Notes: generated by a model not told the origin, from the sequence alone. Positions 1-64,000 are shown, counted from the stretch's first letter. The stretch: 64,000 bases of DNA from Candidatus Latescibacterota bacterium (GCA_965222075.1 OZ244937.1:960001-1024000), one strand, 5' to 3'. Program-made: numbers and translations.

Positions 1-2
1 GG

Positions 3-1568
3 CCTCGCACCCTGCTTCACACCGCTACCGCCGTTGGCGGGGTTATCAACGTTGTCAAACACAAAATCCCCGATGTCCACCCCCAGCGCGTCTTCGGCAG
101 CGTCGGCGCCTACGGAGAAACGGTCAACCGGGGCTATTTCTCATCCGCCTCCGTCACCGCGCCCGTAGGCCCGCTCGCACTTTATGCCGAAACCACGTAC
201 CGCGATACCCGGGACGTGCAAACCCCCATTGGCAAACTCGACAATACCCCCATCAACACCCGCACCCACACCGTCGGTCTGTCCTACGCGGCCGATCGAG
301 GCTATATCGGCGCTTCTTTCGATCAATTCGGCACTCAATACGGTATTCCCGGCGGATTTATCGGCGGCCACCCCAACGGCGCAGACCTGGATATCCTGCG
401 CCGGGTCTTCGACGGCAGGGCGGTCTACCGTTTCGACCGCCGGGTGATCAACAGGGTAGAGGTGGGTTTCACGAAGGCCTTCTATCATCACTTCGAGTTC
501 GAATCCAGCGGCAGCATCGGGTCCGAGTTTTTGTTCCACGACTACAGCGGCGATTTCAAACTGCACCTGAACACACAGGACCAGACGCAGAACACCGTGC
601 TTACCGCCGGCTTTGAACACCGCAACCTCAAACTGGGCGCCTTTGTCTTCACCCCACCCACGCGTGAACAAGAGGCCACCGTCGGCCTCTATCACGAGTT
701 CACCTATCGTCAAATCGAACTTCAGGCCGCCGCCCGCTACACCTACGCCGCCTTTGATCCGCACCCCGATGTTGTTACCAATGTGGGCCTGGATGTAGAC
801 CGAACCTTTCACACCTGGTCCGCAGCCATCAGCCCGCTTGTGCCCATCACCGATCAGCTGACCGCGGGCGTCGGCGTCAGCCGCTCCCAGCGCGTGCCCA
901 CCATCGAAGAACTCTACAACGAGGGTCCGCACCTGGCCGCGTACACCTTTGAAGTGGGCAATGTCCATCTCAATGCTGAAAAGGGCTTCGGCCTGGAAGC
1001 CTTTTTCCATTATCTGCAACCGGGCCTGGACCTGGTCTTCACCGGCTTCTGGAACGAATTTGGCAGTTATATCGCTCCGCGCAATACCGGAGAGATCAAT
1101 TTCGCCCAGCTTCTCCCCATCTACGCTTCCGATGGTGTTGCCGCGCGAATGCTGGGCCTGGAAATGCACCTGGGGTGGCGTCCGAATACCCGTCTAAACC
1201 TGGAATTCAACGGCAGCTACGTGCGCGGACAGAACCGCGATGAGCATTTGCCCCTGCCCGAAATGCCCCCGCTCAAATTTGCCGGCAGCACAACCTACCG
1301 GCACCCCTGGCTTACTGTGGGAGGAACTGCGGAATTCGCCGCCGGACAGAAGCGCGTGGATATATTCGAAGACCCTACGGACGGCTATACCGTCTTTGGG
1401 GTCTACGCCCAGCGCAACATCCTCACCGACCATACCCGCCATAGCCTCATCCTGTCCGTAGACAACCTTTTCGATACGGAATACCGCAACCACCTCTCAC
1501 GCATCCGGTCCGTGATGCCCGAAACCGGCCGAAGCCTTAAGCTGTACTATAAGATGTATTTCTTTTAA
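3..1568 (+). CDS. TonB-dependent outer-membrane receptor (ZnuD/heme-receptor-like), 5'-truncated by the window edge
   Basis: Frame of ORF 216..1568 is open back to base 3 and reads PRTLLHTATAVGGVINVV (plug-domain motif); beta-barrel motifs RVPTIEELYNEGPH, GNVHLNAEKG, VDNLFDTEYRNH; C-terminal Phe. Confidence 0.92.
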   Translation, partial: PRTLLHTATAVGGVINVVKHKIPDVHPQRVFGSVGAYGETVNRGYFSSASVTAPVGPLALYAETTYRDTRDVQTPIGKLDNTPINTRTHTVGLSYAADRGYIGASFDQFGTQYGIPGGFIGGHPNGADLDILRRVFDGRAVYRFDRRVINRVEVGFTKAFYHHFEFESSGSIGSEFLFHDYSGDFKLHLNTQDQTQNTVLTAGFEHRNLKLGAFVFTPPTREQEATVGLYHEFTYRQIELQAAARYTYAAFDPHPDVVTNVGLDVDRTFHTWSAAISPLVPITDQLTAGVGVSRSQRVPTIEELYNEGPHLAAYTFEVGNVHLNAEKGFGLEAFFHYLQPGLDLVFTGFWNEFGSYIAPRNTGEINFAQLLPIYASDGVAARMLGLEMHLGWRPNTRLNLEFNGSYVRGQNRDEHLPLPEMPPLKFAGSTTYRHPWLTVGGTAEFAAGQKRVDIFEDPTDGYTVFGVYAQRNILTDHTRHSLILSVDNLFDTEYRNHLSRIRSVMPETGRSLKLYYKMYFF

Positions 1569-1637
1569 GACAGTTGTCATGCGCCCTTTGGGGCACCCAT
1601 TAGGATGAAAATCGTTGCCACGTCTCGCCTCTGCGCT

Positions 1638-1712
1638 CCCCCCACCGCATCAGCCGTCGCCTGTCGGCTCGGCTTCTGCGACTCCCCCTCAAGGGGGGAG
1701 TAATAGGGGGCC
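1638..1712. repeat. REP-like palindromic intergenic repeat (..CTCCCCCTCAAGGGGGGAG..)
   Basis: Hairpin actccccctcaaggggggagt preceded by agccg..cggct inverted repeat, lying between convergent genes. Confidence 0.55.
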
Positions 1713-1765
1713 GCTTTGCATGGGTGTGAAGTCCCCCTGGCGTCAAGCGAATTTCGAGGGCAAGA

Positions 1766-1798
1766 CCTGCCTGCAGCGCGGTGCGCCGCGCAGGCAGG
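1766..1798. repeat. CCTG(C/T)CTGC...GCAGGCAGG palindromic element (33 bp)
   Basis: cctgcctgcagcgcggtgcgccgcgcaggcagg; its exact reverse complement forms the outer part of the element at 38202-38264. Confidence 0.8.
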
Positions 1799-2020
1799 TG
1801 CCCTCGCTCCCAGGAGAGATCAAGGTCGCTACGCAGTGGTAGACAATACAAGTGGCGATATATGGTGGCCGGGGGGAAGGGGCTTTTCCGCGCGGTTCCG
1901 TCCAGCGCCTTCGCCCAGGAACGCCTGGAAGGTTCGCAGGGCAGAAGCTTCCGTTTCCACCCCAGGGGCTATTCGCGGAAAAGCAGCCCCCGCGGCGTTT
2001 GAGCGGCGCCCTTCTTTTTC

Positions 2021-2052
2021 GGCCTTTTTCTTGGGCGTGCAAGAAAAAGGCC
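2021..2052. repeat. GGCCTTTTTCTTG-N-CAAGAAAAAGGCC hairpin repeat (second copy ~17862-17893)
   Basis: Inverted repeat seen twice in the window. Confidence 0.55.
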
Positions 2053-2192
2053 ATAAGTAAAAGAAAGCCTGTTTTCCAAGCACCCGCTTAAACCCAAGAA
2101 ACACAACAAGTTCCGTTGCAATATGAAAGCCTATTTTCTAAGCAGCTTCTGAGAGAGAACCTGGCTGTTTTCTGTCTCCGCATTGCGGAGCG

Positions 2193-3278
2193 CTATTTGG
2201 CCTGTATATACCCTTCGGACTTCAGCAGTTCGGCCATGAGGATGGCGCCGCCGGCTGCGCCCCGGACGGTGTTGTGGCTGAGGGCGATAAATTTGTAATC
2301 GAAGAGGGTGTCACCACGCAGGCGGCCGAGGGTAACGCCCATGCCGTCGCCCGCGTCCCGGTCGAGCCGGGTCTGCGGACGGTCCTCTTCTTCATAATAG
2401 GTGAGAAAGGGCCTGGGAGACGAGGGGAGGTTTGCCGCGCGAGGGCTGCCCTGAAAGGTCTTCCAGCGTTCTAAGATGCTGTCGCGCGCGGGCTTGCTCT
2501 CAAAGGAGACCGAGACGGCCGCCATGTGGCCGTCCGTAACGGGCACACGAATGCACTGGGCGGAAATGACGGGGGATCTGGCGTTTACGATTTCGCCTTT
2601 TGTGACTTTGCCCCAGATTTTCAGCGGTTCCCGAACGCTCTTTTCCTCTTCGCCGCCGCCGATGTAGGGGATGATGTTGTCGACCATTTCCGGCCAGGTG
2701 TCAAAGGTTTTGCTGGCGCCCGAGATGGCCTGGTAGGTGCAGACGGAGGCCCGGGCGGGACCGAATTCCGAGAGGGCGTGGAAGGCCGGTACGTAGGGCT
2801 GAATGGAGCAGTTGGGTTTGACGGCGACGAACCCGGCCCTGGTGCCCAGGCGCTTCCGCTGGGCAGGGATGATGTCTAAGTGTTTGGGGTTGATCTCCGG
2901 GATGAGCATGGGCACATCCGGGGTCCAGCGGTGGGCGGAGTTGTTGGAGGCCACCGGGGTTTCACGTTTTGCATAGGCGTCTTCGAGGCTGCGGATGTCC
3001 GCTTTGTCCATGTCCAGGGCCGAGAAGATAAAGTCGACTTCGCCTGCAATCGTCTCGATCTCATTGACGTTTTTGACGACCAGGTCGGCGATACCGGCCG
3101 GGATCTCGGAGTCCAGCGTCCACCGGCCCTGCACGGCCTCCCGGTAGGTCTTGCCGGCCGAACGCGCACTGGCGGCTACGGAGACGACTTCGAACCAGGG
3201 GTGGTCGGCTAAGCGGGAAACAAACCGCTGACCAACCATGCCGGTTGCGCCCAGAACGCCCACTTTCAATCTGTCCAT
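2193..3278 (-). CDS. asd: Aspartate-semialdehyde dehydrogenase
   Basis: KVGVLGATGMVGQ Rossmann motif, SNNSAHRW, KPNCS catalytic Cys, CIRVPVTDGH, HNTVRGAAGGA; AAGGAG RBS before ATG 3278. Confidence 0.97.
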   Translation of the reverse strand: MDRLKVGVLGATGMVGQRFVSRLADHPWFEVVSVAASARSAGKTYREAVQGRWTLDSEIPAGIADLVVKNVNEIETIAGEVDFIFSALDMDKADIRSLEDAYAKRETPVASNNSAHRWTPDVPMLIPEINPKHLDIIPAQRKRLGTRAGFVAVKPNCSIQPYVPAFHALSEFGPARASVCTYQAISGASKTFDTWPEMVDNIIPYIGGGEEEKSVREPLKIWGKVTKGEIVNARSPVISAQCIRVPVTDGHMAAVSVSFESKPARDSILERWKTFQGSPRAANLPSSPRPFLTYYEEEDRPQTRLDRDAGDGMGVTLGRLRGDTLFDYKFIALSHNTVRGAAGGAILMAELLKSEGYIQAK

Positions 3279-3498
3279 CTGCTGCTCCTTTTGATATAAT
3301 AGGGGACGAAAAAAATAGCGGAGAAAAGATACCAAAATCAGGGGTTTTGTCAAGAAGATCGAGGGTCGTATATTGTGGTTTGCTTTTACGAACGGCGAAT
3401 GGCGAAGGTGGTGCGGGCACGGGAGCAGGCAGAGGCTGTGGTCGGTCCTCTGTCTGTAGTGTTTGCGTTGATGCGGTCAGGAAAGGAGGGGAGGGCTG

Positions 3499-4680
3499 AT
3501 GGACGGCGCGCTGGACGGGGTGCGCGTGCTGGATCTGTCGCGGCACCTGGCAGGGCCTTACTGCGGGATGATGCTGGGCGATCTGGGCGCAGAGGTGATC
3601 AAGGTAGAACGTCCCGGTCTGGGCGATGAGACGCGCCACTGGGGACCGCCCTTTCTGGAGGGGGAGTCGGCCTATTATCTTTGCTGCAACCGCAACAAGG
3701 TGAGTCTCACGCTCAACCTGAAACAGGAACGCGGCGCAGCGATTGCACGGGATCTTGCACGGGACAGCGATGTGTTGATCGAGAACTTTCGGGTCGGCGG
3801 CCTGGACGAACTGGGGTTGGGATACGCGGACCTCAAGGTGGTTAATCCCCGGCTGGTGTACTGCTCAATTAGTGGTTTTGGGCATACCGGTCCCGACCGC
3901 GAGTTGCCCGGGTACGATTTTTTGATTCAGGGGCGCGGGGGGTTCATGTCCATTACCGGTGAACGCGATGGACCTCCTATGAAGGCCGGGGTCGCGATTG
4001 TGGATGTGGCGACGGCCCTGTTTGCGTGCAACGCGATTCTTGCCGCGCTGTTCGCCCGCGAACGGAGGGGTGGACAGCATCTGGATATGTCGCTGTTCGA
4101 TTCTCAGATTGCACTGCTGGCGAATGTGGGAAGCAACTACCTCTGTTCGGACGAGACGCCGCAGCGCTGGGGCAATGCGCATGCCAGCATCGTGCCGTAT
4201 CAGGCGTTCCTGGCGGCGGACGGTTACCTGGTCCTGACGATCGGCAACGATGGGCAGTGGCACCGGTTCTGTGAAGCGGCGGGCGTGGGCGAGTGGGCAG
4301 CGGATGCCCGCTTTGCGACCAATCCGGAGCGCGTGGCGCACCGGGACGCGCTGATTCCGATGCTGGAGGATCTGTTCCATCAGAAGACCGTTGAGGAATG
4401 GTTACAGCTATGCGCCCGGGCCGATGTGCCCGTCGGGCCGGTCAATACGATTGACAGGGTGTTCGCCGATCCGCAGGCGCTTTCGCGCGGGATGCTGGTG
4501 GAGATGCAGCGGAGGGAGACGGTGCGGCTGGCAGGCACGCCGCTTCACCTCTCGGAGACACCGGCCCGGATGCGCCTGCCGCCCCCGCTGCTGGGGGAGC
4601 ACACGGATGAGGTTCTTGGCCGTGTGCTCGGGATGGACGAGAGGGCGATTGCGGCGTTGCGCAGGGAGGGAGTGGTTTAG
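3499..4680 (+). CDS. CaiB/BaiF family (class III) CoA-transferase
   Basis: LDGVRVLDLSRHLAGPYC, DLGAEVIKVERP, NRNKVSLTLNLK, PPPLLGEHTDEVL. Confidence 0.95.
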   Translation: MDGALDGVRVLDLSRHLAGPYCGMMLGDLGAEVIKVERPGLGDETRHWGPPFLEGESAYYLCCNRNKVSLTLNLKQERGAAIARDLARDSDVLIENFRVGGLDELGLGYADLKVVNPRLVYCSISGFGHTGPDRELPGYDFLIQGRGGFMSITGERDGPPMKAGVAIVDVATALFACNAILAALFARERRGGQHLDMSLFDSQIALLANVGSNYLCSDETPQRWGNAHASIVPYQAFLAADGYLVLTIGNDGQWHRFCEAAGVGEWAADARFATNPERVAHRDALIPMLEDLFHQKTVEEWLQLCARADVPVGPVNTIDRVFADPQALSRGMLVEMQRRETVRLAGTPLHLSETPARMRLPPPLLGEHTDEVLGRVLGMDERAIAALRREGVV

Positions 4681-4711
4681 GGAGATTTGCCGGAGGTCTT
4701 ATGACAGGGCG

Positions 4712-5158
4712 TTATTCTTGTTTTTCCCAGCCGAAACTTTCAAAAAACCGGCCTTTCCGGTAGTTTTCGAGTGCCTGCCTGACATAAGGCACCATATTGG
4801 CAGGTAAATTGTGGACAGAATGCCAGGATATGTCATCACACTTGTCTGGTTCTGCGTTGACGATGTCTCCGGTCCATCTGGAGGCGGCAAGAAAGAATGA
4901 CACCCGTTCACTGTCAGACTTCCTGTGCATAACCCCGACCACTTCGATGTCCGAGGGCTGAATCTCAATCCCCGTCTCTTCCTTCGCTTCTCTGATGGCC
5001 GCTGCCTTGACCTCCTCGTTACCGTCGATGTGCCCGGCAATCACGCTATAGTTGCCATCCTCATACCCGGTATTGAGGCGTCTCAAAAGCAGGATTTCAT
5101 TGTTGTCGTTCGTTAGAAAAATATGGGCCTCCGGAATCAGCTTGAATTTGTCAGACAT
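4712..5158 (-). CDS. NUDIX hydrolase
   Basis: Nudix box GHIDGNEEVKAAAIREAKEETGI; NAEPDKCDDISW. Confidence 0.9.
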   Translation of the reverse strand: MSDKFKLIPEAHIFLTNDNNEILLLRRLNTGYEDGNYSVIAGHIDGNEEVKAAAIREAKEETGIEIQPSDIEVVGVMHRKSDSERVSFFLAASRWTGDIVNAEPDKCDDISWHSVHNLPANMVPYVRQALENYRKGRFFESFGWEKQE

Positions 5159-5425
5159 CGAATGGCCTCGTAGAAGAAGTGCTTGAGCAGGAGAAGCGCG
5201 TGTGGGTGCGAACTCCAGGTGACTTGTTTTCTGACTTCGGCTGGCGGGCAGTTGCTGAAGGCCAGGGGAGTGCAGCGACCGCAGCGCAAATGGACCTGTT
5301 ACACGTTGGTGCAAGCGGGGTGGGGTTGCCAGGGATAGCAACGGTGGGGAATTTCTTGACTTTCAAGAGGTCTTTGTTGTACTTTCTATTGTCCCAAATA
5401 GAGCAATCTATCAAGGAGGAACATC

Positions 5426-5659
5426 ATGCCTGAGCCATCCCTTTTGACTGAATTAGAAGAAAATATCAGTCGTTTGTCTTTAGATGAGCAATTGCTGCTT
5501 ATTGAGCGAGTGAGCCACCGGATACGAACGGATATTTCCGGTAAAACGGATATAGATGCTCAATTGAGTAAAATGGCCGCTGATCCTGAAATCCAAAAGG
5601 AACTCCAGGAAATTGAGCATGAGTTCTCGGCCACGGAGCAAGATGGGCTGGATGATTAA
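5426..5659 (+). CDS. Putative antitoxin of the MazF/PemK toxin
   Basis: 77 aa acidic protein, stop overlaps the toxin start (TAATG), MAADPEIQKEL motif, AAGGAGG RBS. Confidence 0.75.
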   Translation: MPEPSLLTELEENISRLSLDEQLLLIERVSHRIRTDISGKTDIDAQLSKMAADPEIQKELQEIEHEFSATEQDGLDD

Positions 5660-6006
5660 TGGCTATTGAGCGTGGTGAAATATACTTCGTGAACCTCAAC
5701 CCGGTGAAAGGGCGCGAGCAAGCGGGTCAACGTCCAGTATTGGTTCTGTCCATAGATGCAATTAATCGATTGCCTCTTGTCGTGACCGTTGTTGTAGGTA
5801 CCAGAGGTGCCAACATCACACGCGATTATCCCACAAACATTCGACTGACGCCAGCAGAAACGGGCTTGGATTTGGAAACAGTTTTCCTCGGGTTTCAGAT
5901 TCGATCATTGGATTCAAAACGCTTCCCTGATCATGTAGCTGGCCGAGTGTCGGGCGCAGCTTTGAAAAAGGTTGAGGACGTCGTCCGGTATTGTCTCGGT
6001 CTGTAG
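5659..6006 (+). CDS. mazF: Type II toxin, PemK/MazF family endoribonuclease
   Basis: RGEIYFVNLNPVKGREQAGQRPVLVLS, QIRSLDSKRF. Confidence 0.93.
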   Translation: MAIERGEIYFVNLNPVKGREQAGQRPVLVLSIDAINRLPLVVTVVVGTRGANITRDYPTNIRLTPAETGLDLETVFLGFQIRSLDSKRFPDHVAGRVSGAALKKVEDVVRYCLGL

Positions 6007-6030
6007 GCGAGTCCGGTTTTCTCTTCTACC

Positions 6031-6261
6031 TCATAACACCAGCCACACTCCCACCACACACAACCCCACCCCCGTCACCAGCCGCAGGGTCACTTTTTCC
6101 TTCAGAAAGATTACCGCCATCACCAGCCCGAAAACAGGAGAGACAGACCCCAGGGTAGCCATCTTGGCAGGTCCGATCCGGGCGATCGCCATTACATACA
6201 GCGCCCAGGCGAACGCGCAGAGCAGCCCGAAAACCTCACCGAAAGAGATCGAAAACCCCAA
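6031..6261 (-). pseudogene. EamA/DMT transporter remnant (internally deleted)
   Basis: GEVFGLLCAFAWALY joined directly to IGPAKMATLGSVSPVFGLVMAVIFLKEK; only 76 aa. Confidence 0.65.
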
Positions 6262-6300
6262 ATTCGCTCTCCCGCAGGTCGAGCACCTTGCCGCGTTGTA

Positions 6301-6708
6301 TCAGACCTCGCATGGATGGCCCGGGTCCATGTCCTCGTGCTCGCTGGCGACAATGTAGTATATCAGATCTTCGGACTTGCTGGCATTTCGGATTCGGTGC
6401 CGGGTGCCGGCCGGTTGCACGAAGCAGTCTCCGGTGACGGCTTCGGTGGATTCTCCTTCACGATCAACCACGGCACGGCCCGATACGATAATGAAAAATT
6501 CCCACCTCCAGGTATGCGAATGCACCGGACAGGGACGCGCACCCGGGGGCAAACGTGACAGTTCCACGTCAAACGGATGGGGCGTTTCCCCGGTGTTTCC
6601 CAGGGCGACGGAGACCTCGCGGCGATAGCGTTCGTAGCTTCCATTTTTCCAGGACCACACCTGGTGTTTTTCAGGTACGTCGTCCAGATTTATCTTCCAG
6701 GGCTTCAT
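6301..6708 (-). CDS. Cupin domain protein
   Basis: LPPGARPCPVHSHTWRWEFFIIVSG...GDCFVQPAGTRHRIRN cupin motifs. Confidence 0.88.
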   Translation of the reverse strand: MKPWKINLDDVPEKHQVWSWKNGSYERYRREVSVALGNTGETPHPFDVELSRLPPGARPCPVHSHTWRWEFFIIVSGRAVVDREGESTEAVTGDCFVQPAGTRHRIRNASKSEDLIYYIVASEHEDMDPGHPCEV

Positions 6709-6864
6709 GTTCTGCTCTCTTCCGGGTATATGTGTGAAGCTGTTGAGTTCTGTTTTGCGCGATAGACCCGGGGCATCTGCCGGTCCTCTTGCGCTGCTTG
6801 CATTTAACGTTTCCGGCACCCACGAAAGGCAGGTTCACGGGTGCCGTGTCAGGAGACGTGGCAA

Positions 6865-7794
6865 TCACCGCCATCTTGATTTCAGGTCGGATTCAATCTC
6901 CTGCCAGGGCACGCCCAACTTAGCAGCTGCAACCATCAAAGCATACACGACTCCGTTGTACTCTTGAGGCAGACCGTCCCTCTGAATGAAGGCTCGGACA
7001 AACTCAGCAGATTCCTCTCCGACCTTTTTGCAGATCGCATTCTCATCACTCAGTAATCTCGAGGTGCTCGAATCTGTGGGTTTCCGGGCTACCGTCCAGA
7101 TTCTCCGGTATTCTTCCAGCCACGGGTTGACAATCTCCTTCCCGATAAGGGAGATGTCGCTGAAACGGACAACCTCTGCGACTTTGAGCCCGGTTCTGGA
7201 CATGGCGCTGTGGGCGGATTTATTTCCTCGATACACGACCTCAACACACCAGTCGTGGGTGCCTTCCGCGACGGTGTTCTCAGTATCCCCTGCGTAAGTG
7301 ACAACACTGTAATTCACCTGTGTGCCCTCGAACCTTTGTGACAAATACTCCCGCGAGGTGTGCTCATACTTCTTGTTCACTGCTATCGATACAGACGCTG
7401 GCGAGCGAGGTAGCGCTCCCAATGGATTCAGTAGACAAAGCGCGGGGCGGTAGAATTGGGCCTGTGGGTCGAACCAATCGTAAGTATTGAGCGCCCCCAG
7501 AGGAGAATCCCGGGTGCCAAGCATGTACTCATCGAACAGATCATCTCCGGTTAGGCCATAAGCTGGTTCTCCCCGAAGAAGGCAATCATCCACGCGTTGG
7601 GGCACATCCTCCCCTCGAACCGAGATGATCTCCAGCTTTCCATTTCCCTGTCCGGGGCGGTCGAACTCCCCATCTTTGCTGACGCCGACATCTCTCAGGA
7701 GGTTGTTTACGTACTCGTTCAACCCACTGTTCGTGGGGACGTAGAGCCTTGCCCGGGCCTCAGTGATGAAAAGTCCTATGTTTTCGCGAAACAC
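6865..7794 (-). CDS. ATP phosphoribosyltransferase-like (HisG short form) fused to a phosphoribosyl-ATP pyrophosphohydrolase (HisE) domain
   Basis: VRGEDVPQRV, GLTGDDLFDE, KKYEHTSREY, AGDTENTVAEG (HisG-like); C-terminal SSTSRLL..AICKKVGEESAEFV..VVYALMVAAAKLGVPWQEIESDLKSR (HisE-like). Confidence 0.78.
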   Translation of the reverse strand: MFRENIGLFITEARARLYVPTNSGLNEYVNNLLRDVGVSKDGEFDRPGQGNGKLEIISVRGEDVPQRVDDCLLRGEPAYGLTGDDLFDEYMLGTRDSPLGALNTYDWFDPQAQFYRPALCLLNPLGALPRSPASVSIAVNKKYEHTSREYLSQRFEGTQVNYSVVTYAGDTENTVAEGTHDWCVEVVYRGNKSAHSAMSRTGLKVAEVVRFSDISLIGKEIVNPWLEEYRRIWTVARKPTDSSTSRLLSDENAICKKVGEESAEFVRAFIQRDGLPQEYNGVVYALMVAAAKLGVPWQEIESDLKSRWR

Positions 7795-8057
7795 GATGTA
7801 CTCCTTACGCAGGGTTGTCCTGCCGGTATTGCCTTAACCTTTTCGGCTTTCAACTTCTCCCAAGCGTCATCATTTTCGATAAATTCATTGAACACATCTT
7901 TAGCCGCTTGAGTGATCGGCGACCCGTGTCCAAAGGCCGACTGGGCCGGATCTGCTTTAACATTCGAGACGGCTCTCAGCCTGGGGTTTGACTTTGTGCG
8001 CGATTCCCGGGGTGGGGTGGTTGGGTTCTTGCGCCGCTTTCGGTTAACGTTTGGCAA
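7776..8057 (-). CDS. Hypothetical small protein
   Basis: Co-oriented ORF overlapping the HisG-HisE start; no recognisable motif; start uncertain. Confidence 0.3.
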   Translation of the reverse strand: MPNVNRKRRKNPTTPPRESRTKSNPRLRAVSNVKADPAQSAFGHGSPITQAAKDVFNEFIENDDAWEKLKAEKVKAIPAGQPCVRSTSCFAKT

Positions 8058-8109
8058 TAGGCCGACTGGGCCGGAGCGGGGTACGGACGTGTCAGGCGAC
8101 GTGGCCCAC

Positions 8110-8796
8110 TCAGGGCTTACTGCTGTTGAGCTCTGTTAAGGACAACTGCTGGTTTGGGTTCTGATACAACCACATCTGCATGTTTTTCTTAACAGCGGCC
8201 CACTCACTGTCCAGTATTGAATACCAGGTAGTGTCCCTGTTTCGACCTTTTACGATCATATGCTGTCTGAAGATGCCTTCGAACCTGAAACCAAGACGTA
8301 TGGCCGCTGATCGAGAACGCTCATTCAGGGAATCGCACTTCCATTCGACCCGCCGGTATTTCAGGCGATCGAAGGCCTCACAAAGCATGAGATACGCGGC
8401 CTCCGTGTTTACGTTTGACCTCTGAACATCTGGCGAATACCAGATGTGTCCAAGTTCCAGTCGCAGCATATCCGAAGCGATGTTCAGAAAACTCACCATC
8501 CCAACGCGTCGCCTGGATTCGCGATGGTGGACAGTAAGGAAGAGCGGATCGTTTGACCTGGCCCCATCCTCAAGCCACCTTTGCATGCTGTGTATGCTTT
8601 CAAAAGGACCGTACCCCATGTAGGTCCATATCCACTCCTTCATATCCGAGCCGTGAGAACACGCGTAGAGTTCCCCGGCATCGGCCTGTGGGCTGACTGG
8701 CGACAGGGTAATGAACTCACCTTTGTAGTCCGTTCTTTGAGGCAAGTCAACATGGGCAATGGGTTTTACGAGATTTCCAAGAGGGAGAGACAACAT
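8110..8796 (-). CDS. GNAT acetyltransferase, RimJ/RimL family
   Basis: ELGHIWYSPDVQR, YRRVEWKCDSLNERSRSAAIRLGFRFEGIFRQHMIVKGRNRDT. Confidence 0.93.
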   Translation of the reverse strand: MLSLPLGNLVKPIAHVDLPQRTDYKGEFITLSPVSPQADAGELYACSHGSDMKEWIWTYMGYGPFESIHSMQRWLEDGARSNDPLFLTVHHRESRRRVGMVSFLNIASDMLRLELGHIWYSPDVQRSNVNTEAAYLMLCEAFDRLKYRRVEWKCDSLNERSRSAAIRLGFRFEGIFRQHMIVKGRNRDTTWYSILDSEWAAVKKNMQMWLYQNPNQQLSLTELNSSKP

Positions 8797-8919
8797 AGCA
8801 ATTCCTGATTGTGCAGGTTACCGTGGGATGAGAGCCTTTGGTACAGGACTCTTGATCCGTGGGCCATGTCGGCTAACGGTTTCGCCTTTGGATGACGTGA
8901 TACCGCGCTGCCTGATCTG

Positions 8920-9615
8920 TCAAAATTCAACGAAGTATTTCCCGTCTCGGACGTCGGCCTCTTTGGCCGTTCGCAGGACCACCTGGTTGCCCTCTTCGTT
9001 TGTTTCCTCGATCTTCCAGTTCAGGTTGGTCAAAAAGAATGACACTGCCCGCTTAATCCCGGGCCAGGTGTAGTCGTCCAGGATGATTATTCCGCCCTTG
9101 CGTACGAGATGCCCGAGATAGTACAGGTCCAGGAAGACTCTGTCGAAGCGGTGGTTGCCATCGACAAACCCGAGGTCGAAGCTCCGACCTTCCCCCAGAA
9201 ACTGCGGAAGCGCAATTTGGGATTCTACAGCGTGATACTCCACGAGCTGTCTGATCCCTGCCTCCTTGAGGACCTGCAGCCCGCAGTCGGCGAAGCGCCA
9301 TGTCTGATTGGGGTCGAGCACAACATGCCGTGCAGCATGGTTGCCGTTCAGAAGCAGGCCTTCACAGATGTGTAGTGCAGAAATTCCGTAACCCAGGCCG
9401 ATCTCGATGGTTCGCGTCGCGCTTTCGCGAGATACCCAGTTCCGGAGTGATTCGCATTCCCCGGGACTCACCGCAACGGGAAAGATACTATGCCTGGTGC
9501 CGTCAGAGGTCGCTACGACAGATCCGTCACGAACCAGTCGCTCGATTACCAGTCGCACCCGCTTGACCGCCGCGTCCCGATTCAATACGGTCTCCCTACT
9601 TCTCCGTGAACGCAA
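8920..9615 (-). CDS. Class I SAM-dependent methyltransferase (Methyltransf_24-like)
   Basis: TIEIGLGYGISALHI, FDLGFVDGNHRF, GGIIILDD. Confidence 0.88.
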   Translation of the reverse strand: MRSRRSRETVLNRDAAVKRVRLVIERLVRDGSVVATSDGTRHSIFPVAVSPGECESLRNWVSRESATRTIEIGLGYGISALHICEGLLLNGNHAARHVVLDPNQTWRFADCGLQVLKEAGIRQLVEYHAVESQIALPQFLGEGRSFDLGFVDGNHRFDRVFLDLYYLGHLVRKGGIIILDDYTWPGIKRAVSFFLTNLNWKIEETNEEGNQVVLRTAKEADVRDGKYFVEF

Positions 9616-9638
9616 AGAGGGGTTTCTGTCTCATTATG

Positions 9639-9725
9639 TCATGACTCCACCGTTTCGACTTCTACTTCTGTTTGGAAGTAAAGCCTGAGTCGGATCGGAA
9701 TATCCTCGTCAAGAAGCACTCGCAT
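9639..9725 (-). pseudogene. Truncated DUF5615/PIN-like toxin
   Basis: Manual translation MRVLLDEDIPIRLRLYFQTEVEVETVES*, matching the N-terminus of the intact paralog MRLLLDESVPRRLR at 14847. Confidence 0.65.
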
Positions 9726-9861
9726 CCTGTGCTCTCAAGTGATCCAGTCCCTCAAGTGAAAGCTCGAGATACGATTCTATCTGCCAACGCTCGACCGTGG
9801 GATAATCCTGGAGAAACTCTTCGATGGAGTGCCCCCCTTTAAGATAACACACCAGGCTGTC
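9709..9861 (-). pseudogene. DUF433 antitoxin C-terminal fragment
   Basis: SLVCYLKGGHSIEEFLQDYPTVERWQI; ~120 bp nearly identical to 15659-15779. Confidence 0.7.
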
Positions 9862-9867
9862 TTTTCC

Positions 9868-10092
9868 ACGGTTTGCGAACCCCGAGCTCGGCCGCTGAGC
9901 CTGCATCCTGAGTATGCGTTCGTTTCGACAAGCTCAACGAACCATCATTGAGCCTGAACCCTGAGCTTGAACCCTGAGCCTGAACCCTGAGCCTGAACCC
10001 TGAGCCTGTCGAAGGGTGTCGAAGGGTGTCGAAGGGTGTCGAAAGGGTGTCGAGGGGTTGCCGAAGGCGAGGCCGCCCCAGGCGGCGCAGCG
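9868..10092. repeat. attC-derived site expanded by nested TGAACCCTGAGCC/TGTCGAAGGG palindromic units
   Basis: Four left halves (9955, 9968, 9981, 9994) followed by four right halves (10007, 10017, 10027, 10037); flanks shared with 13278-13387. Confidence 0.8.
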
Positions 10093-10171
10093 AGCCGGGA
10101 GCACGCTGTTGTGTGCTGTGTCAGCCTGGGGTGATGAGGTGCGGCCTTGCCACGGATGACAAGGCCGCTGT

Positions 10172-10348
10172 CTATTCAGGTTGATCTACATGTTCAACTC
10201 GCTTGGGAGGAAGGGAAGTAAACTGCCTTCCACTTGTTTTTTCTCGCTTTTTTAGATCCTTATAAATAGCCTGTAGATCATAGTTAAATTTCCTCGCATG
10301 TGCTTCGCGTATTTTCCTGACTTCTTCTACAATCGGATCTTTCCACAT
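10172..10348 (-). CDS. Small PIN-toxin partner (putative antitoxin)
   Basis: MWKDPIVEEVRKIREAHARKFNYDLQAIYKDL, directly downstream of a PIN gene; paralog at 12035-12217. Confidence 0.7.
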   Translation of the reverse strand: MWKDPIVEEVRKIREAHARKFNYDLQAIYKDLKKREKTSGRQFTSLPPKRVEHVDQPE

Positions 10349-10352
10349 ATCA

Positions 10353-10645
10353 TCATTTCTCCAATAATTCTTCAGGTGTACAGATAATCGTTGGCTCATA
10401 CCCTTTGGTCCGACAGATCTGCTCAATTTTGCTCCGCATCGCTGCATTAGCCAGATGACTGCAATTCCACGTCAGCAGATAATCCATGCCATTGATTACA
10501 GCCGTAGCGATATGGATCGCATCTTCAGCAGCCTTCTGAGGAAGAGGACCTTTGTCTACAAGCTCATTGGCAAGAGATAAGCCTTCTTCGGTTACTTCCA
10601 GCAATTCGACTGTTTCCAATACTGCCAATCGTCTCTGACTCATTA
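10353..10645 (-). pseudogene. PIN/VapC-like toxin, N-terminus lost
   Basis: AAEDAIHIATAVINGMDYLLTWNCSHLANA..ICTPEEL; the N-terminal YIETS motif seen in the 12704 paralog is absent. Confidence 0.7.
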
Positions 10646-10884
10646 CTCTGGCCAACTCTCTTGACTTCCAAGAAAATTTTCGGACGTCCCGTGCTATCGC
10701 AGAGAGCGTAGTCAACTCGTCCTGACTCCACAGGATATTCGGGAGCCACCACCGAGGTATCGGATACAGGCCAGTCAAGCGCCTGTAACACGGGCAGTAC
10801 GATGCCCTGAGATACTGAGGCCTCGTTCGTGAATTTTCCGGATTTGAGTGAAACCCGAATTCGATCAACAGTTTCTCGTATCAT
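10640..10884 (-). pseudogene. Type I restriction HsdR N-terminal-like (PD-(D/E)xK) fragment
   Basis: NEASVSQGIVLPVLQALDW..VVAPEYPVESGRVDYAL..KIFLEVKR, breaking off into PIN sequence. Confidence 0.65.
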
Positions 10885-11368
10885 CAGTCTGTCTCCTCTG
10901 CGGTCCAAGACGGCCTCTTCATCCACTTCGTGTTGTTCGGTTGCGCCTAAGATTACGTCTGCGACGGCTTTCGGTCCGCCGGAGGCGGTTGGCGCGGCGT
11001 TTGTGCCTCTCAGCAAGCGACGTGACAAAGGAAGCTGTGCCCGAAGGATCGAAGGAGCACAGCGACTGAAACGCAGACGCGGTGTTAAATGCTGGCAGCG
11101 TGGCCTTTAAGGGCCAACATACAGCGTACACCATAGGATGGTTGTTTTATTGCTCATCCGCTTCCTGTAAACGACTCACCGCTGCAACTGCGATATGGTA
11201 GGCATCCATTTCAGCTGTGCAATAGCGACCGGGAGCGTAGCCTGTTACAAGCCGGCTACTTGGCGCCCAAGCAGCGGCTCCGATCGACATCTTGTTCAGC
11301 GAGAATTCCAGCAACACAAAAGCCTACGAGAGTCCTCGGTGGTCCATCTGGAATCCATGACAATCCTC

Positions 11369-11902
11369 TCAGTCGAAAATTATGCTATACTGCATCACTC
11401 GATAGTCTTGCTCTTTTTCGTGTTCTTGCACAAGATGATTTGCCCATTCTTCGTTCGGAACGACGATACTCCCGGTCTCGGGGGCGAAGTCGAGATATTC
11501 GCATTGCACCCGCCACTCTCGCTCCCAAGTGAAATCGACAGGTTCCTCGGAGTCTGGTCGGTACAAAACATGGCGCCACTGGTGGGAGGCTGGTAACGAA
11601 TAATATTCTTCGTCACTTTCGTAGATTACAGGTCTGCCTCCCATAGCAAATATCCATGATTTGGAAAAAAGGATGCCAAACGGGCGGTACCTTGAGTAGG
11701 CGCGTTCATTGACGAGTCCCCCGTCCAGAAGTCCGATAGGTGCTTCTGAGAAGCACACACAAGGATGCTGACCTTTGGTCATTCTGCTACCTGCAAGCAG
11801 CCGGCGCTCACCAATGATCTTCTGTAAGGTCTCGAACGCCTGCTGATTTGATTCGCCGGAAGTAAAGTGGATGAGATAGGGCGACATGTCTAGACGTGCC
11901 AA
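11369..11902 (-). CDS. AbiGi/DUF2971-like protein (possibly C-terminally truncated)
   Basis: LIHFT..LQKII..CVCFSEAP..YRPFGILFSKSWIF..GGRPVIY..DFTWEREWRV. Confidence 0.6.
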   Translation of the reverse strand: MARLDMSPYLIHFTSGESNQQAFETLQKIIGERRLLAGSRMTKGQHPCVCFSEAPIGLLDGGLVNERAYSRYRPFGILFSKSWIFAMGGRPVIYESDEEYYSLPASHQWRHVLYRPDSEEPVDFTWEREWRVQCEYLDFAPETGSIVVPNEEWANHLVQEHEKEQDYRVMQYSIIFD

Positions 11903-11945
11903 ATTCTGAACCTCCTACTTCTTTCCCCTTGAAACTCCGTATGCA

Positions 11946-12040
11946 GTTCCCGCCACTTGCGAACCCGCGGGGTGGGTTGTCGAAAGCCAGGGCGCGATAG
12001 CGACGTAGCGCTACTGTAGGCTGAGAAGGTGGGGTTACGT
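11946..12040 (-). repeat. Degenerate attC-like site
   Basis: gttcccgccacttgcgaac ... gttacgt; TAA stop of ORF 12035 lies within the core site. Confidence 0.55.
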
Positions 12041-12217
12041 GGCTTCGGGCTCTTCGTTGACAGTCCGTCTCTGCGAACGTGCCCGGTCCACGACTCTGCG
12101 GGCATGTTCACGCTCTTTTTCACGGATCATGGCGCCCAAACGGTTCACGTCATAATCGTGCTCGCGAGCAATATCCTCCTTGATCTTCCACAAGGCGGCT
12201 ATGACTTCATCCTTCAT
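12035..12217 (-). CDS. Small PIN-toxin partner (putative antitoxin)
   Basis: MKDEVIAALWKIKEDIAREHDYDV; overlaps the end of the PIN gene. Confidence 0.7.
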   Translation of the reverse strand: MKDEVIAALWKIKEDIAREHDYDVNRLGAMIREKEREHARRVVDRARSQRRTVNEEPEAT

Positions 12218-12704
12218 CGGGCAGGCCTCCTACCATCTCCTGGGGAGTGCAGATCTCCGGACAGGGATACCCATGCTCAGTACAAAGTGCTCGAACCCGT
12301 GGCTTGATCAGAGCATTGTCGATGTGCTTGAAGTTCCAGGTGAGAAGATAATCGACGGCGTGCACGACCGATAGTGCGATGTGGAACGCGTCATCTGCTG
12401 CCTCAATGGGTAGCGGACCAGGGTGGACGAGCCTGCCAGCGAACTCGATGACCGGGTCCGACACAGCCAGTAAGGGTATGCCCTCGAGATTCGCCATTCT
12501 GCGTTCTGCCGCTTCCTGATCGCCACGACTGGCTTCTTCAAGCACCAAGGCCGAAGTGCAAAGATCGAAATCCTGGCGCTGGTGGTTCCACCACGACACC
12601 GTCACGTCTTGCCAGGCCGCTACCAACAGGCTCTGCGATGGGCGCGCTGTAAGGTAACTCACTATCGATGTTTCGATGTAGACCGACGGCATAGGATGAG
12701 ACAC
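12207..12704 (-). CDS. PIN domain (VapC-like) toxin
   Basis: SVYIETSIVSYL, VLEEASRGD, DAFHIALS..DYLLTWNFKHI..ICTPQE. Confidence 0.88.
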   Translation of the reverse strand: MSHPMPSVYIETSIVSYLTARPSQSLLVAAWQDVTVSWWNHQRQDFDLCTSALVLEEASRGDQEAAERRMANLEGIPLLAVSDPVIEFAGRLVHPGPLPIEAADDAFHIALSVVHAVDYLLTWNFKHIDNALIKPRVRALCTEHGYPCPEICTPQEMVGGLPDEG

Positions 12705-12714
12705 CCCTAATTCA

Positions 12715-12805
12715 GTCTAAGTTCCCGCCATTTGCGAACTACGCAACGCGGGTTGCTGACAGGCCAGGGAGCGATAGCGACGTAGCGCAAGTGGACGTGT
12801 TATGT
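12715..12805 (-). repeat. attC-like site (core site has lost one base)
   Basis: gtctaa-gttcccgccatttgcgaac ... cgcaagtggacgtgttatgt; arms ccatttgcg/cgcaagtgg. Confidence 0.6.
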
Positions 12806-12868
12806 AGCTCCTTCAGGACACAGGGGCGTGCGCGCTGGCCCCACCTGATTCGCGCTTTTTCAAACAGG

Positions 12869-13267
12869 TCACTCCGCGAACGTTTCCTCGCCCCTTGCCT
12901 TCTGTTTCTGCCTTATCTCTGCGATTTCTTCGTCTGTCAGACTTTCTCTGTCCGTTACGATCGTCTGTTCGATGAGTTCCAGCTTCAATTCCCGGTTGGT
13001 CAGCCACTCCCAGCGAGCGGCATTTGCCGGGTGGGGATGTGGATGCACATCACGAGGCCCCACCTCATCGGAAACGACATAGAGATAACCTGGTGTGACG
13101 CCGTTATGCTTCACCTCACCTCCGTCGGACATAGAGACAAGTGAGGGCCTGTGAGAGAACGCTTTCGCCACATTTCTGTTCTGTGTGATCGAACTTCCGA
13201 CCCGAAGTTTCGTCAGTTCCTGCTGAGAGCCATGGTACCACGTGAGACTATAGTCGCAATCCGGCAT
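12869..13267 (-). CDS. Hypothetical protein with Arr-like ADP-ribosyltransferase motif pattern
   Basis: WYHGS...SIT...GYLYVV...WEWLT spacing typical of HYE-type ART folds. Confidence 0.5.
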   Translation of the reverse strand: MPDCDYSLTWYHGSQQELTKLRVGSSITQNRNVAKAFSHRPSLVSMSDGGEVKHNGVTPGYLYVVSDEVGPRDVHPHPHPANAARWEWLTNRELKLELIEQTIVTDRESLTDEEIAEIRQKQKARGEETFAE

Positions 13268-13387
13268 CAGTAACCTCCGGTTTGCGAACCCCGAGCTCGT
13301 CCGCTGAGCCTGAACCCTGAGCCTGTCGAAGGGTGTCGAAGCGTGTCGAGGGGTTGCCGAAGGCGAGGCCGCCCCAGGCGGCGCAGC
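13268..13387 (-). repeat. attC-like site with three nested palindromic units
   Basis: cagtaacctccggtttgcgaac ccccgagc..cgctgagcc tgaaccctgagcc tgtcgaaggg tgtcgaagcg tgtcgagggg. Confidence 0.65.
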
Positions 13388-13451
13388 AAAAACCCGCCTT
13401 TTCTAAAGCTCGCACTGCATTCAAATGATTGACACCTGATATTTTCGGCAT
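13388..13451 (-). pseudogene. hicA: HicA toxin fragment
   Basis: MPKISGVNHLNAVRALEKAGF then runs into the repeat; follows hicB. Confidence 0.7.
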
Positions 13452-13452
13452 C

Positions 13453-13650
13453 CTATACCGTCAACTCGATCTCTCGTACTTCTACGTCATCCAACAGATT
13501 GTCAACGACTTCAAGATACTCACGTATTGCCGTCTCGATGTTTGCAATCGCTTCATCTTCCGTGTCCCCTTGCGACCAGCACCCTGGCAAGCCAGGCACC
13601 GAAACGCTATAGCCTTCTTCGGATTTGTGAAGAGCGATTTTATACCTCAT
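13453..13650 (-). CDS. hicB: HicB family antitoxin
   Basis: YSVSVPGLPGCWSQGDTEDEAIANIETAIREYL; AAGGAGG RBS. Confidence 0.9.
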   Translation of the reverse strand: MRYKIALHKSEEGYSVSVPGLPGCWSQGDTEDEAIANIETAIREYLEVVDNLLDDVEVREIELTV

Positions 13651-13674
13651 CAAAACCTCCTTGCGGTTGTTCAT

Positions 13675-14442
13675 TCACGTGTTTGATGACAGCCTCTCCT
13701 GGCTCTTTTTCAACAGGAAGCCCGCGTACCGTCGATCCCGACCATAGGTTGCACGGTACTCAATCTTGAACCCAGCCTTCGTCAGTTCCTCTCTATATCC
13801 CTTCAGGCTCCGCGCACGCCCAAGTAGAAATATCTTTTTGCCTTTTACATCCCTCCACTGGTTTCCCTGGCACTTCTGAAACGAAATTCCAGAAGTGGTG
13901 GTGCCCGTCAGCCTGCAAAATTCATCGAATGAGGAAATCGGACCTTCACAGGCGTCCTCGTCACGCGCACCAAAGAGGATGAAGTATCCTTTGCCCTGCA
14001 GGACTCGTCTAACATTCCTCAAATAGACTTCTCTGTGAGCGTCGAGAACCAGCATATTAAAGCAATAGCAGTCGATAACGATTTGGAACCTGGTGGTCGG
14101 GAAAGTGTGAAGATCCAACACATTCTCTACCTCGAATCTTGCATCTACACCACTTTCAGCAGCTCGTTGTCTGGCTCGTTCGATGGCTGCCTCGGAGATA
14201 TCGATACCCAGATACTGATATCCAAGCCCTGCCAGAAAGAGGCCGGTCGTGCCGTCCCCACATCCCAGGTCCAAAATCTTAGTTTTCCGCGGAGAATGTG
14301 GGATTCTTCGAAGTAGTCCCTTGAGGCGCTGAAGATCCCTCTGCTGTGAGGCCCCTTCACCAAGGTACGTCAAGCCTTCTTTATAAGCGACTCGATAGTT
14401 GTGATCGTATGCCTTTAAGTATGATCGGTCATCAAACTTCAT
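13675..14442 (-). CDS. Class I SAM-dependent methyltransferase
   Basis: KILDLGCGDG, GIDISEAAIERA, YLRNVRRVLQGKG. Confidence 0.88.
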   Translation of the reverse strand: MKFDDRSYLKAYDHNYRVAYKEGLTYLGEGASQQRDLQRLKGLLRRIPHSPRKTKILDLGCGDGTTGLFLAGLGYQYLGIDISEAAIERARQRAAESGVDARFEVENVLDLHTFPTTRFQIVIDCYCFNMLVLDAHREVYLRNVRRVLQGKGYFILFGARDEDACEGPISSFDEFCRLTGTTTSGISFQKCQGNQWRDVKGKKIFLLGRARSLKGYREELTKAGFKIEYRATYGRDRRYAGFLLKKSQERLSSNT

Positions 14443-14466
14443 AGGTCAGTTGTCGCAGGTAATGGC

Positions 14467-14532
14467 GTTTAACGTTTTCGCCGTGCCCGAACCGCGTAGC
14501 GGTAAGGCGTCGGGGGCAGCGGTTGGTTATGC
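14467..14532 (-). repeat. attC site (best-formed example)
   Basis: Minus strand GCATAAC-caa-CCGCTGCCCCCGA..accgctacgcggt..TCGGGCACGGCG-aaaac-GTTAAAC; the TAA stop of the upstream gene is inside R''. Confidence 0.8.
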
Positions 14533-14847
14533 CCCAACTTGCACGAGACTGCGCGGTTGCAGCGAAGCAAGGGTCTCTTCCAGCTTTGGCACGAGCGGCA
14601 TCAGGACGTGTAATTCGTTCGACTGCGCATGCAGGACCACGACCCCTATGGGGAGGGCGGATAGGTTCTGTTGGTACTGAAGATTCTTGTCGACGGTGAT
14701 AAACGCATCAAAATCCGACGCCGCAAGGCGGAGCACCTCACCGTTCTTGTTACCACCCCATCCCATCTCCACCACCGTCCGTACGCTATGGCTGGGTAGG
14801 GATTGCCGCAGGCGACGGGGAACCGATTCGTCAAGAAGTAGACGCAT
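14527..14847 (-). CDS. DUF5615 family PIN-like toxin
   Basis: MRLLLDESVPRRLR..VVEMGWGGNKNGEVL..FITVDKNLQYQQNL. Confidence 0.85.
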   Translation of the reverse strand: MRLLLDESVPRRLRQSLPSHSVRTVVEMGWGGNKNGEVLRLAASDFDAFITVDKNLQYQQNLSALPIGVVVLHAQSNELHVLMPLVPKLEETLASLQPRSLVQVGA

Positions 14848-15049
14848 CGGCAAAAAGACGTGCTTTCGCGGCCTCGAGCACAGCTACTGCTGCCTCGCGG
14901 GAAACAGAGGGAAAGTCCTCCAAGAAATCCTCAAGCGAAGAGGTCCCCTCAAGGTAGTCGAATAGGTTCTGAACCGGTACGCGGGTCCCCTTGAAACATA
15001 GTGCCCCACTCATGATCTCCGAATCGCGGCTGATGTAAATAGCTTTCAT
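14831..15049 (-). CDS. DUF433 antitoxin
   Basis: IMSGALCFKGTRVPVQNLFDYLEG..FLEDFPSVSRE. Confidence 0.88.
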   Translation of the reverse strand: MKAIYISRDSEIMSGALCFKGTRVPVQNLFDYLEGTSSLEDFLEDFPSVSREAAVAVLEAAKARLFADASTS

Positions 15050-15218
15050 TGATACCTCCAAACTCGAAATCCTATGCTGTATATCACCATCAAATACTGC
15101 AAGATCGGTCAGCCTATCACGACACTCGGATGTTGGCAATTAACGTCTCAAACTGCTGATTAGCAGTGCTTTGTAGGTTCTGGTTGTTCAGGCAAGAGTA
15201 CCAAGCGTTCTAAAACCA

Positions 15219-15860
15219 TTAGCGACGGTATCTGTCCAACTCGGTTCTGACCTTGCGGAAAAGATCAGGCTGAATCTCCGGATGGGTCAGTTTCCCAGGA
15301 AGACTATCACCGAAAAAGGTTTCCTCTATCTCAGAATCGGGCATTTTTCCCAGTTTTTCTACGCGAGCATGAAACAGGAGGCCGCAGTTGGTTCGTCCAT
15401 CTTGTTCCACCGAGTACGCACAGATTCTCTTCAGTTCAAAAGCTTCTGCACCGGTCTCCTCACGTAGTTCCCTGGCGGCGGCCTCCGCTGGCTTTTCTCC
15501 AGGCTCAATGTGTCCGCCGGGAATCTCCCACGTATCTCTCTTTTTGTGTTTGCAGAAGATCCATTGGCCTTTGTACTCAGCAACAATCACCACGTATGTG
15601 AGATCGAGATCTGTGACAGTTCCCACTTCAGGAAATGAAACGACCACGCAGTTCCTCTGATCCAGTCCCTCAGGTGAAAGCTCGAGATACGATTCTATCT
15701 GCCAACGCTCGACCGTGGGATAATCCTGGAGAAACTCCTCAATGGAGTGCCCCCCTTTGAGATAACACACCAGGCTGTCTACCGGGACCCGCGTGCCGGC
15801 GAAGACCAGATCTCCGCTGTGGCTGGGTGTTCTACATGCTCCCAAAATATAGACCGCCAT
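15219..15860 (-). CDS. Chimeric ORF: DUF433 segment fused in-frame to a NUDIX hydrolase
   Basis: HSGDLVFAGTRVPVDSLVCYLKGG followed by WEIPGGHIEPGEKPAEAAARELREETGA; start uncertain. Confidence 0.7.
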   Translation of the reverse strand: MAVYILGACRTPSHSGDLVFAGTRVPVDSLVCYLKGGHSIEEFLQDYPTVERWQIESYLELSPEGLDQRNCVVVSFPEVGTVTDLDLTYVVIVAEYKGQWIFCKHKKRDTWEIPGGHIEPGEKPAEAAARELREETGAEAFELKRICAYSVEQDGRTNCGLLFHARVEKLGKMPDSEIEETFFGDSLPGKLTHPEIQPDLFRKVRTELDRYRR

Positions 15861-15899
15861 TTCAAAATGTAAGGGTCCAGAAACCTGAAAAACGATTGC

Positions 15900-15988
15900 G
15901 TCTAACGTTCCCGCCACTTGCGAACCTGCCGCAGGCAGGTTGGGTCGGAGGCGCGTATGCGCCAGAGCCGTAGGTGCTCGTGTTAACT
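15900..15988 (-). repeat. attC-like site containing a short CCTGCCGCAGGCAGG element
   Basis: gtctaacgttcccgccacttgcgaac ... gttaact. Confidence 0.6.
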
Positions 15989-16037
15989 GCGGTGCAGGAT
16001 CCTCCCTCCGCAAGGCCTGTCTATCCCAAAGTTGCTC

Positions 16038-16991
16038 TCACAGAACTTCCATAACCCGGTCAAGCCTGCTGTGAATTTCCTCTGTCTCCGCAAGTTCGAG
16101 ACTTGCCTCTGCCCAAGAAGGAAACCTGGGCCGCCGGAAGGCCTCAACGAGAGCATACAGAGGGGCCATTAAGTCGTCTAAGGTTTTCTCCCTGGGATCG
16201 GTCTCGCCGTACGCAGACCGGAATGCATCCGCAGCATCTGGTCCAAGAGAGCCGGTTACGTTTCTGCAATCGGAATACCGCAATCCCAGCCCCAGAAGGT
16301 GGTAGTCAAACACAACGGCCCTGATTGGCTTCTCGTTCCGAGACAATGCCAAATTGGTCCAATGGAAGTCATTGTAAGTTAGGGTCTCAGCAGAAGTCAT
16401 CGCGGCGTTCTTGATTCTGTCGATGTTGTCGGCAAGAGTGACCCACTTGGACTGATCTGAGCCCCGGACCTTCGAAGCCACCTCCAAGATCGACGCAGGA
16501 GTCAATTCGTCGATCTCACGCCACAAGAATGAAGGCCCGGGCTGACCCGTCCACAACCTCGAGTCCGTATCGTGAAGTGCTCGATACCAGGCCGCCAGAG
16601 CGACGCCAACCTCAGCTTTCCCGATATCGTCCTCACCGGCAGGCCTGAGATGTTTGCTGACTTCAAGATCTTCAAGAAGAAGTGCATCATTCGTCCTCGC
16701 AATGACGCGGAGGGTGGGAACCCCAAGATCCTTGAGGAGCGCATACGCCCCGACTTCTCTTGAGGCATCCGGATCTCCGAATACTTTCAGTATGTAAGAG
16801 GAACCTTCAAGAGCGATCCGGAAGAGGCGATTACCATGTCTCTCCTGGATTGGCTCGACCTTTTCCAGATGAGAGGTATCAAACCCCATCTTTGCCAGGG
16901 TAGCGCACACATCATCGGCGGATTCCGTCACATCGTCTCTCGCAGGGTTGAATGCTCTCTCATATATCAACTCAGAGGCAGACGGCTTCAA
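16038..16991 (-). CDS. Aminoglycoside phosphotransferase/choline kinase-like protein
   Basis: YILKVF, LLLEDL, LTYNDFHWTNL (Brenner-like motif), VVFDY. Confidence 0.8.
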   Translation of the reverse strand: MKPSASELIYERAFNPARDDVTESADDVCATLAKMGFDTSHLEKVEPIQERHGNRLFRIALEGSSYILKVFGDPDASREVGAYALLKDLGVPTLRVIARTNDALLLEDLEVSKHLRPAGEDDIGKAEVGVALAAWYRALHDTDSRLWTGQPGPSFLWREIDELTPASILEVASKVRGSDQSKWVTLADNIDRIKNAAMTSAETLTYNDFHWTNLALSRNEKPIRAVVFDYHLLGLGLRYSDCRNVTGSLGPDAADAFRSAYGETDPREKTLDDLMAPLYALVEAFRRPRFPSWAEASLELAETEEIHSRLDRVMEVL

Positions 16992-16998
16992 AGAAAGA

Positions 16999-17830
16999 CT
17001 ATTGCCGACGTTTCAGCAGGAATATCATTTCGGGCGCCTCGGGTCCGATTGGTCTCCGGTCAAATGATCCAAACTCTTCCACACTCTCAAGACCCGCAAC
17101 GTAGAAAAGCAGTTTAAGGTGAGGATAAGTATAGGCGCTCATCTTCAACGGCTGTACTTCCTCAGATAGAACTTGATCACCCTCACACAACCGGAAGATA
17201 AATCTGCCCGAGAAATTCAGGTTGACCGGGTCGATCTCGTCCTTTACAAAGTAACGCCGGATCATCCGATCAGTCCCATCCTGCGCAGGCCACTCCAGGT
17301 CCAGGTATTCCTCGCCGATGCCCGATAGAAGTTTGTCGAAACGAGGATTAAACACATCAAAGGCGAGGATACCGCCATCTGCCAAATGTCTCCCCGCGTT
17401 CTTCAGGGCAGCCAGCTGGTCATCCGTGGTGTACATATGTTGCATGGGTCTGAATGGAATCATTACCAACGAAAACCGATCATTCAAATAATGGGTCCGG
17501 AAATCTCCCTCTATAACTCGTATTCTCCGTCTTACGCCTGCAGGTTCTTTGGCGAGCTTTGCGCGTAAGACCTCCAGCATCGAATGAGAAGCATCCAACC
17601 CTGTGACATCAATACCTTGTCTCGCCAGTGGCAAGGTAATTCGTCCGGTGCCGCAGCCCAATTCGAGGACAGGTCCAACCCTGTGACCACAGTGGCAAGG
17701 TAATTCGTCCGGTGCCGCAGCCCAACGTATTGGCCAGATCGAGATAGAAGTCCCTGTTCGTCAAATTGTCCTTGACGCCGTATGCAGCGTCGTAATGCTT
17801 CGCTCCCGAACTGTAGGGATCATCAATCAT
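16999..17830 (-). pseudogene. Class I SAM methyltransferase disrupted by an internal duplication
   Basis: N-terminal ORF 17609-17830 and main ORF 16999-17661 both contain LGCGTGRITLPL; the 36 bp at 17626-17661 recur at 17690-17725. Confidence 0.75.
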
Positions 17831-17894
17831 TCTCTTCCCTCCATTCTATTCTTTTGCTCCTGGCCTTTTTCTTGCTCGCCCAGGAAAAAGGCCG

Positions 17895-17930
17895 CCTGTC
17901 TGCGTGCGTGAGACAGCACGCACAGGCAGG
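17895..17930. repeat. CCTG...CAGG palindromic element (36 bp)
   Basis: cctgtctgcgtgcgtgagacagcacgcacaggcagg; near-identical core at 61908-61939. Confidence 0.8.
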
Positions 17931-18006
17931 CGGGGGCTGCTTGCTCACCTTCCAGCAATCCTTGCTGCGCATCAACAATGAGTAGTGCTGTGACCGATTT
18001 CTTCAT
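17931..18006 (-). pseudogene. Isochorismatase/cysteine hydrolase N-terminal fragment
   Basis: Manual translation MKKSVTALLIVDAQQGLLEGEQAAP, ending at the palindromic element. Confidence 0.55.
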
Positions 18007-18130
18007 ACAAACCCACCATATTCACCGGCTCTGGCACCCACGTTCCGGGAAATATGTCATTGGCCGACTTTCCCGACCATGCCGCTTTCAGGTAAGATTC
18101 TCGCCGTGGAGGTTGAAGGGTCCCTGTCCT

Positions 18131-18445
18131 TTATACTTCAAGTCCTATGTCATGTGGCTCAATCGCCTCCAGTTCCTGAGCTTCAGACCGGGTGGCATGA
18201 TACAGATCCCAGCGAAGTTGGAGATTCAGCCAAAACGCAGGAGACACATCGAAATATTTTGCCAGGCGCAGGGCTGTGCTCGGAGTAACACCACGTCGAC
18301 CGTTCACCAATTCGTTGACCCGCTGATAAGGAACATGAATGGCGGCAGCCAATTCGCGCTGCGTTAAACCCAAAGGATTTAGAAACTCCTCCAGCAGCAT
18401 CTCACCCGGATGAGTCGGAACACGATCTGTTGGTATACGTACCAT
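18131..18445 (-). CDS. higA: HigA family antitoxin (preceded in-frame by a HigB stub, 18446-18487)
   Basis: PTHPGEMLLEEFL..TQRELA..RVNELVNGRRGVTPSTALRLAKYF..FWLNLQ; upstream MIQSFRRTGTE resembles a HigB N-terminus. Confidence 0.9.
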   Translation of the reverse strand: MVRIPTDRVPTHPGEMLLEEFLNPLGLTQRELAAAIHVPYQRVNELVNGRRGVTPSTALRLAKYFDVSPAFWLNLQLRWDLYHATRSEAQELEAIEPHDIGLEV

Positions 18446-18531
18446 GATCGACACCTCGGTGCCAGTACGCCGGAACGATTGAATCATAAGATTGATGTCG
18501 TGAACTGACCACGCACTCCGGCCACAATTTC

Positions 18532-18620
18532 AGGTAACGTTCCCGGCACCCACGAAACTGCCGCATGCAGGTTGAGCCGGAGGCGTGAAAACGCCGCAGC
18601 CGCAGCCCGTCGTGTCAGAT
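18532..18620 (-). repeat. Degenerate attC-like site
   Basis: aggtaacgttcccggcacccacgaaa, matching atttaacgtttccggcacccacgaaa at 6802. Confidence 0.5.
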
Positions 18621-18636
18621 GCTGTGGCGGAGCATG

Positions 18637-19356
18637 CTATCGCTTGAGGATTTGAGAAATATTTGTTACGATTCGATCAGGGACTACGTGAGTAGACTCC
18701 GGCAAGCCCTTGCCTTCAAAGTCTACCCAGATTGCGTAGATCCCAAGACGCTGGGGGGCTTCCACATCCCATTCGAGATTGTCTCCCGCCATCCAGCTAT
18801 CCGTTGGCGCAACGCCCAATTTCTTGAGGGCCTGGAGATACACACGTTCATCAGGTTTTCCTACCCCGAATTCACCCTCGACAAGGATGTATGAAAAAAA
18901 GTCCGACAGACCGAATTTGTCGATCTTCCGTCTCTGACCCTCCGCAGTCCCGTTTGTGATCATACCCAGGCGGACTCCCTTGTCCCCAAGTATACGGAGG
19001 GTCTCGATGGCTCCTGGAAACGGGGCAACCGTGTCTTCCCGCTCAGACGTGTATGCATCTGACACTTCGATCACCAGGTCAGGATCATCAATCCGTAGTT
19101 GACGAAAAGCTCTCGAGACGATCTCCCGCCGGGCACTCCGCAGGTTGAGACGTCCTCTTCGATGTCTATCCGCGTCTGCCCAAAACCAGGTACGGATGGC
19201 TTCTATGGCCTCGAAGAGCCCCTCAGGGGTTTGTCCGTCAACTCGTGGCGCAACCTTCCTGCATATTCTTTGCCAGGTCGGATCTGCGCTTTCGGAGAGC
19301 GCGAGAATCGTGTCGTCCAGGTCAAACAGGATGGCTTGCGGAAGATCGTTGTTCAT
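18637..19356 (-). CDS. HAD-superfamily hydrolase
   Basis: ILFDLDDTI, ITNG, GKPD, MAGDNLEWDV. Confidence 0.92.
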   Translation of the reverse strand: MNNDLPQAILFDLDDTILALSESADPTWQRICRKVAPRVDGQTPEGLFEAIEAIRTWFWADADRHRRGRLNLRSARREIVSRAFRQLRIDDPDLVIEVSDAYTSEREDTVAPFPGAIETLRILGDKGVRLGMITNGTAEGQRRKIDKFGLSDFFSYILVEGEFGVGKPDERVYLQALKKLGVAPTDSWMAGDNLEWDVEAPQRLGIYAIWVDFEGKGLPESTHVVPDRIVTNISQILKR

Positions 19357-19391
19357 TCACTATCTCCATCTGTCGAATGCTACGCCATTGT

Positions 19392-19458
19392 ATCTAACGT
19401 TCGCCGGTTTCCGAAGGCCAGGGCACGAATGTGCCGTAGTGGCAACAGGGTGTTACAC
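19392..19458 (-). repeat. attC-like site
   Basis: atctaacgttcgccggtttccg..ggcacgaatgtgcc..ggcaacagggtgttacac. Confidence 0.6.
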
Positions 19459-19872
19459 GGTGGCTACTTTTTCCACCATAGATTCATCGTCCGTGTCGAT
19501 CCGCTTTCTTGACTCCGCTATTGTTTCAGCCCATACTGGCGGATGGCCTGCTCCACGGACTCACACCATGCTACAAGAGAACCCACTTCGGCTTCCGTTA
19601 GCTTTCGTGTGATCTGACAGCTGATGCCAGAGAGTCTTCAGATGCTCTATCAGGCTACCAAATAGCTTATTCACAAGCACTCCAGCTTTGGATTGAAGTG
19701 CGCCGACAACTTATGGTTCTGCGGCAAAAATCGATATATCCCAGTTTTTCGCCTTGAGATATGGCTTTAACGGAACGCCATCCCCGGTTCGCTGAGACTT
19801 GTATGACAAGGTCGCTCATTTCAACTGACTTGAGTTTGTGAAGGTCACTGCATGAGATTCAAGGGCAATTTC

Positions 19873-19936
19873 AGGTAACGTTTCCACGGTTTGCGAACCG
19901 CGAAGCGGCACGGAGTTGAGCAACCGGATGTTAACA
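19873..19936 (-). repeat. attC site
   Basis: Minus strand TGTTAAC-atCCGGTTGCTCAAC..ccgcttcgcgg..TTCGCAAACCGTGG-aaac-GTTACCT. Confidence 0.75.
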
Positions 19937-19973
19937 GATGGCAAGCTTGGGAGGCTGTTCCCAGGATCAGGAA

Positions 19974-20249
19974 TTACTTCAGGTTCAATTCTAATTCTTT
20001 ACCCAAAGCCTTGGCCGCTTTTCTCAGAGTAGACAGCTTAATGTCTCCAGCACGGTTTTCCAGGCGGGAAATCGCTGTTTTCTTTGTATGCATTAACCTG
20101 GCGAGTTGCTCCTGCGTTAAGCCGGCCTCCTCTCGGGCCTGACGCAGCAAAACGCCAAATTCGAATTCCTTATACCCTTCCTCAAATCCTTCTGAAAATT
20201 CAGGATCGATCTTCTTTCTTCGCGCAATATACTTTTCTACATCACTCAT
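19974..20249 (-). CDS. XRE/HTH antitoxin
   Basis: LLRQAREEAGLTQEQLARLMHTKKTAISRLEN..LSTLRKAAKALG. Confidence 0.9.
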   Translation of the reverse strand: MSDVEKYIARRKKIDPEFSEGFEEGYKEFEFGVLLRQAREEAGLTQEQLARLMHTKKTAISRLENRAGDIKLSTLRKAAKALGKELELNLK

Positions 20250-20261
20250 GATGCACGCTCC

Positions 20262-20513
20262 TTAGAAGCTGTTTCCCTGGATGAAAAAGCCAAAAAAGCG
20301 ATAGGTTCCCTTCTGTGTTGGAATCCTGCATTCCCAAATATTCGCTGTTCCGGTCAGTTTCTTAAAGTAATTCGATGGAATCCGGTCGACCCTCTTTATG
20401 AGTCTGAAAACTCATAAGACCTTCTGCGATTCTTTGGGAGCCAACTTACCAAGGAAGCCCTCAACTGGACATCTTCGATCCTTTGTGCGATAGAATTCAA
20501 TATTTCTGGCCAT
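20262..20513 (-). pseudogene. RelE/ParE (Gp49-like) toxin with a nonsense codon and truncated C-terminus
   Basis: Manual translation MARNIEFYRTKDRRCPVEGFL..QKVL*VFRLI..YFKKLTGTANIWECRI..YRFFGFF..; TGA at 20412-20414. Confidence 0.8.
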
Positions 20514-20643
20514 TTATAAAGATAACCTACGCGTTAACTTCAGGCAATAAAAAATATCGCTGAATCCGATCCTGATTTTTTGCTATCATCACTACAGCCA
20601 TACAGGGGCGAGAACAGCCCTTTTTGTCTTTCTGATCACCATT

Positions 20644-21375
20644 TCAATAAAGTCCATACCGCGAAGCCAGCCACCAGTCAGCGTATGGCATGCCACTTTC
20701 GAGTGCTGATTCAACCAGCAGATTGACATCTACAGGCACTCGACGTAACTCGATTCGAAGGCCACTATTCCCCCAACCGATAACCCCATATTCTGCCCAC
20801 GCGGGATGGCGGTCTGGGCCTGTCTGAGAAGTAGGCGCACCAACACTTCCCGGGTTTAGAATGGTTGTGTCTCCGATTCGTCGGACCATCTGCGTGTGCG
20901 TGTGACCCCCAGCCAAGACCGTGGCGTGAAAACCAGACAGAATCTGTTCCAGATCCTTTCGAGGAGTGGTGGAGACGATTCCTTCCTCATTCGACTTTGG
21001 AGAACCGTGATAGCAGAGAAGATCTGTGGTCGTATCAAGAGACATTTCGACAGTTGCTCGGAATGTACTCAGATAGTCGAGATCATCAGCTGAAAGCTGA
21101 CTGACACCCCAGAATTGAATCTCGCTGATCCGCTGAGCCTTCGCGTTCCTCACCTTATGAGGATGTGGATTTAGAAACCAAGCATCCATATTGCCCATGA
21201 CGACAGAACTGTTTAGCGTTTTCAATTGGGCAATGACCTCGCATGGCTGGGGACCGTCGGCGGCAATATCACCCAGGCAGACGACGTGATCAATGTGTTC
21301 TGTCTTGAGATCGCTCAAGACAGATTCCAAAGCAACTAAGTTTCCATGAATATCAGAGATGATGGCGATTCGCAT
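20644..21375 (-). CDS. Calcineurin-like metallophosphoesterase (YfcE-like)
   Basis: ISDIHGN, CLGDI, MGNMD, HGSP, GHTH, NPGSVG. Confidence 0.93.
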   Translation of the reverse strand: MRIAIISDIHGNLVALESVLSDLKTEHIDHVVCLGDIAADGPQPCEVIAQLKTLNSSVVMGNMDAWFLNPHPHKVRNAKAQRISEIQFWGVSQLSADDLDYLSTFRATVEMSLDTTTDLLCYHGSPKSNEEGIVSTTPRKDLEQILSGFHATVLAGGHTHTQMVRRIGDTTILNPGSVGAPTSQTGPDRHPAWAEYGVIGWGNSGLRIELRRVPVDVNLLVESALESGMPYADWWLASRYGLY

Positions 21376-21491
21376 GTAGCTCTGTGTCCCTTCTTTCGCA
21401 TTTCCTTGATCCACCCGGATCATTCCCCAATCTTCCTATGACGACACCAGAATGGCGACGTTCTGCTTCTGGGGCTCAGGCTGGCATTTCT

Positions 21492-21576
21492 TTGTAACGC
21501 CCTGCCGGTTTGCGAACCCCGAGCTTGTCGAGGGAAAGGCACGACGGCGCCGAGGCGTAACACCGCTGTGTTATGT
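21492..21576 (-). repeat. attC-like site carrying a single un-nested CCCCGAGCTTGTCGAGGG unit
   Basis: ttgtaacgccctgccggtttgcgaac cccgagcttgtcgaggg ... gttatgt. Confidence 0.65.
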
Positions 21577-21591
21577 GAAGAGGCCATGTGC

Positions 21592-22023
21592 TCACGAAGA
21601 CCATTGCTTCTCTAAGCGAATCGGACTGCTATCGTGGTCCCCGCGGTCAAAAAATGCAACGATCTTGTATTTATTCTGGATCAAGAGGCGCAGCATATCA
21701 GGAAATTTATTTCTTGATTGGACAGCCACACCAGTGTAGTTGCTTTTTTGTGCCCACTGCTCGACATAATCGAGCAGGCGCTGCCCCACGCCCTGGCTTC
21801 TGTGGTTTGGATCAACACCGAAAAGATAGATATAGAAGTAGCCGCTCTCTTCACCATAACCGATGGCGAAAGCAATGACCGTGCTCCCTGTTTCGGCTAC
21901 AAAATTGGTAACTGACCTGTCCGAGATTCTGGCCCAATATTTGCCTGTCAGTTGGATCTCGGGGACCATATCCCTGCACTTTTTCCAGATTTCAGACGTT
22001 TCTGCCTGCCGGATACGTACCAA
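21592..22023 (-). CDS. GNAT acetyltransferase
   Basis: FGVDPNHRSQGVGQRLL acetyl-CoA motif; flanked by attC-like sites. Confidence 0.85.
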   Translation of the reverse strand: MVRIRQAETSEIWKKCRDMVPEIQLTGKYWARISDRSVTNFVAETGSTVIAFAIGYGEESGYFYIYLFGVDPNHRSQGVGQRLLDYVEQWAQKSNYTGVAVQSRNKFPDMLRLLIQNKYKIVAFFDRGDHDSSPIRLEKQWSS

Positions 22024-22089
22024 TAGCTACAAATCGCGCCGCAGGCGCGAATCCTCTGACAAGGGGTCAATATTTTTTCTCGACATTTC

Positions 22090-22180
22090 CCATAACGTCT
22101 CGCGCATCCCGGAACCCGCGCAGCGTGTTGCCGTCAGGCCGAGGGAGCGATGCGACTGAAGCGCAGACGCGGTGTTAAAT
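22090..22180 (-). repeat. attC-like site (right part duplicated at ~11062-11095)
   Basis: ccataacgtctcgcgcatc..gatgcgac..gcagacgcggtgttaaat. Confidence 0.6.
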
Positions 22181-22302
22181 GCTGGTAGCGCGCCCCAATA
22201 GAGCGAAGCGACCAAGGGGCAACAATAAAGCGCACGTCATAGCCGATTGTTTCTCTGCTTCTTCGCCTCCTGTTTACCTCGCTTTTTTTAACGATCCGCC
22301 AA

Positions 22303-22890
22303 TCAGTGGATAGGAATTGAACCATTTACCCGCAAATCCGCTCTTTCACCTGGCCTATGGGTTTCAACGTAGCGGTCTTCCTTCGGCATCCAATCCTGCT
22401 CCCATACGGCACGTGCTTCTTCCCCATCTCGCGCCAGACCTCTGGCAAGACGTATCTCTCTCGGACATTCAATCCACACTTTGAAGTCGTACAGGTCAGT
22501 CAACTCAAGCCGTAGTGTGTAAACGCCTTCAACGATGACAGCGCCAGTCGCTGAAACAGTATGCCACTCCGCAAGAGCACCTTCTGCCCAATCGTAGCGT
22601 TGATAACGTCCCGGTCGATTCTCTTTTAGCGGCAAGAGTACCTGATCGCGTAGACGCTGCCAATCAAAATCACCTCCGATGGCCTCTGGCTGGTTATCTA
22701 ATTGCCATGCCGAAGGCAAAAAAAATCATCGATGGTGTACAATGGTTACTGCCCGGCCTATAGACTTGAGGTGTGCTGTCAACTCAGAATGCCATGCTGT
22801 TGACAAGCTGTCTTGGCAAACTGCAGGAGGCTTTCGTGCACCCAATCTTCAGACCAACCGGATTCACCAGTATCCTTTTTTTGGACATGC
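22303..22890 (-). pseudogene. Uridine kinase-like P-loop kinase, degraded N-terminus
   Basis: FDWQRLRDQVL, YQRYDW, VIVEGVY, RLARGLARDG; frameshift near VTIVH/DDFF and no intact P-loop. Confidence 0.7.
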
Positions 22891-23279
22891 TTCTCTTCGT
22901 GATAGCCCAAATAGTCGGTCTTTGACATCACGGATAACATCGCGTATCCTTTCGAGTTTCAAGCTATGCGGAGTGAGCCCCAAAACCTTCGAGCGATCAA
23001 CACAGCTTAGTTTTGTCTGATGAAGCCCTACGGGGCCTCTCTTGAATAAGAAACTTGTCGTAAGTTCTTGTTTTTTAAACTGGAACTAGGCCTGATTTTT
23101 ACCTAAATGTACAGCATTGCCGGTCAGGTGTCAACAGCGAGCGGATGGCCCTGGAAATCGCCGGGGCCGCCATTGTGCAGGGTGTAAGAAGTTCGTGCGG
23201 TTGTGGACGAAGTTTCTTATATTGTGCGGCACAGCAGATGCGGTGAGAGGGACAGATTTATGTCAAAAAGGAGATTGTA

Positions 23280-24278
23280 ATGGGGATTCGACTGATTCAC
23301 CTTGGGGTAGGGGGGCGCGGGGGGTGGCCGGTGAGGCGGGTGGTGGAGCGGGACGATTTTGAGAGCGTTGCGCTGGTCGATGTCAATGAAGAGAATCTGT
23401 TTGCCGCGATGGAGACGTCCGGGCTGCCGGAGTCGGCCTGTTTTCGTAGCCTGGAGAGCGCCCTGGACAGGGTCGAAGCCGATGCGGTTGTGGTGGTCAC
23501 GCCGCCGCAGCTTCACGCCCGGCAGTGCCTGGAGGCGGTGCGGGCCGGCAAGCACGTGCTGGTGGAGAAGCCGTTTACCAAAAGCCTCGTGGAAGCGCGA
23601 GAGATTGTGGAGGAGGCGGATGCGCACGGAGTGGTGGTGGCGGTCTGTCAGAACGCCCGGTATGCGCCCGCGCCCGTGACCATCAACCGCCTGGTTCGAG
23701 AGGGAACGTACGGGAAGCCGGCGTTCGGGCTGATGACCAAGTTCGGCTGGAGGTCCAGAGTACACCACTCGGGTGAGGACCAGCACGCGTACCTCTGGGA
23801 GCGGAGCATTCACGATCTGGATACGGTGCGGTTTCTGTTCGATGCAGAGCCGTCCAGAATCTGGGGACACAGTTTCAACCCGTCCTGGAGTCCCTATGTG
23901 GGAGGAGGTGGGACGTATGCCTGGGTGGAGTTCGAAGGAGGGGCTACCTGTGGCTATCTCTGCACCTTTGTGGCCCACAAGGGGGGATCTTCTCTGCGGG
24001 TGGAATTTGAAGGAGGGACGCTGGAGGCGGTGGGGGACGAACTCCTGCTGAGGCGGCCGGGTGCGGCGAAGGACGAGACGATTGCTTTAGACGAAGTGCC
24101 CCATCCAGAGGAGGTTCTACTGGATGGGTTTTACCGGTATGCAACCGAAGGAATCGAGCCCGGTTTTGGCGGCCACAAGAACCTGGCAACGGTCGCTCTG
24201 GTAGAGGGCATAGGGGTGGCGTCGGACGAGGGGCGCGTGGTCGATTTTCAGGCGTTTTTGAAAGGTGAAGTGCATTAA
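23280..24278 (+). CDS. Gfo/Idh/MocA family oxidoreductase
   Basis: LGVGGRG, GKHVLVEKPF, SIHDLD. Confidence 0.92.
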   Translation: MGIRLIHLGVGGRGGWPVRRVVERDDFESVALVDVNEENLFAAMETSGLPESACFRSLESALDRVEADAVVVVTPPQLHARQCLEAVRAGKHVLVEKPFTKSLVEAREIVEEADAHGVVVAVCQNARYAPAPVTINRLVREGTYGKPAFGLMTKFGWRSRVHHSGEDQHAYLWERSIHDLDTVRFLFDAEPSRIWGHSFNPSWSPYVGGGGTYAWVEFEGGATCGYLCTFVAHKGGSSLRVEFEGGTLEAVGDELLLRRPGAAKDETIALDEVPHPEEVLLDGFYRYATEGIEPGFGGHKNLATVALVEGIGVASDEGRVVDFQAFLKGEVH

Positions 24279-24325
24279 TTCAATACCCCCAACCCTCTTC
24301 CCTCGCAGGTTCAGGAGGTAAGCCC

Positions 24326-25432
24326 GTGGCAGAGAATACAGGACAGACCGAATGGCCGCCGGAGTGTGAGGCCTTTGAGGATGACCAGACCGGGGCGCGG
24401 GTTACCCGGCTGACCAGCGCGCCCTGCACCAACCATCCCCTCTACTACCTGGCGAATTCCTTTACGCCAGACAGCCGATCCCTGGTTTTTGCCTCTGATC
24501 GGACCGGTAAGATGGATCTCTACCGGGTAGGCCTTGAGGATGGGGAGATCCGGCGGCTGACCGATCTGGAGGGGGTGCAGCCCTTTTCGGGTAATGTGGT
24601 GGATCAGGATGTGTATTTTACTGTCGGTGGGCAGCTGCACCGTCTGAGTCTGGTGGACGGCAGCGATCGGATTCTTGCCGAGCGGACCGGGTGCGGGCTG
24701 GGGGAGGTGACCGTGAGCAGCGACCGGCAGTGGGCGGCGACCCTGATTACACAGGGGGGTTCGGCAGGCCTTTTGATTGCCCGTACAGACGCATCCGGGT
24801 CGACGGTAATTCTTGATGGGGTGCGTGCGCTTTACCATCCCCAGTTTCATCCCACCGATCCGGACCGGCTGATCTATTCGGCCGATCCCCCGGATCCCAG
24901 GCTCTGGACGGTTCGGCGGGATGGGAGTGACGACCACTGCTTTTATGCAAATACGTCCGATGAATGGTTCGTGCACGAGACATTCCTGGGCAAAACCGAT
25001 GAGGTCATTGTGGTGAGCTGGCACCAGGGGCTTTTCAGGGTTGGGCTCTACACGGGTCAGATCCGCACGGTTGCAACGTTCAGCGCCTGGCACATCTCTT
25101 CAAATTCGGGCGGCAGTCAAGTTGTGTGCGACACACATCTTCCGGACATCGGCCTGTGTCTGATTGATCCTCAAACGGGCGCGTATCAACCCCTCTGCTA
25201 TCCAAAAGCCTCTAACAAAGGCACGCAGTGGCGCAACCCCCTTCCGCTACAGGCCGATGGTGATGCGCCGGGGTGGGCGACCATGACCGAGACGGTTTCC
25301 CTGGAGAGTGCATACGGGCCCCAGTGGACGCATCCTCATCCCTCCTTTAGCCCGGACGACCGGCTGGTATCTTTTACCTCGGATGCAACCGGATCGCCCC
25401 AGGTCTATGTGGTGGAGATACCGGAGGAATAA
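24326..25432 (+). CDS. Oligogalacturonate lyase (Ogl)-like beta-propeller
   Basis: DDQTGARVTRLT, NHPLYY..SFTPD, HPQFHP, VHETF, HPHPSFSPDD..FTSD. Confidence 0.75.
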   Translation: MAENTGQTEWPPECEAFEDDQTGARVTRLTSAPCTNHPLYYLANSFTPDSRSLVFASDRTGKMDLYRVGLEDGEIRRLTDLEGVQPFSGNVVDQDVYFTVGGQLHRLSLVDGSDRILAERTGCGLGEVTVSSDRQWAATLITQGGSAGLLIARTDASGSTVILDGVRALYHPQFHPTDPDRLIYSADPPDPRLWTVRRDGSDDHCFYANTSDEWFVHETFLGKTDEVIVVSWHQGLFRVGLYTGQIRTVATFSAWHISSNSGGSQVVCDTHLPDIGLCLIDPQTGAYQPLCYPKASNKGTQWRNPLPLQADGDAPGWATMTETVSLESAYGPQWTHPHPSFSPDDRLVSFTSDATGSPQVYVVEIPEE

Positions 25433-25524
25433 AAACCGATAGAGGATTGCGTGTGGGCGGATGATTTTACACGGCCCGGAGCATAAGAAAGGAGGTAGGG
25501 TGCATTCCTCTTGCACCCGTTCTT

Positions 25525-26235
25525 ATGAAGCTTGAAGGTCAGGCGGCAATTGTCACAGGCGGTGGGCGGGGGATCGGGCGGGCAACGGCGCTTGCGTTCG
25601 CCCGGGAAGGCGCAGACGTGCTTCTGGCTGCCAGAACAGTACCGGAAATTGAGGCGGTCGCAGCGGAAGTTCGGGAGATCGGCCGGCAGGGGGTTGCGGT
25701 TCCGACCGATGTGACGCAAAGACCGCAGGTGGATGCGATGGTAAGACAGGCGCATGACCGGTTTGGAAAGGTCGATATCCTGGTGAATAACGCGGGCGTT
25801 GCCATTCACAATCCGGTTCCCAGGATCCGGGAGGAGGACTGGGATTTGACGATGGCCGTGAACCTCAAAGGGATTTTTCTCTGTACCCAGGCGGTGTTCA
25901 GCCAGATGTGCGAGCAGCGGCGGGGGATGATTGTCACGGTTTCGTCGGTCTCGGGGAAGCACGGGCACCCCAACGGCGGAGCCTATTGTGCGTCCAAGTT
26001 CGGGGCGGTCGGGTTTACGGAAACGGTTGCGGCCGAAGGACGACCCTACGGCGTCAAGGCGGCGGTGGTCTGCCCCGGTCCGGTGGATACGGTGATGCGC
26101 CGGAACAACCACCCCGACGACGACCCGGAGAAGTTGACGCTGCCGGAGGATGTGGCCGACCTGATTCTTTTCCTGGTGACCCAGCCCCCGCGCGCCCATA
26201 CTTTTGAGACGGTGATCCGGACGCCGTTGATGTAG
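25525..26235 (+). CDS. SDR family oxidoreductase
   Basis: TGGGRGIG, NNAG, YCASK. Confidence 0.95.
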   Translation: MKLEGQAAIVTGGGRGIGRATALAFAREGADVLLAARTVPEIEAVAAEVREIGRQGVAVPTDVTQRPQVDAMVRQAHDRFGKVDILVNNAGVAIHNPVPRIREEDWDLTMAVNLKGIFLCTQAVFSQMCEQRRGMIVTVSSVSGKHGHPNGGAYCASKFGAVGFTETVAAEGRPYGVKAAVVCPGPVDTVMRRNNHPDDDPEKLTLPEDVADLILFLVTQPPRAHTFETVIRTPLM

Positions 26236-26268
26236 AAGCAACCCCGGATGGACAGGAGGCGCATGGCG

Positions 26269-27213
26269 ATGAAGATCCTGCTGAGTTCAGAGCTGGAGGA
26301 CCGGCACGTGGAGCAGATCCGGGCGGTGTCGGGCGATGTGGAGGTGATTCGGCCCCGCCTGGCGGAGGAAGCGCTGGAGGCGATGCCGGGAGTGGAGGTG
26401 GTTTTTGGGGGGATGAACCGGGAGATGTTTCGGCGGGCGGAGCGGCTGCGCTGGGTGCAGACGTGGGGAGCGGGCGTTGATGGGATGCTTTTCCCGGAGT
26501 TTGTGGAAAGCGAGGTGGTGCTCACCAGCGCCAAGGGGATGGTGGGCGTGCACCTGGCCGAGCACGCAATGGCGCTCCTGCTGGGGCTGACCCGGGGGAT
26601 TGCGTGGGCGGTCAGAAAGCCGAACTGGGACCAGCGGATGCCGATCCGGAAGGCGTCCTGGGAGTTGATCGACCGCACGATGGGGATTGTGGGGCTGGGG
26701 GGGACGGGGCGGGACCTGGCGGTCCGGGCGCACGGGTTCGGGATGCGGGTCCTGGCGGTGGATCCGGAACATGTGGAGGCGCCCGCCTGTGTGGAGGCAT
26801 GCTGGGGGAGGGACCGGTTCTACGACCTGCTGGGGGAATCGGACGTGGTGGCGGTGTGCGCGCCGCTAACGCCGGAGACGGCCGGGATGTTCGACCGGGA
26901 GGCGTTTGGCAGGATGCAGCGCCACGCCCTGCTGATCAATGTGACGCGGGGGAAGATCGTGGACGAGGAGGCCCTCTTAGAGGCGCTGGAGCAGGGCATC
27001 ATCGGCGGGGCCGGGCTGGATGTGACCCCACGGGAGCCGCTGCCGGCGGATCACCCGCTGTGGCGAATGGAGAATGTGATCATTACCCCCCACGCCGCTG
27101 GGGGGTCGCCCAACCGGCAGGAGAGGATTGTGAAGCTTTTCTGTGAGAATCTGAGGCGGCTGATCGCCGGGGAGCCGATGTTGAGCGTAATCGACAAGAG
27201 GAAGGGGTACTGA
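26269..27213 (+). CDS. D-2-hydroxyacid dehydrogenase
   Basis: GIVGLGGTG, INVTRG, GLDVTPREPLP, ITPH. Confidence 0.93.
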   Translation: MKILLSSELEDRHVEQIRAVSGDVEVIRPRLAEEALEAMPGVEVVFGGMNREMFRRAERLRWVQTWGAGVDGMLFPEFVESEVVLTSAKGMVGVHLAEHAMALLLGLTRGIAWAVRKPNWDQRMPIRKASWELIDRTMGIVGLGGTGRDLAVRAHGFGMRVLAVDPEHVEAPACVEACWGRDRFYDLLGESDVVAVCAPLTPETAGMFDREAFGRMQRHALLINVTRGKIVDEEALLEALEQGIIGGAGLDVTPREPLPADHPLWRMENVIITPHAAGGSPNRQERIVKLFCENLRRLIAGEPMLSVIDKRKGY

Positions 27214-28295
27214 TGCGGGCATTTTTCTTCTGGGAGGCAAAGGCGGGCGGGCTGACGCTGTCGCACAAGTGCAACCCCTATGCGGGGCTGCTTGCCCGGG
27301 CGCTTGAAAAATGGGAGATCTACCTGGAATTGGGCGATTATGCGTTCAGGCGGGACTGGCTGGAGGCCAACCGGAAGAACTACGAGGTTCTCCACCTGAA
27401 CTGGCCGCACCATTTTTACAGGCGTGACGACCTTGAGACCACGGTGAAAGCGTATGCGCAGTTCGCCGAGAACCTGACCTTTGCACGCAGCCTGGGCTAC
27501 CGGATTGTCTGGACGATGCACAACCTCTACCCCCACGAGCGGCCTTTTCCGGAGGTGGATCGGATGGGCCGGCTGCTGGTCTGCCGGCTGGCCCATGGGG
27601 TGATTGCGCACTGCCATTACGCTGCGGACCTGGCGCGGAGGCTGTTCTTCCGGACTGAGGAACTCCACGTGATACCGCACGGGAATTTTATCGATGTATT
27701 TCCCAACAAGATCTCCCGACAGGATGCGCGGAAACACCTGGAGATCCCGGAGGAGGCGTTCGTCTACCTCTATTTCGGGAATGCCAGGGTCTATAAAGGG
27801 ATTGAGACACTGATCGAGGTCTTCGGCGCAGCGGCGGCGGCGGATGCCCGGCTGGTGCTCATGATGCGGCCGTCGGCCGCCAATGCCGAGTATTGGGATG
27901 ACTTGATGGCGCTTGCCGACCGGGACGAACGCGTCCGGGTGTTCACTTCGTCCTTTTTCCCCAACGAGGACTTTCAGATCTACCTGAATGCGGCCGATGT
28001 GGCCGTCCTGCCGTTTTCCGAGGTGCTGACTTCGGGGTCTGCGATTGCGGCGCTCTCGTTTGGAAAGCCGGTGGTCCTGCCGGGGCTGGGGTGTCTGCCG
28101 GAACTGATTGATGAGACGATGGGCATCCTGTACGATGTGGGGGATGCACATGGGCTTGAGCAGGCGCTTGTCGAGGTCCGGAAGCGAGACCTGAAGGCCG
28201 CCGGGCGTGCGGCGCTGGAACGGGCCAGGTCGATGGACTGGGACGATATTGCATCGCGAGTGGCGGCGTTGTACAGAGGTGAGAGAAAAAGATGA
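27213..28295 (+). CDS. GT4 family glycosyltransferase
   Basis: WTMHNLYPHE, VIPHGNF, FGNARVYKGI, ADVAVLPF..TSGS..ALSFGKPVV. Confidence 0.88.
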   Translation: MRAFFFWEAKAGGLTLSHKCNPYAGLLARALEKWEIYLELGDYAFRRDWLEANRKNYEVLHLNWPHHFYRRDDLETTVKAYAQFAENLTFARSLGYRIVWTMHNLYPHERPFPEVDRMGRLLVCRLAHGVIAHCHYAADLARRLFFRTEELHVIPHGNFIDVFPNKISRQDARKHLEIPEEAFVYLYFGNARVYKGIETLIEVFGAAAAADARLVLMMRPSAANAEYWDDLMALADRDERVRVFTSSFFPNEDFQIYLNAADVAVLPFSEVLTSGSAIAALSFGKPVVLPGLGCLPELIDETMGILYDVGDAHGLEQALVEVRKRDLKAAGRAALERARSMDWDDIASRVAALYRGERKR

Positions 28296-29395
28296 AGATT
28301 ACCCGATTAGACTTAGATGCCGTCCACGTCAACCATCGGGGGGATTGGGCCTTTGTCCATGTGCATACGGACGAGGGGATCCGGGGGATCGGGGAGCTTC
28401 GGGCGGGAAAGAACTACGGGGGGCGAGTCCGGGCGGTGCGCGAGCTGGAAGCGATGCTGGTGGGGCGGGATGCCCGCCGGATCGAGCAGGTCGTTTGGAA
28501 GTTTACGCAAGGGGATGCCGGCCGGGACCGGATCAGCGCGGTCAGCGCAGTTGAACAGGCGCTCTGGGATATCCTGGGGAAGGCGCTCGGGGTGCCGGTT
28601 CACACCCTGCTGGGGGGGGCGTGCCGGGAGGCGATCCGGCTTTATGCGAATATCAACCGGGCGACCACGGACCGGACGCCGGAAGGGTTTGCCCAACATG
28701 CGGCCGCTGCTGCCGCAGAGGGGTTCGACGCGGTGAAGCTGGCGCCATTTGACGGAATGCCGGCAAAGATGGACAGCGCGAAAGAGGCCCGGGAGGGCAT
28801 CGCCTGCATGTACGCGGTGCGGGAGGCGATCGGGCCGGACGTGGACCTGTTGATCGACTGCCACAGCCACTTCACGGTCAAGGGTGCTCTGGAGGTGGCC
28901 GACGCGCTTCGAGACCTGGACCTGTTCTGGTTTGAACAGCCGACGCCCGAGACCGATCTTGAGGAGGTGCTGAAGGTCAAGGAGCGGTGCGGCATCCGCA
29001 CGGCGGGGGGCGAACAGCGGATGCTCCGGCAGGGGTTTCGGGAGGTGCTGGAGAGGAGGGCGATGGATGTGGTGATGCCGGATGTGACGGTGGTGGGAGG
29101 GATCGGAGAGCTCAAAAAGGTGGGCGAGATGGCGGAGGCCTGGGGCGCGCCTACATCGCCGCACGGCCCGTTCGGGCCGGTGGCGATCGCGGCCGGGGTG
29201 CAGGCGATGGCGGCCCATCCCGGTTTTCTGATCTTGGAATACGGTTGGGGGGAGGTGCCCTGGCGGGACGCTTTGACCCTCCCTCCGGAACGAATCGAAA
29301 ACGGGCGGATCGCCCTGACCGACCGGCCTGGCCTCGGGCTGGAGCTGAACCCCGATGTGGTGGAGGCGCATCGGATGTCGGATGTCGGAAATTGA
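28292..29395 (+). CDS. Mandelate racemase/enolase superfamily acid-sugar dehydratase (DgoD-like)
   Basis: SAVEQALWDILGK, LYANIN, DLLIDCH, WFEQP, GGE, PHGP. Confidence 0.9.
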   Translation: MKITRLDLDAVHVNHRGDWAFVHVHTDEGIRGIGELRAGKNYGGRVRAVRELEAMLVGRDARRIEQVVWKFTQGDAGRDRISAVSAVEQALWDILGKALGVPVHTLLGGACREAIRLYANINRATTDRTPEGFAQHAAAAAAEGFDAVKLAPFDGMPAKMDSAKEAREGIACMYAVREAIGPDVDLLIDCHSHFTVKGALEVADALRDLDLFWFEQPTPETDLEEVLKVKERCGIRTAGGEQRMLRQGFREVLERRAMDVVMPDVTVVGGIGELKKVGEMAEAWGAPTSPHGPFGPVAIAAGVQAMAAHPGFLILEYGWGEVPWRDALTLPPERIENGRIALTDRPGLGLELNPDVVEAHRMSDVGN

Positions 29396-29407
29396 CAGGA
29401 GGCGGAG

Positions 29408-30266
29408 ATGTTTAAGAGCCTGTCGCCGGGCACGATCGGGGTTAACACGACGCTGACCGAAGGCCTGGCGTATGCGGCGGCCGGGGGATTTCAGGGGCTG
29501 GACGTGGGCATCGGGGGGGTGGCGGCGTTGGTGGAGGAGAAAGGGGCCGGTCACGTGGTGGGGCTGTTTGAAGAGGTGGGGTTGAAGATCGGCGCCTGGG
29601 GGCTGCCGGTGGCCTGGAAGGGGCCGGAGGATGCGTATCGAAAAGACTTAGAGGCCCTGCCTGCGCTGGCCGAGGCCGGAGCGGCCGTGGGGGCGTTTCG
29701 GGTGGCAATATGGGTGAGTCCTGCTTCGGGTGAGCGGCGGTTCAGGGAGAATTTCCGGTGGCACGTATCGCGGTTTCGGCCGATCTGCGAGATTTTGAAG
29801 GACCACGGCTGCAGCCTGGGGCTGGAGTTTATCGGGCCGCGAACACTGCGGGTGGAGGAGGGCTTCGGGTTTATCCACACGATGGACGGGATGCTCGGCC
29901 TGTGTGAGACCATCGGAACGGGGAACGTGGGGCTGCTGCTGGACTGCTGGCACTGGTATACCGGCCTGGGGACGCTTTCGGACCTGAGGGCGCTCAGGTC
30001 CCGAAGATGTGGTACACGTCCACGTGAACGATGCCCCGGCGGGCGTGGACGTGGCCGAGCAGATCGACAACCGACGGGCGCTTCCCGCAGAGACGGGGGT
30101 GATCGACCTGGTGGGGTTCTTGAAGGTTTTGAAGGGGATCGGGTACGAGGGTCCGGTGACACCGGAGCCGTTCAGCCAGCGGGTGCGGGAACTGCCCGCA
30201 GAGGAGGCGGTCCGGGAGACGGGCGCGGCCCTGGATGCGGCCTGGCGGGCGGCAGGTCTGGGTTAA
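29408..30266 (+). pseudogene. Sugar phosphate isomerase/epimerase (TIM barrel), frameshifted near 30000
   Basis: LGLEFIGP, LLDCWHWY in one frame; VVHVHVNDA..RALP..YEGPVTPEPF continues in another frame; extra C in tcccgaa. Confidence 0.8.
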
Positions 30267-30285
30267 ACTAAAGGAGGGTACGGGG

Positions 30286-30852
30286 ATGGAGACATTCGCA
30301 GCGGAATACATCGCCGAGAACCAGCGCCTTCTTGCATCGCTGGATCCTGCCGAGATCGCCGGGGTGATCGAGATTGTGCGGCAGGCCGGAGCATCGGGCA
30401 ACCGGATCTACGCAGTCGGCAACGGAGGAAGTGCGAGCACGGCGTCCCACTTTGTGAACGATATGGGCAAGGGGGCTTCGCTGGGTCGGGAAAGGCGGTT
30501 CAAGGTGATCCCGCTGACCGACAACGTGGCGTGGATGACGGCGCTGAGCAACGACCTCTGCTATGAGGATGTGTTTGTAGAACAGCTCCGGAACTTTGCG
30601 GAGCCGGGCGATGTGCTGATTGCCATCAGTGGGAGCGGGAACTCGGAGAACGTGCTCAAAGCGGTGCGCTACGCCAACCAGGTGGGGTGCCGTACGGTCG
30701 GGTTTGCCGGGTTTAAGGGCGGGAAGCTGAAGGACCTTGTCCAGCACTGCATTGTGGTGGATGCGGACCACATGGGACGGATTGAGGATATGCACATGAT
30801 GCTTCAGCATATGATCTGTTACTACTTTATGGATCGGGAACCGGCGACGTGA
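30286..30852 (+). CDS. SIS-domain sugar-phosphate isomerase (GmhA-like)
   Basis: GNGGSASTASHF, TALSND, ISGSGNSENV, IEDMH. Confidence 0.9.
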   Translation: METFAAEYIAENQRLLASLDPAEIAGVIEIVRQAGASGNRIYAVGNGGSASTASHFVNDMGKGASLGRERRFKVIPLTDNVAWMTALSNDLCYEDVFVEQLRNFAEPGDVLIAISGSGNSENVLKAVRYANQVGCRTVGFAGFKGGKLKDLVQHCIVVDADHMGRIEDMHMMLQHMICYYFMDREPAT

Positions 30853-31922
30853 TGGTCTGCCATGTGGTGTGGACGGTATGGGCCGTCTGTCTGTTCGGTC
30901 TGGATCTGGATGCAGGGTACTACCTCCACCTGGTCCGGGGGCAGTTCCGGCTGCTCTGGGACCGGCAGCCGATCGAACGGCTGCTGAAACGGTCCGACCT
31001 GGACCCGGAGGTGCGGGAGCGGCTCCGGTTTGTGCAGGAGGTCCGCGCGTTTGCCGAAGGTGAGGTCGGGCTTTCCCGTTCGAAGAATTACACCTCGTTT
31101 TGTGATATCGGCGACGGGCCGGTCTCCTGGAATTTGACCGCCTGTCCCAAAGACGGGCTGGAGCCGGTGCGCTGGACCTACCCGGTGGTGGGACGTTTCC
31201 CCTACCGGGGTTATTTTGACCGAAAGCGGGCGCAGCGAGAGCGGGATCGGCTGGCGCGGGAGGGTTACGATACCTATCTTCGGCCGGTCGGCGCCTACAG
31301 TACGCTGGGGTGGTTTCAGGATCCGGTCCTGAGTCCCATGTTGCGCTACCGGGACGAAGACCTGGTAGATCTGCTCGTCCACGAGTTGACGCATGCGACG
31401 GTCTGGATTTCGGGAGATGTGGTGTTTAACGAGAGCCTGGCCACGTTTGTTGGAGGGGCCGGGGCCCTCCTTTTTATGGAGTCCCGCTACGGTTCGGGTT
31501 CGTCCGAGGTAAAAGGGATGCTGGACCGGCGTGCGGATCGGCGCCTCTTCAAGGCGTTTATGCACGAGGTCGCCGGCGAACTGGAAACCCTTTATGCGTC
31601 CGATCTGTCTTATGATGAAAAGCTGGACCGGCGGGAAGCCGTCTTTGAGGGGGCCAGGACGCGGTTTGCCGAACTGCCTCTGAAGACGAAACTCTACAGC
31701 AGCTTCCCCAGGTGGAAGCTGAACAACGCCTGGATGATGGCCTATAAGACCTACCACCAGGAGATCGATGTGTTCGACCGGGTCTACAGGGCCGTCGGCC
31801 GGGACTTGAAGGCGGCGGTGGCGGTTTTCAAGGGGTGTGAAAGGGCGGAGGGTGCGGGGGCGTATCTGGAGGACTGGCTGGAAAGGCAGAGGACAGGATC
31901 TGCCGATTCGCCGGTTCGTTGA
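30849..31922 (+). CDS. Predicted aminopeptidase (zincin)
   Basis: YPVVGRFPYRGYF, AYSTLGWFQDP, HELTH, FNESLATFV, LNNA. Confidence 0.88.
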   Translation: MMVCHVVWTVWAVCLFGLDLDAGYYLHLVRGQFRLLWDRQPIERLLKRSDLDPEVRERLRFVQEVRAFAEGEVGLSRSKNYTSFCDIGDGPVSWNLTACPKDGLEPVRWTYPVVGRFPYRGYFDRKRAQRERDRLAREGYDTYLRPVGAYSTLGWFQDPVLSPMLRYRDEDLVDLLVHELTHATVWISGDVVFNESLATFVGGAGALLFMESRYGSGSSEVKGMLDRRADRRLFKAFMHEVAGELETLYASDLSYDEKLDRREAVFEGARTRFAELPLKTKLYSSFPRWKLNNAWMMAYKTYHQEIDVFDRVYRAVGRDLKAAVAVFKGCERAEGAGAYLEDWLERQRTGSADSPVR

Positions 31923-31926
31923 TTCT

Positions 31927-32253
31927 GTGTCAACCGCCTGGGAACTCAAAAGGGTCTACAGGAAGATTTACCGCAGGGTCGAGCACATCCCGGAGGGGAC
32001 CGTGGCGACCTACGGGCAGATTGCCCGGATGGTGGGTGTGGGACCCCGGCAGGTTGGACAGGCCCTTGCGGCGCTTCCACCCGGCAGCAGGTGCCCGTGG
32101 CACCGCGTCATCAATGCCCGTGGGAGGATCTCGATCCGGAGCGGCATCCACAAGGCCCACTTAGACCAGGAGCGGCGCCTGAAAGCAGAGGGCGTCGTGT
32201 TCCAGAACGGGAGAGTCGACTTAGAGGTGTATCGCTGGCATCCGGAGGTGTAG
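31927..32253 (+). CDS. MGMT family alkyltransferase-like protein (Atl/YbaZ)
   Basis: IPEGTVATYGQIA, PRQVG, PWHRVINARG (Trp in place of the catalytic Cys). Confidence 0.88.
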   Translation: MSTAWELKRVYRKIYRRVEHIPEGTVATYGQIARMVGVGPRQVGQALAALPPGSRCPWHRVINARGRISIRSGIHKAHLDQERRLKAEGVVFQNGRVDLEVYRWHPEV

Positions 32254-32290
32254 GAAATATCGAACAAGAAATGATGGTGGAGGCGACGAT

Positions 32291-34060
32291 TTGTTCCTGA
32301 ATCCCTTCAAACCTTTCTGGCCGTACATCCGGCCCTATCGACATTACGTGGTTCTGGGTATCGTATTGCTTGTGCTGGCCCAGGGGGTGGCCGCGACGAT
32401 TCCACTCGTGTTGGGGGAGGCGGTGGACGCCATTAAGGCCGGGGTGGACGCCGGTGGGGCCTTCAGCGGGGCCATGCAGGAGGATATCGCCCTGTTTGCG
32501 GGGCTGATCTCAGGGCTTGCCCTGGTCCAGATGGGGCTGCAAATGGGGCTGCGGTGGTACCTGAGCAGCCTGGGGCGATATGCGGAATATGACATCCGGA
32601 AGGTCTATTTCCGGCACCTGCTGAGGCTCTCCTTGAACTATTTCCACCGGACGCCCACGGGCGATTTGATGGCCCGGGCCACAAATGATGTGAACGCCAT
32701 TCGTATGTTCCTCGGGTTTGGCGTTCGCATGATTTTCAGCGCCCTGTTGGCGTTTGTCCTGGCAATGGGCGTGATGTGTACGATCGACTGGAAGCTGGCC
32801 GTTTATGCCCTCCTGCCCCTGCCGGTGATGTCCCTGGTGGTAAACCGGGTGGCGGCCAGGATTTACACCGGATTTCGGGAGGTGCAGGAGCAGTTTTCAA
32901 ATATCAGCGCCCGCGTGCAGGAGAATCTGTCGGGGATGCGGGTGATCAAGGCCTACGTGCAGCGAGAGGCAGAGGTTGAGGCCTTTGGAAAACTCAACCG
33001 GGCGTATTTGGAGAAGAATCAGAGGCTGATCTACATCCAGAGCCTCTTCTTCCCCCTGATGTTTGTGATCGGCGGGGCTTCGCTTTGCGTCGTTCTCTGG
33101 GTGGGCGGACACCGCGTGGTTCAAAACGAACTGACGCTGGGAGATTTCGTGGCCTTCAATGCCTATTTGACCAGGCTGATGTTTCCGATGATTGCGCTTG
33201 GGTGGATGGTCGATCGATACCAGCGGGGTATGGCTTCAATGGCGCGGATTCAGGAGATCCTGGCAGTAGAGCCGGAGATCCGGGATGCCAGGCACATCCG
33301 GCCGGTCCGGGATCTAAGCGGAGAGATTGAGTTCCGGAAGATGACGTTTGCCTACAACGACGAAACGGTCTTAGAGGATATCGACCTCCACATTCCCGCC
33401 GGCACCACCCTGGCGGTGGTGGGCCGGGTGGGCTCTGGAAAGACGACCCTGGGGCGGCTGATCCCCAGGCTGGTCCAGGCTGGAAACGGAGGGGTGCTGA
33501 TTGATGGCATCCCTGTGGAGGAACTCCCCCTTGAGACCCTCCGGTCGGCCATCGGTTACGTGCCCCAGGAGACGTTTCTCTTCTCGGATACGCTTCGAGA
33601 GAATATTGCGCTGGGGGTGGTGGATGCATCGGAGGAAGAGGTTGCCCGGGCAACCGAGGTGTCCCAATTGTCAGAGGATCTGGCCGATTTCCCACAGGGG
33701 CTGGATACGGTGATCGGGGAGCGGGGAGTGACCTTATCGGGGGGGCAGAAGCAGCGAACGGCGCTGGCCCGGGCGGTGATCAGACAGCCGAGGATTCTGG
33801 TCCTGGACGATGCGATGGCCAGTGTGGATACGCATACCGAGGAGGAGATTTTGAGGAGGCTGCGAGAGGTGATGGTGGGGCGGACCACGATTTTGATTTC
33901 CCACAGAATTTCCACGGTGCAGGGCGCAGACCGGATTGTGGTGCTGGATGAGGGCCGGATTGCGGAGGTGGGAACGCACGGGGAACTCATTGCGCGGGAC
34001 GGGATCTACGCCGGGATGTACAGGCGGCAGCAGCTTTCGCAGGAACTGGACGAGATCTGA
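32291..34060 (+). CDS. ABC exporter, fused permease/ATPase (heterodimer subunit 1)
   Basis: TM domain + GRVGSGKT, LSGGQKQR, ILVLDD. Confidence 0.95.
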   Translation: MFLNPFKPFWPYIRPYRHYVVLGIVLLVLAQGVAATIPLVLGEAVDAIKAGVDAGGAFSGAMQEDIALFAGLISGLALVQMGLQMGLRWYLSSLGRYAEYDIRKVYFRHLLRLSLNYFHRTPTGDLMARATNDVNAIRMFLGFGVRMIFSALLAFVLAMGVMCTIDWKLAVYALLPLPVMSLVVNRVAARIYTGFREVQEQFSNISARVQENLSGMRVIKAYVQREAEVEAFGKLNRAYLEKNQRLIYIQSLFFPLMFVIGGASLCVVLWVGGHRVVQNELTLGDFVAFNAYLTRLMFPMIALGWMVDRYQRGMASMARIQEILAVEPEIRDARHIRPVRDLSGEIEFRKMTFAYNDETVLEDIDLHIPAGTTLAVVGRVGSGKTTLGRLIPRLVQAGNGGVLIDGIPVEELPLETLRSAIGYVPQETFLFSDTLRENIALGVVDASEEEVARATEVSQLSEDLADFPQGLDTVIGERGVTLSGGQKQRTALARAVIRQPRILVLDDAMASVDTHTEEEILRRLREVMVGRTTILISHRISTVQGADRIVVLDEGRIAEVGTHGELIARDGIYAGMYRRQQLSQELDEI

Positions 34061-34066
34061 GTTTAT

Positions 34067-35857
34067 ATGGCCGAAAAAACGTACGATATTCACGAAGAAG
34101 AGGTTTCGGAGAAGCCGTTTGACCCGAAGCTGATGCGGCGGCTTCTGGGCTACCTGAAGCCCTACAGGCGGTGGGTGGCGCTGGCCTTCGGGTTGATCCT
34201 GGTGACGTCGGGGGCGCGGCAGGCCGGCCCCTACCTGACCAAGATCGCGGTGGACGACCACATGTTAAAGGGCGATCTGCCGGGCCTGAACCGGATCGTG
34301 CTGCTGTTTGTGGGGCTCCTGGTGCTCCAGTTTGTGGCAGACTATATTCAGAATATTGTGACGAGGATGACCGGACAGTGGGTGATGTACGACATCCGGC
34401 GCCAGATCTTCACCCACCTGCAGCGGCTGTCTTTGGCGTTTTTCGACCGGACGCCCATCGGGCGGCTGATGACCCGGAATACCAGCGATGTGGATGCCCT
34501 GAACGAGCTGTTTACCGACGGGGTGGTGACGGTTTTCAGGGATATTTTCGCCATTATCACGATCCTGGGGTTTATGTTCTATATGGATGTGGCGCTGGCG
34601 CTGGTGGTCTGCCTGACCGTGCCGGTGATGTTCGGGGTGACCTTTGTCTTTCAGGGATGGATGCTGAGGGCGTTCCGCCGGGCGCGCAGCCGGCTGGCCC
34701 GGCTGAACGCTTACCTGCAGGAGAATATTTCCGGGATGGATGTGGTGCAGCTTTTCAACCGGGAGCGCCGCAATCGGGAGCGATTCGATGAGATCAACGG
34801 GAGATATTTGGAAGCGCATTTGCAGACAACGCTCTACTTTTCACTCTTTTTCCCGATTATGGAGCTGATCAGTGCAGTTGCCGTCGCCCTGATCATCTGG
34901 TACGGCGGCGGAGATGTCCTTCAATCCCGGATCGAGTGGGGGGTGCTGGTGGCCATGCTGCAGTATGTGCCCAGATTTTTCTGGCCGGTCCTGGAGATCT
35001 CCGAACGCTACGCCATCCTCCAGGCGGCTATGGCCTCGTCGGAGCGAATTTTCGAACTCTTGGATACGGGGCCGGAGCCCAAAGGGGGAGATAGGGCGCC
35101 ACAGCGGGCCCTGGGGGAGATCGAGTTCCAGAACGTCTGGTTTGCCTATACGGACGGGGACTGGGTGCTTCGGGACGTGTCGTTCCACCTCAGGCCGGGC
35201 GAGCGGGTAGCCGTTGTGGGGGCGACCGGGGCGGGAAAGACCACGGTGATCAGCCTGCTCTGCCGGTTTTACGATATTCAGAAGGGGACCATCCGCATCG
35301 ATGGCGTGGATATCCGGGAGTGGGACATCGAGGCGCTGCGGCGTCGAATCGGGGTGGTTCAGCAGGATGTCTTCCTCTTTTCGGGGGATATTGAGACGAA
35401 TATCCGGCTGGGCAACCGGAAGATTTCCCGGGAGCAGGTCGAGCGGGCCGCACGGGATGTGAACGCAGACCGATTTATCCAGAGGCTGCCCAGGGGCTAT
35501 GGGCACGGGGTGACCGAGCGGGGAAGCACCTTTTCGAGCGGGCAGCGGCAGCTCCTCGCGTTTGCGCGGGCACTCGCGTTCGACCCCGATATTCTGATCT
35601 TAGACGAAGCCACCTCAAGTGTGGATACCGAAACGGAGATGTGGATCCAAAGTGCGGTGGAACGGCTGATGCAGACGCGTACGTCAATCGTGATCGCCCA
35701 CCGGATCTCCACGATTCGGCACGTGGACCGGATCGTTGTGTTGCACAAGGGGGAGGTCCGGGAAGTCGGCACGCACGAGGAGCTGATGGCCCTGAAGGGG
35801 ATCTACCATCGCCTTCACCAGCTCCAATACATCGGGAGCGAGTCGCCTGGGGGATGA
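34067..35857 (+). CDS. ABC exporter, fused permease/ATPase (heterodimer subunit 2)
   Basis: TM domain + GATGAGKT, FSSGQRQL, ILDEATS. Confidence 0.95.
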   Translation: MAEKTYDIHEEEVSEKPFDPKLMRRLLGYLKPYRRWVALAFGLILVTSGARQAGPYLTKIAVDDHMLKGDLPGLNRIVLLFVGLLVLQFVADYIQNIVTRMTGQWVMYDIRRQIFTHLQRLSLAFFDRTPIGRLMTRNTSDVDALNELFTDGVVTVFRDIFAIITILGFMFYMDVALALVVCLTVPVMFGVTFVFQGWMLRAFRRARSRLARLNAYLQENISGMDVVQLFNRERRNRERFDEINGRYLEAHLQTTLYFSLFFPIMELISAVAVALIIWYGGGDVLQSRIEWGVLVAMLQYVPRFFWPVLEISERYAILQAAMASSERIFELLDTGPEPKGGDRAPQRALGEIEFQNVWFAYTDGDWVLRDVSFHLRPGERVAVVGATGAGKTTVISLLCRFYDIQKGTIRIDGVDIREWDIEALRRRIGVVQQDVFLFSGDIETNIRLGNRKISREQVERAARDVNADRFIQRLPRGYGHGVTERGSTFSSGQRQLLAFARALAFDPDILILDEATSSVDTETEMWIQSAVERLMQTRTSIVIAHRISTIRHVDRIVVLHKGEVREVGTHEELMALKGIYHRLHQLQYIGSESPGG

Positions 35858-35905
35858 AGCTACCGCAGAGGCGTTTCATACCATCATACTTTAAGGAGGA
35901 TCTTG

Positions 35906-37540
35906 ATGAAGGTTGCTGACGCTATCGCTCAAATCTTGAAGGCGGAAGGGGTGGAATACCTCTTCGCCTATCCGGTCAATCCGATCATCGAGGCGGCGGC
36001 CAAGATCGGTATTCGACCGATTATGGTTCGGCAGGAACGCATTGGGCTTCACATGGCCGATGCCGTCAGCCGGGTGACGTCGGGTCAGCGAATCGGGGTG
36101 TTTTGTATGCAGAGTGGTCCGGGAGCGGAAAACGCCTTCGGGGGCGTGGCGCAGGCCTATGGGGATTCGGTGCCTATGGTCGTGCTGCCGATGGGCTATC
36201 CGCGCAGTTTGACCAACGTGCTCCCCAATTTTAACGCGTTCGTCAATTACCGCCACGTTACCAAGTCCTGCGAGCAGGTTACGCTGCCTGAGACCGCGCC
36301 GGACGCCCTGAGACGGGCTTTTACCCAGGCAAGAAACGGGAGGCCCCGTCCGGCGCTGGTGGAAATTCCGATGGATGTGTTTGAGGAAGAGCTGCCCGAG
36401 CCTCTGCACTACACCCCCGCGCCCACGCTGCGTTCCGCACCGGACCCCGAGGCGGTGCAAACGGTGGCGGGCGTGTTGTTGGAGGCCGAGCGGCCCGTGC
36501 TCTACGCCGGCCAGGGGGTGCATTACGCGCAAGCGTGGGAGGCGCTGCGCGCCCTGGCCGAACTGCTGGAAGCGCCTGTGACCACCAGCCTTGGGGGCAA
36601 GAGCGCTTTTCCGGAAAACCACATCCTGTCCCTGGGCTCCTGCGGCCATTCCCACCCCCAAGCGGTGCACGATTTCCTGCACGGTGCCGACGTAATTTTC
36701 GGCATCGGGTGCAGCTTCGGCATCACAGGGTTCGGGGTGCGCATGCCCAGGGGCAAGACCATTGTTCACGCCACGCTGGACCCGGCGGACATCAACACAG
36801 GCGTGGCGTCGGAACACGCCCTGGTGGGAGACGCCCGCCTGATTCTGGACGCCCTGGTGGGTGAGATCCGTGAGCGCCTGGGTGGGAAGCCCCGGGGCCG
36901 CGTTGATCGGGTAGCCGCGGAGGTCAAGGCGATCAAAGGGGAGTGGTTGGCCAAATGGATGCCCAAACTCACCTCCAACGAGGCGCCCCTTTCCCCGTAC
37001 CGGGTGATCTGGGACCTGATGCACACAGTGGATGTGGCCAATACCATAATTACCCACGACGCCGGGAGTCCCCGGGATCAGCTTGTGCCCTTCTGGGAAT
37101 CCACCACGCCGCTTTCCTACATCGGCTGGGGCAAGACCACGCAGCTGGGCTACGGTCTCGGGCTGGCGATGGGTGCAAAGCTGGCCCGGCCGGAGAGGCT
37201 GTGTATCAACGTCTGGGGGGATGCGGCCATCGGCTTCACGGGGATGGACTTTGAGACCGCCGTCAGGGAGCGCATCCCGATCCTGTCGATCCTGTTCAAC
37301 AACTTCTGCATGGCGATCGAACTGCCCATTATGCCGGTTTCCACGCAGAAATTCGGCAGCACGGACATCTCGGGGCATTACGCTGACATGGCCAGGTCCT
37401 TTGGAGGGTACGGAGAACGGGTGGAGACCCCCGATGAGATCGTACCTGCGATCAAACGGGGGATTCAGAAGACAGAAGAAGGCGTGCCGGCCCTGCTGGA
37501 GTTCCTCACGGCCAGGGAGATCGAATTTTCCGTATTCTGA
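35906..37540 (+). CDS. Thiamine pyrophosphate-requiring enzyme (acetolactate synthase-like)
   Basis: VRQERIG, QSGPG, GYGLGLAMGAKLA, WGDAAIGF..FNN. Confidence 0.9.
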   Translation: MKVADAIAQILKAEGVEYLFAYPVNPIIEAAAKIGIRPIMVRQERIGLHMADAVSRVTSGQRIGVFCMQSGPGAENAFGGVAQAYGDSVPMVVLPMGYPRSLTNVLPNFNAFVNYRHVTKSCEQVTLPETAPDALRRAFTQARNGRPRPALVEIPMDVFEEELPEPLHYTPAPTLRSAPDPEAVQTVAGVLLEAERPVLYAGQGVHYAQAWEALRALAELLEAPVTTSLGGKSAFPENHILSLGSCGHSHPQAVHDFLHGADVIFGIGCSFGITGFGVRMPRGKTIVHATLDPADINTGVASEHALVGDARLILDALVGEIRERLGGKPRGRVDRVAAEVKAIKGEWLAKWMPKLTSNEAPLSPYRVIWDLMHTVDVANTIITHDAGSPRDQLVPFWESTTPLSYIGWGKTTQLGYGLGLAMGAKLARPERLCINVWGDAAIGFTGMDFETAVRERIPILSILFNNFCMAIELPIMPVSTQKFGSTDISGHYADMARSFGGYGERVETPDEIVPAIKRGIQKTEEGVPALLEFLTAREIEFSVF

Positions 37541-37563
37541 TTTTTGAACCGGTGGGGGCTGAC

Positions 37564-39255
37564 CTATGGGTCGGCGGGGTTGCTCCGGATGACCGGGACG
37601 TGGATGAGCGTGGGCACGTCGGCTGTGAGGCCCTGCTGGAGGGCAGGCGCGATTTCGTCGGGGCTGTTCACCCGGATGCCGAGGGCGCCAAAAGCCTCGG
37701 CCATCTGGTCAAATCGGATGGGCCCCAGTTCGCTGGTGATGCCCTGCCCGTACCTCTTCTGGTGTCCGGTAAGGGTGATGCCCCAGGCCTCGTCGTCGGC
37801 TAAGAGCACAACAAAGCCGAGGTTCTGACGGGCGGCCGTTTCGAATTCGGCCACGGTGAAGGTCAGCGCGCCGTCTCCTGAGATGAGGATGACGGGGCGG
37901 TCGGGGTAGAGGAGGCGGGCGGCCATGGCGCCGGGGAGGCCGTAACCGACGACCCCGCTGGCGCCGCAGGTGACCCAGTGGCCGGGGTAGTGGTCGCAGA
38001 GGGCCTGATGCGCCCACTGGCCGATGTTTCCGCCGTCGATCAGAACGACCGTGTCGTCCGTGAGGACGGACTGAACCGCGTCGATTATGTCCAGGGAGTG
38101 GCAGGCGCCGCTGTCTGGACGGGACACGCCCAGGCAGCGCTGGCGGAAGGCGTCACGGCGGGATCGGGCCTCCTGAAGCCAGGCCGTTTTGGGGGACGCG
38201 GCCTGCCTGCGCGGCCTGCCTGTGCGTGTCCGCACGCAGACAGGCGCACCGCGCTGCAGGCAGGCGCAGGCGTCGGCGAGCTGGATCAAGACCGACCGGG
38301 GATCGCCGAGAATGGAGAGGTGTGCGCCTGCGCCCTGCTGGAGCTGCACCGGGTCGGCGTGGATGCGGACGATGCGGGCGTTTTCCCCAACCGCGGGGGG
38401 CTGGAGGTATCCGACGCGGTAGTCGCAGGCTGCGCCGACCATCAGGACCAGGTCTGCATCCGGCAGCAGGCGGGGCCCCCCGGTTGCTGCGCCGATGACG
38501 CCCATGAATTCATCGATGGGGTGCGGGACCGACCCCCGGTCCCAGATGGGGACGGCAACCGGGACCGAGAAGGTGCGGACAAAAGCGGTCAGGGCGTCCT
38601 CACCCTGCGCATAGTAGAGGCCGCTTCCGGCGATGAGGAGGGGCCGCTCGGCCCTGGAGAGGAGGTCGGCGGCAGCGGCGACACTTTCGGGGGCGCCGGA
38701 CGAGGCAACAGGCGGTGAGGCGGCAGGTTCGAGCACCCGGATGATACGGTCCGGGTCGACCTCGGCCGTCTGAATGTCGAGCGGAAGGGTGAGGTGGACC
38801 GGCCCGGGCCGGCCTGAGAGGGCGGCCGTGAAGGCCTCGTGGAGGATCTGCGGAATCCGTTCGGGACGGTCGATGGTGCGGGCGTATTTGCAGACCGGCG
38901 CGGCCAGGGCGGCCTGATCGAAGTCCTGGAAGTGACCCAGACCGATCGTTTCGGTGGGGCCGCACCCGGTGACGAGGACCATGGGGGCGCCGTCGAAGTG
39001 GGCGTTGAGGACGCCGGTGAGAGCGTTGGCGTGCGCCACGCCGCTGCTGACGGCGCATACGCCGACCCGGCGGCTGAGACGTCCGGTAACCTCGGCCATG
39101 TACCCCGCGGCCTGTTCGTTGCGAACATCCACAAGCCGCATCCCGGCATCCCGGCAGGCGGCGTCCAGCGGGTCCATCCCGTGACCGCAGAGGGTGGGGA
39201 TAAATGACACTTCCCGCTGCTGAAGCTCACGGACGAAGAGTTCCGCACCGTTCAT
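37564..39255 (-). CDS. Thiamine pyrophosphate-binding protein with a 21-aa repeat-derived insertion
   Basis: DVRNEQAAGYMA, GRPGPVHL, GYGLPGAMAA, SGDGALTF; insertion CLQRGAPVCVRTRTGRPRRQA. Confidence 0.9.
   Translation of the reverse strand: MNGAELFVRELQQREVSFIPTLCGHGMDPLDAACRDAGMRLVDVRNEQAAGYMAEVTGRLSRRVGVCAVSSGVAHANALTGVLNAHFDGAPMVLVTGCGPTETIGLGHFQDFDQAALAAPVCKYARTIDRPERIPQILHEAFTAALSGRPGPVHLTLPLDIQTAEVDPDRIIRVLEPAASPPVASSGAPESVAAAADLLSRAERPLLIAGSGLYYAQGEDALTAFVRTFSVPVAVPIWDRGSVPHPIDEFMGVIGAATGGPRLLPDADLVLMVGAACDYRVGYLQPPAVGENARIVRIHADPVQLQQGAGAHLSILGDPRSVLIQLADACACLQRGAPVCVRTRTGRPRRQAASPKTAWLQEARSRRDAFRQRCLGVSRPDSGACHSLDIIDAVQSVLTDDTVVLIDGGNIGQWAHQALCDHYPGHWVTCGASGVVGYGLPGAMAARLLYPDRPVILISGDGALTFTVAEFETAARQNLGFVVLLADDEAWGITLTGHQKRYGQGITSELGPIRFDQMAEAFGALGIRVNSPDEIAPALQQGLTADVPTLIHVPVIRSNPADP
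38202..38264. repeat. Nested CCTG...CAGG elements (33 bp outer + 30 bp inner), in-frame in a CDS
   Basis: cctgcctgcgcgg[cctgcctgtgcgtgtccgcacgcagacagg]cgcaccgcgctgcaggcagg. Confidence 0.85.
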
Positions 39256-39293
39256 GGGATTCTCCTGTGAACCGCAAAACTGCTGAGTATTTT

Positions 39294-40031
39294 TTACTGG
39301 AGGTAGAGACCCATCGCTTCGATGGCTTCTGCCACTTCTCTGAGCACCAGGTCCCGGGTCGGTTCTCCACGTCTTCGCCGCTGCCGGACCCGGGTCGAGG
39401 ACATCTGGATGTAGCGCTCGGCCAGCTGGATAAAGTCGACCCGATCGGTGAAGGGCCTGCATTCGGGGCGTTCCATCAGGGTGCGCATTTGCTCCAGGCC
39501 GTGGCACCCCCGGTTGGCGGCAACGATGCGGGAGGTTTCAAAGAAGGGGTGGAGGTCCTCCTGCATGTCGGCGTAGTATCTGGGGTCGAAGAGCCGCTGG
39601 AGGGTATCGTAGCCGACGATGAAGTAGAACCGGGTGCCGTGGGCATAGAGGGCGCGGAGGGCCTCGGCTTTGTCTATGAACCGGGCGTGACTGCATCCGG
39701 CCACCGAGATATCGGAACGGCCTTCGGCATAGGCAAGCAGCATGGCCAGCCGCTGGCCCAGGTCGGCGCCAAAGACCTTCTTGTCAACATTCGACCGCGA
39801 CAGCATCAGCAGCACCTCGTTCAGGCCGCAGGTCCGCCGGGCCTTTTCAACCATCCCGTGGTGGGCCAGCGTCATCGGGTTGAACGAGGCATCCAGCACG
39901 CCGAGACACCCTGCCGAGACGCCCATGCCTCCGGGTGCCCGCTGCACGATACGGACCCGGGGCGGCCCGGCCGGGTGCAGGTCGGCCATAATCCTGCGCA
40001 GGCGTTCCAGTTCTTCGGGGTCGGTCCGCAT
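39294..40031 (-). CDS. Nucleotidyltransferase, NMN adenylyltransferase (Pof1/NadD-like)
   Basis: LDASFNPMTLAH, SNVDK, FIDKAEAL, FIVGYDTLQRLFDPRYY, MSSTRVR. Confidence 0.8.
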   Translation of the reverse strand: MRTDPEELERLRRIMADLHPAGPPRVRIVQRAPGGMGVSAGCLGVLDASFNPMTLAHHGMVEKARRTCGLNEVLLMLSRSNVDKKVFGADLGQRLAMLLAYAEGRSDISVAGCSHARFIDKAEALRALYAHGTRFYFIVGYDTLQRLFDPRYYADMQEDLHPFFETSRIVAANRGCHGLEQMRTLMERPECRPFTDRVDFIQLAERYIQMSSTRVRQRRRRGEPTRDLVLREVAEAIEAMGLYLQ

Positions 40032-40159
40032 GTCTGTTTTCCTTATCGAGAAAAATCTACAGCATACGGATATGGTAGTTTCTGCCACACCGGAAGTCAA
40101 CCGAAATCTGAACGGTTTGAGGCGCTTTCAATCACGGGTGTTACGTCTGGAGGGAGATT

Positions 40160-41023
40160 ATGCATATCGGGATGCGGATTCCGCCTATGGTTCGGGATCT
40201 TGGCTTTGAAGGTGTGGTGGCGTGGGCGAGTGCCAACGGGTTTGGTTCTATCGATGTGCCCCAGGTGGACCGGAAGGTCCGAAAGATCTGCGACAGGGCC
40301 GGGTTGCGCATCGGCACGGTGGACTGGGGCGTTGGGGGGGCGCTGTTGAGCAGAGACGGCCGCGTGCGCCGGAAGGCGGTTGCGGCGATGAAACGGCGGA
40401 TCCAAGCGACGGCCGCGTGCGGCTCGGGGGTGATCTTTGTGTGCCTTGCGCCCGATGACAGTTTGCAGCCCCGGGCCGAGAGTTTTGAGATTTTTAAGCG
40501 GGTCTACCCCGGGATTGTGGACGCGGCGGAAAAGGAGGGCGTCCACTTAGCGATTGAACCCTATCCCGGTCCGGCGCCGGCCTATCCCAACCTGGGCTGC
40601 ACGCCGGAGACTCTCCGGGCCATTTTCGAGGCGATTCCGTCGCCCCACCTGGGGATCTGCTACGACCCCTCTCATTTTATCCGCATCGGGGTGGATTACA
40701 AGCGCCTCCTGGTGGAGTTCGGGGACCGGGTGCGTCACGTGCATGCCAAAGATACCGAGATCTTAGACGACGGGCTTTACGCGTTTGGCTGTCTGGGGCA
40801 GAGTTTTGGCCGCCGTTATCCCCACGGAGAGGGCTGGTGGCGCTATTGTATTCCGGGATGGGGGGCTGCGGACTGGAAGTGGGTGGTGGCCCGCTTAGAG
40901 GAGATTGGGTACGACGGCCCTCTGGCGGTCGAACTGGAGGACGACCGCTATATGGGAAGCACGGAACGGAACCAGGAGGGGCTTCTGGCCGCCAGGGCCT
41001 ACCTGAAGCAGATCATCCGATAG
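40160..41023 (+). CDS. Sugar phosphate isomerase/epimerase (xylose isomerase-like TIM barrel)
   Basis: LAIEP, YDPSHF, HVHAKD, IPGWG, YDGPLAVELED. Confidence 0.9.
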   Translation: MHIGMRIPPMVRDLGFEGVVAWASANGFGSIDVPQVDRKVRKICDRAGLRIGTVDWGVGGALLSRDGRVRRKAVAAMKRRIQATAACGSGVIFVCLAPDDSLQPRAESFEIFKRVYPGIVDAAEKEGVHLAIEPYPGPAPAYPNLGCTPETLRAIFEAIPSPHLGICYDPSHFIRIGVDYKRLLVEFGDRVRHVHAKDTEILDDGLYAFGCLGQSFGRRYPHGEGWWRYCIPGWGAADWKWVVARLEEIGYDGPLAVELEDDRYMGSTERNQEGLLAARAYLKQIIR

Positions 41024-41810
41024 CGTTTCTTCCGATGGTCAGGGCTTCCAGAAATGGGAACGCAATACACGCCCGCCGCATCTCGCGTTTGAGCCAGGTC
41101 TTGAAGAGCCGGTTTCTGATCTCCTGCTGCACGGCCCCGGTCAGGGTCGCGGGGTAGATGTGTTGCACAAGGTAGAGCGCGTAGCCTTTTTCGACCTTTA
41201 GCGGCCCTACCAGTTCCCCCGGCGCTGCCGCAAACACCAGCGGGGCGATGCCTTTGGGCAGGTGGCGGCGTCTGAGCCGTCCCAGGTAGCCTCCAGCGGG
41301 TCGGGTGGCTTCATCCTGAGAATGACGCCGCGCCAGATTGTGGAATGCGACACCTTCCTCGGTTATCTGTATCCGGAGTTCCTCTGCAATTCCCTCGTCT
41401 GCGACGTGTATCCAGTAGACTTCCGCCTCGTCGAAGTCCAGGGTATGCTGTGCAAAATAGGGTTCTATTCGACCTTCGGTTGCCTTTTGGGCCAGGGACG
41501 CCTCAAGCAAGCGGCATTCGACCTGTTGGGCCACGTCGTCCAGCGCCAACCCCCGATGCGCCAGCCAGGCCTCTGTTTCTTCCACGCGCTCCAGCCGGTT
41601 CTGGTAGCGCCACGCATCCACTTCCGTCTGCAGGTCCTCCGGGCCCACGCTCAGGCCTTCGCGCAGCGCCAATTGGAGGATGAGACGCTGCCGGGCGCAG
41701 CGGTGGAGAAGGCTCAGGTCGTCAGCAGCCTGCAGCGCACGCAGCAGGTCCGAGAGATGGACGTGCTCATCGTTGACAACGGCGAGCACCGGGTCTGTTC
41801 CCTCCAACAC
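41013..41810 (-). CDS. PpiC/SurA-like peptidyl-prolyl isomerase (T1SS/peptide-export associated)
   Basis: AFHNLARRHSQDEATRPAGGYLG..VFAAAPGELVGPLK; GTG start with GGAGG RBS right after the HlyD stop. Confidence 0.85.
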   Translation of the reverse strand: MLEGTDPVLAVVNDEHVHLSDLLRALQAADDLSLLHRCARQRLILQLALREGLSVGPEDLQTEVDAWRYQNRLERVEETEAWLAHRGLALDDVAQQVECRLLEASLAQKATEGRIEPYFAQHTLDFDEAEVYWIHVADEGIAEELRIQITEEGVAFHNLARRHSQDEATRPAGGYLGRLRRRHLPKGIAPLVFAAAPGELVGPLKVEKGYALYLVQHIYPATLTGAVQQEIRNRLFKTWLKREMRRACIAFPFLEALTIGRNAIG

Positions 41811-41811
41811 C

Positions 41812-43227
41812 TTATCCCTCCTCGTTTGATGCGAACGCCGCAGATTCACGCAGCTGCCGCAGCGGCTTCAGTAGCAGGTTGAGGATCGAAGTTCTGTCCG
41901 TTATGATCTCGGCGGTGCCCTTCAGGCCGTACATCAGCGGCTTTTCCTCTCCGCGCACCCGCACGGTTATCTCTTCCGGTTGCACGATGCACCGATAGAC
42001 CGGGCCGAGGGTCGGATCGACGGTTGCATCCGGCGATATCTGCGTTAGTCTCCCCAGCTTGATGCCATAGTCTTCAAAGGGGAAGGCTTCGTACTTCAGC
42101 TTGACGGCCTGCCCCGGCTTGATCATTCCCACGTCCTTGTTCAGGACCATCGCTTCGGCCACCGTGGGGGCGGAGGCCGGGGCCAGGGTGGCCAGGGCCT
42201 GTCCTTTGTCGGCCACCTGGCCCACGGTGTTCACGAGCACCCGGGTCACGATGCCGGCTTCCGGTGCCAGGATGAGGTCCGAGTCGGCCTCCAGGGCCCG
42301 GTCCACCGCCTGCTGCGCCCGTTCGTAGCGCAGCTTTGCCTCTTCGTAGGCGTGCACGGCCCGGACGGACTCCCGGTCGCGGTCGATCTGCGCCTGCAGG
42401 ATTTGTCGCTTCAGGTCCTGCACGGTTGTTTCCAGGCGATGGACCTCCGCCATCCGGGCAGGGAGAGCGGCCAGCGCCCCAAAGTAGCGCACCCGGGCCT
42501 CGTCTAAGGCCTTGTGGCTGATGAGGCGCTTCTTGTAGAGCTGCCGGCTCTCCATATACAGATGTTTGAGGTGTTCCAGTTCTGCGGATCGAAACCGGAT
42601 CTCCGCCTTCAGGTCCGCCTCAGGAGGGTTTGCATCCGGGGTGTGACCTTTCAGGTCCTCCTCTCTGAAGCTCTCTCGATAGGCCTGCAAGGCGTCCTGG
42701 TGGGTCTGCATCAGCGCTTGCATGAGGTCCAGCCTGGCTTTGAGCGCGGCAACGGTCTCCTGCGTGAGCCGCCGCTTTTGGGGCAGGGCTTCCCGAAGGT
42801 CGTAGTCCGCTTTCTGAAACTGCACTTTGGCCTGTTCCAGTTCCCGCAACTCCATCCAGGTTTCACGGGACCGGAGTTTGAAGAGAATTTGCCCTTTGCT
42901 CACCCTGTCCCCCTCCTTCACCCCGATGCCCTCAATCTCTCCACCCCGGGGCGCCTGGACAGTATTCACCCGGCCCCGGGGCATGAGGCGAAACGGCGCT
43001 GTGGCCACCACATCCACTTTCCCAAACCCCGCCCAGAGTAGCCCGGCCAGGACAAAGGCCAGCACAATATAGAGCAGCGTCCGGCTAAAGGCAGGGTGAA
43101 GAGACCCGAAGAACTCAGACACTTCCACCGCGTGTTCTACATTCCCCGAAACAGGGTGAACCCCGGCATCTGGAACACCGGGGGTTTTCTCCACCAATGC
43201 GGATGCTGTTAATACGGGTTCGGCCAT
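41812..43227 (-). CDS. hlyD: HlyD family membrane fusion protein
   Basis: TM helix, VKEGDRVSKGQIL lipoyl half, coiled coil, KLKYEAFPFEDYG, GLKGTAEIIT. Confidence 0.92.
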   Translation of the reverse strand: MAEPVLTASALVEKTPGVPDAGVHPVSGNVEHAVEVSEFFGSLHPAFSRTLLYIVLAFVLAGLLWAGFGKVDVVATAPFRLMPRGRVNTVQAPRGGEIEGIGVKEGDRVSKGQILFKLRSRETWMELRELEQAKVQFQKADYDLREALPQKRRLTQETVAALKARLDLMQALMQTHQDALQAYRESFREEDLKGHTPDANPPEADLKAEIRFRSAELEHLKHLYMESRQLYKKRLISHKALDEARVRYFGALAALPARMAEVHRLETTVQDLKRQILQAQIDRDRESVRAVHAYEEAKLRYERAQQAVDRALEADSDLILAPEAGIVTRVLVNTVGQVADKGQALATLAPASAPTVAEAMVLNKDVGMIKPGQAVKLKYEAFPFEDYGIKLGRLTQISPDATVDPTLGPVYRCIVQPEEITVRVRGEEKPLMYGLKGTAEIITDRTSILNLLLKPLRQLRESAAFASNEEG

Positions 43228-43263
43228 TTGACTTTTGTCGGCTTATTTGTCCCTCACGATTTT

Positions 43264-46200
43264 TTATGCCGCGTCCAGCTGCTGACCTGTCAGGTAGTAA
43301 TAAAGCCCTTGCTTCGCCACCAGGCCCTCATGATCCCCTGTCTCTACGATGTGTCCTTTGTCCAGCACCACGATCAGGTCCGCATTCCGTACGGTGCTCA
43401 ACCGGTGGGCGATGACGAACGCCGTGCGGTCTTTTAAGATGTCCTCCAGGTTCTCCTGGATGGCCTGCTCCGATTCCGTATCCAGGGCGTTGGTCGCTTC
43501 GTCGAAGATCAGGATCCGGGGATCGGTGTAGAGCGCCCGGGCGATGGCGACCCGTTGCCGCTGCCCGCCGGAGAGTCCCACACCCTGTTCTCCGACCCTG
43601 GTTTCGTAGCCCATGGGCAGGTCGGAGACAAAGCCGTGGGCGTTGGTCAGCCTGGCGGCCTCCACCACCCGGTCCATGTCGACCTCTTCCGCGCCCAACG
43701 CGATGTTTTCCGCGATGGACCCGCTGAAGAGGAACGGCTCTTGCAGGACCATCCCGACCTGGCGCCGCAGCCATGCCGGGTTAAAGTCGCGCAGGTCGAT
43801 CCCGTCGAGCGTCACCCGCCCTTCGGTGGGATCAAAAAGCCGGGGGATGAGTTTCACCAGCGTGGTCTTCCCTGCGCTGCTACGGCCTACGACGGCCACC
43901 TTCTGGCCGGGCTGAACGGTCAGGTCGATGTCGTTGAGGACATAGGGTTCCTCTGCACCGGCTCCGTAGCGAAAGAAGACCTTTTCAAACGCGATCCGAC
44001 CTTCCATCCGCTGGAGGGTTACCGCATAATTCCCATGCCGGGACGCCTCCATAGGGCTATCGTAGATGTCGTTGAGCCGGTCCAGCGCAATGCGCGCCTC
44101 CTGGATCTGTGGCCAGAGACCGATCAGGCCCATAATCGGTCCTGTTACGTTTCCGACGATCGCATTGAAGGCCATCAATTGTCCTACCGACAGTTCCCCG
44201 TCAATCACCAGGGTCGCTCCGTACCAGAGAATAAATGTGCTGCTGAAGAGGTTCAGCAGTCTGCCGATAGAGCCGAACAGCATCCCGATTTTCATTCGGT
44301 GAAATCCGATTTGAATCTCTTTGGTGTAGCGATCCTCCCATTTCCACCTCGTGCTCCGCTCTACAGCCGATGCCTTGACAGCGTCAACGCCATGCAGGGA
44401 GTCGATCAGCACAGACGACTGTTCAGCTTGCGCCAGGAAGGCGCGCTGGCCGAGCGACTTGAGGACCGGCGTGTAGATCAACGTCAGGATCACGGTAAGC
44501 GGCATAAATGCCAGCACAAAAAGGGTCAACTGTGCATGATAATAGAGCATCAGCCCCAGGTAGACGAAGAGCATGGTCACGTCGAGGACGACCGAGACCG
44601 TGGCGCCGGTCAACAGCGCTTGAATCGTGGCGTTTTCCCCGAATCGTGTTGTGAGATCACCTGTGCGACGCAGTGCGAAGAAACGCATCGATAGGCCCAG
44701 CAGGTGCCGGTAAAATCGGGAGAGCATGGTGATACTCAACCGGGCGCTGACGTAGGCGATCAGGTAGGTCCGCAGTGCGGAGGTGCCCATCTGGAAGAGG
44801 GCGATGACGATCATTCCGATCAGCATCAGGTTGAGCAGGTGCCGGTCCTGGTGGACCAGGACCTGGTCTACGATGGTCTGCGTAAAGATCGGCGAGGCGA
44901 GCCCGAACAGGCTCAGGACCAGGGACGCCAGGAGGATTTCGCAGAGGATGCCGGCGTAGGGCCGTACAAGGGGGAAGAACCTGCGGAAGGAGGGCAGGGA
45001 GGATTCGTTTTCGGCCACCCGGTCCGTGTACTCCAGAAGAAGCGCCATATGGGCCCAGCCAGCCTCGAACGCCTTTCTGGAGAGCTTCCGGATGCCGATT
45101 TCAGGGTCGGCGATCATCGCATACTTTGCGGTGATCTGAAAAAGGACGATAAAGTGGTTGCCCTCCCAGTGGATCACGGCGGGCAGGTCTGTGCGCAGCA
45201 GCTGCTCGTAGCCCGTCCGCACACCCCGCGTGACAAACCCCAGGCTCTCCGCAGCTTCGGCCAGCCCGGCTAAAGACGCCCCGTGGCGTGAGACGTTGGC
45301 CATGTCCCGCAGCCGGTTCAACCCGATGGGCATCCCGTAATACTTGCAGATCATCCCCAGACAGGCCGCCCCACAGTCGGTCTGGTCATGCTGCTTGAGA
45401 AATGGAAACCGGCGGATTTTTCGGGCCTTCCCGTTTTGGGACGAGGCCTCCGGCGTTACCGTATCCTTCGTTCGCTGCGTTTGGGGAGCAGTCGGTCCAT
45501 TCACCGGAATCGGCGCGGGTTCCGCAGATTCTTTCTGTCTGTGCTCCGAGACCGCCCCTTCAAGCGCCCGGCGCAAGGGGGGGATTCGACCCACAAAGCG
45601 GTCAAAGTCCACCTTCGACAGCGAATAGACTACAACATCGGTCACTGCGGTGATGGTGGCCGGCTGGGGTGTGTTCTCCAGCAGCGCCTGCACGCCAAAG
45701 AAATCCCCCTGCTTCAGTTCATATGCCGTTCGCTCCCGTCCGCAACCGTCCAGGCTTATGGCCCTCATGTGTCCACCGCCAATCAGGTAGAACCGTTCTC
45801 CTGCGTCTCCCTGGCGGGCCACACACGTTTCGGAGGATAGGGCCTCCCGTTTCAAGCTCCGGAACAGGTCCTGCATCGCTTCGCCGGATACCTGTCCGTT
45901 TCCCGCTTTGAGGAACCGCGTGAAGTCCCGGTATGCGATGTGAACGATCTGGTCTTCAAGATACGCTTTCAAGTCCGGGTTGGAGGAGACAACCTTCAAG
46001 AAATCGGCTCTGGAGACCCGCAGCACTCCTGAGGGCTCAACCGCGCGTACCGTGGCGCGACGTCCCAGGCCGGTCAATAGTGCGCCCTCTCCGAAGTGGT
46101 CGCCAGGGTAGAGGTAGCCCACCGTCTGGGGGCGTTCCTCATCATCCTTCCGGAGGACTCGCAAGCGGCCGGACCGGACGATGTAGAAGGCGTCGCCCGG

Positions 46201-46290
46201 ATCGCCTTCCTGGAAGATGGTGGCGCCCAGATTGAGGCGCAGAGAGTTTTCTTGGGAAGCGAATTTATCCGGTAGGATTGGATGGTTCAT
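43264..46290 (-). CDS. Peptidase-containing ABC transporter: 2x cNMP-binding + C39 peptidase + TMD + NBD
   Basis: Two cNMP domains (GDHFGEGALL..RRATV; GDFFGVQALL); QHDQTDCGAAC, HWEGNHF, IADP (C39 catalytic residues intact); GRSSAGKT, LSGGQRQR. Confidence 0.95.
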   Translation of the reverse strand: MNHPILPDKFASQENSLRLNLGATIFQEGDPGDAFYIVRSGRLRVLRKDDEERPQTVGYLYPGDHFGEGALLTGLGRRATVRAVEPSGVLRVSRADFLKVVSSNPDLKAYLEDQIVHIAYRDFTRFLKAGNGQVSGEAMQDLFRSLKREALSSETCVARQGDAGERFYLIGGGHMRAISLDGCGRERTAYELKQGDFFGVQALLENTPQPATITAVTDVVVYSLSKVDFDRFVGRIPPLRRALEGAVSEHRQKESAEPAPIPVNGPTAPQTQRTKDTVTPEASSQNGKARKIRRFPFLKQHDQTDCGAACLGMICKYYGMPIGLNRLRDMANVSRHGASLAGLAEAAESLGFVTRGVRTGYEQLLRTDLPAVIHWEGNHFIVLFQITAKYAMIADPEIGIRKLSRKAFEAGWAHMALLLEYTDRVAENESSLPSFRRFFPLVRPYAGILCEILLASLVLSLFGLASPIFTQTIVDQVLVHQDRHLLNLMLIGMIVIALFQMGTSALRTYLIAYVSARLSITMLSRFYRHLLGLSMRFFALRRTGDLTTRFGENATIQALLTGATVSVVLDVTMLFVYLGLMLYYHAQLTLFVLAFMPLTVILTLIYTPVLKSLGQRAFLAQAEQSSVLIDSLHGVDAVKASAVERSTRWKWEDRYTKEIQIGFHRMKIGMLFGSIGRLLNLFSSTFILWYGATLVIDGELSVGQLMAFNAIVGNVTGPIMGLIGLWPQIQEARIALDRLNDIYDSPMEASRHGNYAVTLQRMEGRIAFEKVFFRYGAGAEEPYVLNDIDLTVQPGQKVAVVGRSSAGKTTLVKLIPRLFDPTEGRVTLDGIDLRDFNPAWLRRQVGMVLQEPFLFSGSIAENIALGAEEVDMDRVVEAARLTNAHGFVSDLPMGYETRVGEQGVGLSGGQRQRVAIARALYTDPRILIFDEATNALDTESEQAIQENLEDILKDRTAFVIAHRLSTVRNADLIVVLDKGHIVETGDHEGLVAKQGLYYYLTGQQLDAA

Positions 46291-46586
46291 CCGGGTTTCT
46301 TAGCCTCAGCGTCATCTTTCTTCAGATTCTGTTACCGTGGAAACCTGCTGCTTTGGCATGAAACGAGAGCGATTACGGGCGATGTTGGAAGCTGCCGTGG
46401 AGCTACAGGATGCTTATTACACCTTCTGTTTGCTCCACGACAGCCTCAAGCAACAGATTCATCCCCTCTGGGCCAACAAAGGGCAACGGGTCGCCGAAAG
46501 AGTGGTCTCCACATACCCCGATGGCAGAAGGGATAACGGATCACGCCTGCCTGCCGAGTCCGGCGCAAGCAGGCAAAACGCTCTCC

Positions 46587-46847
46587 CTAACTGCGATATC
46601 CGGAGTAAACTTCATACATCTTTTGCCTCTTGTAAAATTCATCGACAAAAGTGTCTCCTGGTGGGGGGGTATATATAACATAGCTAGACACCAGGTATTT
46701 AGAGGGAATCTCCTTACCATTTCCTCCTTCTACGATCGCCATTTCATGCATGCTTAAGCTTTCTTCGCGTAGGGGTAGAGGTACACACTGTACGAAGAAT
46801 TGTCCTGGATCTGTTGTAATCCGGTTATTACGTACTTTGGCTACCAT
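46587..46847 (-). CDS. Putative double-glycine RiPP/bacteriocin precursor (42-aa leader + 44-aa core)
   Basis: AAGGAGGT RBS; leader ends EESLSMHEMAIVEGG; core NGKEIPSKYLVSSYVIYTPPPGDTFVDEFYKRQKMYEVYSGYRS; upstream of the C39 transporter. Confidence 0.75.
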   Translation of the reverse strand: MVAKVRNNRITTDPGQFFVQCVPLPLREESLSMHEMAIVEGGNGKEIPSKYLVSSYVIYTPPPGDTFVDEFYKRQKMYEVYSGYRS

Positions 46848-47072
46848 CGTTGTTACCTCCTTATTGAGACTCAGAGAATTCTGAGACATCCGGTTGTGAG
46901 CGGATACCTGTATCCTGACATTCCTCATCGCGAAGTTCGGATGTCAAGAGCGGTATTCAGAGTGGGGTAGTTATGCGTTACCTCTCTGTGTCAGACCATA
47001 AGCGACCTCCTCTGGAATCGGGTGATCGGTTCCGGGCAATATGCATGGACGGTGGGATAGAGCCGTCCCATC

Positions 47073-48470
47073 TCACGGGGACATCAGCATATCGCCCATC
47101 TGCCGGATCTTTCGGAGCGCCTGATGGCACGTCTCCCGGTCGCCGGCGATACCGAGCAGCGCGGCCTCCACCTCGTTCGGATGTAGCGCCTGGCTCAGGT
47201 AGAGGCCCAGGCCTTCCAAGAACGGAAGGTCCTGATGCAGGAAGGGGACCCTGGGGAGCGGGCCCTGCTGGCTGCCAAGATAGTTGTATGCCTTGCTATG
47301 TGCATGTCCTTTCAAGTTATAGCCCTGGACAAAGTGGACGGTGAGGGGTACAGGGCAGGTACCCCGCTCACGCTTCTGAAGGAGATCTTCGAAAAGCTCC
47401 ACGTGCTGTTTTGCAATCCGGTCCCACGAAAATCCTTCTGCTCGTTCCCTTGCCTGCCGGCCTGATTTTTCCCGTTCGGTTTTGCTGTCGATCAGGCTTC
47501 GTATTGTATCTGAAACTGCCTCTGGGGGGATGTAGCCGGACACGCTGAGCGGTTCGTCCTCAAATCGCGTGACCTCGACCATCCAGCCGCAGTTGGAAAG
47601 GAGTTCGGGCGCGCCGGCAAACCGGGTGGCCACAATTGGAAGGCCGCATGCCATTCCTTCCAGCACAACCGAAGGGCAGGATTCGTAGGAGTAGACCGAC
47701 AGGAAGCAGAGCACATCCAGCAGGTTGTAGTAAAGCGGCATCCGGTTGTAGGGCTGAGGTCCGAGAAAGATGACATTTGGTGGATGGGTAACGGGAACAA
47801 ACTGCTGGCCGACGACGGCGAACAGGACATCCGGGTTCAGATCGGCTATGCGAAGAAAGGGATACGCTCCCTTGCCCGGTTCGAATCGAGAACAAAATCC
47901 AACGACAGGCATCTCCAAAAATCGCTGATCACTGGTGGCCTCGGCGACCTCTTTGCGGGCAGCGAGCTTGTCGGTGGGCTTGAAGACCTCTGTGTCCACG
48001 CCGTTCGTGATGGGCCTCAGGTAAGACGGGTCGAAGGCGTAGGCCGCCAGTTCGCGGGCACACCAGGTCGATTTGGGTGAGAGCGCGTCGTAAGGCCGAA
48101 GCAGGGAATAGCAGTTCAAGACCTGGTTCAGGAACTCCCGGTTCTGCCCAAAACAGCAGGACAGACGGATGACGATTGGAGCGGGGCAGACATGGCGGAA
48201 GAAGGCCAGCTCATTAACGTTTGGCTCAAACATCAGCACCGCATCGAATTCCTGTCGCTCAAACCATTGAAGCGAAGCGTCGATGGTTTCGAACGCTTGC
48301 CGAACGCCATAGATGTTGTCCTGGTACTCCTCTGGCTCCTCCGATAGCAGGAAGACCTCGCAGTACTTAGACAGGGCTTGTACGTGATTGAACCCCGAAA
48401 TCGAAGCGCCACTCCCGGATTCGTATACGGCCGCTTCGGAAAGGTATGGATAAGGGATGAAAATCTTCAC
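47073..48470 (-). CDS. GT4 family glycosyltransferase with atypical N- and C-terminal regions
   Basis: ITNGVD..F, SRFEPGKG, YESCPSVVLEGMACGLPIVAT, FSWDRIA; GTG start with AAGGAG RBS. Confidence 0.88.
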   Translation of the reverse strand: MKIFIPYPYLSEAAVYESGSGASISGFNHVQALSKYCEVFLLSEEPEEYQDNIYGVRQAFETIDASLQWFERQEFDAVLMFEPNVNELAFFRHVCPAPIVIRLSCCFGQNREFLNQVLNCYSLLRPYDALSPKSTWCARELAAYAFDPSYLRPITNGVDTEVFKPTDKLAARKEVAEATSDQRFLEMPVVGFCSRFEPGKGAYPFLRIADLNPDVLFAVVGQQFVPVTHPPNVIFLGPQPYNRMPLYYNLLDVLCFLSVYSYESCPSVVLEGMACGLPIVATRFAGAPELLSNCGWMVEVTRFEDEPLSVSGYIPPEAVSDTIRSLIDSKTEREKSGRQARERAEGFSWDRIAKQHVELFEDLLQKRERGTCPVPLTVHFVQGYNLKGHAHSKAYNYLGSQQGPLPRVPFLHQDLPFLEGLGLYLSQALHPNEVEAALLGIAGDRETCHQALRKIRQMGDMLMSP

Positions 48471-48519
48471 AGAATTCTCCTTGTATTTTGCCTTTCTCTG
48501 CGTCCTCTGCGGTGTTCTT

Positions 48520-51078
48520 TTAGAGATTTTCGATAAACGCACGCGTCTGTTCAGCACCGTCCAGCGCCAGGGTATGCCTCGGTAGGGGATGAGACAGCCC
48601 ACGCACAATGGCATCGGCGATCCGATCAGGCGTCAGAACGTCGGGATGGATCACCTCCGCCAGTCCCAGATCAGCCAGCTTGCGCGCCCGGATATCCTGA
48701 TCCTCTGAAAGCTTGCTTGGCACGAACAGAGTCCGGACACACGTCTCCAGGGTGTTCATACAGGTGTTGTATCCGGACCGGCTGATCGAGAGGTCGGCGA
48801 CACGCATCCACTGGAGAAAATTGGGCGCGAACCGCTCAAGGCGAAACGGACCGTCTCCACACATCTGTTTAAGGGCTTTGAAATGCGTCTCCTCTACAAA
48901 GAGGCCTGAGAAAATGACCATTGTCCGGTTCTCAATCGCTCCCTGTTCATCAAGGCGTTTCCAGGCCTCAATACAGGGAGCGGCAAGCGTGTGACCATCA
49001 ACGCCACCGCCTGCGCTGACCAGCACAAATCCGTTTCTGTTTTGGGGATTTTCTCCCAACAGGTTTCGATGCTCCAGCGCACCGTTCGGTTTTTCAGATA
49101 CATATCCTGTGTAGATAACCGGGATGGCGATATCCTCCACCCAGGGGAAGTGCTCTTCCAGCCGGCTCACACGCGGGTCTCCGTGAATGAGCAGGGCGTC
49201 GAAGCAGGCGTTTAACGTGGGACAGACCTCTTCGTAATACCTGCGTGCAATTCGGGTATTCTCGTGGACTTTACCTCCAAAAGGAACCGAGTAGAACCGC
49301 AGCCGGTCCCCGGATGGATGGCAGGCTGGAACCGGAAATATATCGAGGGCAGCCGTTTTGGCCTGAAGGGGGATGTCACGCAGAGAACAGATTACCCTGA
49401 CGTCCGGGTTGACCGATCCGGCTGCTTGAATCGCCGGGAGCAGCTCCGGCCGCAAGAGCCACCGCTGGAAGGGAAACAGTTCAACGATGAAGACGTCCGG
49501 TCGCAGGTGTGAAACGGTCTCTCGCAGGATGCGTTGACGCTCCTCCAGTACCTCTTCGATGTTCCGGTTGGGATTTTCAGAGGCCAATCCCTGTGGTGTC
49601 AGATGAATGGGCGTCAGATGAATGGGCCTCACGGAGTCTGGCACTTCGGCGCCTGGAATTGGACGGCCGCCGTCCACGAAGTGGACCTCGTGGTCCCGTG
49701 ATAGCACCCGGACGATCTGGAGATTTCGGAAGTGATGGCCCACGCCGACAAGGTGCTGGCTGTAGAAGAGGATGCGCTTTCTGCGGGGTTTCGAAGCGGC
49801 GCCGGACAGCCCGGGCCGGTGTTCACGGAGCGCCCGCTCGTAAATCACGCCGTATCTCGCCACGACCTTCCGCCATGCCCGGTGTTCCAGCACCCAGAGC
49901 CTTGCACGGTGCCCCAGTGCTGCGCGGAGCCGCGCATCCTGGATGAGGGTCGAACACTTCCGGGCGAGGTCATCCGGGTCGTCGGCGGTACAGATAAGGC
50001 CGGTCTTGCCGTCGTCCACGATCTCACGGAGTGCGTTCACATCGCTGACAATGAGGGCTTTTTCCATGCACATTGCTTCATACGGCTTTAGCGGGGTCAC
50101 CAGATCCGTGACTTTGCTCTTGATTCTGGGGATGACAAATAGATCGAGGAGGGCATAATAATCCAGAATGTCCCGATGGGGTACCCGGCCGGTAAAGTGA
50201 ATGGCGTTTCTTAGATTCAGCTTTCTTGCCAGGGCCTGGAGGGGGCCAAGTTCGTCGCCTTCACCCACAATCACAATCCTGACGCGCAGGTTGTTTTCCA
50301 GCAGGATTTTTCCGGCTTTGAGCAACCCATGAATGCCCTCGAGCTTTCTCAGGCAACCGATGTAGCCGATGACGACTTCCTCTGGAAGAATGCTTAGCTT
50401 CTCACTCAGGTGTGTCGGGCGTTCCCGGGGCTGAAATTGTGAGGGATCGACCCCATTGGGGACAATAGAAATTTTCTCTCCGGGGATGCCTTTCCGCACG
50501 AACTCGGCCTTCATTGTCCTGGAAAGGGTCACCACGCGGTCTGCGCGTTCCATTGCATTTACAAACTCCTGGCACTGCCTCTGATAGGCTTCTGAAGCAG
50601 GATCGGTTGTGCCATTCGCGACTGCGCTGTCGTGCCGCAGACCCCTCACTTCGTAGATCACCGGCAGACCGCACCGGCGCCCCAGATCGATCGCTGTCAA
50701 GGCGTTCCGTGCGGGGGATGCGACGTGGACCAAATCAGGTTTTTGGGTCTGGATAGCGCGGGAAATATGGTTTCGAAATTGGCGCTCCAGGCCGTACCGA
50801 AACAGGCGGTCAAAATCGGGAGGTCGGCCTGCGCCGAGACGTTGTAAGACGTTGTGATTACACGCTTGAGCGGTATCTCTCAGATACAAAACGCCGTCCA
50901 GGTACTCCTCTTCAACAGGATATGCTCCGTTTGCCGAAGGGGGTGAATGCCTTGTCGCCACGACCGGTTCAAACCCCAGTGCTTTCTGGAGGTCGACGAT
51001 ATACTTGCTGCGGATGGTGTAACCGGCCTGCCAGTGCGGCAGTGACCGATTCAGGATGTGTAGGATTTTCAGGGCCAT
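48520..51078 (-). CDS. Double glycosyltransferase fusion: GT4 domain + COG4671/GT28-like GT-B domain
   Basis: N: HILNRSLP..GYTIRS, YEVRG, VPNGVD, VTPLKPYEAM; C: YSQHLVGVGH, VELFPF, SLRDI, HGDP, YTGYV, VSAGGG, SRSGYNT. Confidence 0.88.
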   Translation of the reverse strand: MALKILHILNRSLPHWQAGYTIRSKYIVDLQKALGFEPVVATRHSPPSANGAYPVEEEYLDGVLYLRDTAQACNHNVLQRLGAGRPPDFDRLFRYGLERQFRNHISRAIQTQKPDLVHVASPARNALTAIDLGRRCGLPVIYEVRGLRHDSAVANGTTDPASEAYQRQCQEFVNAMERADRVVTLSRTMKAEFVRKGIPGEKISIVPNGVDPSQFQPRERPTHLSEKLSILPEEVVIGYIGCLRKLEGIHGLLKAGKILLENNLRVRIVIVGEGDELGPLQALARKLNLRNAIHFTGRVPHRDILDYYALLDLFVIPRIKSKVTDLVTPLKPYEAMCMEKALIVSDVNALREIVDDGKTGLICTADDPDDLARKCSTLIQDARLRAALGHRARLWVLEHRAWRKVVARYGVIYERALREHRPGLSGAASKPRRKRILFYSQHLVGVGHHFRNLQIVRVLSRDHEVHFVDGGRPIPGAEVPDSVRPIHLTPIHLTPQGLASENPNRNIEEVLEERQRILRETVSHLRPDVFIVELFPFQRWLLRPELLPAIQAAGSVNPDVRVICSLRDIPLQAKTAALDIFPVPACHPSGDRLRFYSVPFGGKVHENTRIARRYYEEVCPTLNACFDALLIHGDPRVSRLEEHFPWVEDIAIPVIYTGYVSEKPNGALEHRNLLGENPQNRNGFVLVSAGGGVDGHTLAAPCIEAWKRLDEQGAIENRTMVIFSGLFVEETHFKALKQMCGDGPFRLERFAPNFLQWMRVADLSISRSGYNTCMNTLETCVRTLFVPSKLSEDQDIRARKLADLGLAEVIHPDVLTPDRIADAIVRGLSHPLPRHTLALDGAEQTRAFIENL

Positions 51079-51299
51079 GAGAGGGGTTCACCTCGGAGAA
51101 TTTCTCCTTTTCCCTGCATTTGTATTTCTCCGCGCCTTCCGCGCCTCTGCGGTGCGGTTACCGGGGCAGGTTTCGCAAACCCTGTGCCACCCCTTCCTGG
51201 GAGAGCATAACAATAATATTTTCAAAATCTTCGAGAGAATTTTTGAGAAAATTTCAGAAGGAAAAGGTGAAAAAGGTTTTCAAAATGGCTCTCCGGATC

Positions 51300-51315
51300 T
51301 GAAAGATCCATGCCA
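51300..51315 (-). promoter_or_regulatory. Possible sigma-54 (-24/-12) promoter for the GT-peptide-exporter operon
   Basis: TGGCATG-GATC-TTTCA versus consensus TGGCACG-N4-TTGCW (the -12 G is mismatched). Confidence 0.35.
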
Positions 51316-51404
51316 ATAGGGCCCGGAAATCGTCTGTCTGTACTTTTTTCAAACGCATATCCTGACGGGTATATCCCTCAACACTTAAGCTGCAGACTGG
51401 GAAT

Positions 51405-51440
51405 AGAAAGAGGCCCTGACCGTTTTGTGGTCAGGGCCTC
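51405..51440 (-). terminator. Rho-independent terminator after the sigma-54 activator
   Basis: 12-bp stem gaggccctgacc/ggtcagggcctc followed by TTTCT on the minus strand. Confidence 0.6.
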
Positions 51441-51481
51441 CTGACGTCTTGCGTCGGGGCGGAGTGAGATGTATAGCCGAA

Positions 51482-52477
51482 TCAATCCCCACCCCGGTAC
51501 CGATCTGCCCGAAATCCGTGCTCGGCCATTCGTACCTGGAAGTACTGCCGTCCGATACCGCTCTCCCGGGCGGCCTGAGAGACGTTGCCCCCGGTGCGCA
51601 GCAGGGCACGGTGAAGGTATTCCCGGGTGAAGCGGTCCAGGCTGAGGCGCCGGGCTTCCTTATAGGAAAGTTCATAGAGATCTGCCTCGGACGTGCCTGA
51701 GGCCTGGATGTGAGGCGGCAGGTCGCCGGGGTAGACCTGTTCTCCCTCGGCCAGGAGGAGCGCCCGGGAGATGACATGGGTCAGTTCTCGGACGTTGCCC
51801 GGCCAGTCGTAGCCCTCCAGCAGCATCCGGACCTCCGGAGAGAGGGGGCGTATTCTCAGTCCATTCTCCTGGGATTTCGCCACAAAATGCTCGATCAGGA
51901 GGGGTATATCGCTTCGACGATCCCGAAGAGGGGGCAGATGGAGGTGGATGACATCGAGGCGGTAAAAGAGATCCTCACGGAATCGGCCCTCCAGAACCTG
52001 TTGTTTCAGGTCCCGGTGGGTGGCTGTGACTAAGCGCACGTCGGCCCGGTGGATTCGGCTGTCGCCTACCGGACGGAACTCGCCTTCCTGGAGGAGCCGG
52101 AGCAGGTGGGGCTGCAGGTCCCCGGGCAGGTCGCCCACTTCGTCTAAGAAGAGGGTGCCGCCTCTGGCCTCTTTCACCAGTCCGCACCGGTTTTCGAAGG
52201 CGCCGGTAAAAGATCCCCGGAGATGGCCGAAGAGTTCGCTTCGGGCTACGTCCCGGGACAGAACGCCGCAGTCCACGACCACAAAGGGTCCATCGGAGCG
52301 GGGACTTTGGGCGTGAATGGCGCGTGCGAGTAATTCCTTTCCGGTGCCGGTTTCCCCGGTGATCAGCACCGGCAGGTGGCAGCGGGCGGCACGGTGGGCC
52401 AGGTTCTGGACTTCCAGAACGGTGGGATGGCGACCGACAGTGGGGCTGTTGCGGGTGGTGCATGCAAAAGGGGACAT
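51482..52477 (-). CDS. Sigma-54-dependent activator (AAA+ and HTH) lacking a sensor domain
   Basis: GETGTGKE, SELFGH..GSFTGA, LFLDEVG, FREDLFYRL, WPGNVREL, GGNVSQAA. Confidence 0.92.
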   Translation of the reverse strand: MSPFACTTRNSPTVGRHPTVLEVQNLAHRAARCHLPVLITGETGTGKELLARAIHAQSPRSDGPFVVVDCGVLSRDVARSELFGHLRGSFTGAFENRCGLVKEARGGTLFLDEVGDLPGDLQPHLLRLLQEGEFRPVGDSRIHRADVRLVTATHRDLKQQVLEGRFREDLFYRLDVIHLHLPPLRDRRSDIPLLIEHFVAKSQENGLRIRPLSPEVRMLLEGYDWPGNVRELTHVISRALLLAEGEQVYPGDLPPHIQASGTSEADLYELSYKEARRLSLDRFTREYLHRALLRTGGNVSQAARESGIGRQYFQVRMAEHGFRADRYRGGD

Positions 52478-52509
52478 TGCGCTCCCTCCCAAAAGTGTAA
52501 GAATCTCGC

Positions 52510-52760
52510 TTGTAATCAGGTCCAGTCCTTGGGCCTCTAACAGCGTACGGATGAACGGTGACCCACGCACCAGCCGCTCCCCCGGCCAGCGCAGCAGGAA
52601 CTCGATGCCTGCGCGGTTGATGAACGGGACGCCTTTCAGCTCCGGTACCAGGCGCTACGCCTCCCGGAGCGAGTGGGTGAATGCCTGCTCCAGTCCTCTT
52701 CAGACATCCAGTTTAGCAGAATCTTCTCCGAAGTCTGCGATATGACTGTGAGCCGTACCG
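52510..52760 (-). pseudogene. STAS-domain (anti-sigma antagonist-like) remnant
   Basis: Manual translation ..LVPELKGVPFINRAGIEFLLRWPGERLVRGSPFIRTLLEAQGL; upstream part frameshifted. Confidence 0.45.
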
Positions 52761-52794
52761 TCTGATTGCTCTCCGGATTACACACTATCTGCAA

Positions 52795-52810
52795 ACCAAA
52801 TCCTGTGCCA
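52795..52810 (-). promoter_or_regulatory. Possible sigma-54 promoter
   Basis: TGGCACA-GGAT-TTGGT. Confidence 0.35.
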
Positions 52811-53006
52811 AAAAAATAGCCGCCCAAAGCGTGTCGCTTCAAGTGGCTGTTTATAATAGGGGTTGTGGGATGACTGTACAAGGTTAGCCGGACAGGATGC
52901 TAACTGGTGCAGGGACAGTATCTGGTCCCACCAATTGTGCTAATTTCTTTTATTCTGTTTATAAACATATAGATTGTAAGAACAAACATGGGTCCCATAT
53001 ATGGTC

Positions 53007-54359
53007 TCAGGGCGCTATATGTGGGACCTGCGGCCGCTGGATGTCCAGCTTCTTCATGCGGTGGCTCAATGTAGACGGATGCATGCCCAGCAAGGCAGCC
53101 GCTCCGTGCGGCCCCTTGATGACCCATCCGGCCTGTTCCACGACCTTCCGTATGTGCTGTTTTTCGAGTTCTTTCAGGGTCAGGATCTCCTCAGAGGATT
53201 CACCATCCGGCCGACCGGATTCCAGGGCAATATCCTTAGGCTGGATCGCCTGCCTCCGGCACATGATCACGGCACGCTGTACCGCATGCTCCAGTTCCCG
53301 GATGTTGCCCGGCCAGTCGTAGGTCCTCAGCACGGCCAGCGCCTCCGGAGTCAGCTGGGGTACTGCTTTGTTTAGATAGGACGCCATCCGCTCCACAAAA
53401 CAGGCGGCCAGAAGCGGGATGTCCTCCCGGCGCTCGCGCAGGGGCGGCAGTCTCACGGGAAACACTTGCAGGCGAAAGTAGAGATCCTCCCGGAACTGCC
53501 CGTTGGCCACCATCTCCTGCAAATTCCGGTTGGTAGCTGCAATCACCCGCATATCGGCCACCAGCGTCTCGGTGCCGCCCACCCGCTCGAAGGCGCGTTC
53601 CTCCAAGAGGCGCAGCAGCTTCACCTGCGCTTCCAGGGCCAGGTCCCCGATTTCATCTAAGAAGAGCGTGCCGCCCGCCGCCAGTTCCACCTTGCCCAGC
53701 TTGCGGGAGACCGCTCCGGTGAAGGCCCCCCGCTCGTGCCCGAACAGTTCGCTTTCGACCAGGCCTTCGGGGAGGGCGCCGCAGTTGACCTGGATGAAGG
53801 GGCGATCTCTGCGCGGGCTCAGCCGGTGCACGGCCCGGGTAGCCACCCCTTTGCCGGTACCGGTCTCGCCTGAGATCAATACGGTCAGGTCGGTTTTGGC
53901 CACCTCTGCAAGCTGCGCCTGGACCTCGCGGAGGGCCTGGCTATCCCCCACGAACTCGCCTTTGGTCCCACTCTGGCTCAGCACCTCGGCCAAGACCTGG
54001 ATGTGAGGGTCGGGCACCACGTTCAGTGTGACAGAAGCTGGCTCGGAGTAATTCAGGTCCTGGTCCACGGCCTGGACTTCGAACGTGAAGGTTTCCCTCG
54101 GCAGGTCCTGGTATTCCACACGTCGAGCGTTTGTGGTCTGCCAGTCTTCATCGTAGCCTTTCAGCCGATACCGGTAGACCAGCCCTTCCGGACGCGTTTT
54201 GAAGCTGATGCCGTGAAATTCAAAAACAATGAGTCCCACACTGGTGGAGATGGTCAGATCATCTTCCCTCTCATAGGCACAAAATAGCGCGAAGTTTTGA
54301 CTACCCGACAGGTCTCGAAAGCGGTATAATCCTGCTTCGAGCAGGACGAACGTTTCCAT
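53007..54359 (-). CDS. Sigma-54-dependent activator with Y_Y_Y domain (sensor propeller apparently lost)
   Basis: YRYRLKGYDEDW..VEYQDLP..FTFEVQAVD; GETGTGKG, GAFTGA, WPGNIREL, GAAALLG HTH. Confidence 0.9.
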   Translation of the reverse strand: METFVLLEAGLYRFRDLSGSQNFALFCAYEREDDLTISTSVGLIVFEFHGISFKTRPEGLVYRYRLKGYDEDWQTTNARRVEYQDLPRETFTFEVQAVDQDLNYSEPASVTLNVVPDPHIQVLAEVLSQSGTKGEFVGDSQALREVQAQLAEVAKTDLTVLISGETGTGKGVATRAVHRLSPRRDRPFIQVNCGALPEGLVESELFGHERGAFTGAVSRKLGKVELAAGGTLFLDEIGDLALEAQVKLLRLLEERAFERVGGTETLVADMRVIAATNRNLQEMVANGQFREDLYFRLQVFPVRLPPLRERREDIPLLAACFVERMASYLNKAVPQLTPEALAVLRTYDWPGNIRELEHAVQRAVIMCRRQAIQPKDIALESGRPDGESSEEILTLKELEKQHIRKVVEQAGWVIKGPHGAAALLGMHPSTLSHRMKKLDIQRPQVPHIAP

Positions 54360-54424
54360 GATTATCCTCCTCTTTGATGGTTGCCAATTTGAAGGATAAT
54401 CTAAGGTGTCTTGCTCATTTCTTA

Positions 54425-54505
54425 CCTGCCTGCCGAGCAAGGCACCTGTCTGCCGCCTGCCTCGCCTGCTTCAGCAGACAGGGACAGGCAGGCGGCGCAG
54501 GCAGG
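54425..54505. repeat. Cluster of nested CCTG...CAGG elements
   Basis: cctgcctgcc..cctgtctgcc gcctgcc..gcagacagg gacaggcagg..gcaggcagg. Confidence 0.65.
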
Positions 54506-54553
54506 TAGCTGTTTCTCAACCCGTTGCAGGCCGGGACAGGTTTATGAGATAAG

Positions 54554-54651
54554 TTCTAACAAACTACTACAGGCGACAGACGACAGCGTACGCTCTTAGA
54601 CTCTTTGAGAATTTCTCACTTGTCGCCCACACTTGAGCGCAATCGTTAGGA
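54554..54651 (+). repeat. attC-like site
   Basis: TTCTAAC-aaacta-CTACAGGCGACA...TGTCGCC..CTTGAG-cgcaatc-GTTAGGA. Confidence 0.65.
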
Positions 54652-54672
54652 GTAAACGTATTTTTGGCAGTT

Positions 54673-55998
54673 TCATAAGCCATTGAAGTTCAGCAGTTTG
54701 AGCTGAAGGTCGTGGGTAATTTCGAAGCTGAGATAGATGGCACAGCGATCATAAATGGCCACAGCAGCAAACTCGAAGAGCGGTTTACGCAGGGATTTGA
54801 GTTGCTGAAAAAGCGTGGCCTTCTCCTGCAGGACGGACAGCTTGTAATCCACCATCAGATTGAAGCTCCACAACGTGAGTAACACGAAGCAGGTATTCTG
54901 TTGAAAATCTTTTCGTGGAAGCTTCTCGATAGCGAAGTCGTTCTTCAATTCTTCGATCAATTTTTCGACCAGATTCCTGTGGTCGTAAAACTGCACGGTT
55001 TCGGTTTTGGATAATTGGGTGTCATTGGTAATTACGGCCCATGGGGCACAGCCTTTTTGTCGGACCACGATACACCGTATTGACTTTGTAGTCAAGTAGG
55101 TGTTGAGAAAGATTGGTTCAACTTCGGTGATCCACACGCCTGGTTTGAGCCGTTGGCGGCCTGGGGTTCTGGAGTTGACCGCGTTGATCAGATCACGATG
55201 TTCTTTCTGATAATTCTTTAGGACCGTGAAGAACTTGATCTTTTTGCGTTGAAGAAATTTGAAGTTGTCGCCCGACCAAAAGCCGCGGTCCATGCCCAAC
55301 CGCTTCAGCCGGAATCCCAGGTGATGAACTGCCAGTACAGCTGGGATCAGTTCTTGTGCATCGGATTGATCAACGGTGGTGAAACGCACATATAATAGGG
55401 TTTTCGTGGCAATATCGATCAGTAAAAACAGTTTAAATCCGTAGTAGGATTTGCCACGCATCTTGATCCAGGCGGCTTTCTCAAAACTTGAGTTCGGGCT
55501 TTTTCCGATGAGGGTGCTGTCAAAATAGGCTTCCAGATTTTTGGGCAACAAGCCACGCCGGCGCAGGCTTGCCACATGACGGGTAAAGCCTGCTTCAATC
55601 AGTTCGGGCCTCAATGTTTCGAACAGATCGTAGAGAATATCGACACTGGCCCCACGCTGTTGACCGTAGCTTAACGCGAAGACGCGCTGAATAAACTTCT
55701 GCACCAACAGGCCGCGCAATTGGTTGATTGAAGCGCAGTTCAGTTGTGGGCGGCAGATTAAAATCAGCATCAGTGAGACCGCGCGATACCCTTTCTCCTT
55801 CGTGGTCATGCCAACCAAATACACCTGTCTGCAGTGCGGGGCACCGCACAGGCAGGTCGGCAGTTTCAACTGGTAGCGCAGGTAACGCACAAAAGGCAAG
55901 ATGCCGGCAAAGGCAGCGGCGCCTTGATTGGATGGGGTGTCCCCCGGATGAATGAGAGAATCATAGGACTTGCTTGAGCCGGCACGTTTTTGCGACAT
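54673..55998 (-). mobile_element. DDE transposase (IS4/IS1380-like DDE_Tnp_1) with a 33-bp in-frame palindrome insertion at 55824-55856
   Basis: YFDST, YYGFKL, MDRGF, YDHRNLVEKLIEELKND; insertion reads TCLCGAPHCRQ. Confidence 0.85.
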
Positions 55999-56259
55999 TA
56001 TACCTATCTCCTGGGTTATGGTAGAGGTTGAGGGTTGGCTGCTTTTAACCTCTTACCTGACTCAGGAGATGTCCAGCCTCATTTTGAAGCTAAAATAACC
56101 CGATCGTCCTAACGCGTGCTATATCATCAGGTTATTGAACTGTCGTTTTGACCTTCGCCAATCCGGGTGAAATGTCCTATTGGGTTCGAAAAAGCTTCTC
56201 AAATTCTGGTAAAGCACACTAAATCAAACTGTTATGCAACCGCCAAATTTACGAGTAAA

Positions 56260-56940
56260 GTGATGACAAAGATAAATCTTTTTAGCGTTGATTCCCGTCT
56301 GCTGGATGCTTCTATAGAACTCTATGCGTTGGAAGAGCACCTACAACTCGTCGAAAGTTATATGGAGCAACTCCATAAGACGGCACGGAGTAAGGCTAAG
56401 ACATACATCCGAAAAGAGGGCCTGTGCCCAGATGATCCAGAATGGCACATTGCTTGGCAGAAGTACGACGACCTTATTGACCAACTCCCAAGGTTTTTCC
56501 GGGGGCCTTTCCTGGTGTCACTCTATGCGGTGTATGAATCTATTGTCACCGAAATAGGCTGTCTAATCCAAGACAAGCAGTTCCAGAAGATCGAGATCAA
56601 CGATCTCAGAGGTGATTTCTTGGAAAAGGCTAAGAAATACTATAAACACATCCTCCAATTCGAATTATATTCAGAAGAAAAGGTATGGCACCAGGTCAAG
56701 ATGCTGTCAGAACTCAGAAATGCCTTTGCACACACGAATGGCCGCCTGGATATGCTCAACGAAAGATCGAGAAATACTATAAAAAAATGGGTGCAACAAA
56801 AGCGCGGAATATTAACGTACTATGATTACATAATATGTGAAGAGAAAATAGTCGCTGAAATATTCGGCGCGGTGCGTAGTTCTCTGGAAGATTTGATTGA
56901 AAGGTATAAGCACTGGGACGACAAACACGGGCACACATGA
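56260..56940 (+). CDS. Hypothetical protein with a HEPN-like RxxxxH motif
   Basis: FLVSLYAVYE...LSELRNAFAHTNG; AT-rich; flanked by gttatgc (56231) and ttataac/gttaggt (56965-57013). Confidence 0.6.
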   Translation: MMTKINLFSVDSRLLDASIELYALEEHLQLVESYMEQLHKTARSKAKTYIRKEGLCPDDPEWHIAWQKYDDLIDQLPRFFRGPFLVSLYAVYESIVTEIGCLIQDKQFQKIEINDLRGDFLEKAKKYYKHILQFELYSEEKVWHQVKMLSELRNAFAHTNGRLDMLNERSRNTIKKWVQQKRGILTYYDYIICEEKIVAEIFGAVRSSLEDLIERYKHWDDKHGHT

Positions 56941-57100
56941 TCAACGCGTGAATAGTGGACTGGCTTATAACGTTGACGTGTTTTCAGCCAGCCGGTTATA
57001 TACGCCGTTAGGTTTCCCTCGAAGTACAGTTGGATCGGCAAAGTATAACTTCAGATTGTCCAAACGATAGCATTGTCTGAGAAAAACGCCCGGATTGCCT

Positions 57101-57480
57101 TCATCGGGTATTGAGTTCACTCCAGACCACGTCTACACCGGGATAGTCTTCAGGCGGCCTGCCCCGATCCGAAAGCGGCTTATCGCTGCCGCACAGCAGA
57201 TGATCCATACTTACGGCACCAATTGCCAATACGCGGTCGATTCCACCTGGGTCCGATATTCCTACGCGTATCGTCGCAAATCGGTAAAGGTTAAGATAGC
57301 AGCGGACGCGCCGGCTATTCGGCAATGTCGGTGATGGCGATGCTCACGACCAGACTGACGCGCCCTCCCTCCCATCGCTGGCGCGCACGATCACCGCATA
57401 TCCGATCTTTTGCTCAAAGTCGTACGTCGCTTTCGTCCGGATCTGCCCTGCGCCTTCGTCGTCTTTCCGCTCGCTCTTGG
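57101..57480 (-). pseudogene. Remnant of a secreted cadherin-repeat protein
   Basis: Manual translation GQIRTKATYDFEQKIGYAVIVRASDG..SLVVSIAITDIAE*, with a frameshift and stop. Confidence 0.4.
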
Positions 57481-57542
57481 GTGCTGTATCGGCCACCGCC
57501 TTCTGGAGAATCAAGAGTACGCATCCCCCGCTTCAGCGGAAA

Positions 57543-58349
57543 TCATAATTCGTGATAACAATCAGCGTCCATAGAACTTATCAGGATGATCCGAGACCAG
57601 AAACCTCGATCCTGGATACTTTCTCGAAGGGCTTGCAATTCCCACTCTCCAAGAATCGAGATTGGCACAATGCAAATATGATCAATCAGAATCAACCACC
57701 ATTCCTGAAAATCATTTAACTTATTAGTTTGAATGACCTTAAGTGATTTTTCTTCTATACAGGGCTGGATATTATTTATCAATTCATCTGCTATGCCAAT
57801 ACCTTTGAGATCGGAAACGTTATTGAGGTAAAAGCCGGGGGATCCTGTGTATTCATAGCGTTCGCCAACTTCAAGGCATATGCCGCATGGCAGACAGAGG
57901 TGCAGGGGGTTCAGAAGATCAAGTTCATTGACATGCCTATCGTAATCGACGTATTTTGGCATAAATTGATTGAAAGTATCGGGCGTATCATACTTTTGTA
58001 TGAGCGGTATAAGGGTTTCACGGATTTGATTTTTGACAATCTTTCTATTTGGCAAGCGTCTTGAGAAATCATATTCACAATCGACCTCCCATCTTCGCTC
58101 ATTGCCGGGCGGATCAATTTCAGCAAGCGTGCTTTCAATAGTTTGGCGTAAGGATATTCGAGAATTTTCCTCGCCTTCGGTTTGGCCATTGATCTCGATT
58201 CTTCGATTCAGTCGCCGCACCTCGACAGCGAATTTGCCGTCAACAACATAGTCTGGTGGATCGTCTTCTGATCGCTCAATGCTTGAATGGCCTTGGGATT
58301 CAAGCCATTTCTTGGCCCAGCGTTCGTCGTCTTTCTCACGATTGCTCAT
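57543..58349 (-). CDS. Hypothetical protein, PD-(D/E)xK nuclease-like
   Basis: DDPPDYVV..FAVEVRRL; WWLILID; AT-rich. Confidence 0.55.
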   Translation of the reverse strand: MSNREKDDERWAKKWLESQGHSSIERSEDDPPDYVVDGKFAVEVRRLNRRIEINGQTEGEENSRISLRQTIESTLAEIDPPGNERRWEVDCEYDFSRRLPNRKIVKNQIRETLIPLIQKYDTPDTFNQFMPKYVDYDRHVNELDLLNPLHLCLPCGICLEVGERYEYTGSPGFYLNNVSDLKGIGIADELINNIQPCIEEKSLKVIQTNKLNDFQEWWLILIDHICIVPISILGEWELQALRESIQDRGFWSRIILISSMDADCYHEL

Positions 58350-58402
58350 TACGTGGAACACCGCCTCCCATTGAAAGACATCCGCCTGCACGGACAGACG
58401 GG

Positions 58403-60985
58403 TCAATTTGATGACGCTTCTTTGCCGAAGTCGTTAGCAAAGATCAGAAAATCACCAAAGCCAATGGTGTCATCTCCATCTAAATCATACCGCGCGTCAT
58501 ACCCCGTATCGCCTTGACTTAATCCGAACTGCGCCGCAAACTGCAAAAAATCCGCAAAGCCGACAGTACCATCGCCATCAAAGTCGGGCGTAGCTTGCCC
58601 GACGGCAGTAAAGGTCATCGGCTCTAGCCCGGCGACCTTTACCGCAACGGTGTTCGTCCCTAGCCGGCTCCCCAGCGTCAGAAAAGTAGTTGCTTTGCCT
58701 CTAACATTAGTCGTCGTCTGTTCTTGTGAGAGCATCCCGCCGCCAGTGACCGAAAAGCGGACAATCACCCCGGCCAGTGGCTCGCCGTTCTGGTCTAACA
58801 CCGAGACGACCAACGGCTCCGCCAGCGCCTTGCCGGGTGTCCCCTGCTGCTGGTCGCCTTGCAGTTTCAACTCGACCGGATGGGGCGGCGGCGTACGCTC
58901 AGGGACCGTCCATAGCATCACGAGCGTATTTAACCCCGTAACAAGGATGGTATCATCCGGTGAAAGTACTAGCCCCTTTAAGGCCCCTGGTTGCGCGATA
59001 GTGGCCATCTTATCTTGTGTAACTAAGTCCCATACATGGAACTGGCGGCCATCCGATGCAATCAGCGTCTTTCCATCCCGTGAAAACGTCGAATTAAACC
59101 CCCAATTTTTTATTGCAAAGCTAGCGTTCTGTTCTCTTGTAGCGACATCCCAAAGCGCAACATAGTGCATGGCCCCAACCGCGAGCGTGTTCCCGTCGGG
59201 CGAAAACCGCAACGAAGTGACCTCCGTTGTATGCTCAAAGGTGGCTATTTTTGTCTGTGTGGCCGTATCCCAAAGGTGAACAAAGTGACCGTTCTCAGAG
59301 GCGAGGATGGTCCCATTCGGCGAAAACTGCAACGCCTCGACTGAAGCACTATGCCTCATGCTAGCAATTCTTGTTTCTGTCGCCATGTTCCACAACTCAA
59401 CGGTATACTCTTTGTCGTTGTGTGCTAGAAGGCCACACGCTACGGTGACCCCATCCGGGGATAACGCCCACGACATGAGTTGTTTTAGTTCAAGTTGCGG
59501 GCGGAAAGTAGCGATTTTAGTTTGTGTCTCCACGTCCCAAAGATTGAGGGCTTGACCGTTCGCAACCGCGACGGTAGCCTTATCCGGCCAAAACGCCAAC
59601 ATACGGATGAAGTCTCCAGGTCCCTGCCGCGGTAGGGTAGCGATTTTAGCTCTTGCCGCTACATCCCAAAGCTCAACCGTGCCACTTCCCCCTCCAACTG
59701 CCAGGACAGTCCCATCCGGGGATAACGCCAACGAAGTGACTACCAAACCAATTTCAAGAGTGGCGATATGGAACGGCGACCGTTCCGCAAGGTCAAAGCC
59801 CATATCACCTGTATTGCCCTCCGTATCAACTATATTGACTCGGAGCACATGATAAGGAGAATCGGAAATACTTGTAATGCCACCAGAAGGAATGACACCG
59901 TCATACTCAAATTCGATAATGGCCTCACGAGCACCGTCTAGTCCGCGGCACGCTTTCACTTCAAGAGAGTTAGAAGCAGAGTGTCCGGGTTGTGTATAAA
60001 CGGTCAGGATCGCTTGGTGAAGCCCATGCTCAGCGCGAGCGACCAATTGAGCAGTAATGCTTGATGCCCCTGCCGGGTATAAAACCGGCGAAAGCCATTC
60101 AACACTTGGCCGCTGCCCCTGTTCAATAGGGACATTGGGATTAAAAAAAGGATGCACGGTTAAAAATTCGGCACCGCAGGCCGATAGAGACCTTCGCTGA
60201 CCACCGCCATACGACATAATGTACGCGTTATCGTTAAAGTCATGGTGCAATCCGAAGGCATGGCCGAGTTCATGCGCTATTATCTGCCAGGAAAAAGCAG
60301 CAGAAACTAACGCTATGCCCGCTTTTTTACCCCTCACCGCTCCGACACCTGCTGCAACCCCTTTCCAAAGCGCAATTCCATTTATGCTATTGTCAATGAC
60401 CATCAGCAAAATGTTGTCATCAAGACCAAACGCCTCCCCGGGACGGCCAGTTCGCCCAATCACTTCATCTATTACAGCCCTCTGCGTATTTTCAAGGTAG
60501 TGACTATCAGGATATGCCCCGTCCACACGGTGAACTAGCGGCTCGCCGTCTGCGTCGGTTTCGAAGCGGAAGGTCTTGACACCGTACCCGTGCACCTGCA
60601 TCTGCTCAGCATAAAAGGCTTGAACCTGTCGAATCGCCGTTTTCATTGAGTCAGCCACGTCGGTACGATACATCCGATCATTGGGTAAGACGTAGATCAT
60701 CCGCACTGTGCGCGGTTCCCCGACGTTCTCATCCGCCAGCGACTTGGCCGCAGGGTAGGGGTGGTCCCGCCGCCACTGCTCGTAATCGAACGGTGCGCAG
60801 AAATGCACACTGTCGGCGGGGGAGGGCGAAGCATGGACAACCGCCATCGGCAAGAGCCAGAGACCGATTAACGCGGAAAACTTAGCGGAAGGATCAGGGA
60901 GTGAACCCGTTGAAAGAACGGGGCGGTTCCTACTATAAGCGAACCAAGACAATAAAACGGCCAATGCTACTAAGCAGGCGATCAT
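58403..60985 (-). CDS. Secreted zinc metallopeptidase (metzincin) + WD40 propeller + Ig-like domain + EF-hand/dockerin-like tail
   Basis: HELGHAFGLHH + AYIMSY Met-turn; repeated FSPDG..LWDV; LAEPLVVSVLDQNGEPLAGV; DFDGDGTVGFADF x2; hydrophobic N-terminus. Confidence 0.88.
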   Translation of the reverse strand: MIACLVALAVLLSWFAYSRNRPVLSTGSLPDPSAKFSALIGLWLLPMAVVHASPSPADSVHFCAPFDYEQWRRDHPYPAAKSLADENVGEPRTVRMIYVLPNDRMYRTDVADSMKTAIRQVQAFYAEQMQVHGYGVKTFRFETDADGEPLVHRVDGAYPDSHYLENTQRAVIDEVIGRTGRPGEAFGLDDNILLMVIDNSINGIALWKGVAAGVGAVRGKKAGIALVSAAFSWQIIAHELGHAFGLHHDFNDNAYIMSYGGGQRRSLSACGAEFLTVHPFFNPNVPIEQGQRPSVEWLSPVLYPAGASSITAQLVARAEHGLHQAILTVYTQPGHSASNSLEVKACRGLDGAREAIIEFEYDGVIPSGGITSISDSPYHVLRVNIVDTEGNTGDMGFDLAERSPFHIATLEIGLVVTSLALSPDGTVLAVGGGSGTVELWDVAARAKIATLPRQGPGDFIRMLAFWPDKATVAVANGQALNLWDVETQTKIATFRPQLELKQLMSWALSPDGVTVACGLLAHNDKEYTVELWNMATETRIASMRHSASVEALQFSPNGTILASENGHFVHLWDTATQTKIATFEHTTEVTSLRFSPDGNTLAVGAMHYVALWDVATREQNASFAIKNWGFNSTFSRDGKTLIASDGRQFHVWDLVTQDKMATIAQPGALKGLVLSPDDTILVTGLNTLVMLWTVPERTPPPHPVELKLQGDQQQGTPGKALAEPLVVSVLDQNGEPLAGVIVRFSVTGGGMLSQEQTTTNVRGKATTFLTLGSRLGTNTVAVKVAGLEPMTFTAVGQATPDFDGDGTVGFADFLQFAAQFGLSQGDTGYDARYDLDGDDTIGFGDFLIFANDFGKEASSN

Positions 60986-61018
60986 AGCGTACCTCCTATT
61001 TAGAATACATTAAGGATA

Positions 61019-61034
61019 TACAAAAACCGTGCCA
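61019..61034 (-). promoter_or_regulatory. Sigma-54 (-24/-12) promoter candidate
   Basis: TGGCACG-GTTT-TTGTA about 35 bp upstream of ATG 60985, which has an AGGAGGT RBS. Confidence 0.55.
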
Positions 61035-61556
61035 ACTTTGTGACAAACGGCTAACTGATTGCAGGCGAGGAAATTGGAGCATACGAGGAACGATTCGACT
61101 TTTTCTGGACTGTTGCAGAATGCGCCTGATCAAGCACGCGGAGAACGCATGTTCGCTCAGACGGAGATGGGATATATGTTTATTTATGAATGACTTACGG
61201 AAAAAATATGGAGGAAAAACAGAGAAACTGTTGCAATTTGCAATACAAGACGCAATTTGCAACAGTAGGGAAGGGTGCCGCCGACCGTCTCGGAGGCCGT
61301 TGAAAGGGGTTCTCAAGATATACGTCGGGCCGATGGCGGCCCCGGGCGGGAGCCTGCTCGGGTGTCGATATAAGAAAGGAAGGCGTTTCGCCTGCTGGCG
61401 TTCATCATCGGACCACAACCTCCTTCCTCAAAACGGAACCGTCTGGCTGAGACACCAGAAAGATCCAGGTGCCAACCCTCAGAGGAGGATAAATCACTAA
61501 GAGGGGGTACCCCCGTATTCGACTCGCTGAGTCAAAAGGACAGATTAAATATTCTT

Positions 61557-61820
61557 TTATACGCCCAATTTGTATCCGACCAGATCAATTCTCGTCGTGT
61601 CAACATAAACTAACCCGGAACATAAATCTATGCTGGTATAATATCCTACGCGCATGGTATCAGAGGCCGCCAAAGGGGATGTCACCGTCAGGCTGTCGAT
61701 ATGGAGTTGAAAAATCTGAAAATCAGGAGGGTCCGGCTTAAAGGGATAATAATCGCACCCCAGACAGGATAGACCCATCAGGACCGCCAACGAAACAAAA
61801 ACCACGATTTTCCCTTGCAT
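61557..61820 (-). CDS. Putative lipoprotein (short, possibly truncated)
   Basis: MQGKIVVFVSLAVLMGLSCLGC signal/lipobox; AAAGGA RBS. Confidence 0.5.
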   Translation of the reverse strand: MQGKIVVFVSLAVLMGLSCLGCDYYPFKPDPPDFQIFQLHIDSLTVTSPLAASDTMRVGYYTSIDLCSGLVYVDTTRIDLVGYKLGV

Positions 61821-61887
61821 GACCGATGTTCCTTTCGCCTCCCTTTTGATGGTTGACAATTTGAAGGCGTCCTGCTTATTTCTTATA

Positions 61888-61939
61888 CCTGCCTGCGCCG
61901 CGATGGGCCTGCGTGCGTGAGACAGCACGCGCAGGCAGG
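61888..61939. repeat. CCTG...CAGG palindromic element (composite)
   Basis: cctgcctgc..cctgcgtgcgtgagacagcacgcgcaggcagg. Confidence 0.7.
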
Positions 61940-62073
61940 GCTCGCCCTCGAAAATCACTTGACACGAGGGGCGACAGCCCCGCAAAGCGGCCCGACGTGG
62001 GTTTTAAGACAGTTTCTAACGCTCAAGTTTTGTGGTTTAGCCCCTGTATATGCACAGAAATTCTCGTATTCCC

Positions 62074-63336
62074 TCACCTGGGGTCGTAGATCGCCCCCAG
62101 GAAGAGGATGGTCCCACTCAGCCGTTCCCGGATTGCGAGCAGGAACGGCCGGTTCACCACAATGCCGCTCGGCACCCCTATCGGTTGTATGCCTGCCGAC
62201 GTAACCGCAGCGGCTACGGTGCCTTCCTCGTCCACCTGCAGAAATGTCTTGTGTTTGACCTGGGAGATGTATGTCTCTATGTCCGAAGTGAGCCTGGAGA
62301 AATCCGCCGCTTCGGAATCGAATGCCATCCCCATCCCCATCTTAACGAGTGGGGTGTTCAGCAAGACGCTGTGCTCCAGCTTGAACGTGGGCATCTGCAC
62401 GGGCAGCTTGTCGAACGCGACCCCGTTCGTCCACGCGTTCCACTGTGCCAGATCAATGCTGTTCACCAGGCCCGCCAGGCTGCCTTCGGAGCGTGGCTGC
62501 AGGATCACCATGCTGAACGCTTCGGCTCCGTACGGCAGCTCGGCAATCTGCACTGTCTCTGTGGACCCGGTTGCCCCACGCCCATTCGGCTCCGACATCG
62601 TGGGCACGTCCACGGGGTCGGTGCTTCCTTCCAGGAAGAAGGGGCGGGGTCTCGTCTTCGCCGGGTCGAACTGAACCGTCCAGTCGCCCTCGAAATAAAC
62701 GGCGTTCAAAAGAAAGAGGATGCTGCCCTGATCAATCTCCTGGATGATCGATTCGATGCGGCCCCGGGTCTGATCTTTCACCCAGCCGTTGATGGCCTGT
62801 TTGGCACCGGGATCGGCAAAGTCGAGCGTCTGAGCTCTGGCATCGAAGTGGGTGCGGATGGCGTCGGAAAAGCGCGCTTCGAACGTATATCCCTGTTGCA
62901 TCCACACCGAGTTGGCGACTGCGATCTGTACGCTCGGGTCCAGCCTGAACAGAAGGTCGCGCACCCCCCGGTAGCCCTCGTTGATCTCGCCCATCGCCAG
63001 GTCGGGTAGCCGGAGCCCCGAGCGCATCGCCTCAAAGGTCCCTCCTGCGGCGCCGTTGAGGGCCATTCCAAGCGTCATTGACACGCTCAGCGGAGATACG
63101 AACACGTTCTTCCCCGGTTCAGCCACTTCGCGCAGCAGTTCAAAGGCAAAGCCGTTGTTGGCGTGGATCACCGCGTTTTCGCCTGCGGTCAGCGGCCGGG
63201 GTAATTTTGTGAGGGGGCGCTCCGGTTCAACGGGGTTGTCTGCGCAGGCGACAAGACCAGGTATCGTCGCCCCAACAAGCGCCGTTAAGGTCCGGTATGA
63301 TCGATAGTGGGCCAAAAGGGTTCTCTTAAAGCACAT
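62074..63336 (-). CDS. Serpin (serine protease inhibitor), probable lipoprotein
   Basis: NVFVSPLS, NAVYFEGDW, VDEEGTVAAAVT hinge, VNRPFLLAIRE..ILFLG; LVAC lipobox. Confidence 0.95.
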   Translation of the reverse strand: MCFKRTLLAHYRSYRTLTALVGATIPGLVACADNPVEPERPLTKLPRPLTAGENAVIHANNGFAFELLREVAEPGKNVFVSPLSVSMTLGMALNGAAGGTFEAMRSGLRLPDLAMGEINEGYRGVRDLLFRLDPSVQIAVANSVWMQQGYTFEARFSDAIRTHFDARAQTLDFADPGAKQAINGWVKDQTRGRIESIIQEIDQGSILFLLNAVYFEGDWTVQFDPAKTRPRPFFLEGSTDPVDVPTMSEPNGRGATGSTETVQIAELPYGAEAFSMVILQPRSEGSLAGLVNSIDLAQWNAWTNGVAFDKLPVQMPTFKLEHSVLLNTPLVKMGMGMAFDSEAADFSRLTSDIETYISQVKHKTFLQVDEEGTVAAAVTSAGIQPIGVPSGIVVNRPFLLAIRERLSGTILFLGAIYDPR

Positions 63337-63520
63337 GGATGTCCTCCTTTGTCAAGAACAGTTTTGTTCTGGACATTTCCACCGGTTTAAAATTGGACAC
63401 TTTTGGAAGAGTGGATAGAGCGATTATGGTGGCATAGGGACCTCCATTGTGAAGGATCAAGGTTGCGTTTGGGTGTCTGGGAGGTGGCGGAGAGAGTAGG
63501 TATTGGGTTTACGTCCTCGG

Positions 63521-63559
63521 CCTGCCTGCGTCGCGGTGCTCCTGCTCCGCGCAGGCAGG
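63521..63559. repeat. CCTG...CAGG palindromic element (39 bp)
   Basis: cctgcctgcgtcgcggtgctcctgctccgcgcaggcagg. Confidence 0.75.
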
Positions 63560-64000
63560 CGTCCCTGTTTTTCGAGCAGGCCGGCGTTGAGCAATTCGGA
63601 GAGTGCTTTTCTGAGCTGTCCGTCATTGCCGTGTCGGAGTGCGGGAGCAAGGCAAGCAGACTAGGGATACGGGTGGTTGGATACCGGGGGCGCTGCCCCT
63701 GGGCCAGTTCATGAGGAGGGTGTGGAAAGACCTCATTTTCATGAGATCTGAGGTTATTCAATCACCACCAGCACCGCCTCTCCCCGCAGGATTTCGTTGA
63801 CAATGATGACGTGGGTGATGCCCTCGCTCACTCCCACCATATAGTCCTGTCCCTTTTTTCAGCTTGCCCGAACGGCCGAATAAGAAAGGCAGCCGAAACA
63901 ATGGCGGCGTCTATCGGTTGGCGCGACCGCCCTACGTGGCGCCATAGCACTCTCCAAATATTATAAAATCGGCAAAATTGATGGTTCCATCCCCATTATA

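Follow-up and report, generated by a model that had tools for sequence, protein, structure and literature searches.

A six-gene operon encoded in a Candidatus Latescibacterota MAG suggests, from its sequence, a novel type of secreted peptide bearing sugar. The operon occupies 41013–51189 on the minus strand of the window, the 64,000-nt stretch of DNA that was analysed. It consists of a GT4::GT1/GT28-like fusion glycosyltransferase (GT), a second GT (GT4b), an 86-aa double-glycine precursor, a PCAT, an HlyD and a PpiC-like protein, preceded by a sigma-54 site (Table 1). ORF calls, Pfam and NCBIfam placed all six genes on the minus strand where the preliminary description had put them. No lanthipeptide, YcaO or radical SAM domains were detected in the 12 proteins scanned (37564–55998). 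A search of the literature found no printed description of such an operon. We slightly favour the reading that sugar is added to the precursor in the cytoplasm, ahead of its export by the PCAT.

Table 1. Features of the operon and of the region upstream of it.
Feature	Position	Strand	Basis or remark
PpiC-type rotamase-like protein, soluble	41013..41849	-	Rotamase 43.6 bits (cut-off 21.7)
HlyD-family periplasmic adaptor	41812..43227	-	TIGR01843, 219.5 bits (cut-off 208.65)
PCAT, 1008 aa, two N-terminal cNMP_binding stretches	43264..46290	-	Peptidase_C39, ABC_membrane, ABC_tran (Pfam)
Precursor, 86 aa	46587-46847	-	AAGGAGG 6 nt upstream
Core, 44 aa + stop codon	46587..46721	-	Translation; Cys-free, Tyr-rich, PPP
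Leader, 42 aa, Gly-Gly end	46722..46847	-	Leader HMM, E 3.6e-17
GT4b, 465 aa from GTG at 48470	47073..48470	-	Glycos_transf_1; ORF open to 48614 (47073-48614)
Fusion GT gene, 852 aa	48520-51078	-	Pfam
C-terminal GT1/GT28-like GT-B domain, residues 426-852	48520..49803	-	Glyco_tran_28_C
N-terminal GT4 domain, ~residues 1-420	49819..51078	-	Pfam Glyco_transf_4 + Glycos_transf_1
Sigma-54 type promoter TGGCAC-N5-TTGC, TGGCACAGGGTTTGC	51175..51189	-	Zero-mismatch match
Sigma-54 activator, AAA+ and HTH_8, no receiver domain	51482..52570	-	Sigma54_activat 211 bits
Second sigma-54 activator, N-terminal Y_Y_Y domain	53007..54440	-	Pfam; syntenic in G001

Homologues of GT4b with at least 65% identity were found in 30 loci. 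The PCAT was located downstream of GT4b in syntenic order in 28 of the 30 loci, and a GT1-like domain was located upstream of it, likewise in 28 of 30. Because this gene order is repeated in 28 of 30 related loci, the arrangement is above chance, and the proposed co-occurrence of the GTs with PCAT and peptides was confirmed. The HMM built from the window leader detected 1–6 precursors of one leader family in 30 of the 31 GT loci. The precursors of the 30 related loci and the window were all on the operon strand, directly 3′ of GT4b. In several genomes the complete module occurred 2–4 times at separate places, and each copy had GTs of its own. The PpiC-like gene comes after HlyD in the related loci. 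CPBP-type membrane proteins were present in most related loci and absent from the window's locus.

In the typical double-glycine leader, Leu is located at −12, Glu at −8, and hydrophobic residues at −7 and −4. The window precursor has a leader of this double-glycine type, as in PCAT (C39) export systems, and it ends in LSMHEMAIVEGG. Leu at −12, Met/Ile at −7 and Gly at −2 were kept across 109 peptides in the leader HMM columns, and leader residues R9, L24 and G41 were invariant (alignment A4). The dN/dS of the leader against its counterpart in G001 was 0.07, and the leader had no match among the NCBIfam and Pfam models. The whole G001 peptide is 51% identical to that of the window and carries a Thr/Gly/Lys-rich repeat insertion, whereas the flanking proteins are 90–92% identical. 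The peptide had been called Cys-free, which is true of the 44-aa core; the leader has one Cys.

Residues 24–394 of the fusion GT matched Glyco_transf_4 plus Glycos_transf_1 (the latter with 110.9 bits, above the gathering cut-off of 26.4), and residues 739–832 matched Glyco_tran_28_C (PF04101, 47.5 bits, cut-off 22). The nearest NCBIfam family of the N-terminal GT4 is the exopolysaccharide-associated TIGR04063 (residues 4–417, 314.1 bits). This score is under the curated cut-off of 442 bits, and the domain was rejected as a PEP-CTERM/XrtA-system glycosyltransferase. The AF2 model of the GT1/GT28-like domain had a pLDDT of 75. Its best Foldseek matches in the PDB were CalG1, OleD/OleI, the kitacinnamycin GT and MurG (E 1e-15 to 1e-13), with a TM of about 0.5 against CalG1, OleD and MurG. 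The modelled domain shares its fold with natural-product GT1 enzymes and is assigned to GT1/GT28 on this model and the Glyco_tran_28_C match. The N-terminal GT4 was missing in 13 of the 31 loci, where the GT1-like protein is stand-alone (~420 aa), so the set of three GT activities first described varies within the system. The N-terminal GT4 is, as predicted from these loci, an optional third GT activity, and the GT1/GT28-like domain a constant module member. In G039, two GT1-like paralogues (51–56% identity over two aligned stretches) were found in another protease and exporter cluster. A remoter GT1-like paralogue (37–39% identity) lies within a polysaccharide locus, L129.

The GT4b start was assigned as in its orthologues (alignment A1), and its Glycos_transf_1 domain scored 56.5 bits (cut-off 26.4, Pfam). 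The Glu-x7-Glu arrangement is the GT4 motif. It is represented by E263 and E271, invariant among 13 GT4b orthologues (alignment A1), and GT4b, with this motif and a score above the gathering threshold, is a GT4 member. Its conserved C-terminal extension of ~100 aa had no Pfam match, even with the E threshold relaxed to 10, and was modelled with poor confidence (pLDDT 41) as strands followed by three helices. Neither a RiPP recognition element nor another peptide-binding domain was identified in this Pfam search or tail model. Among the homologues found, close homologues of GT4b were from Latescibacterota only. In G004, GT4b was reduced to a 78-aa remnant adjoining transposases. The GT genes are under moderate constraint like that of the PCAT (dN/dS 0.30 and 0.32 vs 0.27). 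No hydrophobic segments were predicted in the GTs and the PpiC-like protein, indicating that enzyme and precursor share the cytoplasm.

The Peptidase_C39 domain of the PCAT scored 127 bits (Pfam). The intact C39 Cys/His/Asp reported earlier was verified by alignment with PCAT1 (4ry2): these residues fall in TDCGAACL (Cys), NHF (His) and ADP (Asp). With these catalytic residues, the protein is a predicted C39-bearing ABC transporter. Its hydrophobic segments fall within residues 441–696, and HlyD has one N-terminal membrane segment (residues 43–75). The PpiC-like protein matched TIGR04500, a PpiC-related 'peptide maturation' family, over profile positions 89–335 of 340 with 97.4 bits; this is below the curated cut-off of 180 bits, and the protein was considered related to the family only. 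The earlier idea of gating by cAMP/cGMP is an assumption; for HetC, a PCAT from cyanobacteria, the available part of PMC10986499 reports that its cNMP domain binds ppGpp in vitro.

The sigma-54 promoter is the sole perfect consensus in the 64 kb; ~97 nt separate it from the first GT gene downstream. An identical site was found in G001, 100 nt upstream of the corresponding gene. Of the 26 GT-linked loci that could be evaluated, 15 had a site with at most one mismatch at this position. The nearer activator is directly upstream of the operon and has a syntenic counterpart of 96% identity in G001; a one-mismatch site (52796–52810) lies between both activator genes. The −24 GG/−12 GC element combined with genes for enhancer-binding proteins marks a putative sigma-54 operon. 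The claimed sigma-54 control draws its support from two features, the predicted promoter consensus and the adjoining activators.

The sister genus g2 has PCAT, HlyD, PpiC and precursors of the same leader family in 16 loci from 15 genomes. No GTs were found in these 16 loci, and GT4b was found in 0/15 g2 genomes; the core export module without GTs thus exists in g2. In 14 of 15 g2 loci, the first precursor gene had a perfect sigma-54 site ahead of it. Since the site stands before the GTs in the GT loci and before the precursors in g2, the GTs are placed between promoter and precursors. In the PCAT tree, the g2 clade branched from within the GT-linked rows, with the main GT-linked clade as its sister; this tree is a midpoint-rooted FastTree and is therefore compatible with either loss or gain of the GTs.

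The GT-less precursors all come from one genus and the GT-linked precursors nearly all from one other, so the following residue contrasts amount to no more than four events at the family level and may be due to lineage. In four orthologous families aligned with MAFFT, the Ser of a hydrophobic-Ser-Glu motif was present in 33/33 GT-linked and 0/44 GT-less peptides (per family, 14/14, 13/13, 3/3 and 3/3 against 0/18, 0/14, 0/6 and 0/6). In family 1, a Cys at +1 was found in 14/14 GT-linked vs 0/18 GT-less peptides. In the leader HMM columns, Arg at column 4 occurred in 62/62 GT-linked vs 24/47 GT-less leaders, Ser/Thr at column 6 in 66% vs 2%, and Ser/Thr at column 7 in 98% vs 70%. The [IV]-S-[DE] motif was missing from 23 of 61 GT-linked cores. 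At the Ser site, the window peptide has Val-Asp-Glu-Phe, with no Ser, and G001 has Tyr-Ala-Glu (alignment A4). We infer peptide glycosylation from the GT-tracking Ser and Cys(+1) columns, not from an observed glycopeptide.

In our favoured reading, this sigma-54-driven operon produces a small ribosomal peptide for export. The soluble GT-B enzymes (GT1/GT28-like, GT4b, and here the extra fused GT4) would act on the precursor in the cytoplasm, probably recognising the leader by its N-terminal stretch Arg-hydrophobic-Thr-Ser/Thr. For the majority of family members, the sugar would be placed on the core Ser of the hydrophobic-Ser-Glu motif and perhaps on the Cys at +1. The PCAT would then cleave after Gly-Gly and, together with HlyD and an outer-membrane partner whose gene is located elsewhere, export the product, which may be a bacteriocin or a signal. 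The PpiC-like protein may have a role in handling the Pro-rich cores. Because the Ser site reads Val-Asp-Glu-Phe in the window, the candidate acceptors there are Ser/Thr/Tyr of IPSKYLVSSYVIYT or the leader Thr-Thr. An oligosaccharide or an O-linkage on Ser/Thr/Tyr, as proposed for the window peptide, was not supported, the GT-correlated Ser being absent from it.

The usual acceptors of GT4 and GT28/MurG-like enzymes are sugars or lipid-linked. The GTs may thus be co-regulated with the peptide and modify a non-peptide acceptor, such as a glycolipid or envelope glycan for self-protection or release, which we regard as rather unlikely. Such an acceptor would agree with the nearness of the N-terminal GT4 to TIGR04063 (314 bits), the distant GT1-like paralogue in the polysaccharide locus, the result of the search for peptide-binding domains, and the window peptide without a GT-correlated Ser. 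However, it leaves unexplained why Ser, Cys(+1) and leader Arg/Thr track the GTs and why every duplicated module has its own GT pair; the GTs also have no membrane segment, and secondary-metabolite tailoring enzymes predominate among the structural neighbours of the GT1-like domain. Another reading, which seems improbable, is that glycosylation of the leader Thr-Ser/Thr, or of some other protein in the system, by the GTs serves as an export licence or timer, with the core left unmodified. The Ser/Thr contrasts at columns 7 and 6 and the column 4 Arg, invariant only with GTs, point in this direction, as do the Arg-Ile-Thr-Thr of the window leader and the window core without the Ser motif. Yet column 7 is Ser/Thr in most GT-less leaders as well, the contrasts in core Ser and Cys(+1) would call for an explanation of their own, and no example of a glycosylated leader is known to us.

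It is hardly credible that the GT genes are mere neighbours with no functional tie to the peptide system. The g2 module works without GTs, and G004 keeps only the GT4b remnant beside transposases, but the synteny in 28 of 30 loci also holds across paralogous copies, the GTs stand between promoter and precursors, their dN/dS resembles that of the PCAT, and the precursors show GT-correlated residues. Synteny, promoter–precursor placement and the tracking of Ser, Cys and Arg sustain the earlier view that the GTs are part of the peptide/PCAT module.

Glycosylation of the precursor before export has parallels in known systems. Glycocin precursors are ribosomal, have a double-glycine type leader and receive their sugar on Ser and/or Cys in the cytoplasm, after which a C39 ABC transporter cleaves and exports them. 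The sublancin/SunS, glycocin F and thurandacin types, as treated in the available parts of PMC12457901, PMC12139839 and PMC12455637, were used for comparison. The window operon likewise has a double-glycine precursor and a C39 transporter, and the GT-tracking residues are likewise Ser and Cys. In contrast, glycocin enzymes are GT2 (GT-A fold), whereas those of the Latescibacterota operon are GT-B (GT4, GT1/GT28-like), as the preliminary description had recognised and as the Pfam and PDB/Foldseek matches agree. Glycocin cores are Cys-rich disulfide hairpins from Firmicutes, whereas the window core is Cys-free and its host a Gram-negative-type candidate phylum. The operon also adds two cNMP domains on the transporter, HlyD, the PpiC-like protein and the sigma-54 promoter. 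A SunS-type glycocin enzyme was rejected, as the operon has no GT2 domain and all three GT domains are GT-B; a disulfide hairpin was rejected for the 44-aa core without Cys.

Vancomycin Gtf enzymes are an example of GT1-family tailoring of a peptide natural product. Other GT1-tailored peptides are the glycosylated thiopeptides, lasso peptides and cacaoidin (available parts of PMC10832541, PMC11912497 and PMC8068269). The modelled GT1-like domain resembles these tailoring enzymes as a putative inverting GT-B with the CalG1/OleD fold, encoded within a peptide biosynthetic cluster. The GT1 tailoring enzymes, however, act on matured macrocycles of Actinobacteria, in clusters with other core enzymes and without a C39 transporter or double-glycine leader; the window operon has no other modifying enzyme. 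The GtfA/GtfB enzymes are GT4 protein O-glycosyltransferases of serine-rich repeat adhesins, which are glycosylated on Ser/Thr in the cytoplasm before export. By analogy, a GT4 enzyme and the Thr/Gly/Lys-rich repeat of the G001 precursor may be likened to this system. GtfA/GtfB substrates are large adhesins of the accessory Sec system, whereas the window operon has small leader peptides, and the sequence relation shown with the window GTs is GT4 family membership only.

HetC-type systems share the transporter domain order of cNMP domain(s), C39, membrane domain and ATPase, together with an HlyD partner; HetC has one cNMP domain and, in the available part of the same source, no known substrate gene nearby (PMC10986499). 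Compared with these systems, the window has two to three GT-B activities inserted between promoter and precursors.

The run of glycosyltransferase (GT) genes, double-glycine precursor, PCAT, HlyD and PpiC-like protein named in the preliminary description was confirmed by ORFs, Pfam and NCBIfam (table below). The GT4 half of the fusion was nearest to TIGR04063, with a score of 314 bits against a cut-off of 442. The second GT4 (GT4b) was taken as 465 aa because its orthologues start at the position of its GTG. The precursor ORF has AAGGAGG 6 nt ahead of its ATG, and comprises a 42-aa leader ending LSMHEMAIVEGG and a 44-aa core without Cys. It is single-copy in its own genome (1 match in the single 5.36-Mb contig). 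The C39 Cys, His and Asp of the PCAT line up with those of the solved transporter PCAT1. The segment scan found one hydrophobic segment in HlyD, several in the PCAT and none in either GT protein or the PpiC-like protein. The sigma-54 site is the sole perfect one within the 64 kb, and two sigma-54 activators (Pfam) lie just beyond it. A DDE transposase (54673-55998, minus strand) adjoins these activators at the module edge.

Features of the operon, of other parts of the window and of two paralogue loci (window positions unless a genome is named)
Feature	Position	Strand	Description	Basis
Operon	41013-51189	minus	single tight gene run	ORFs, Pfam, NCBIfam
Fusion			852 aa; residues 24-394 GT4 (Glyco_transf_4, Glycos_transf_1); residues 739-832 Glyco_tran_28_C	Pfam
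GT4b	start, GTG at 48470	minus	second GT4, 465 aa	orthologue starts
Precursor ORF	46587-46847	minus	86 aa; no family match	Pfam, NCBIfam
PCAT			ABC transporter, 1008 aa; two cNMP_binding stretches, Peptidase_C39, membrane domain, ATPase	Pfam
HlyD-family adaptor			TIGR01843, above its cut-off	NCBIfam
PpiC-like protein			PPIC-type rotamase; best match TIGR04500 'putative peptide maturation system protein', 97.4 bits, below cut-off 180	NCBIfam
Sigma-54 site	51175-51189	minus	TGGCAC-N5-TTGC, ~97 nt upstream of fusion gene	
Metatranscriptome contig cover	46468-46655, 46770-46998, 46950-47172, 45144-45301, 50568-50785			
Sugar-acid block	23280-31922	plus	GFO/IDH/MocA oxidoreductase, oligogalacturonate-lyase-like protein, SDR, 2-hydroxyacid dehydrogenase, GT4, enolase-superfamily protein, TIM-barrel isomerase, SIS protein	
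L127	G039:C1:3912000-3930000		GT1-like paralogue locus	
L128	G039:C1:837000-855000		GT1-like paralogue locus	

The GT4b alignment was searched against one genome per species. Thirty loci matched over the full length at 65% identity or more; 29 of them carry Latescibacterota or Latescibacteria in the title, the remaining one just 'bacterium'. The next-best matches reached at most 36% identity over parts of the query only. Of the phylum's 168 genomes, 25 had GT4b; they belong to 4 of its 49 genera, namely the window's genus, the main GT-linked genus g6 (21/21), g11 and, as a remnant, g4. The PCAT lay downstream of GT4b in 28 of the 30 loci, which bears out the co-occurrence that the preliminary description had proposed checking; the exceptions were L026, where the contig ends too early, and L028, where GT4b stands alone. 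A GT1/GT28-like domain was upstream of GT4b in 28/30 loci, and HlyD and the PpiC-like gene followed downstream in every locus where the DNA extends far enough. Individual genomes contained as many as four complete modules. With the window included (31 loci), the GT4::GT1-like fusion occurred in 15, that of L051 as two overlapping pieces. A stand-alone GT1-like protein of approximately 420 aa occurred in 13, three of which had a different GT4 between this protein and GT4b; two loci were cut by contig ends and one had neither form. These architectures show that the constant pair is the GT1-like protein and GT4b, and that the extra GT4 of the window is optional.

In the g4 genome (locus L104, G004:C1:5516000-5535900), the module has decayed (10454-14695 of the locus). 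All that remains of GT4b is 78 aa of its C-terminus, adjoining IS3-type orfA/orfB, and the PCAT and precursor genes are separated by an IS110-like transposase. At a place that by eye seems to be the same motif, the L104 core reads Asp-Tyr-Val-Val-Lys and the GT-linked cores of another family read Asp-Tyr-Val/Ile-Ser-Asp.

The AF2 model of the GT1/GT28-like half had a pLDDT of 75. Its best Foldseek PDB matches were a designed GT, CalG1, OleD/OleI, a kitacinnamycin GT, plant UGTs and MurG (E 1e-15 to 1e-13, TM approximately 0.5), so the modelled fold is of the class of secondary-metabolite tailoring enzymes. The GT1-like family is large (1128 proteins at E ≤1e-5 among 8000 scored), and its relatives, where named, are called only 'glycosyltransferase' or 'hypothetical'. 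Genome G039 carries three further GT1-like paralogues outside PCAT modules. Two of them (376-377 aa, 51-56% identical over two aligned stretches) lie in loci L127 and L128, which share a subtilase (Peptidase_S8)::DUF1611 fusion, the GT and an uncharacterised protein of approximately 340 aa. L128 also contains an AhpC/TSA redoxin, MauE/DoxX, Yip1, HlyD, MacB-type and other ABC exporters and an S41 peptidase. These clusters may constitute a second module, again with a GT, for maturing and exporting peptides. The third paralogue (396 aa, 37-39% identical) is in a polysaccharide locus.

GT4b retains both Glu of the GT4 motif in the orthologue alignment and has a conserved C-terminal tail of approximately 100 aa. 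No usable Pfam match was found at E up to 10 for this tail, the G004 remnant or the N-domain of the GT1-like part. The AF2 model of GT4b, built from 13 orthologues, had a pLDDT of 41 and was too poor for reading the tail. Approximately 40 GT4b-like representatives were found at E ≤1e-30 in a 50%-clustered library, many matching through the tail; the 10 that were scanned with Pfam carried GT4 domains only.

A profile grown from the window's leader detected precursor ORFs in 30 of the 31 GT loci. In the window and its relatives, the precursors were all on the operon strand, directly after GT4b. There were 1-6 per locus, giving 61 distinct cores in 30 loci. The leader is one family, and the GT-linked set is invariant at Arg in column 4, Leu in column 19 and Gly in column 36. 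The GT-linked cores are highly diverse: some are acidic and Trp-rich, others Gly/Ala-rich, and others have tails rich in Cys. CPBP-like membrane proteins lie between the precursors and the PCAT in most related loci and are absent from the window.

The sister genus g2 provided a comparison without GTs. Of 41 related genomes, 33 encode the PpiC-like protein; all 15 g2 genomes are among them, and a search of these 15 found no GTs. The 16 loci from the g2 genomes all have PCAT, HlyD and PpiC and none has a GT; 15 of them encode the same leader family, with 47 distinct cores. A perfect sigma-54 site is upstream of the first precursor gene in 14/15 precursor-bearing g2 loci, and in 15/26 evaluable GT loci the first GT gene is preceded, at a distance of 70-100 nt, by a site with at most one mismatch (background for such sites, 92 matches in 557,756 nt). 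The GT genes thus sit between the promoter and the precursors. In a FastTree phylogeny of 45 PCATs, the g2 clade (14 rows) grouped as sister to the 21 rows of the main GT-linked clade, that of g6; support for the joint clade was 100, and the other GT-linked rows fell outside it. At least three changes of the GT label are required on this tree, which is rooted at its midpoint only.

A GtrA-like protein and a membrane protein of 731 aa, the latter called DUF2723-like from its sequence, flank the GT-less modules in L106 (15730-18251) and 10 further g2 loci, and also flank the lone GT4b of G023 (L028). These flanks hint at a shared chromosomal site. The pair was considered as a replacement glycosylation route in g2 and rejected; being divergently placed and also flanking the GT4b of L028, it is treated as a plain chromosomal neighbour.

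Several residues track the GTs. Among all distinct cores, [IV]-S-[DE] was found in 38/61 GT-linked and 4/47 GT-less cores, [IVL]-A-[DE] in 14/61 and 30/47, and Cys at +1 in 18/61 and 0/47. Four precursor families with members in both sets were aligned with MAFFT. One aligned column was Ser in 14/14, 13/13, 3/3 and 3/3 GT-linked peptides and in 0/18, 0/14, 0/6 and 0/6 GT-less peptides. Of the GT-less peptides, 14 had Ala at this column and 30 had some other residue. The first family also differed at +1, where Cys was present in 14/14 GT-linked and 0/18 GT-less peptides. In the leader, column 4 was Arg in 62/62 GT-linked and 24/47 GT-less precursors, and Ser/Thr occupied column 6 in 66% versus 2% and column 7 in 98% versus 70%. 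Such contrasts would be expected if the GTs read the leader and glycosylate the core Ser, perhaps also Cys(+1). They are confounded by descent, since the GT-less peptides are all from g2 and the GT-linked ones nearly all from g6, and they amount at best to four family-level events. The window peptide lacks the Ser and has Val-Asp-Glu-Phe there (Tyr-Ala-Glu in the congener G001; precursor alignment A4). Several GT-linked Gly/Ala-rich cores read Trp-Asp-Glu-Phe at seemingly the same motif, by eye. The preliminary interpretation, an O-glycosylated peptide that possibly bears an oligosaccharide built by three GT activities, is supported in part: the linkage and the residue correlations favour it, whereas the third GT is optional and the Ser is absent from the window peptide.

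We consider the following mechanism the likeliest, and somewhat probable on the evidence. The GTs, precursor and exporter would be transcribed as one sigma-54-dependent unit, the GT-B enzymes would glycosylate the precursor in the cytoplasm, and the PCAT with HlyD would cut after Gly-Gly and export the product, possibly under nucleotide control through its cNMP domains. The PpiC-like protein probably assists Pro-rich cores. Gene content, gene order, the place of the promoter and the residue correlations are observed, and glycosylation, its site, the sugar and nucleotide regulation are inferred. More tentatively, we speculate that these loci encode a new class of secreted glycopeptides in Latescibacterota, in which a leader-guided GT1-like/GT4 pair modifies a short sequon on many unrelated cores. 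The Arg-x-Thr-Ser leader motif would guide the pair, the sugar would be placed on a hydrophobic-Ser-Glu sequon and possibly also on a Cys as first core residue, and the cNMP-domain PCAT would cleave and export the glycosylated cores. The Ser-to-Ala swap in the sister genus, which in this reading lost the GTs, is a natural experiment that supports this proposal.

In the main rival, which we regard as unlikely, the GTs make or change some non-peptide glycoconjugate with a role in production or self-protection. In its favour, one GT1-like paralogue lies in a polysaccharide locus; against it, the aligned Ser column follows the GTs in all four precursor families. Should the glycosylation reading fail, the operon would still clearly show GTs taken up by a peptide export operon to serve some other end, for instance self-protection. 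Glycosylation of the leader only, or of a partner protein, is quite improbable; the GT-linked leaders do differ at columns 4, 6 and 7, but the core Ser contrast would need an explanation of its own. The predicted complex of GT4b (alignment A3) and precursor (A4) scored 0.17 against a mark of 0.32, with no control runs, and speaks neither for nor against binding. That the GT genes are mere neighbours of the peptide system is hardly credible beside the linkage to the PCAT.

Glycosylated ribosomal peptides are few. To our knowledge, and in the literature searched, those with double-glycine leaders are all made via one GT2 enzyme family, in Firmicutes. The window system resembles the glycocins in pathway logic, but it lacks their defining GT2 enzyme and disulfide hairpin core; the proposed class would stand beside the GT2 glycocins as a counterpart that uses GT-B enzymes and is directed by a sequon. 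If correct, it would offer a GT-B route to double-glycine-leader glycopeptides, a candidate short sequon usable on diverse cores, a promiscuous multi-precursor set and, in a phylum without cultured members, a link of peptide glycosylation to sigma-54 and to export that senses nucleotides. With the comparative evidence, what was a guess becomes a hypothesis open to sharp tests. HetC and other cNMP-domain PCAT systems have the same export core, and in vitro binding of ppGpp by the cNMP domain of HetC is reported (PMC10986499, in the part available). The accessible part of PMC8939145 counts TIGR04500-type PPIase-like proteins among the genes that accompany graspetide loci. No description combining GT-B enzymes, double-glycine precursors and a PCAT was found by full-text literature search; supplements may list clusters of this kind under an unspecific 'RiPP-like' label. 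Nor did the combination appear in the available parts of PMC8939145 or of the Latescibacterota/sponge papers PMC12993501 and bioRxiv 10.1101/2024.01.09.574914.

Between the window and G001, identity is 90-93% for the flanking proteins and 95% for the leader, but only 51% for the whole peptide. The G001 precursor (L025, 7320-7697) has a Thr/Gly/Lys-rich tandem insertion of approximately 40 residues directly after Gly-Gly. The GTs had dN/dS values of 0.30 and 0.32, against 0.27 (PCAT) and 0.29 (PpiC); all are rough because dS is only about 0.11-0.15. Several sequencing studies, host-labelled or of sponge metagenomes, have runs that contain the stretch. In run X13, related-strain contigs (approximately 94-95% identical) span the operon from 41278 to 50543 and are interrupted exactly at the precursor core and downstream spacer (46466-46723), which fits fast core divergence. 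Short contigs with 0-1 differences on the operon came from two runs, both deposited as sponge metatranscriptomes by a single study; their depth was 2-3 and DNA carry-over is possible, so they are not counted as proof of transcription, and no weight is given to the uncovered parts.

Elsewhere in the window, a GC-rich block (0.60-0.66) carries genes of sugar-acid type metabolism, with no link to the peptide module seen. Metallopeptidase-like motifs occur together with WD40 repeats and bacterial Ig-like domains in an 860-aa protein (58403-60985, minus strand). A serpin of 420 aa is encoded nearby (62074-63336, minus strand), and both proteins are eukaryote-like.
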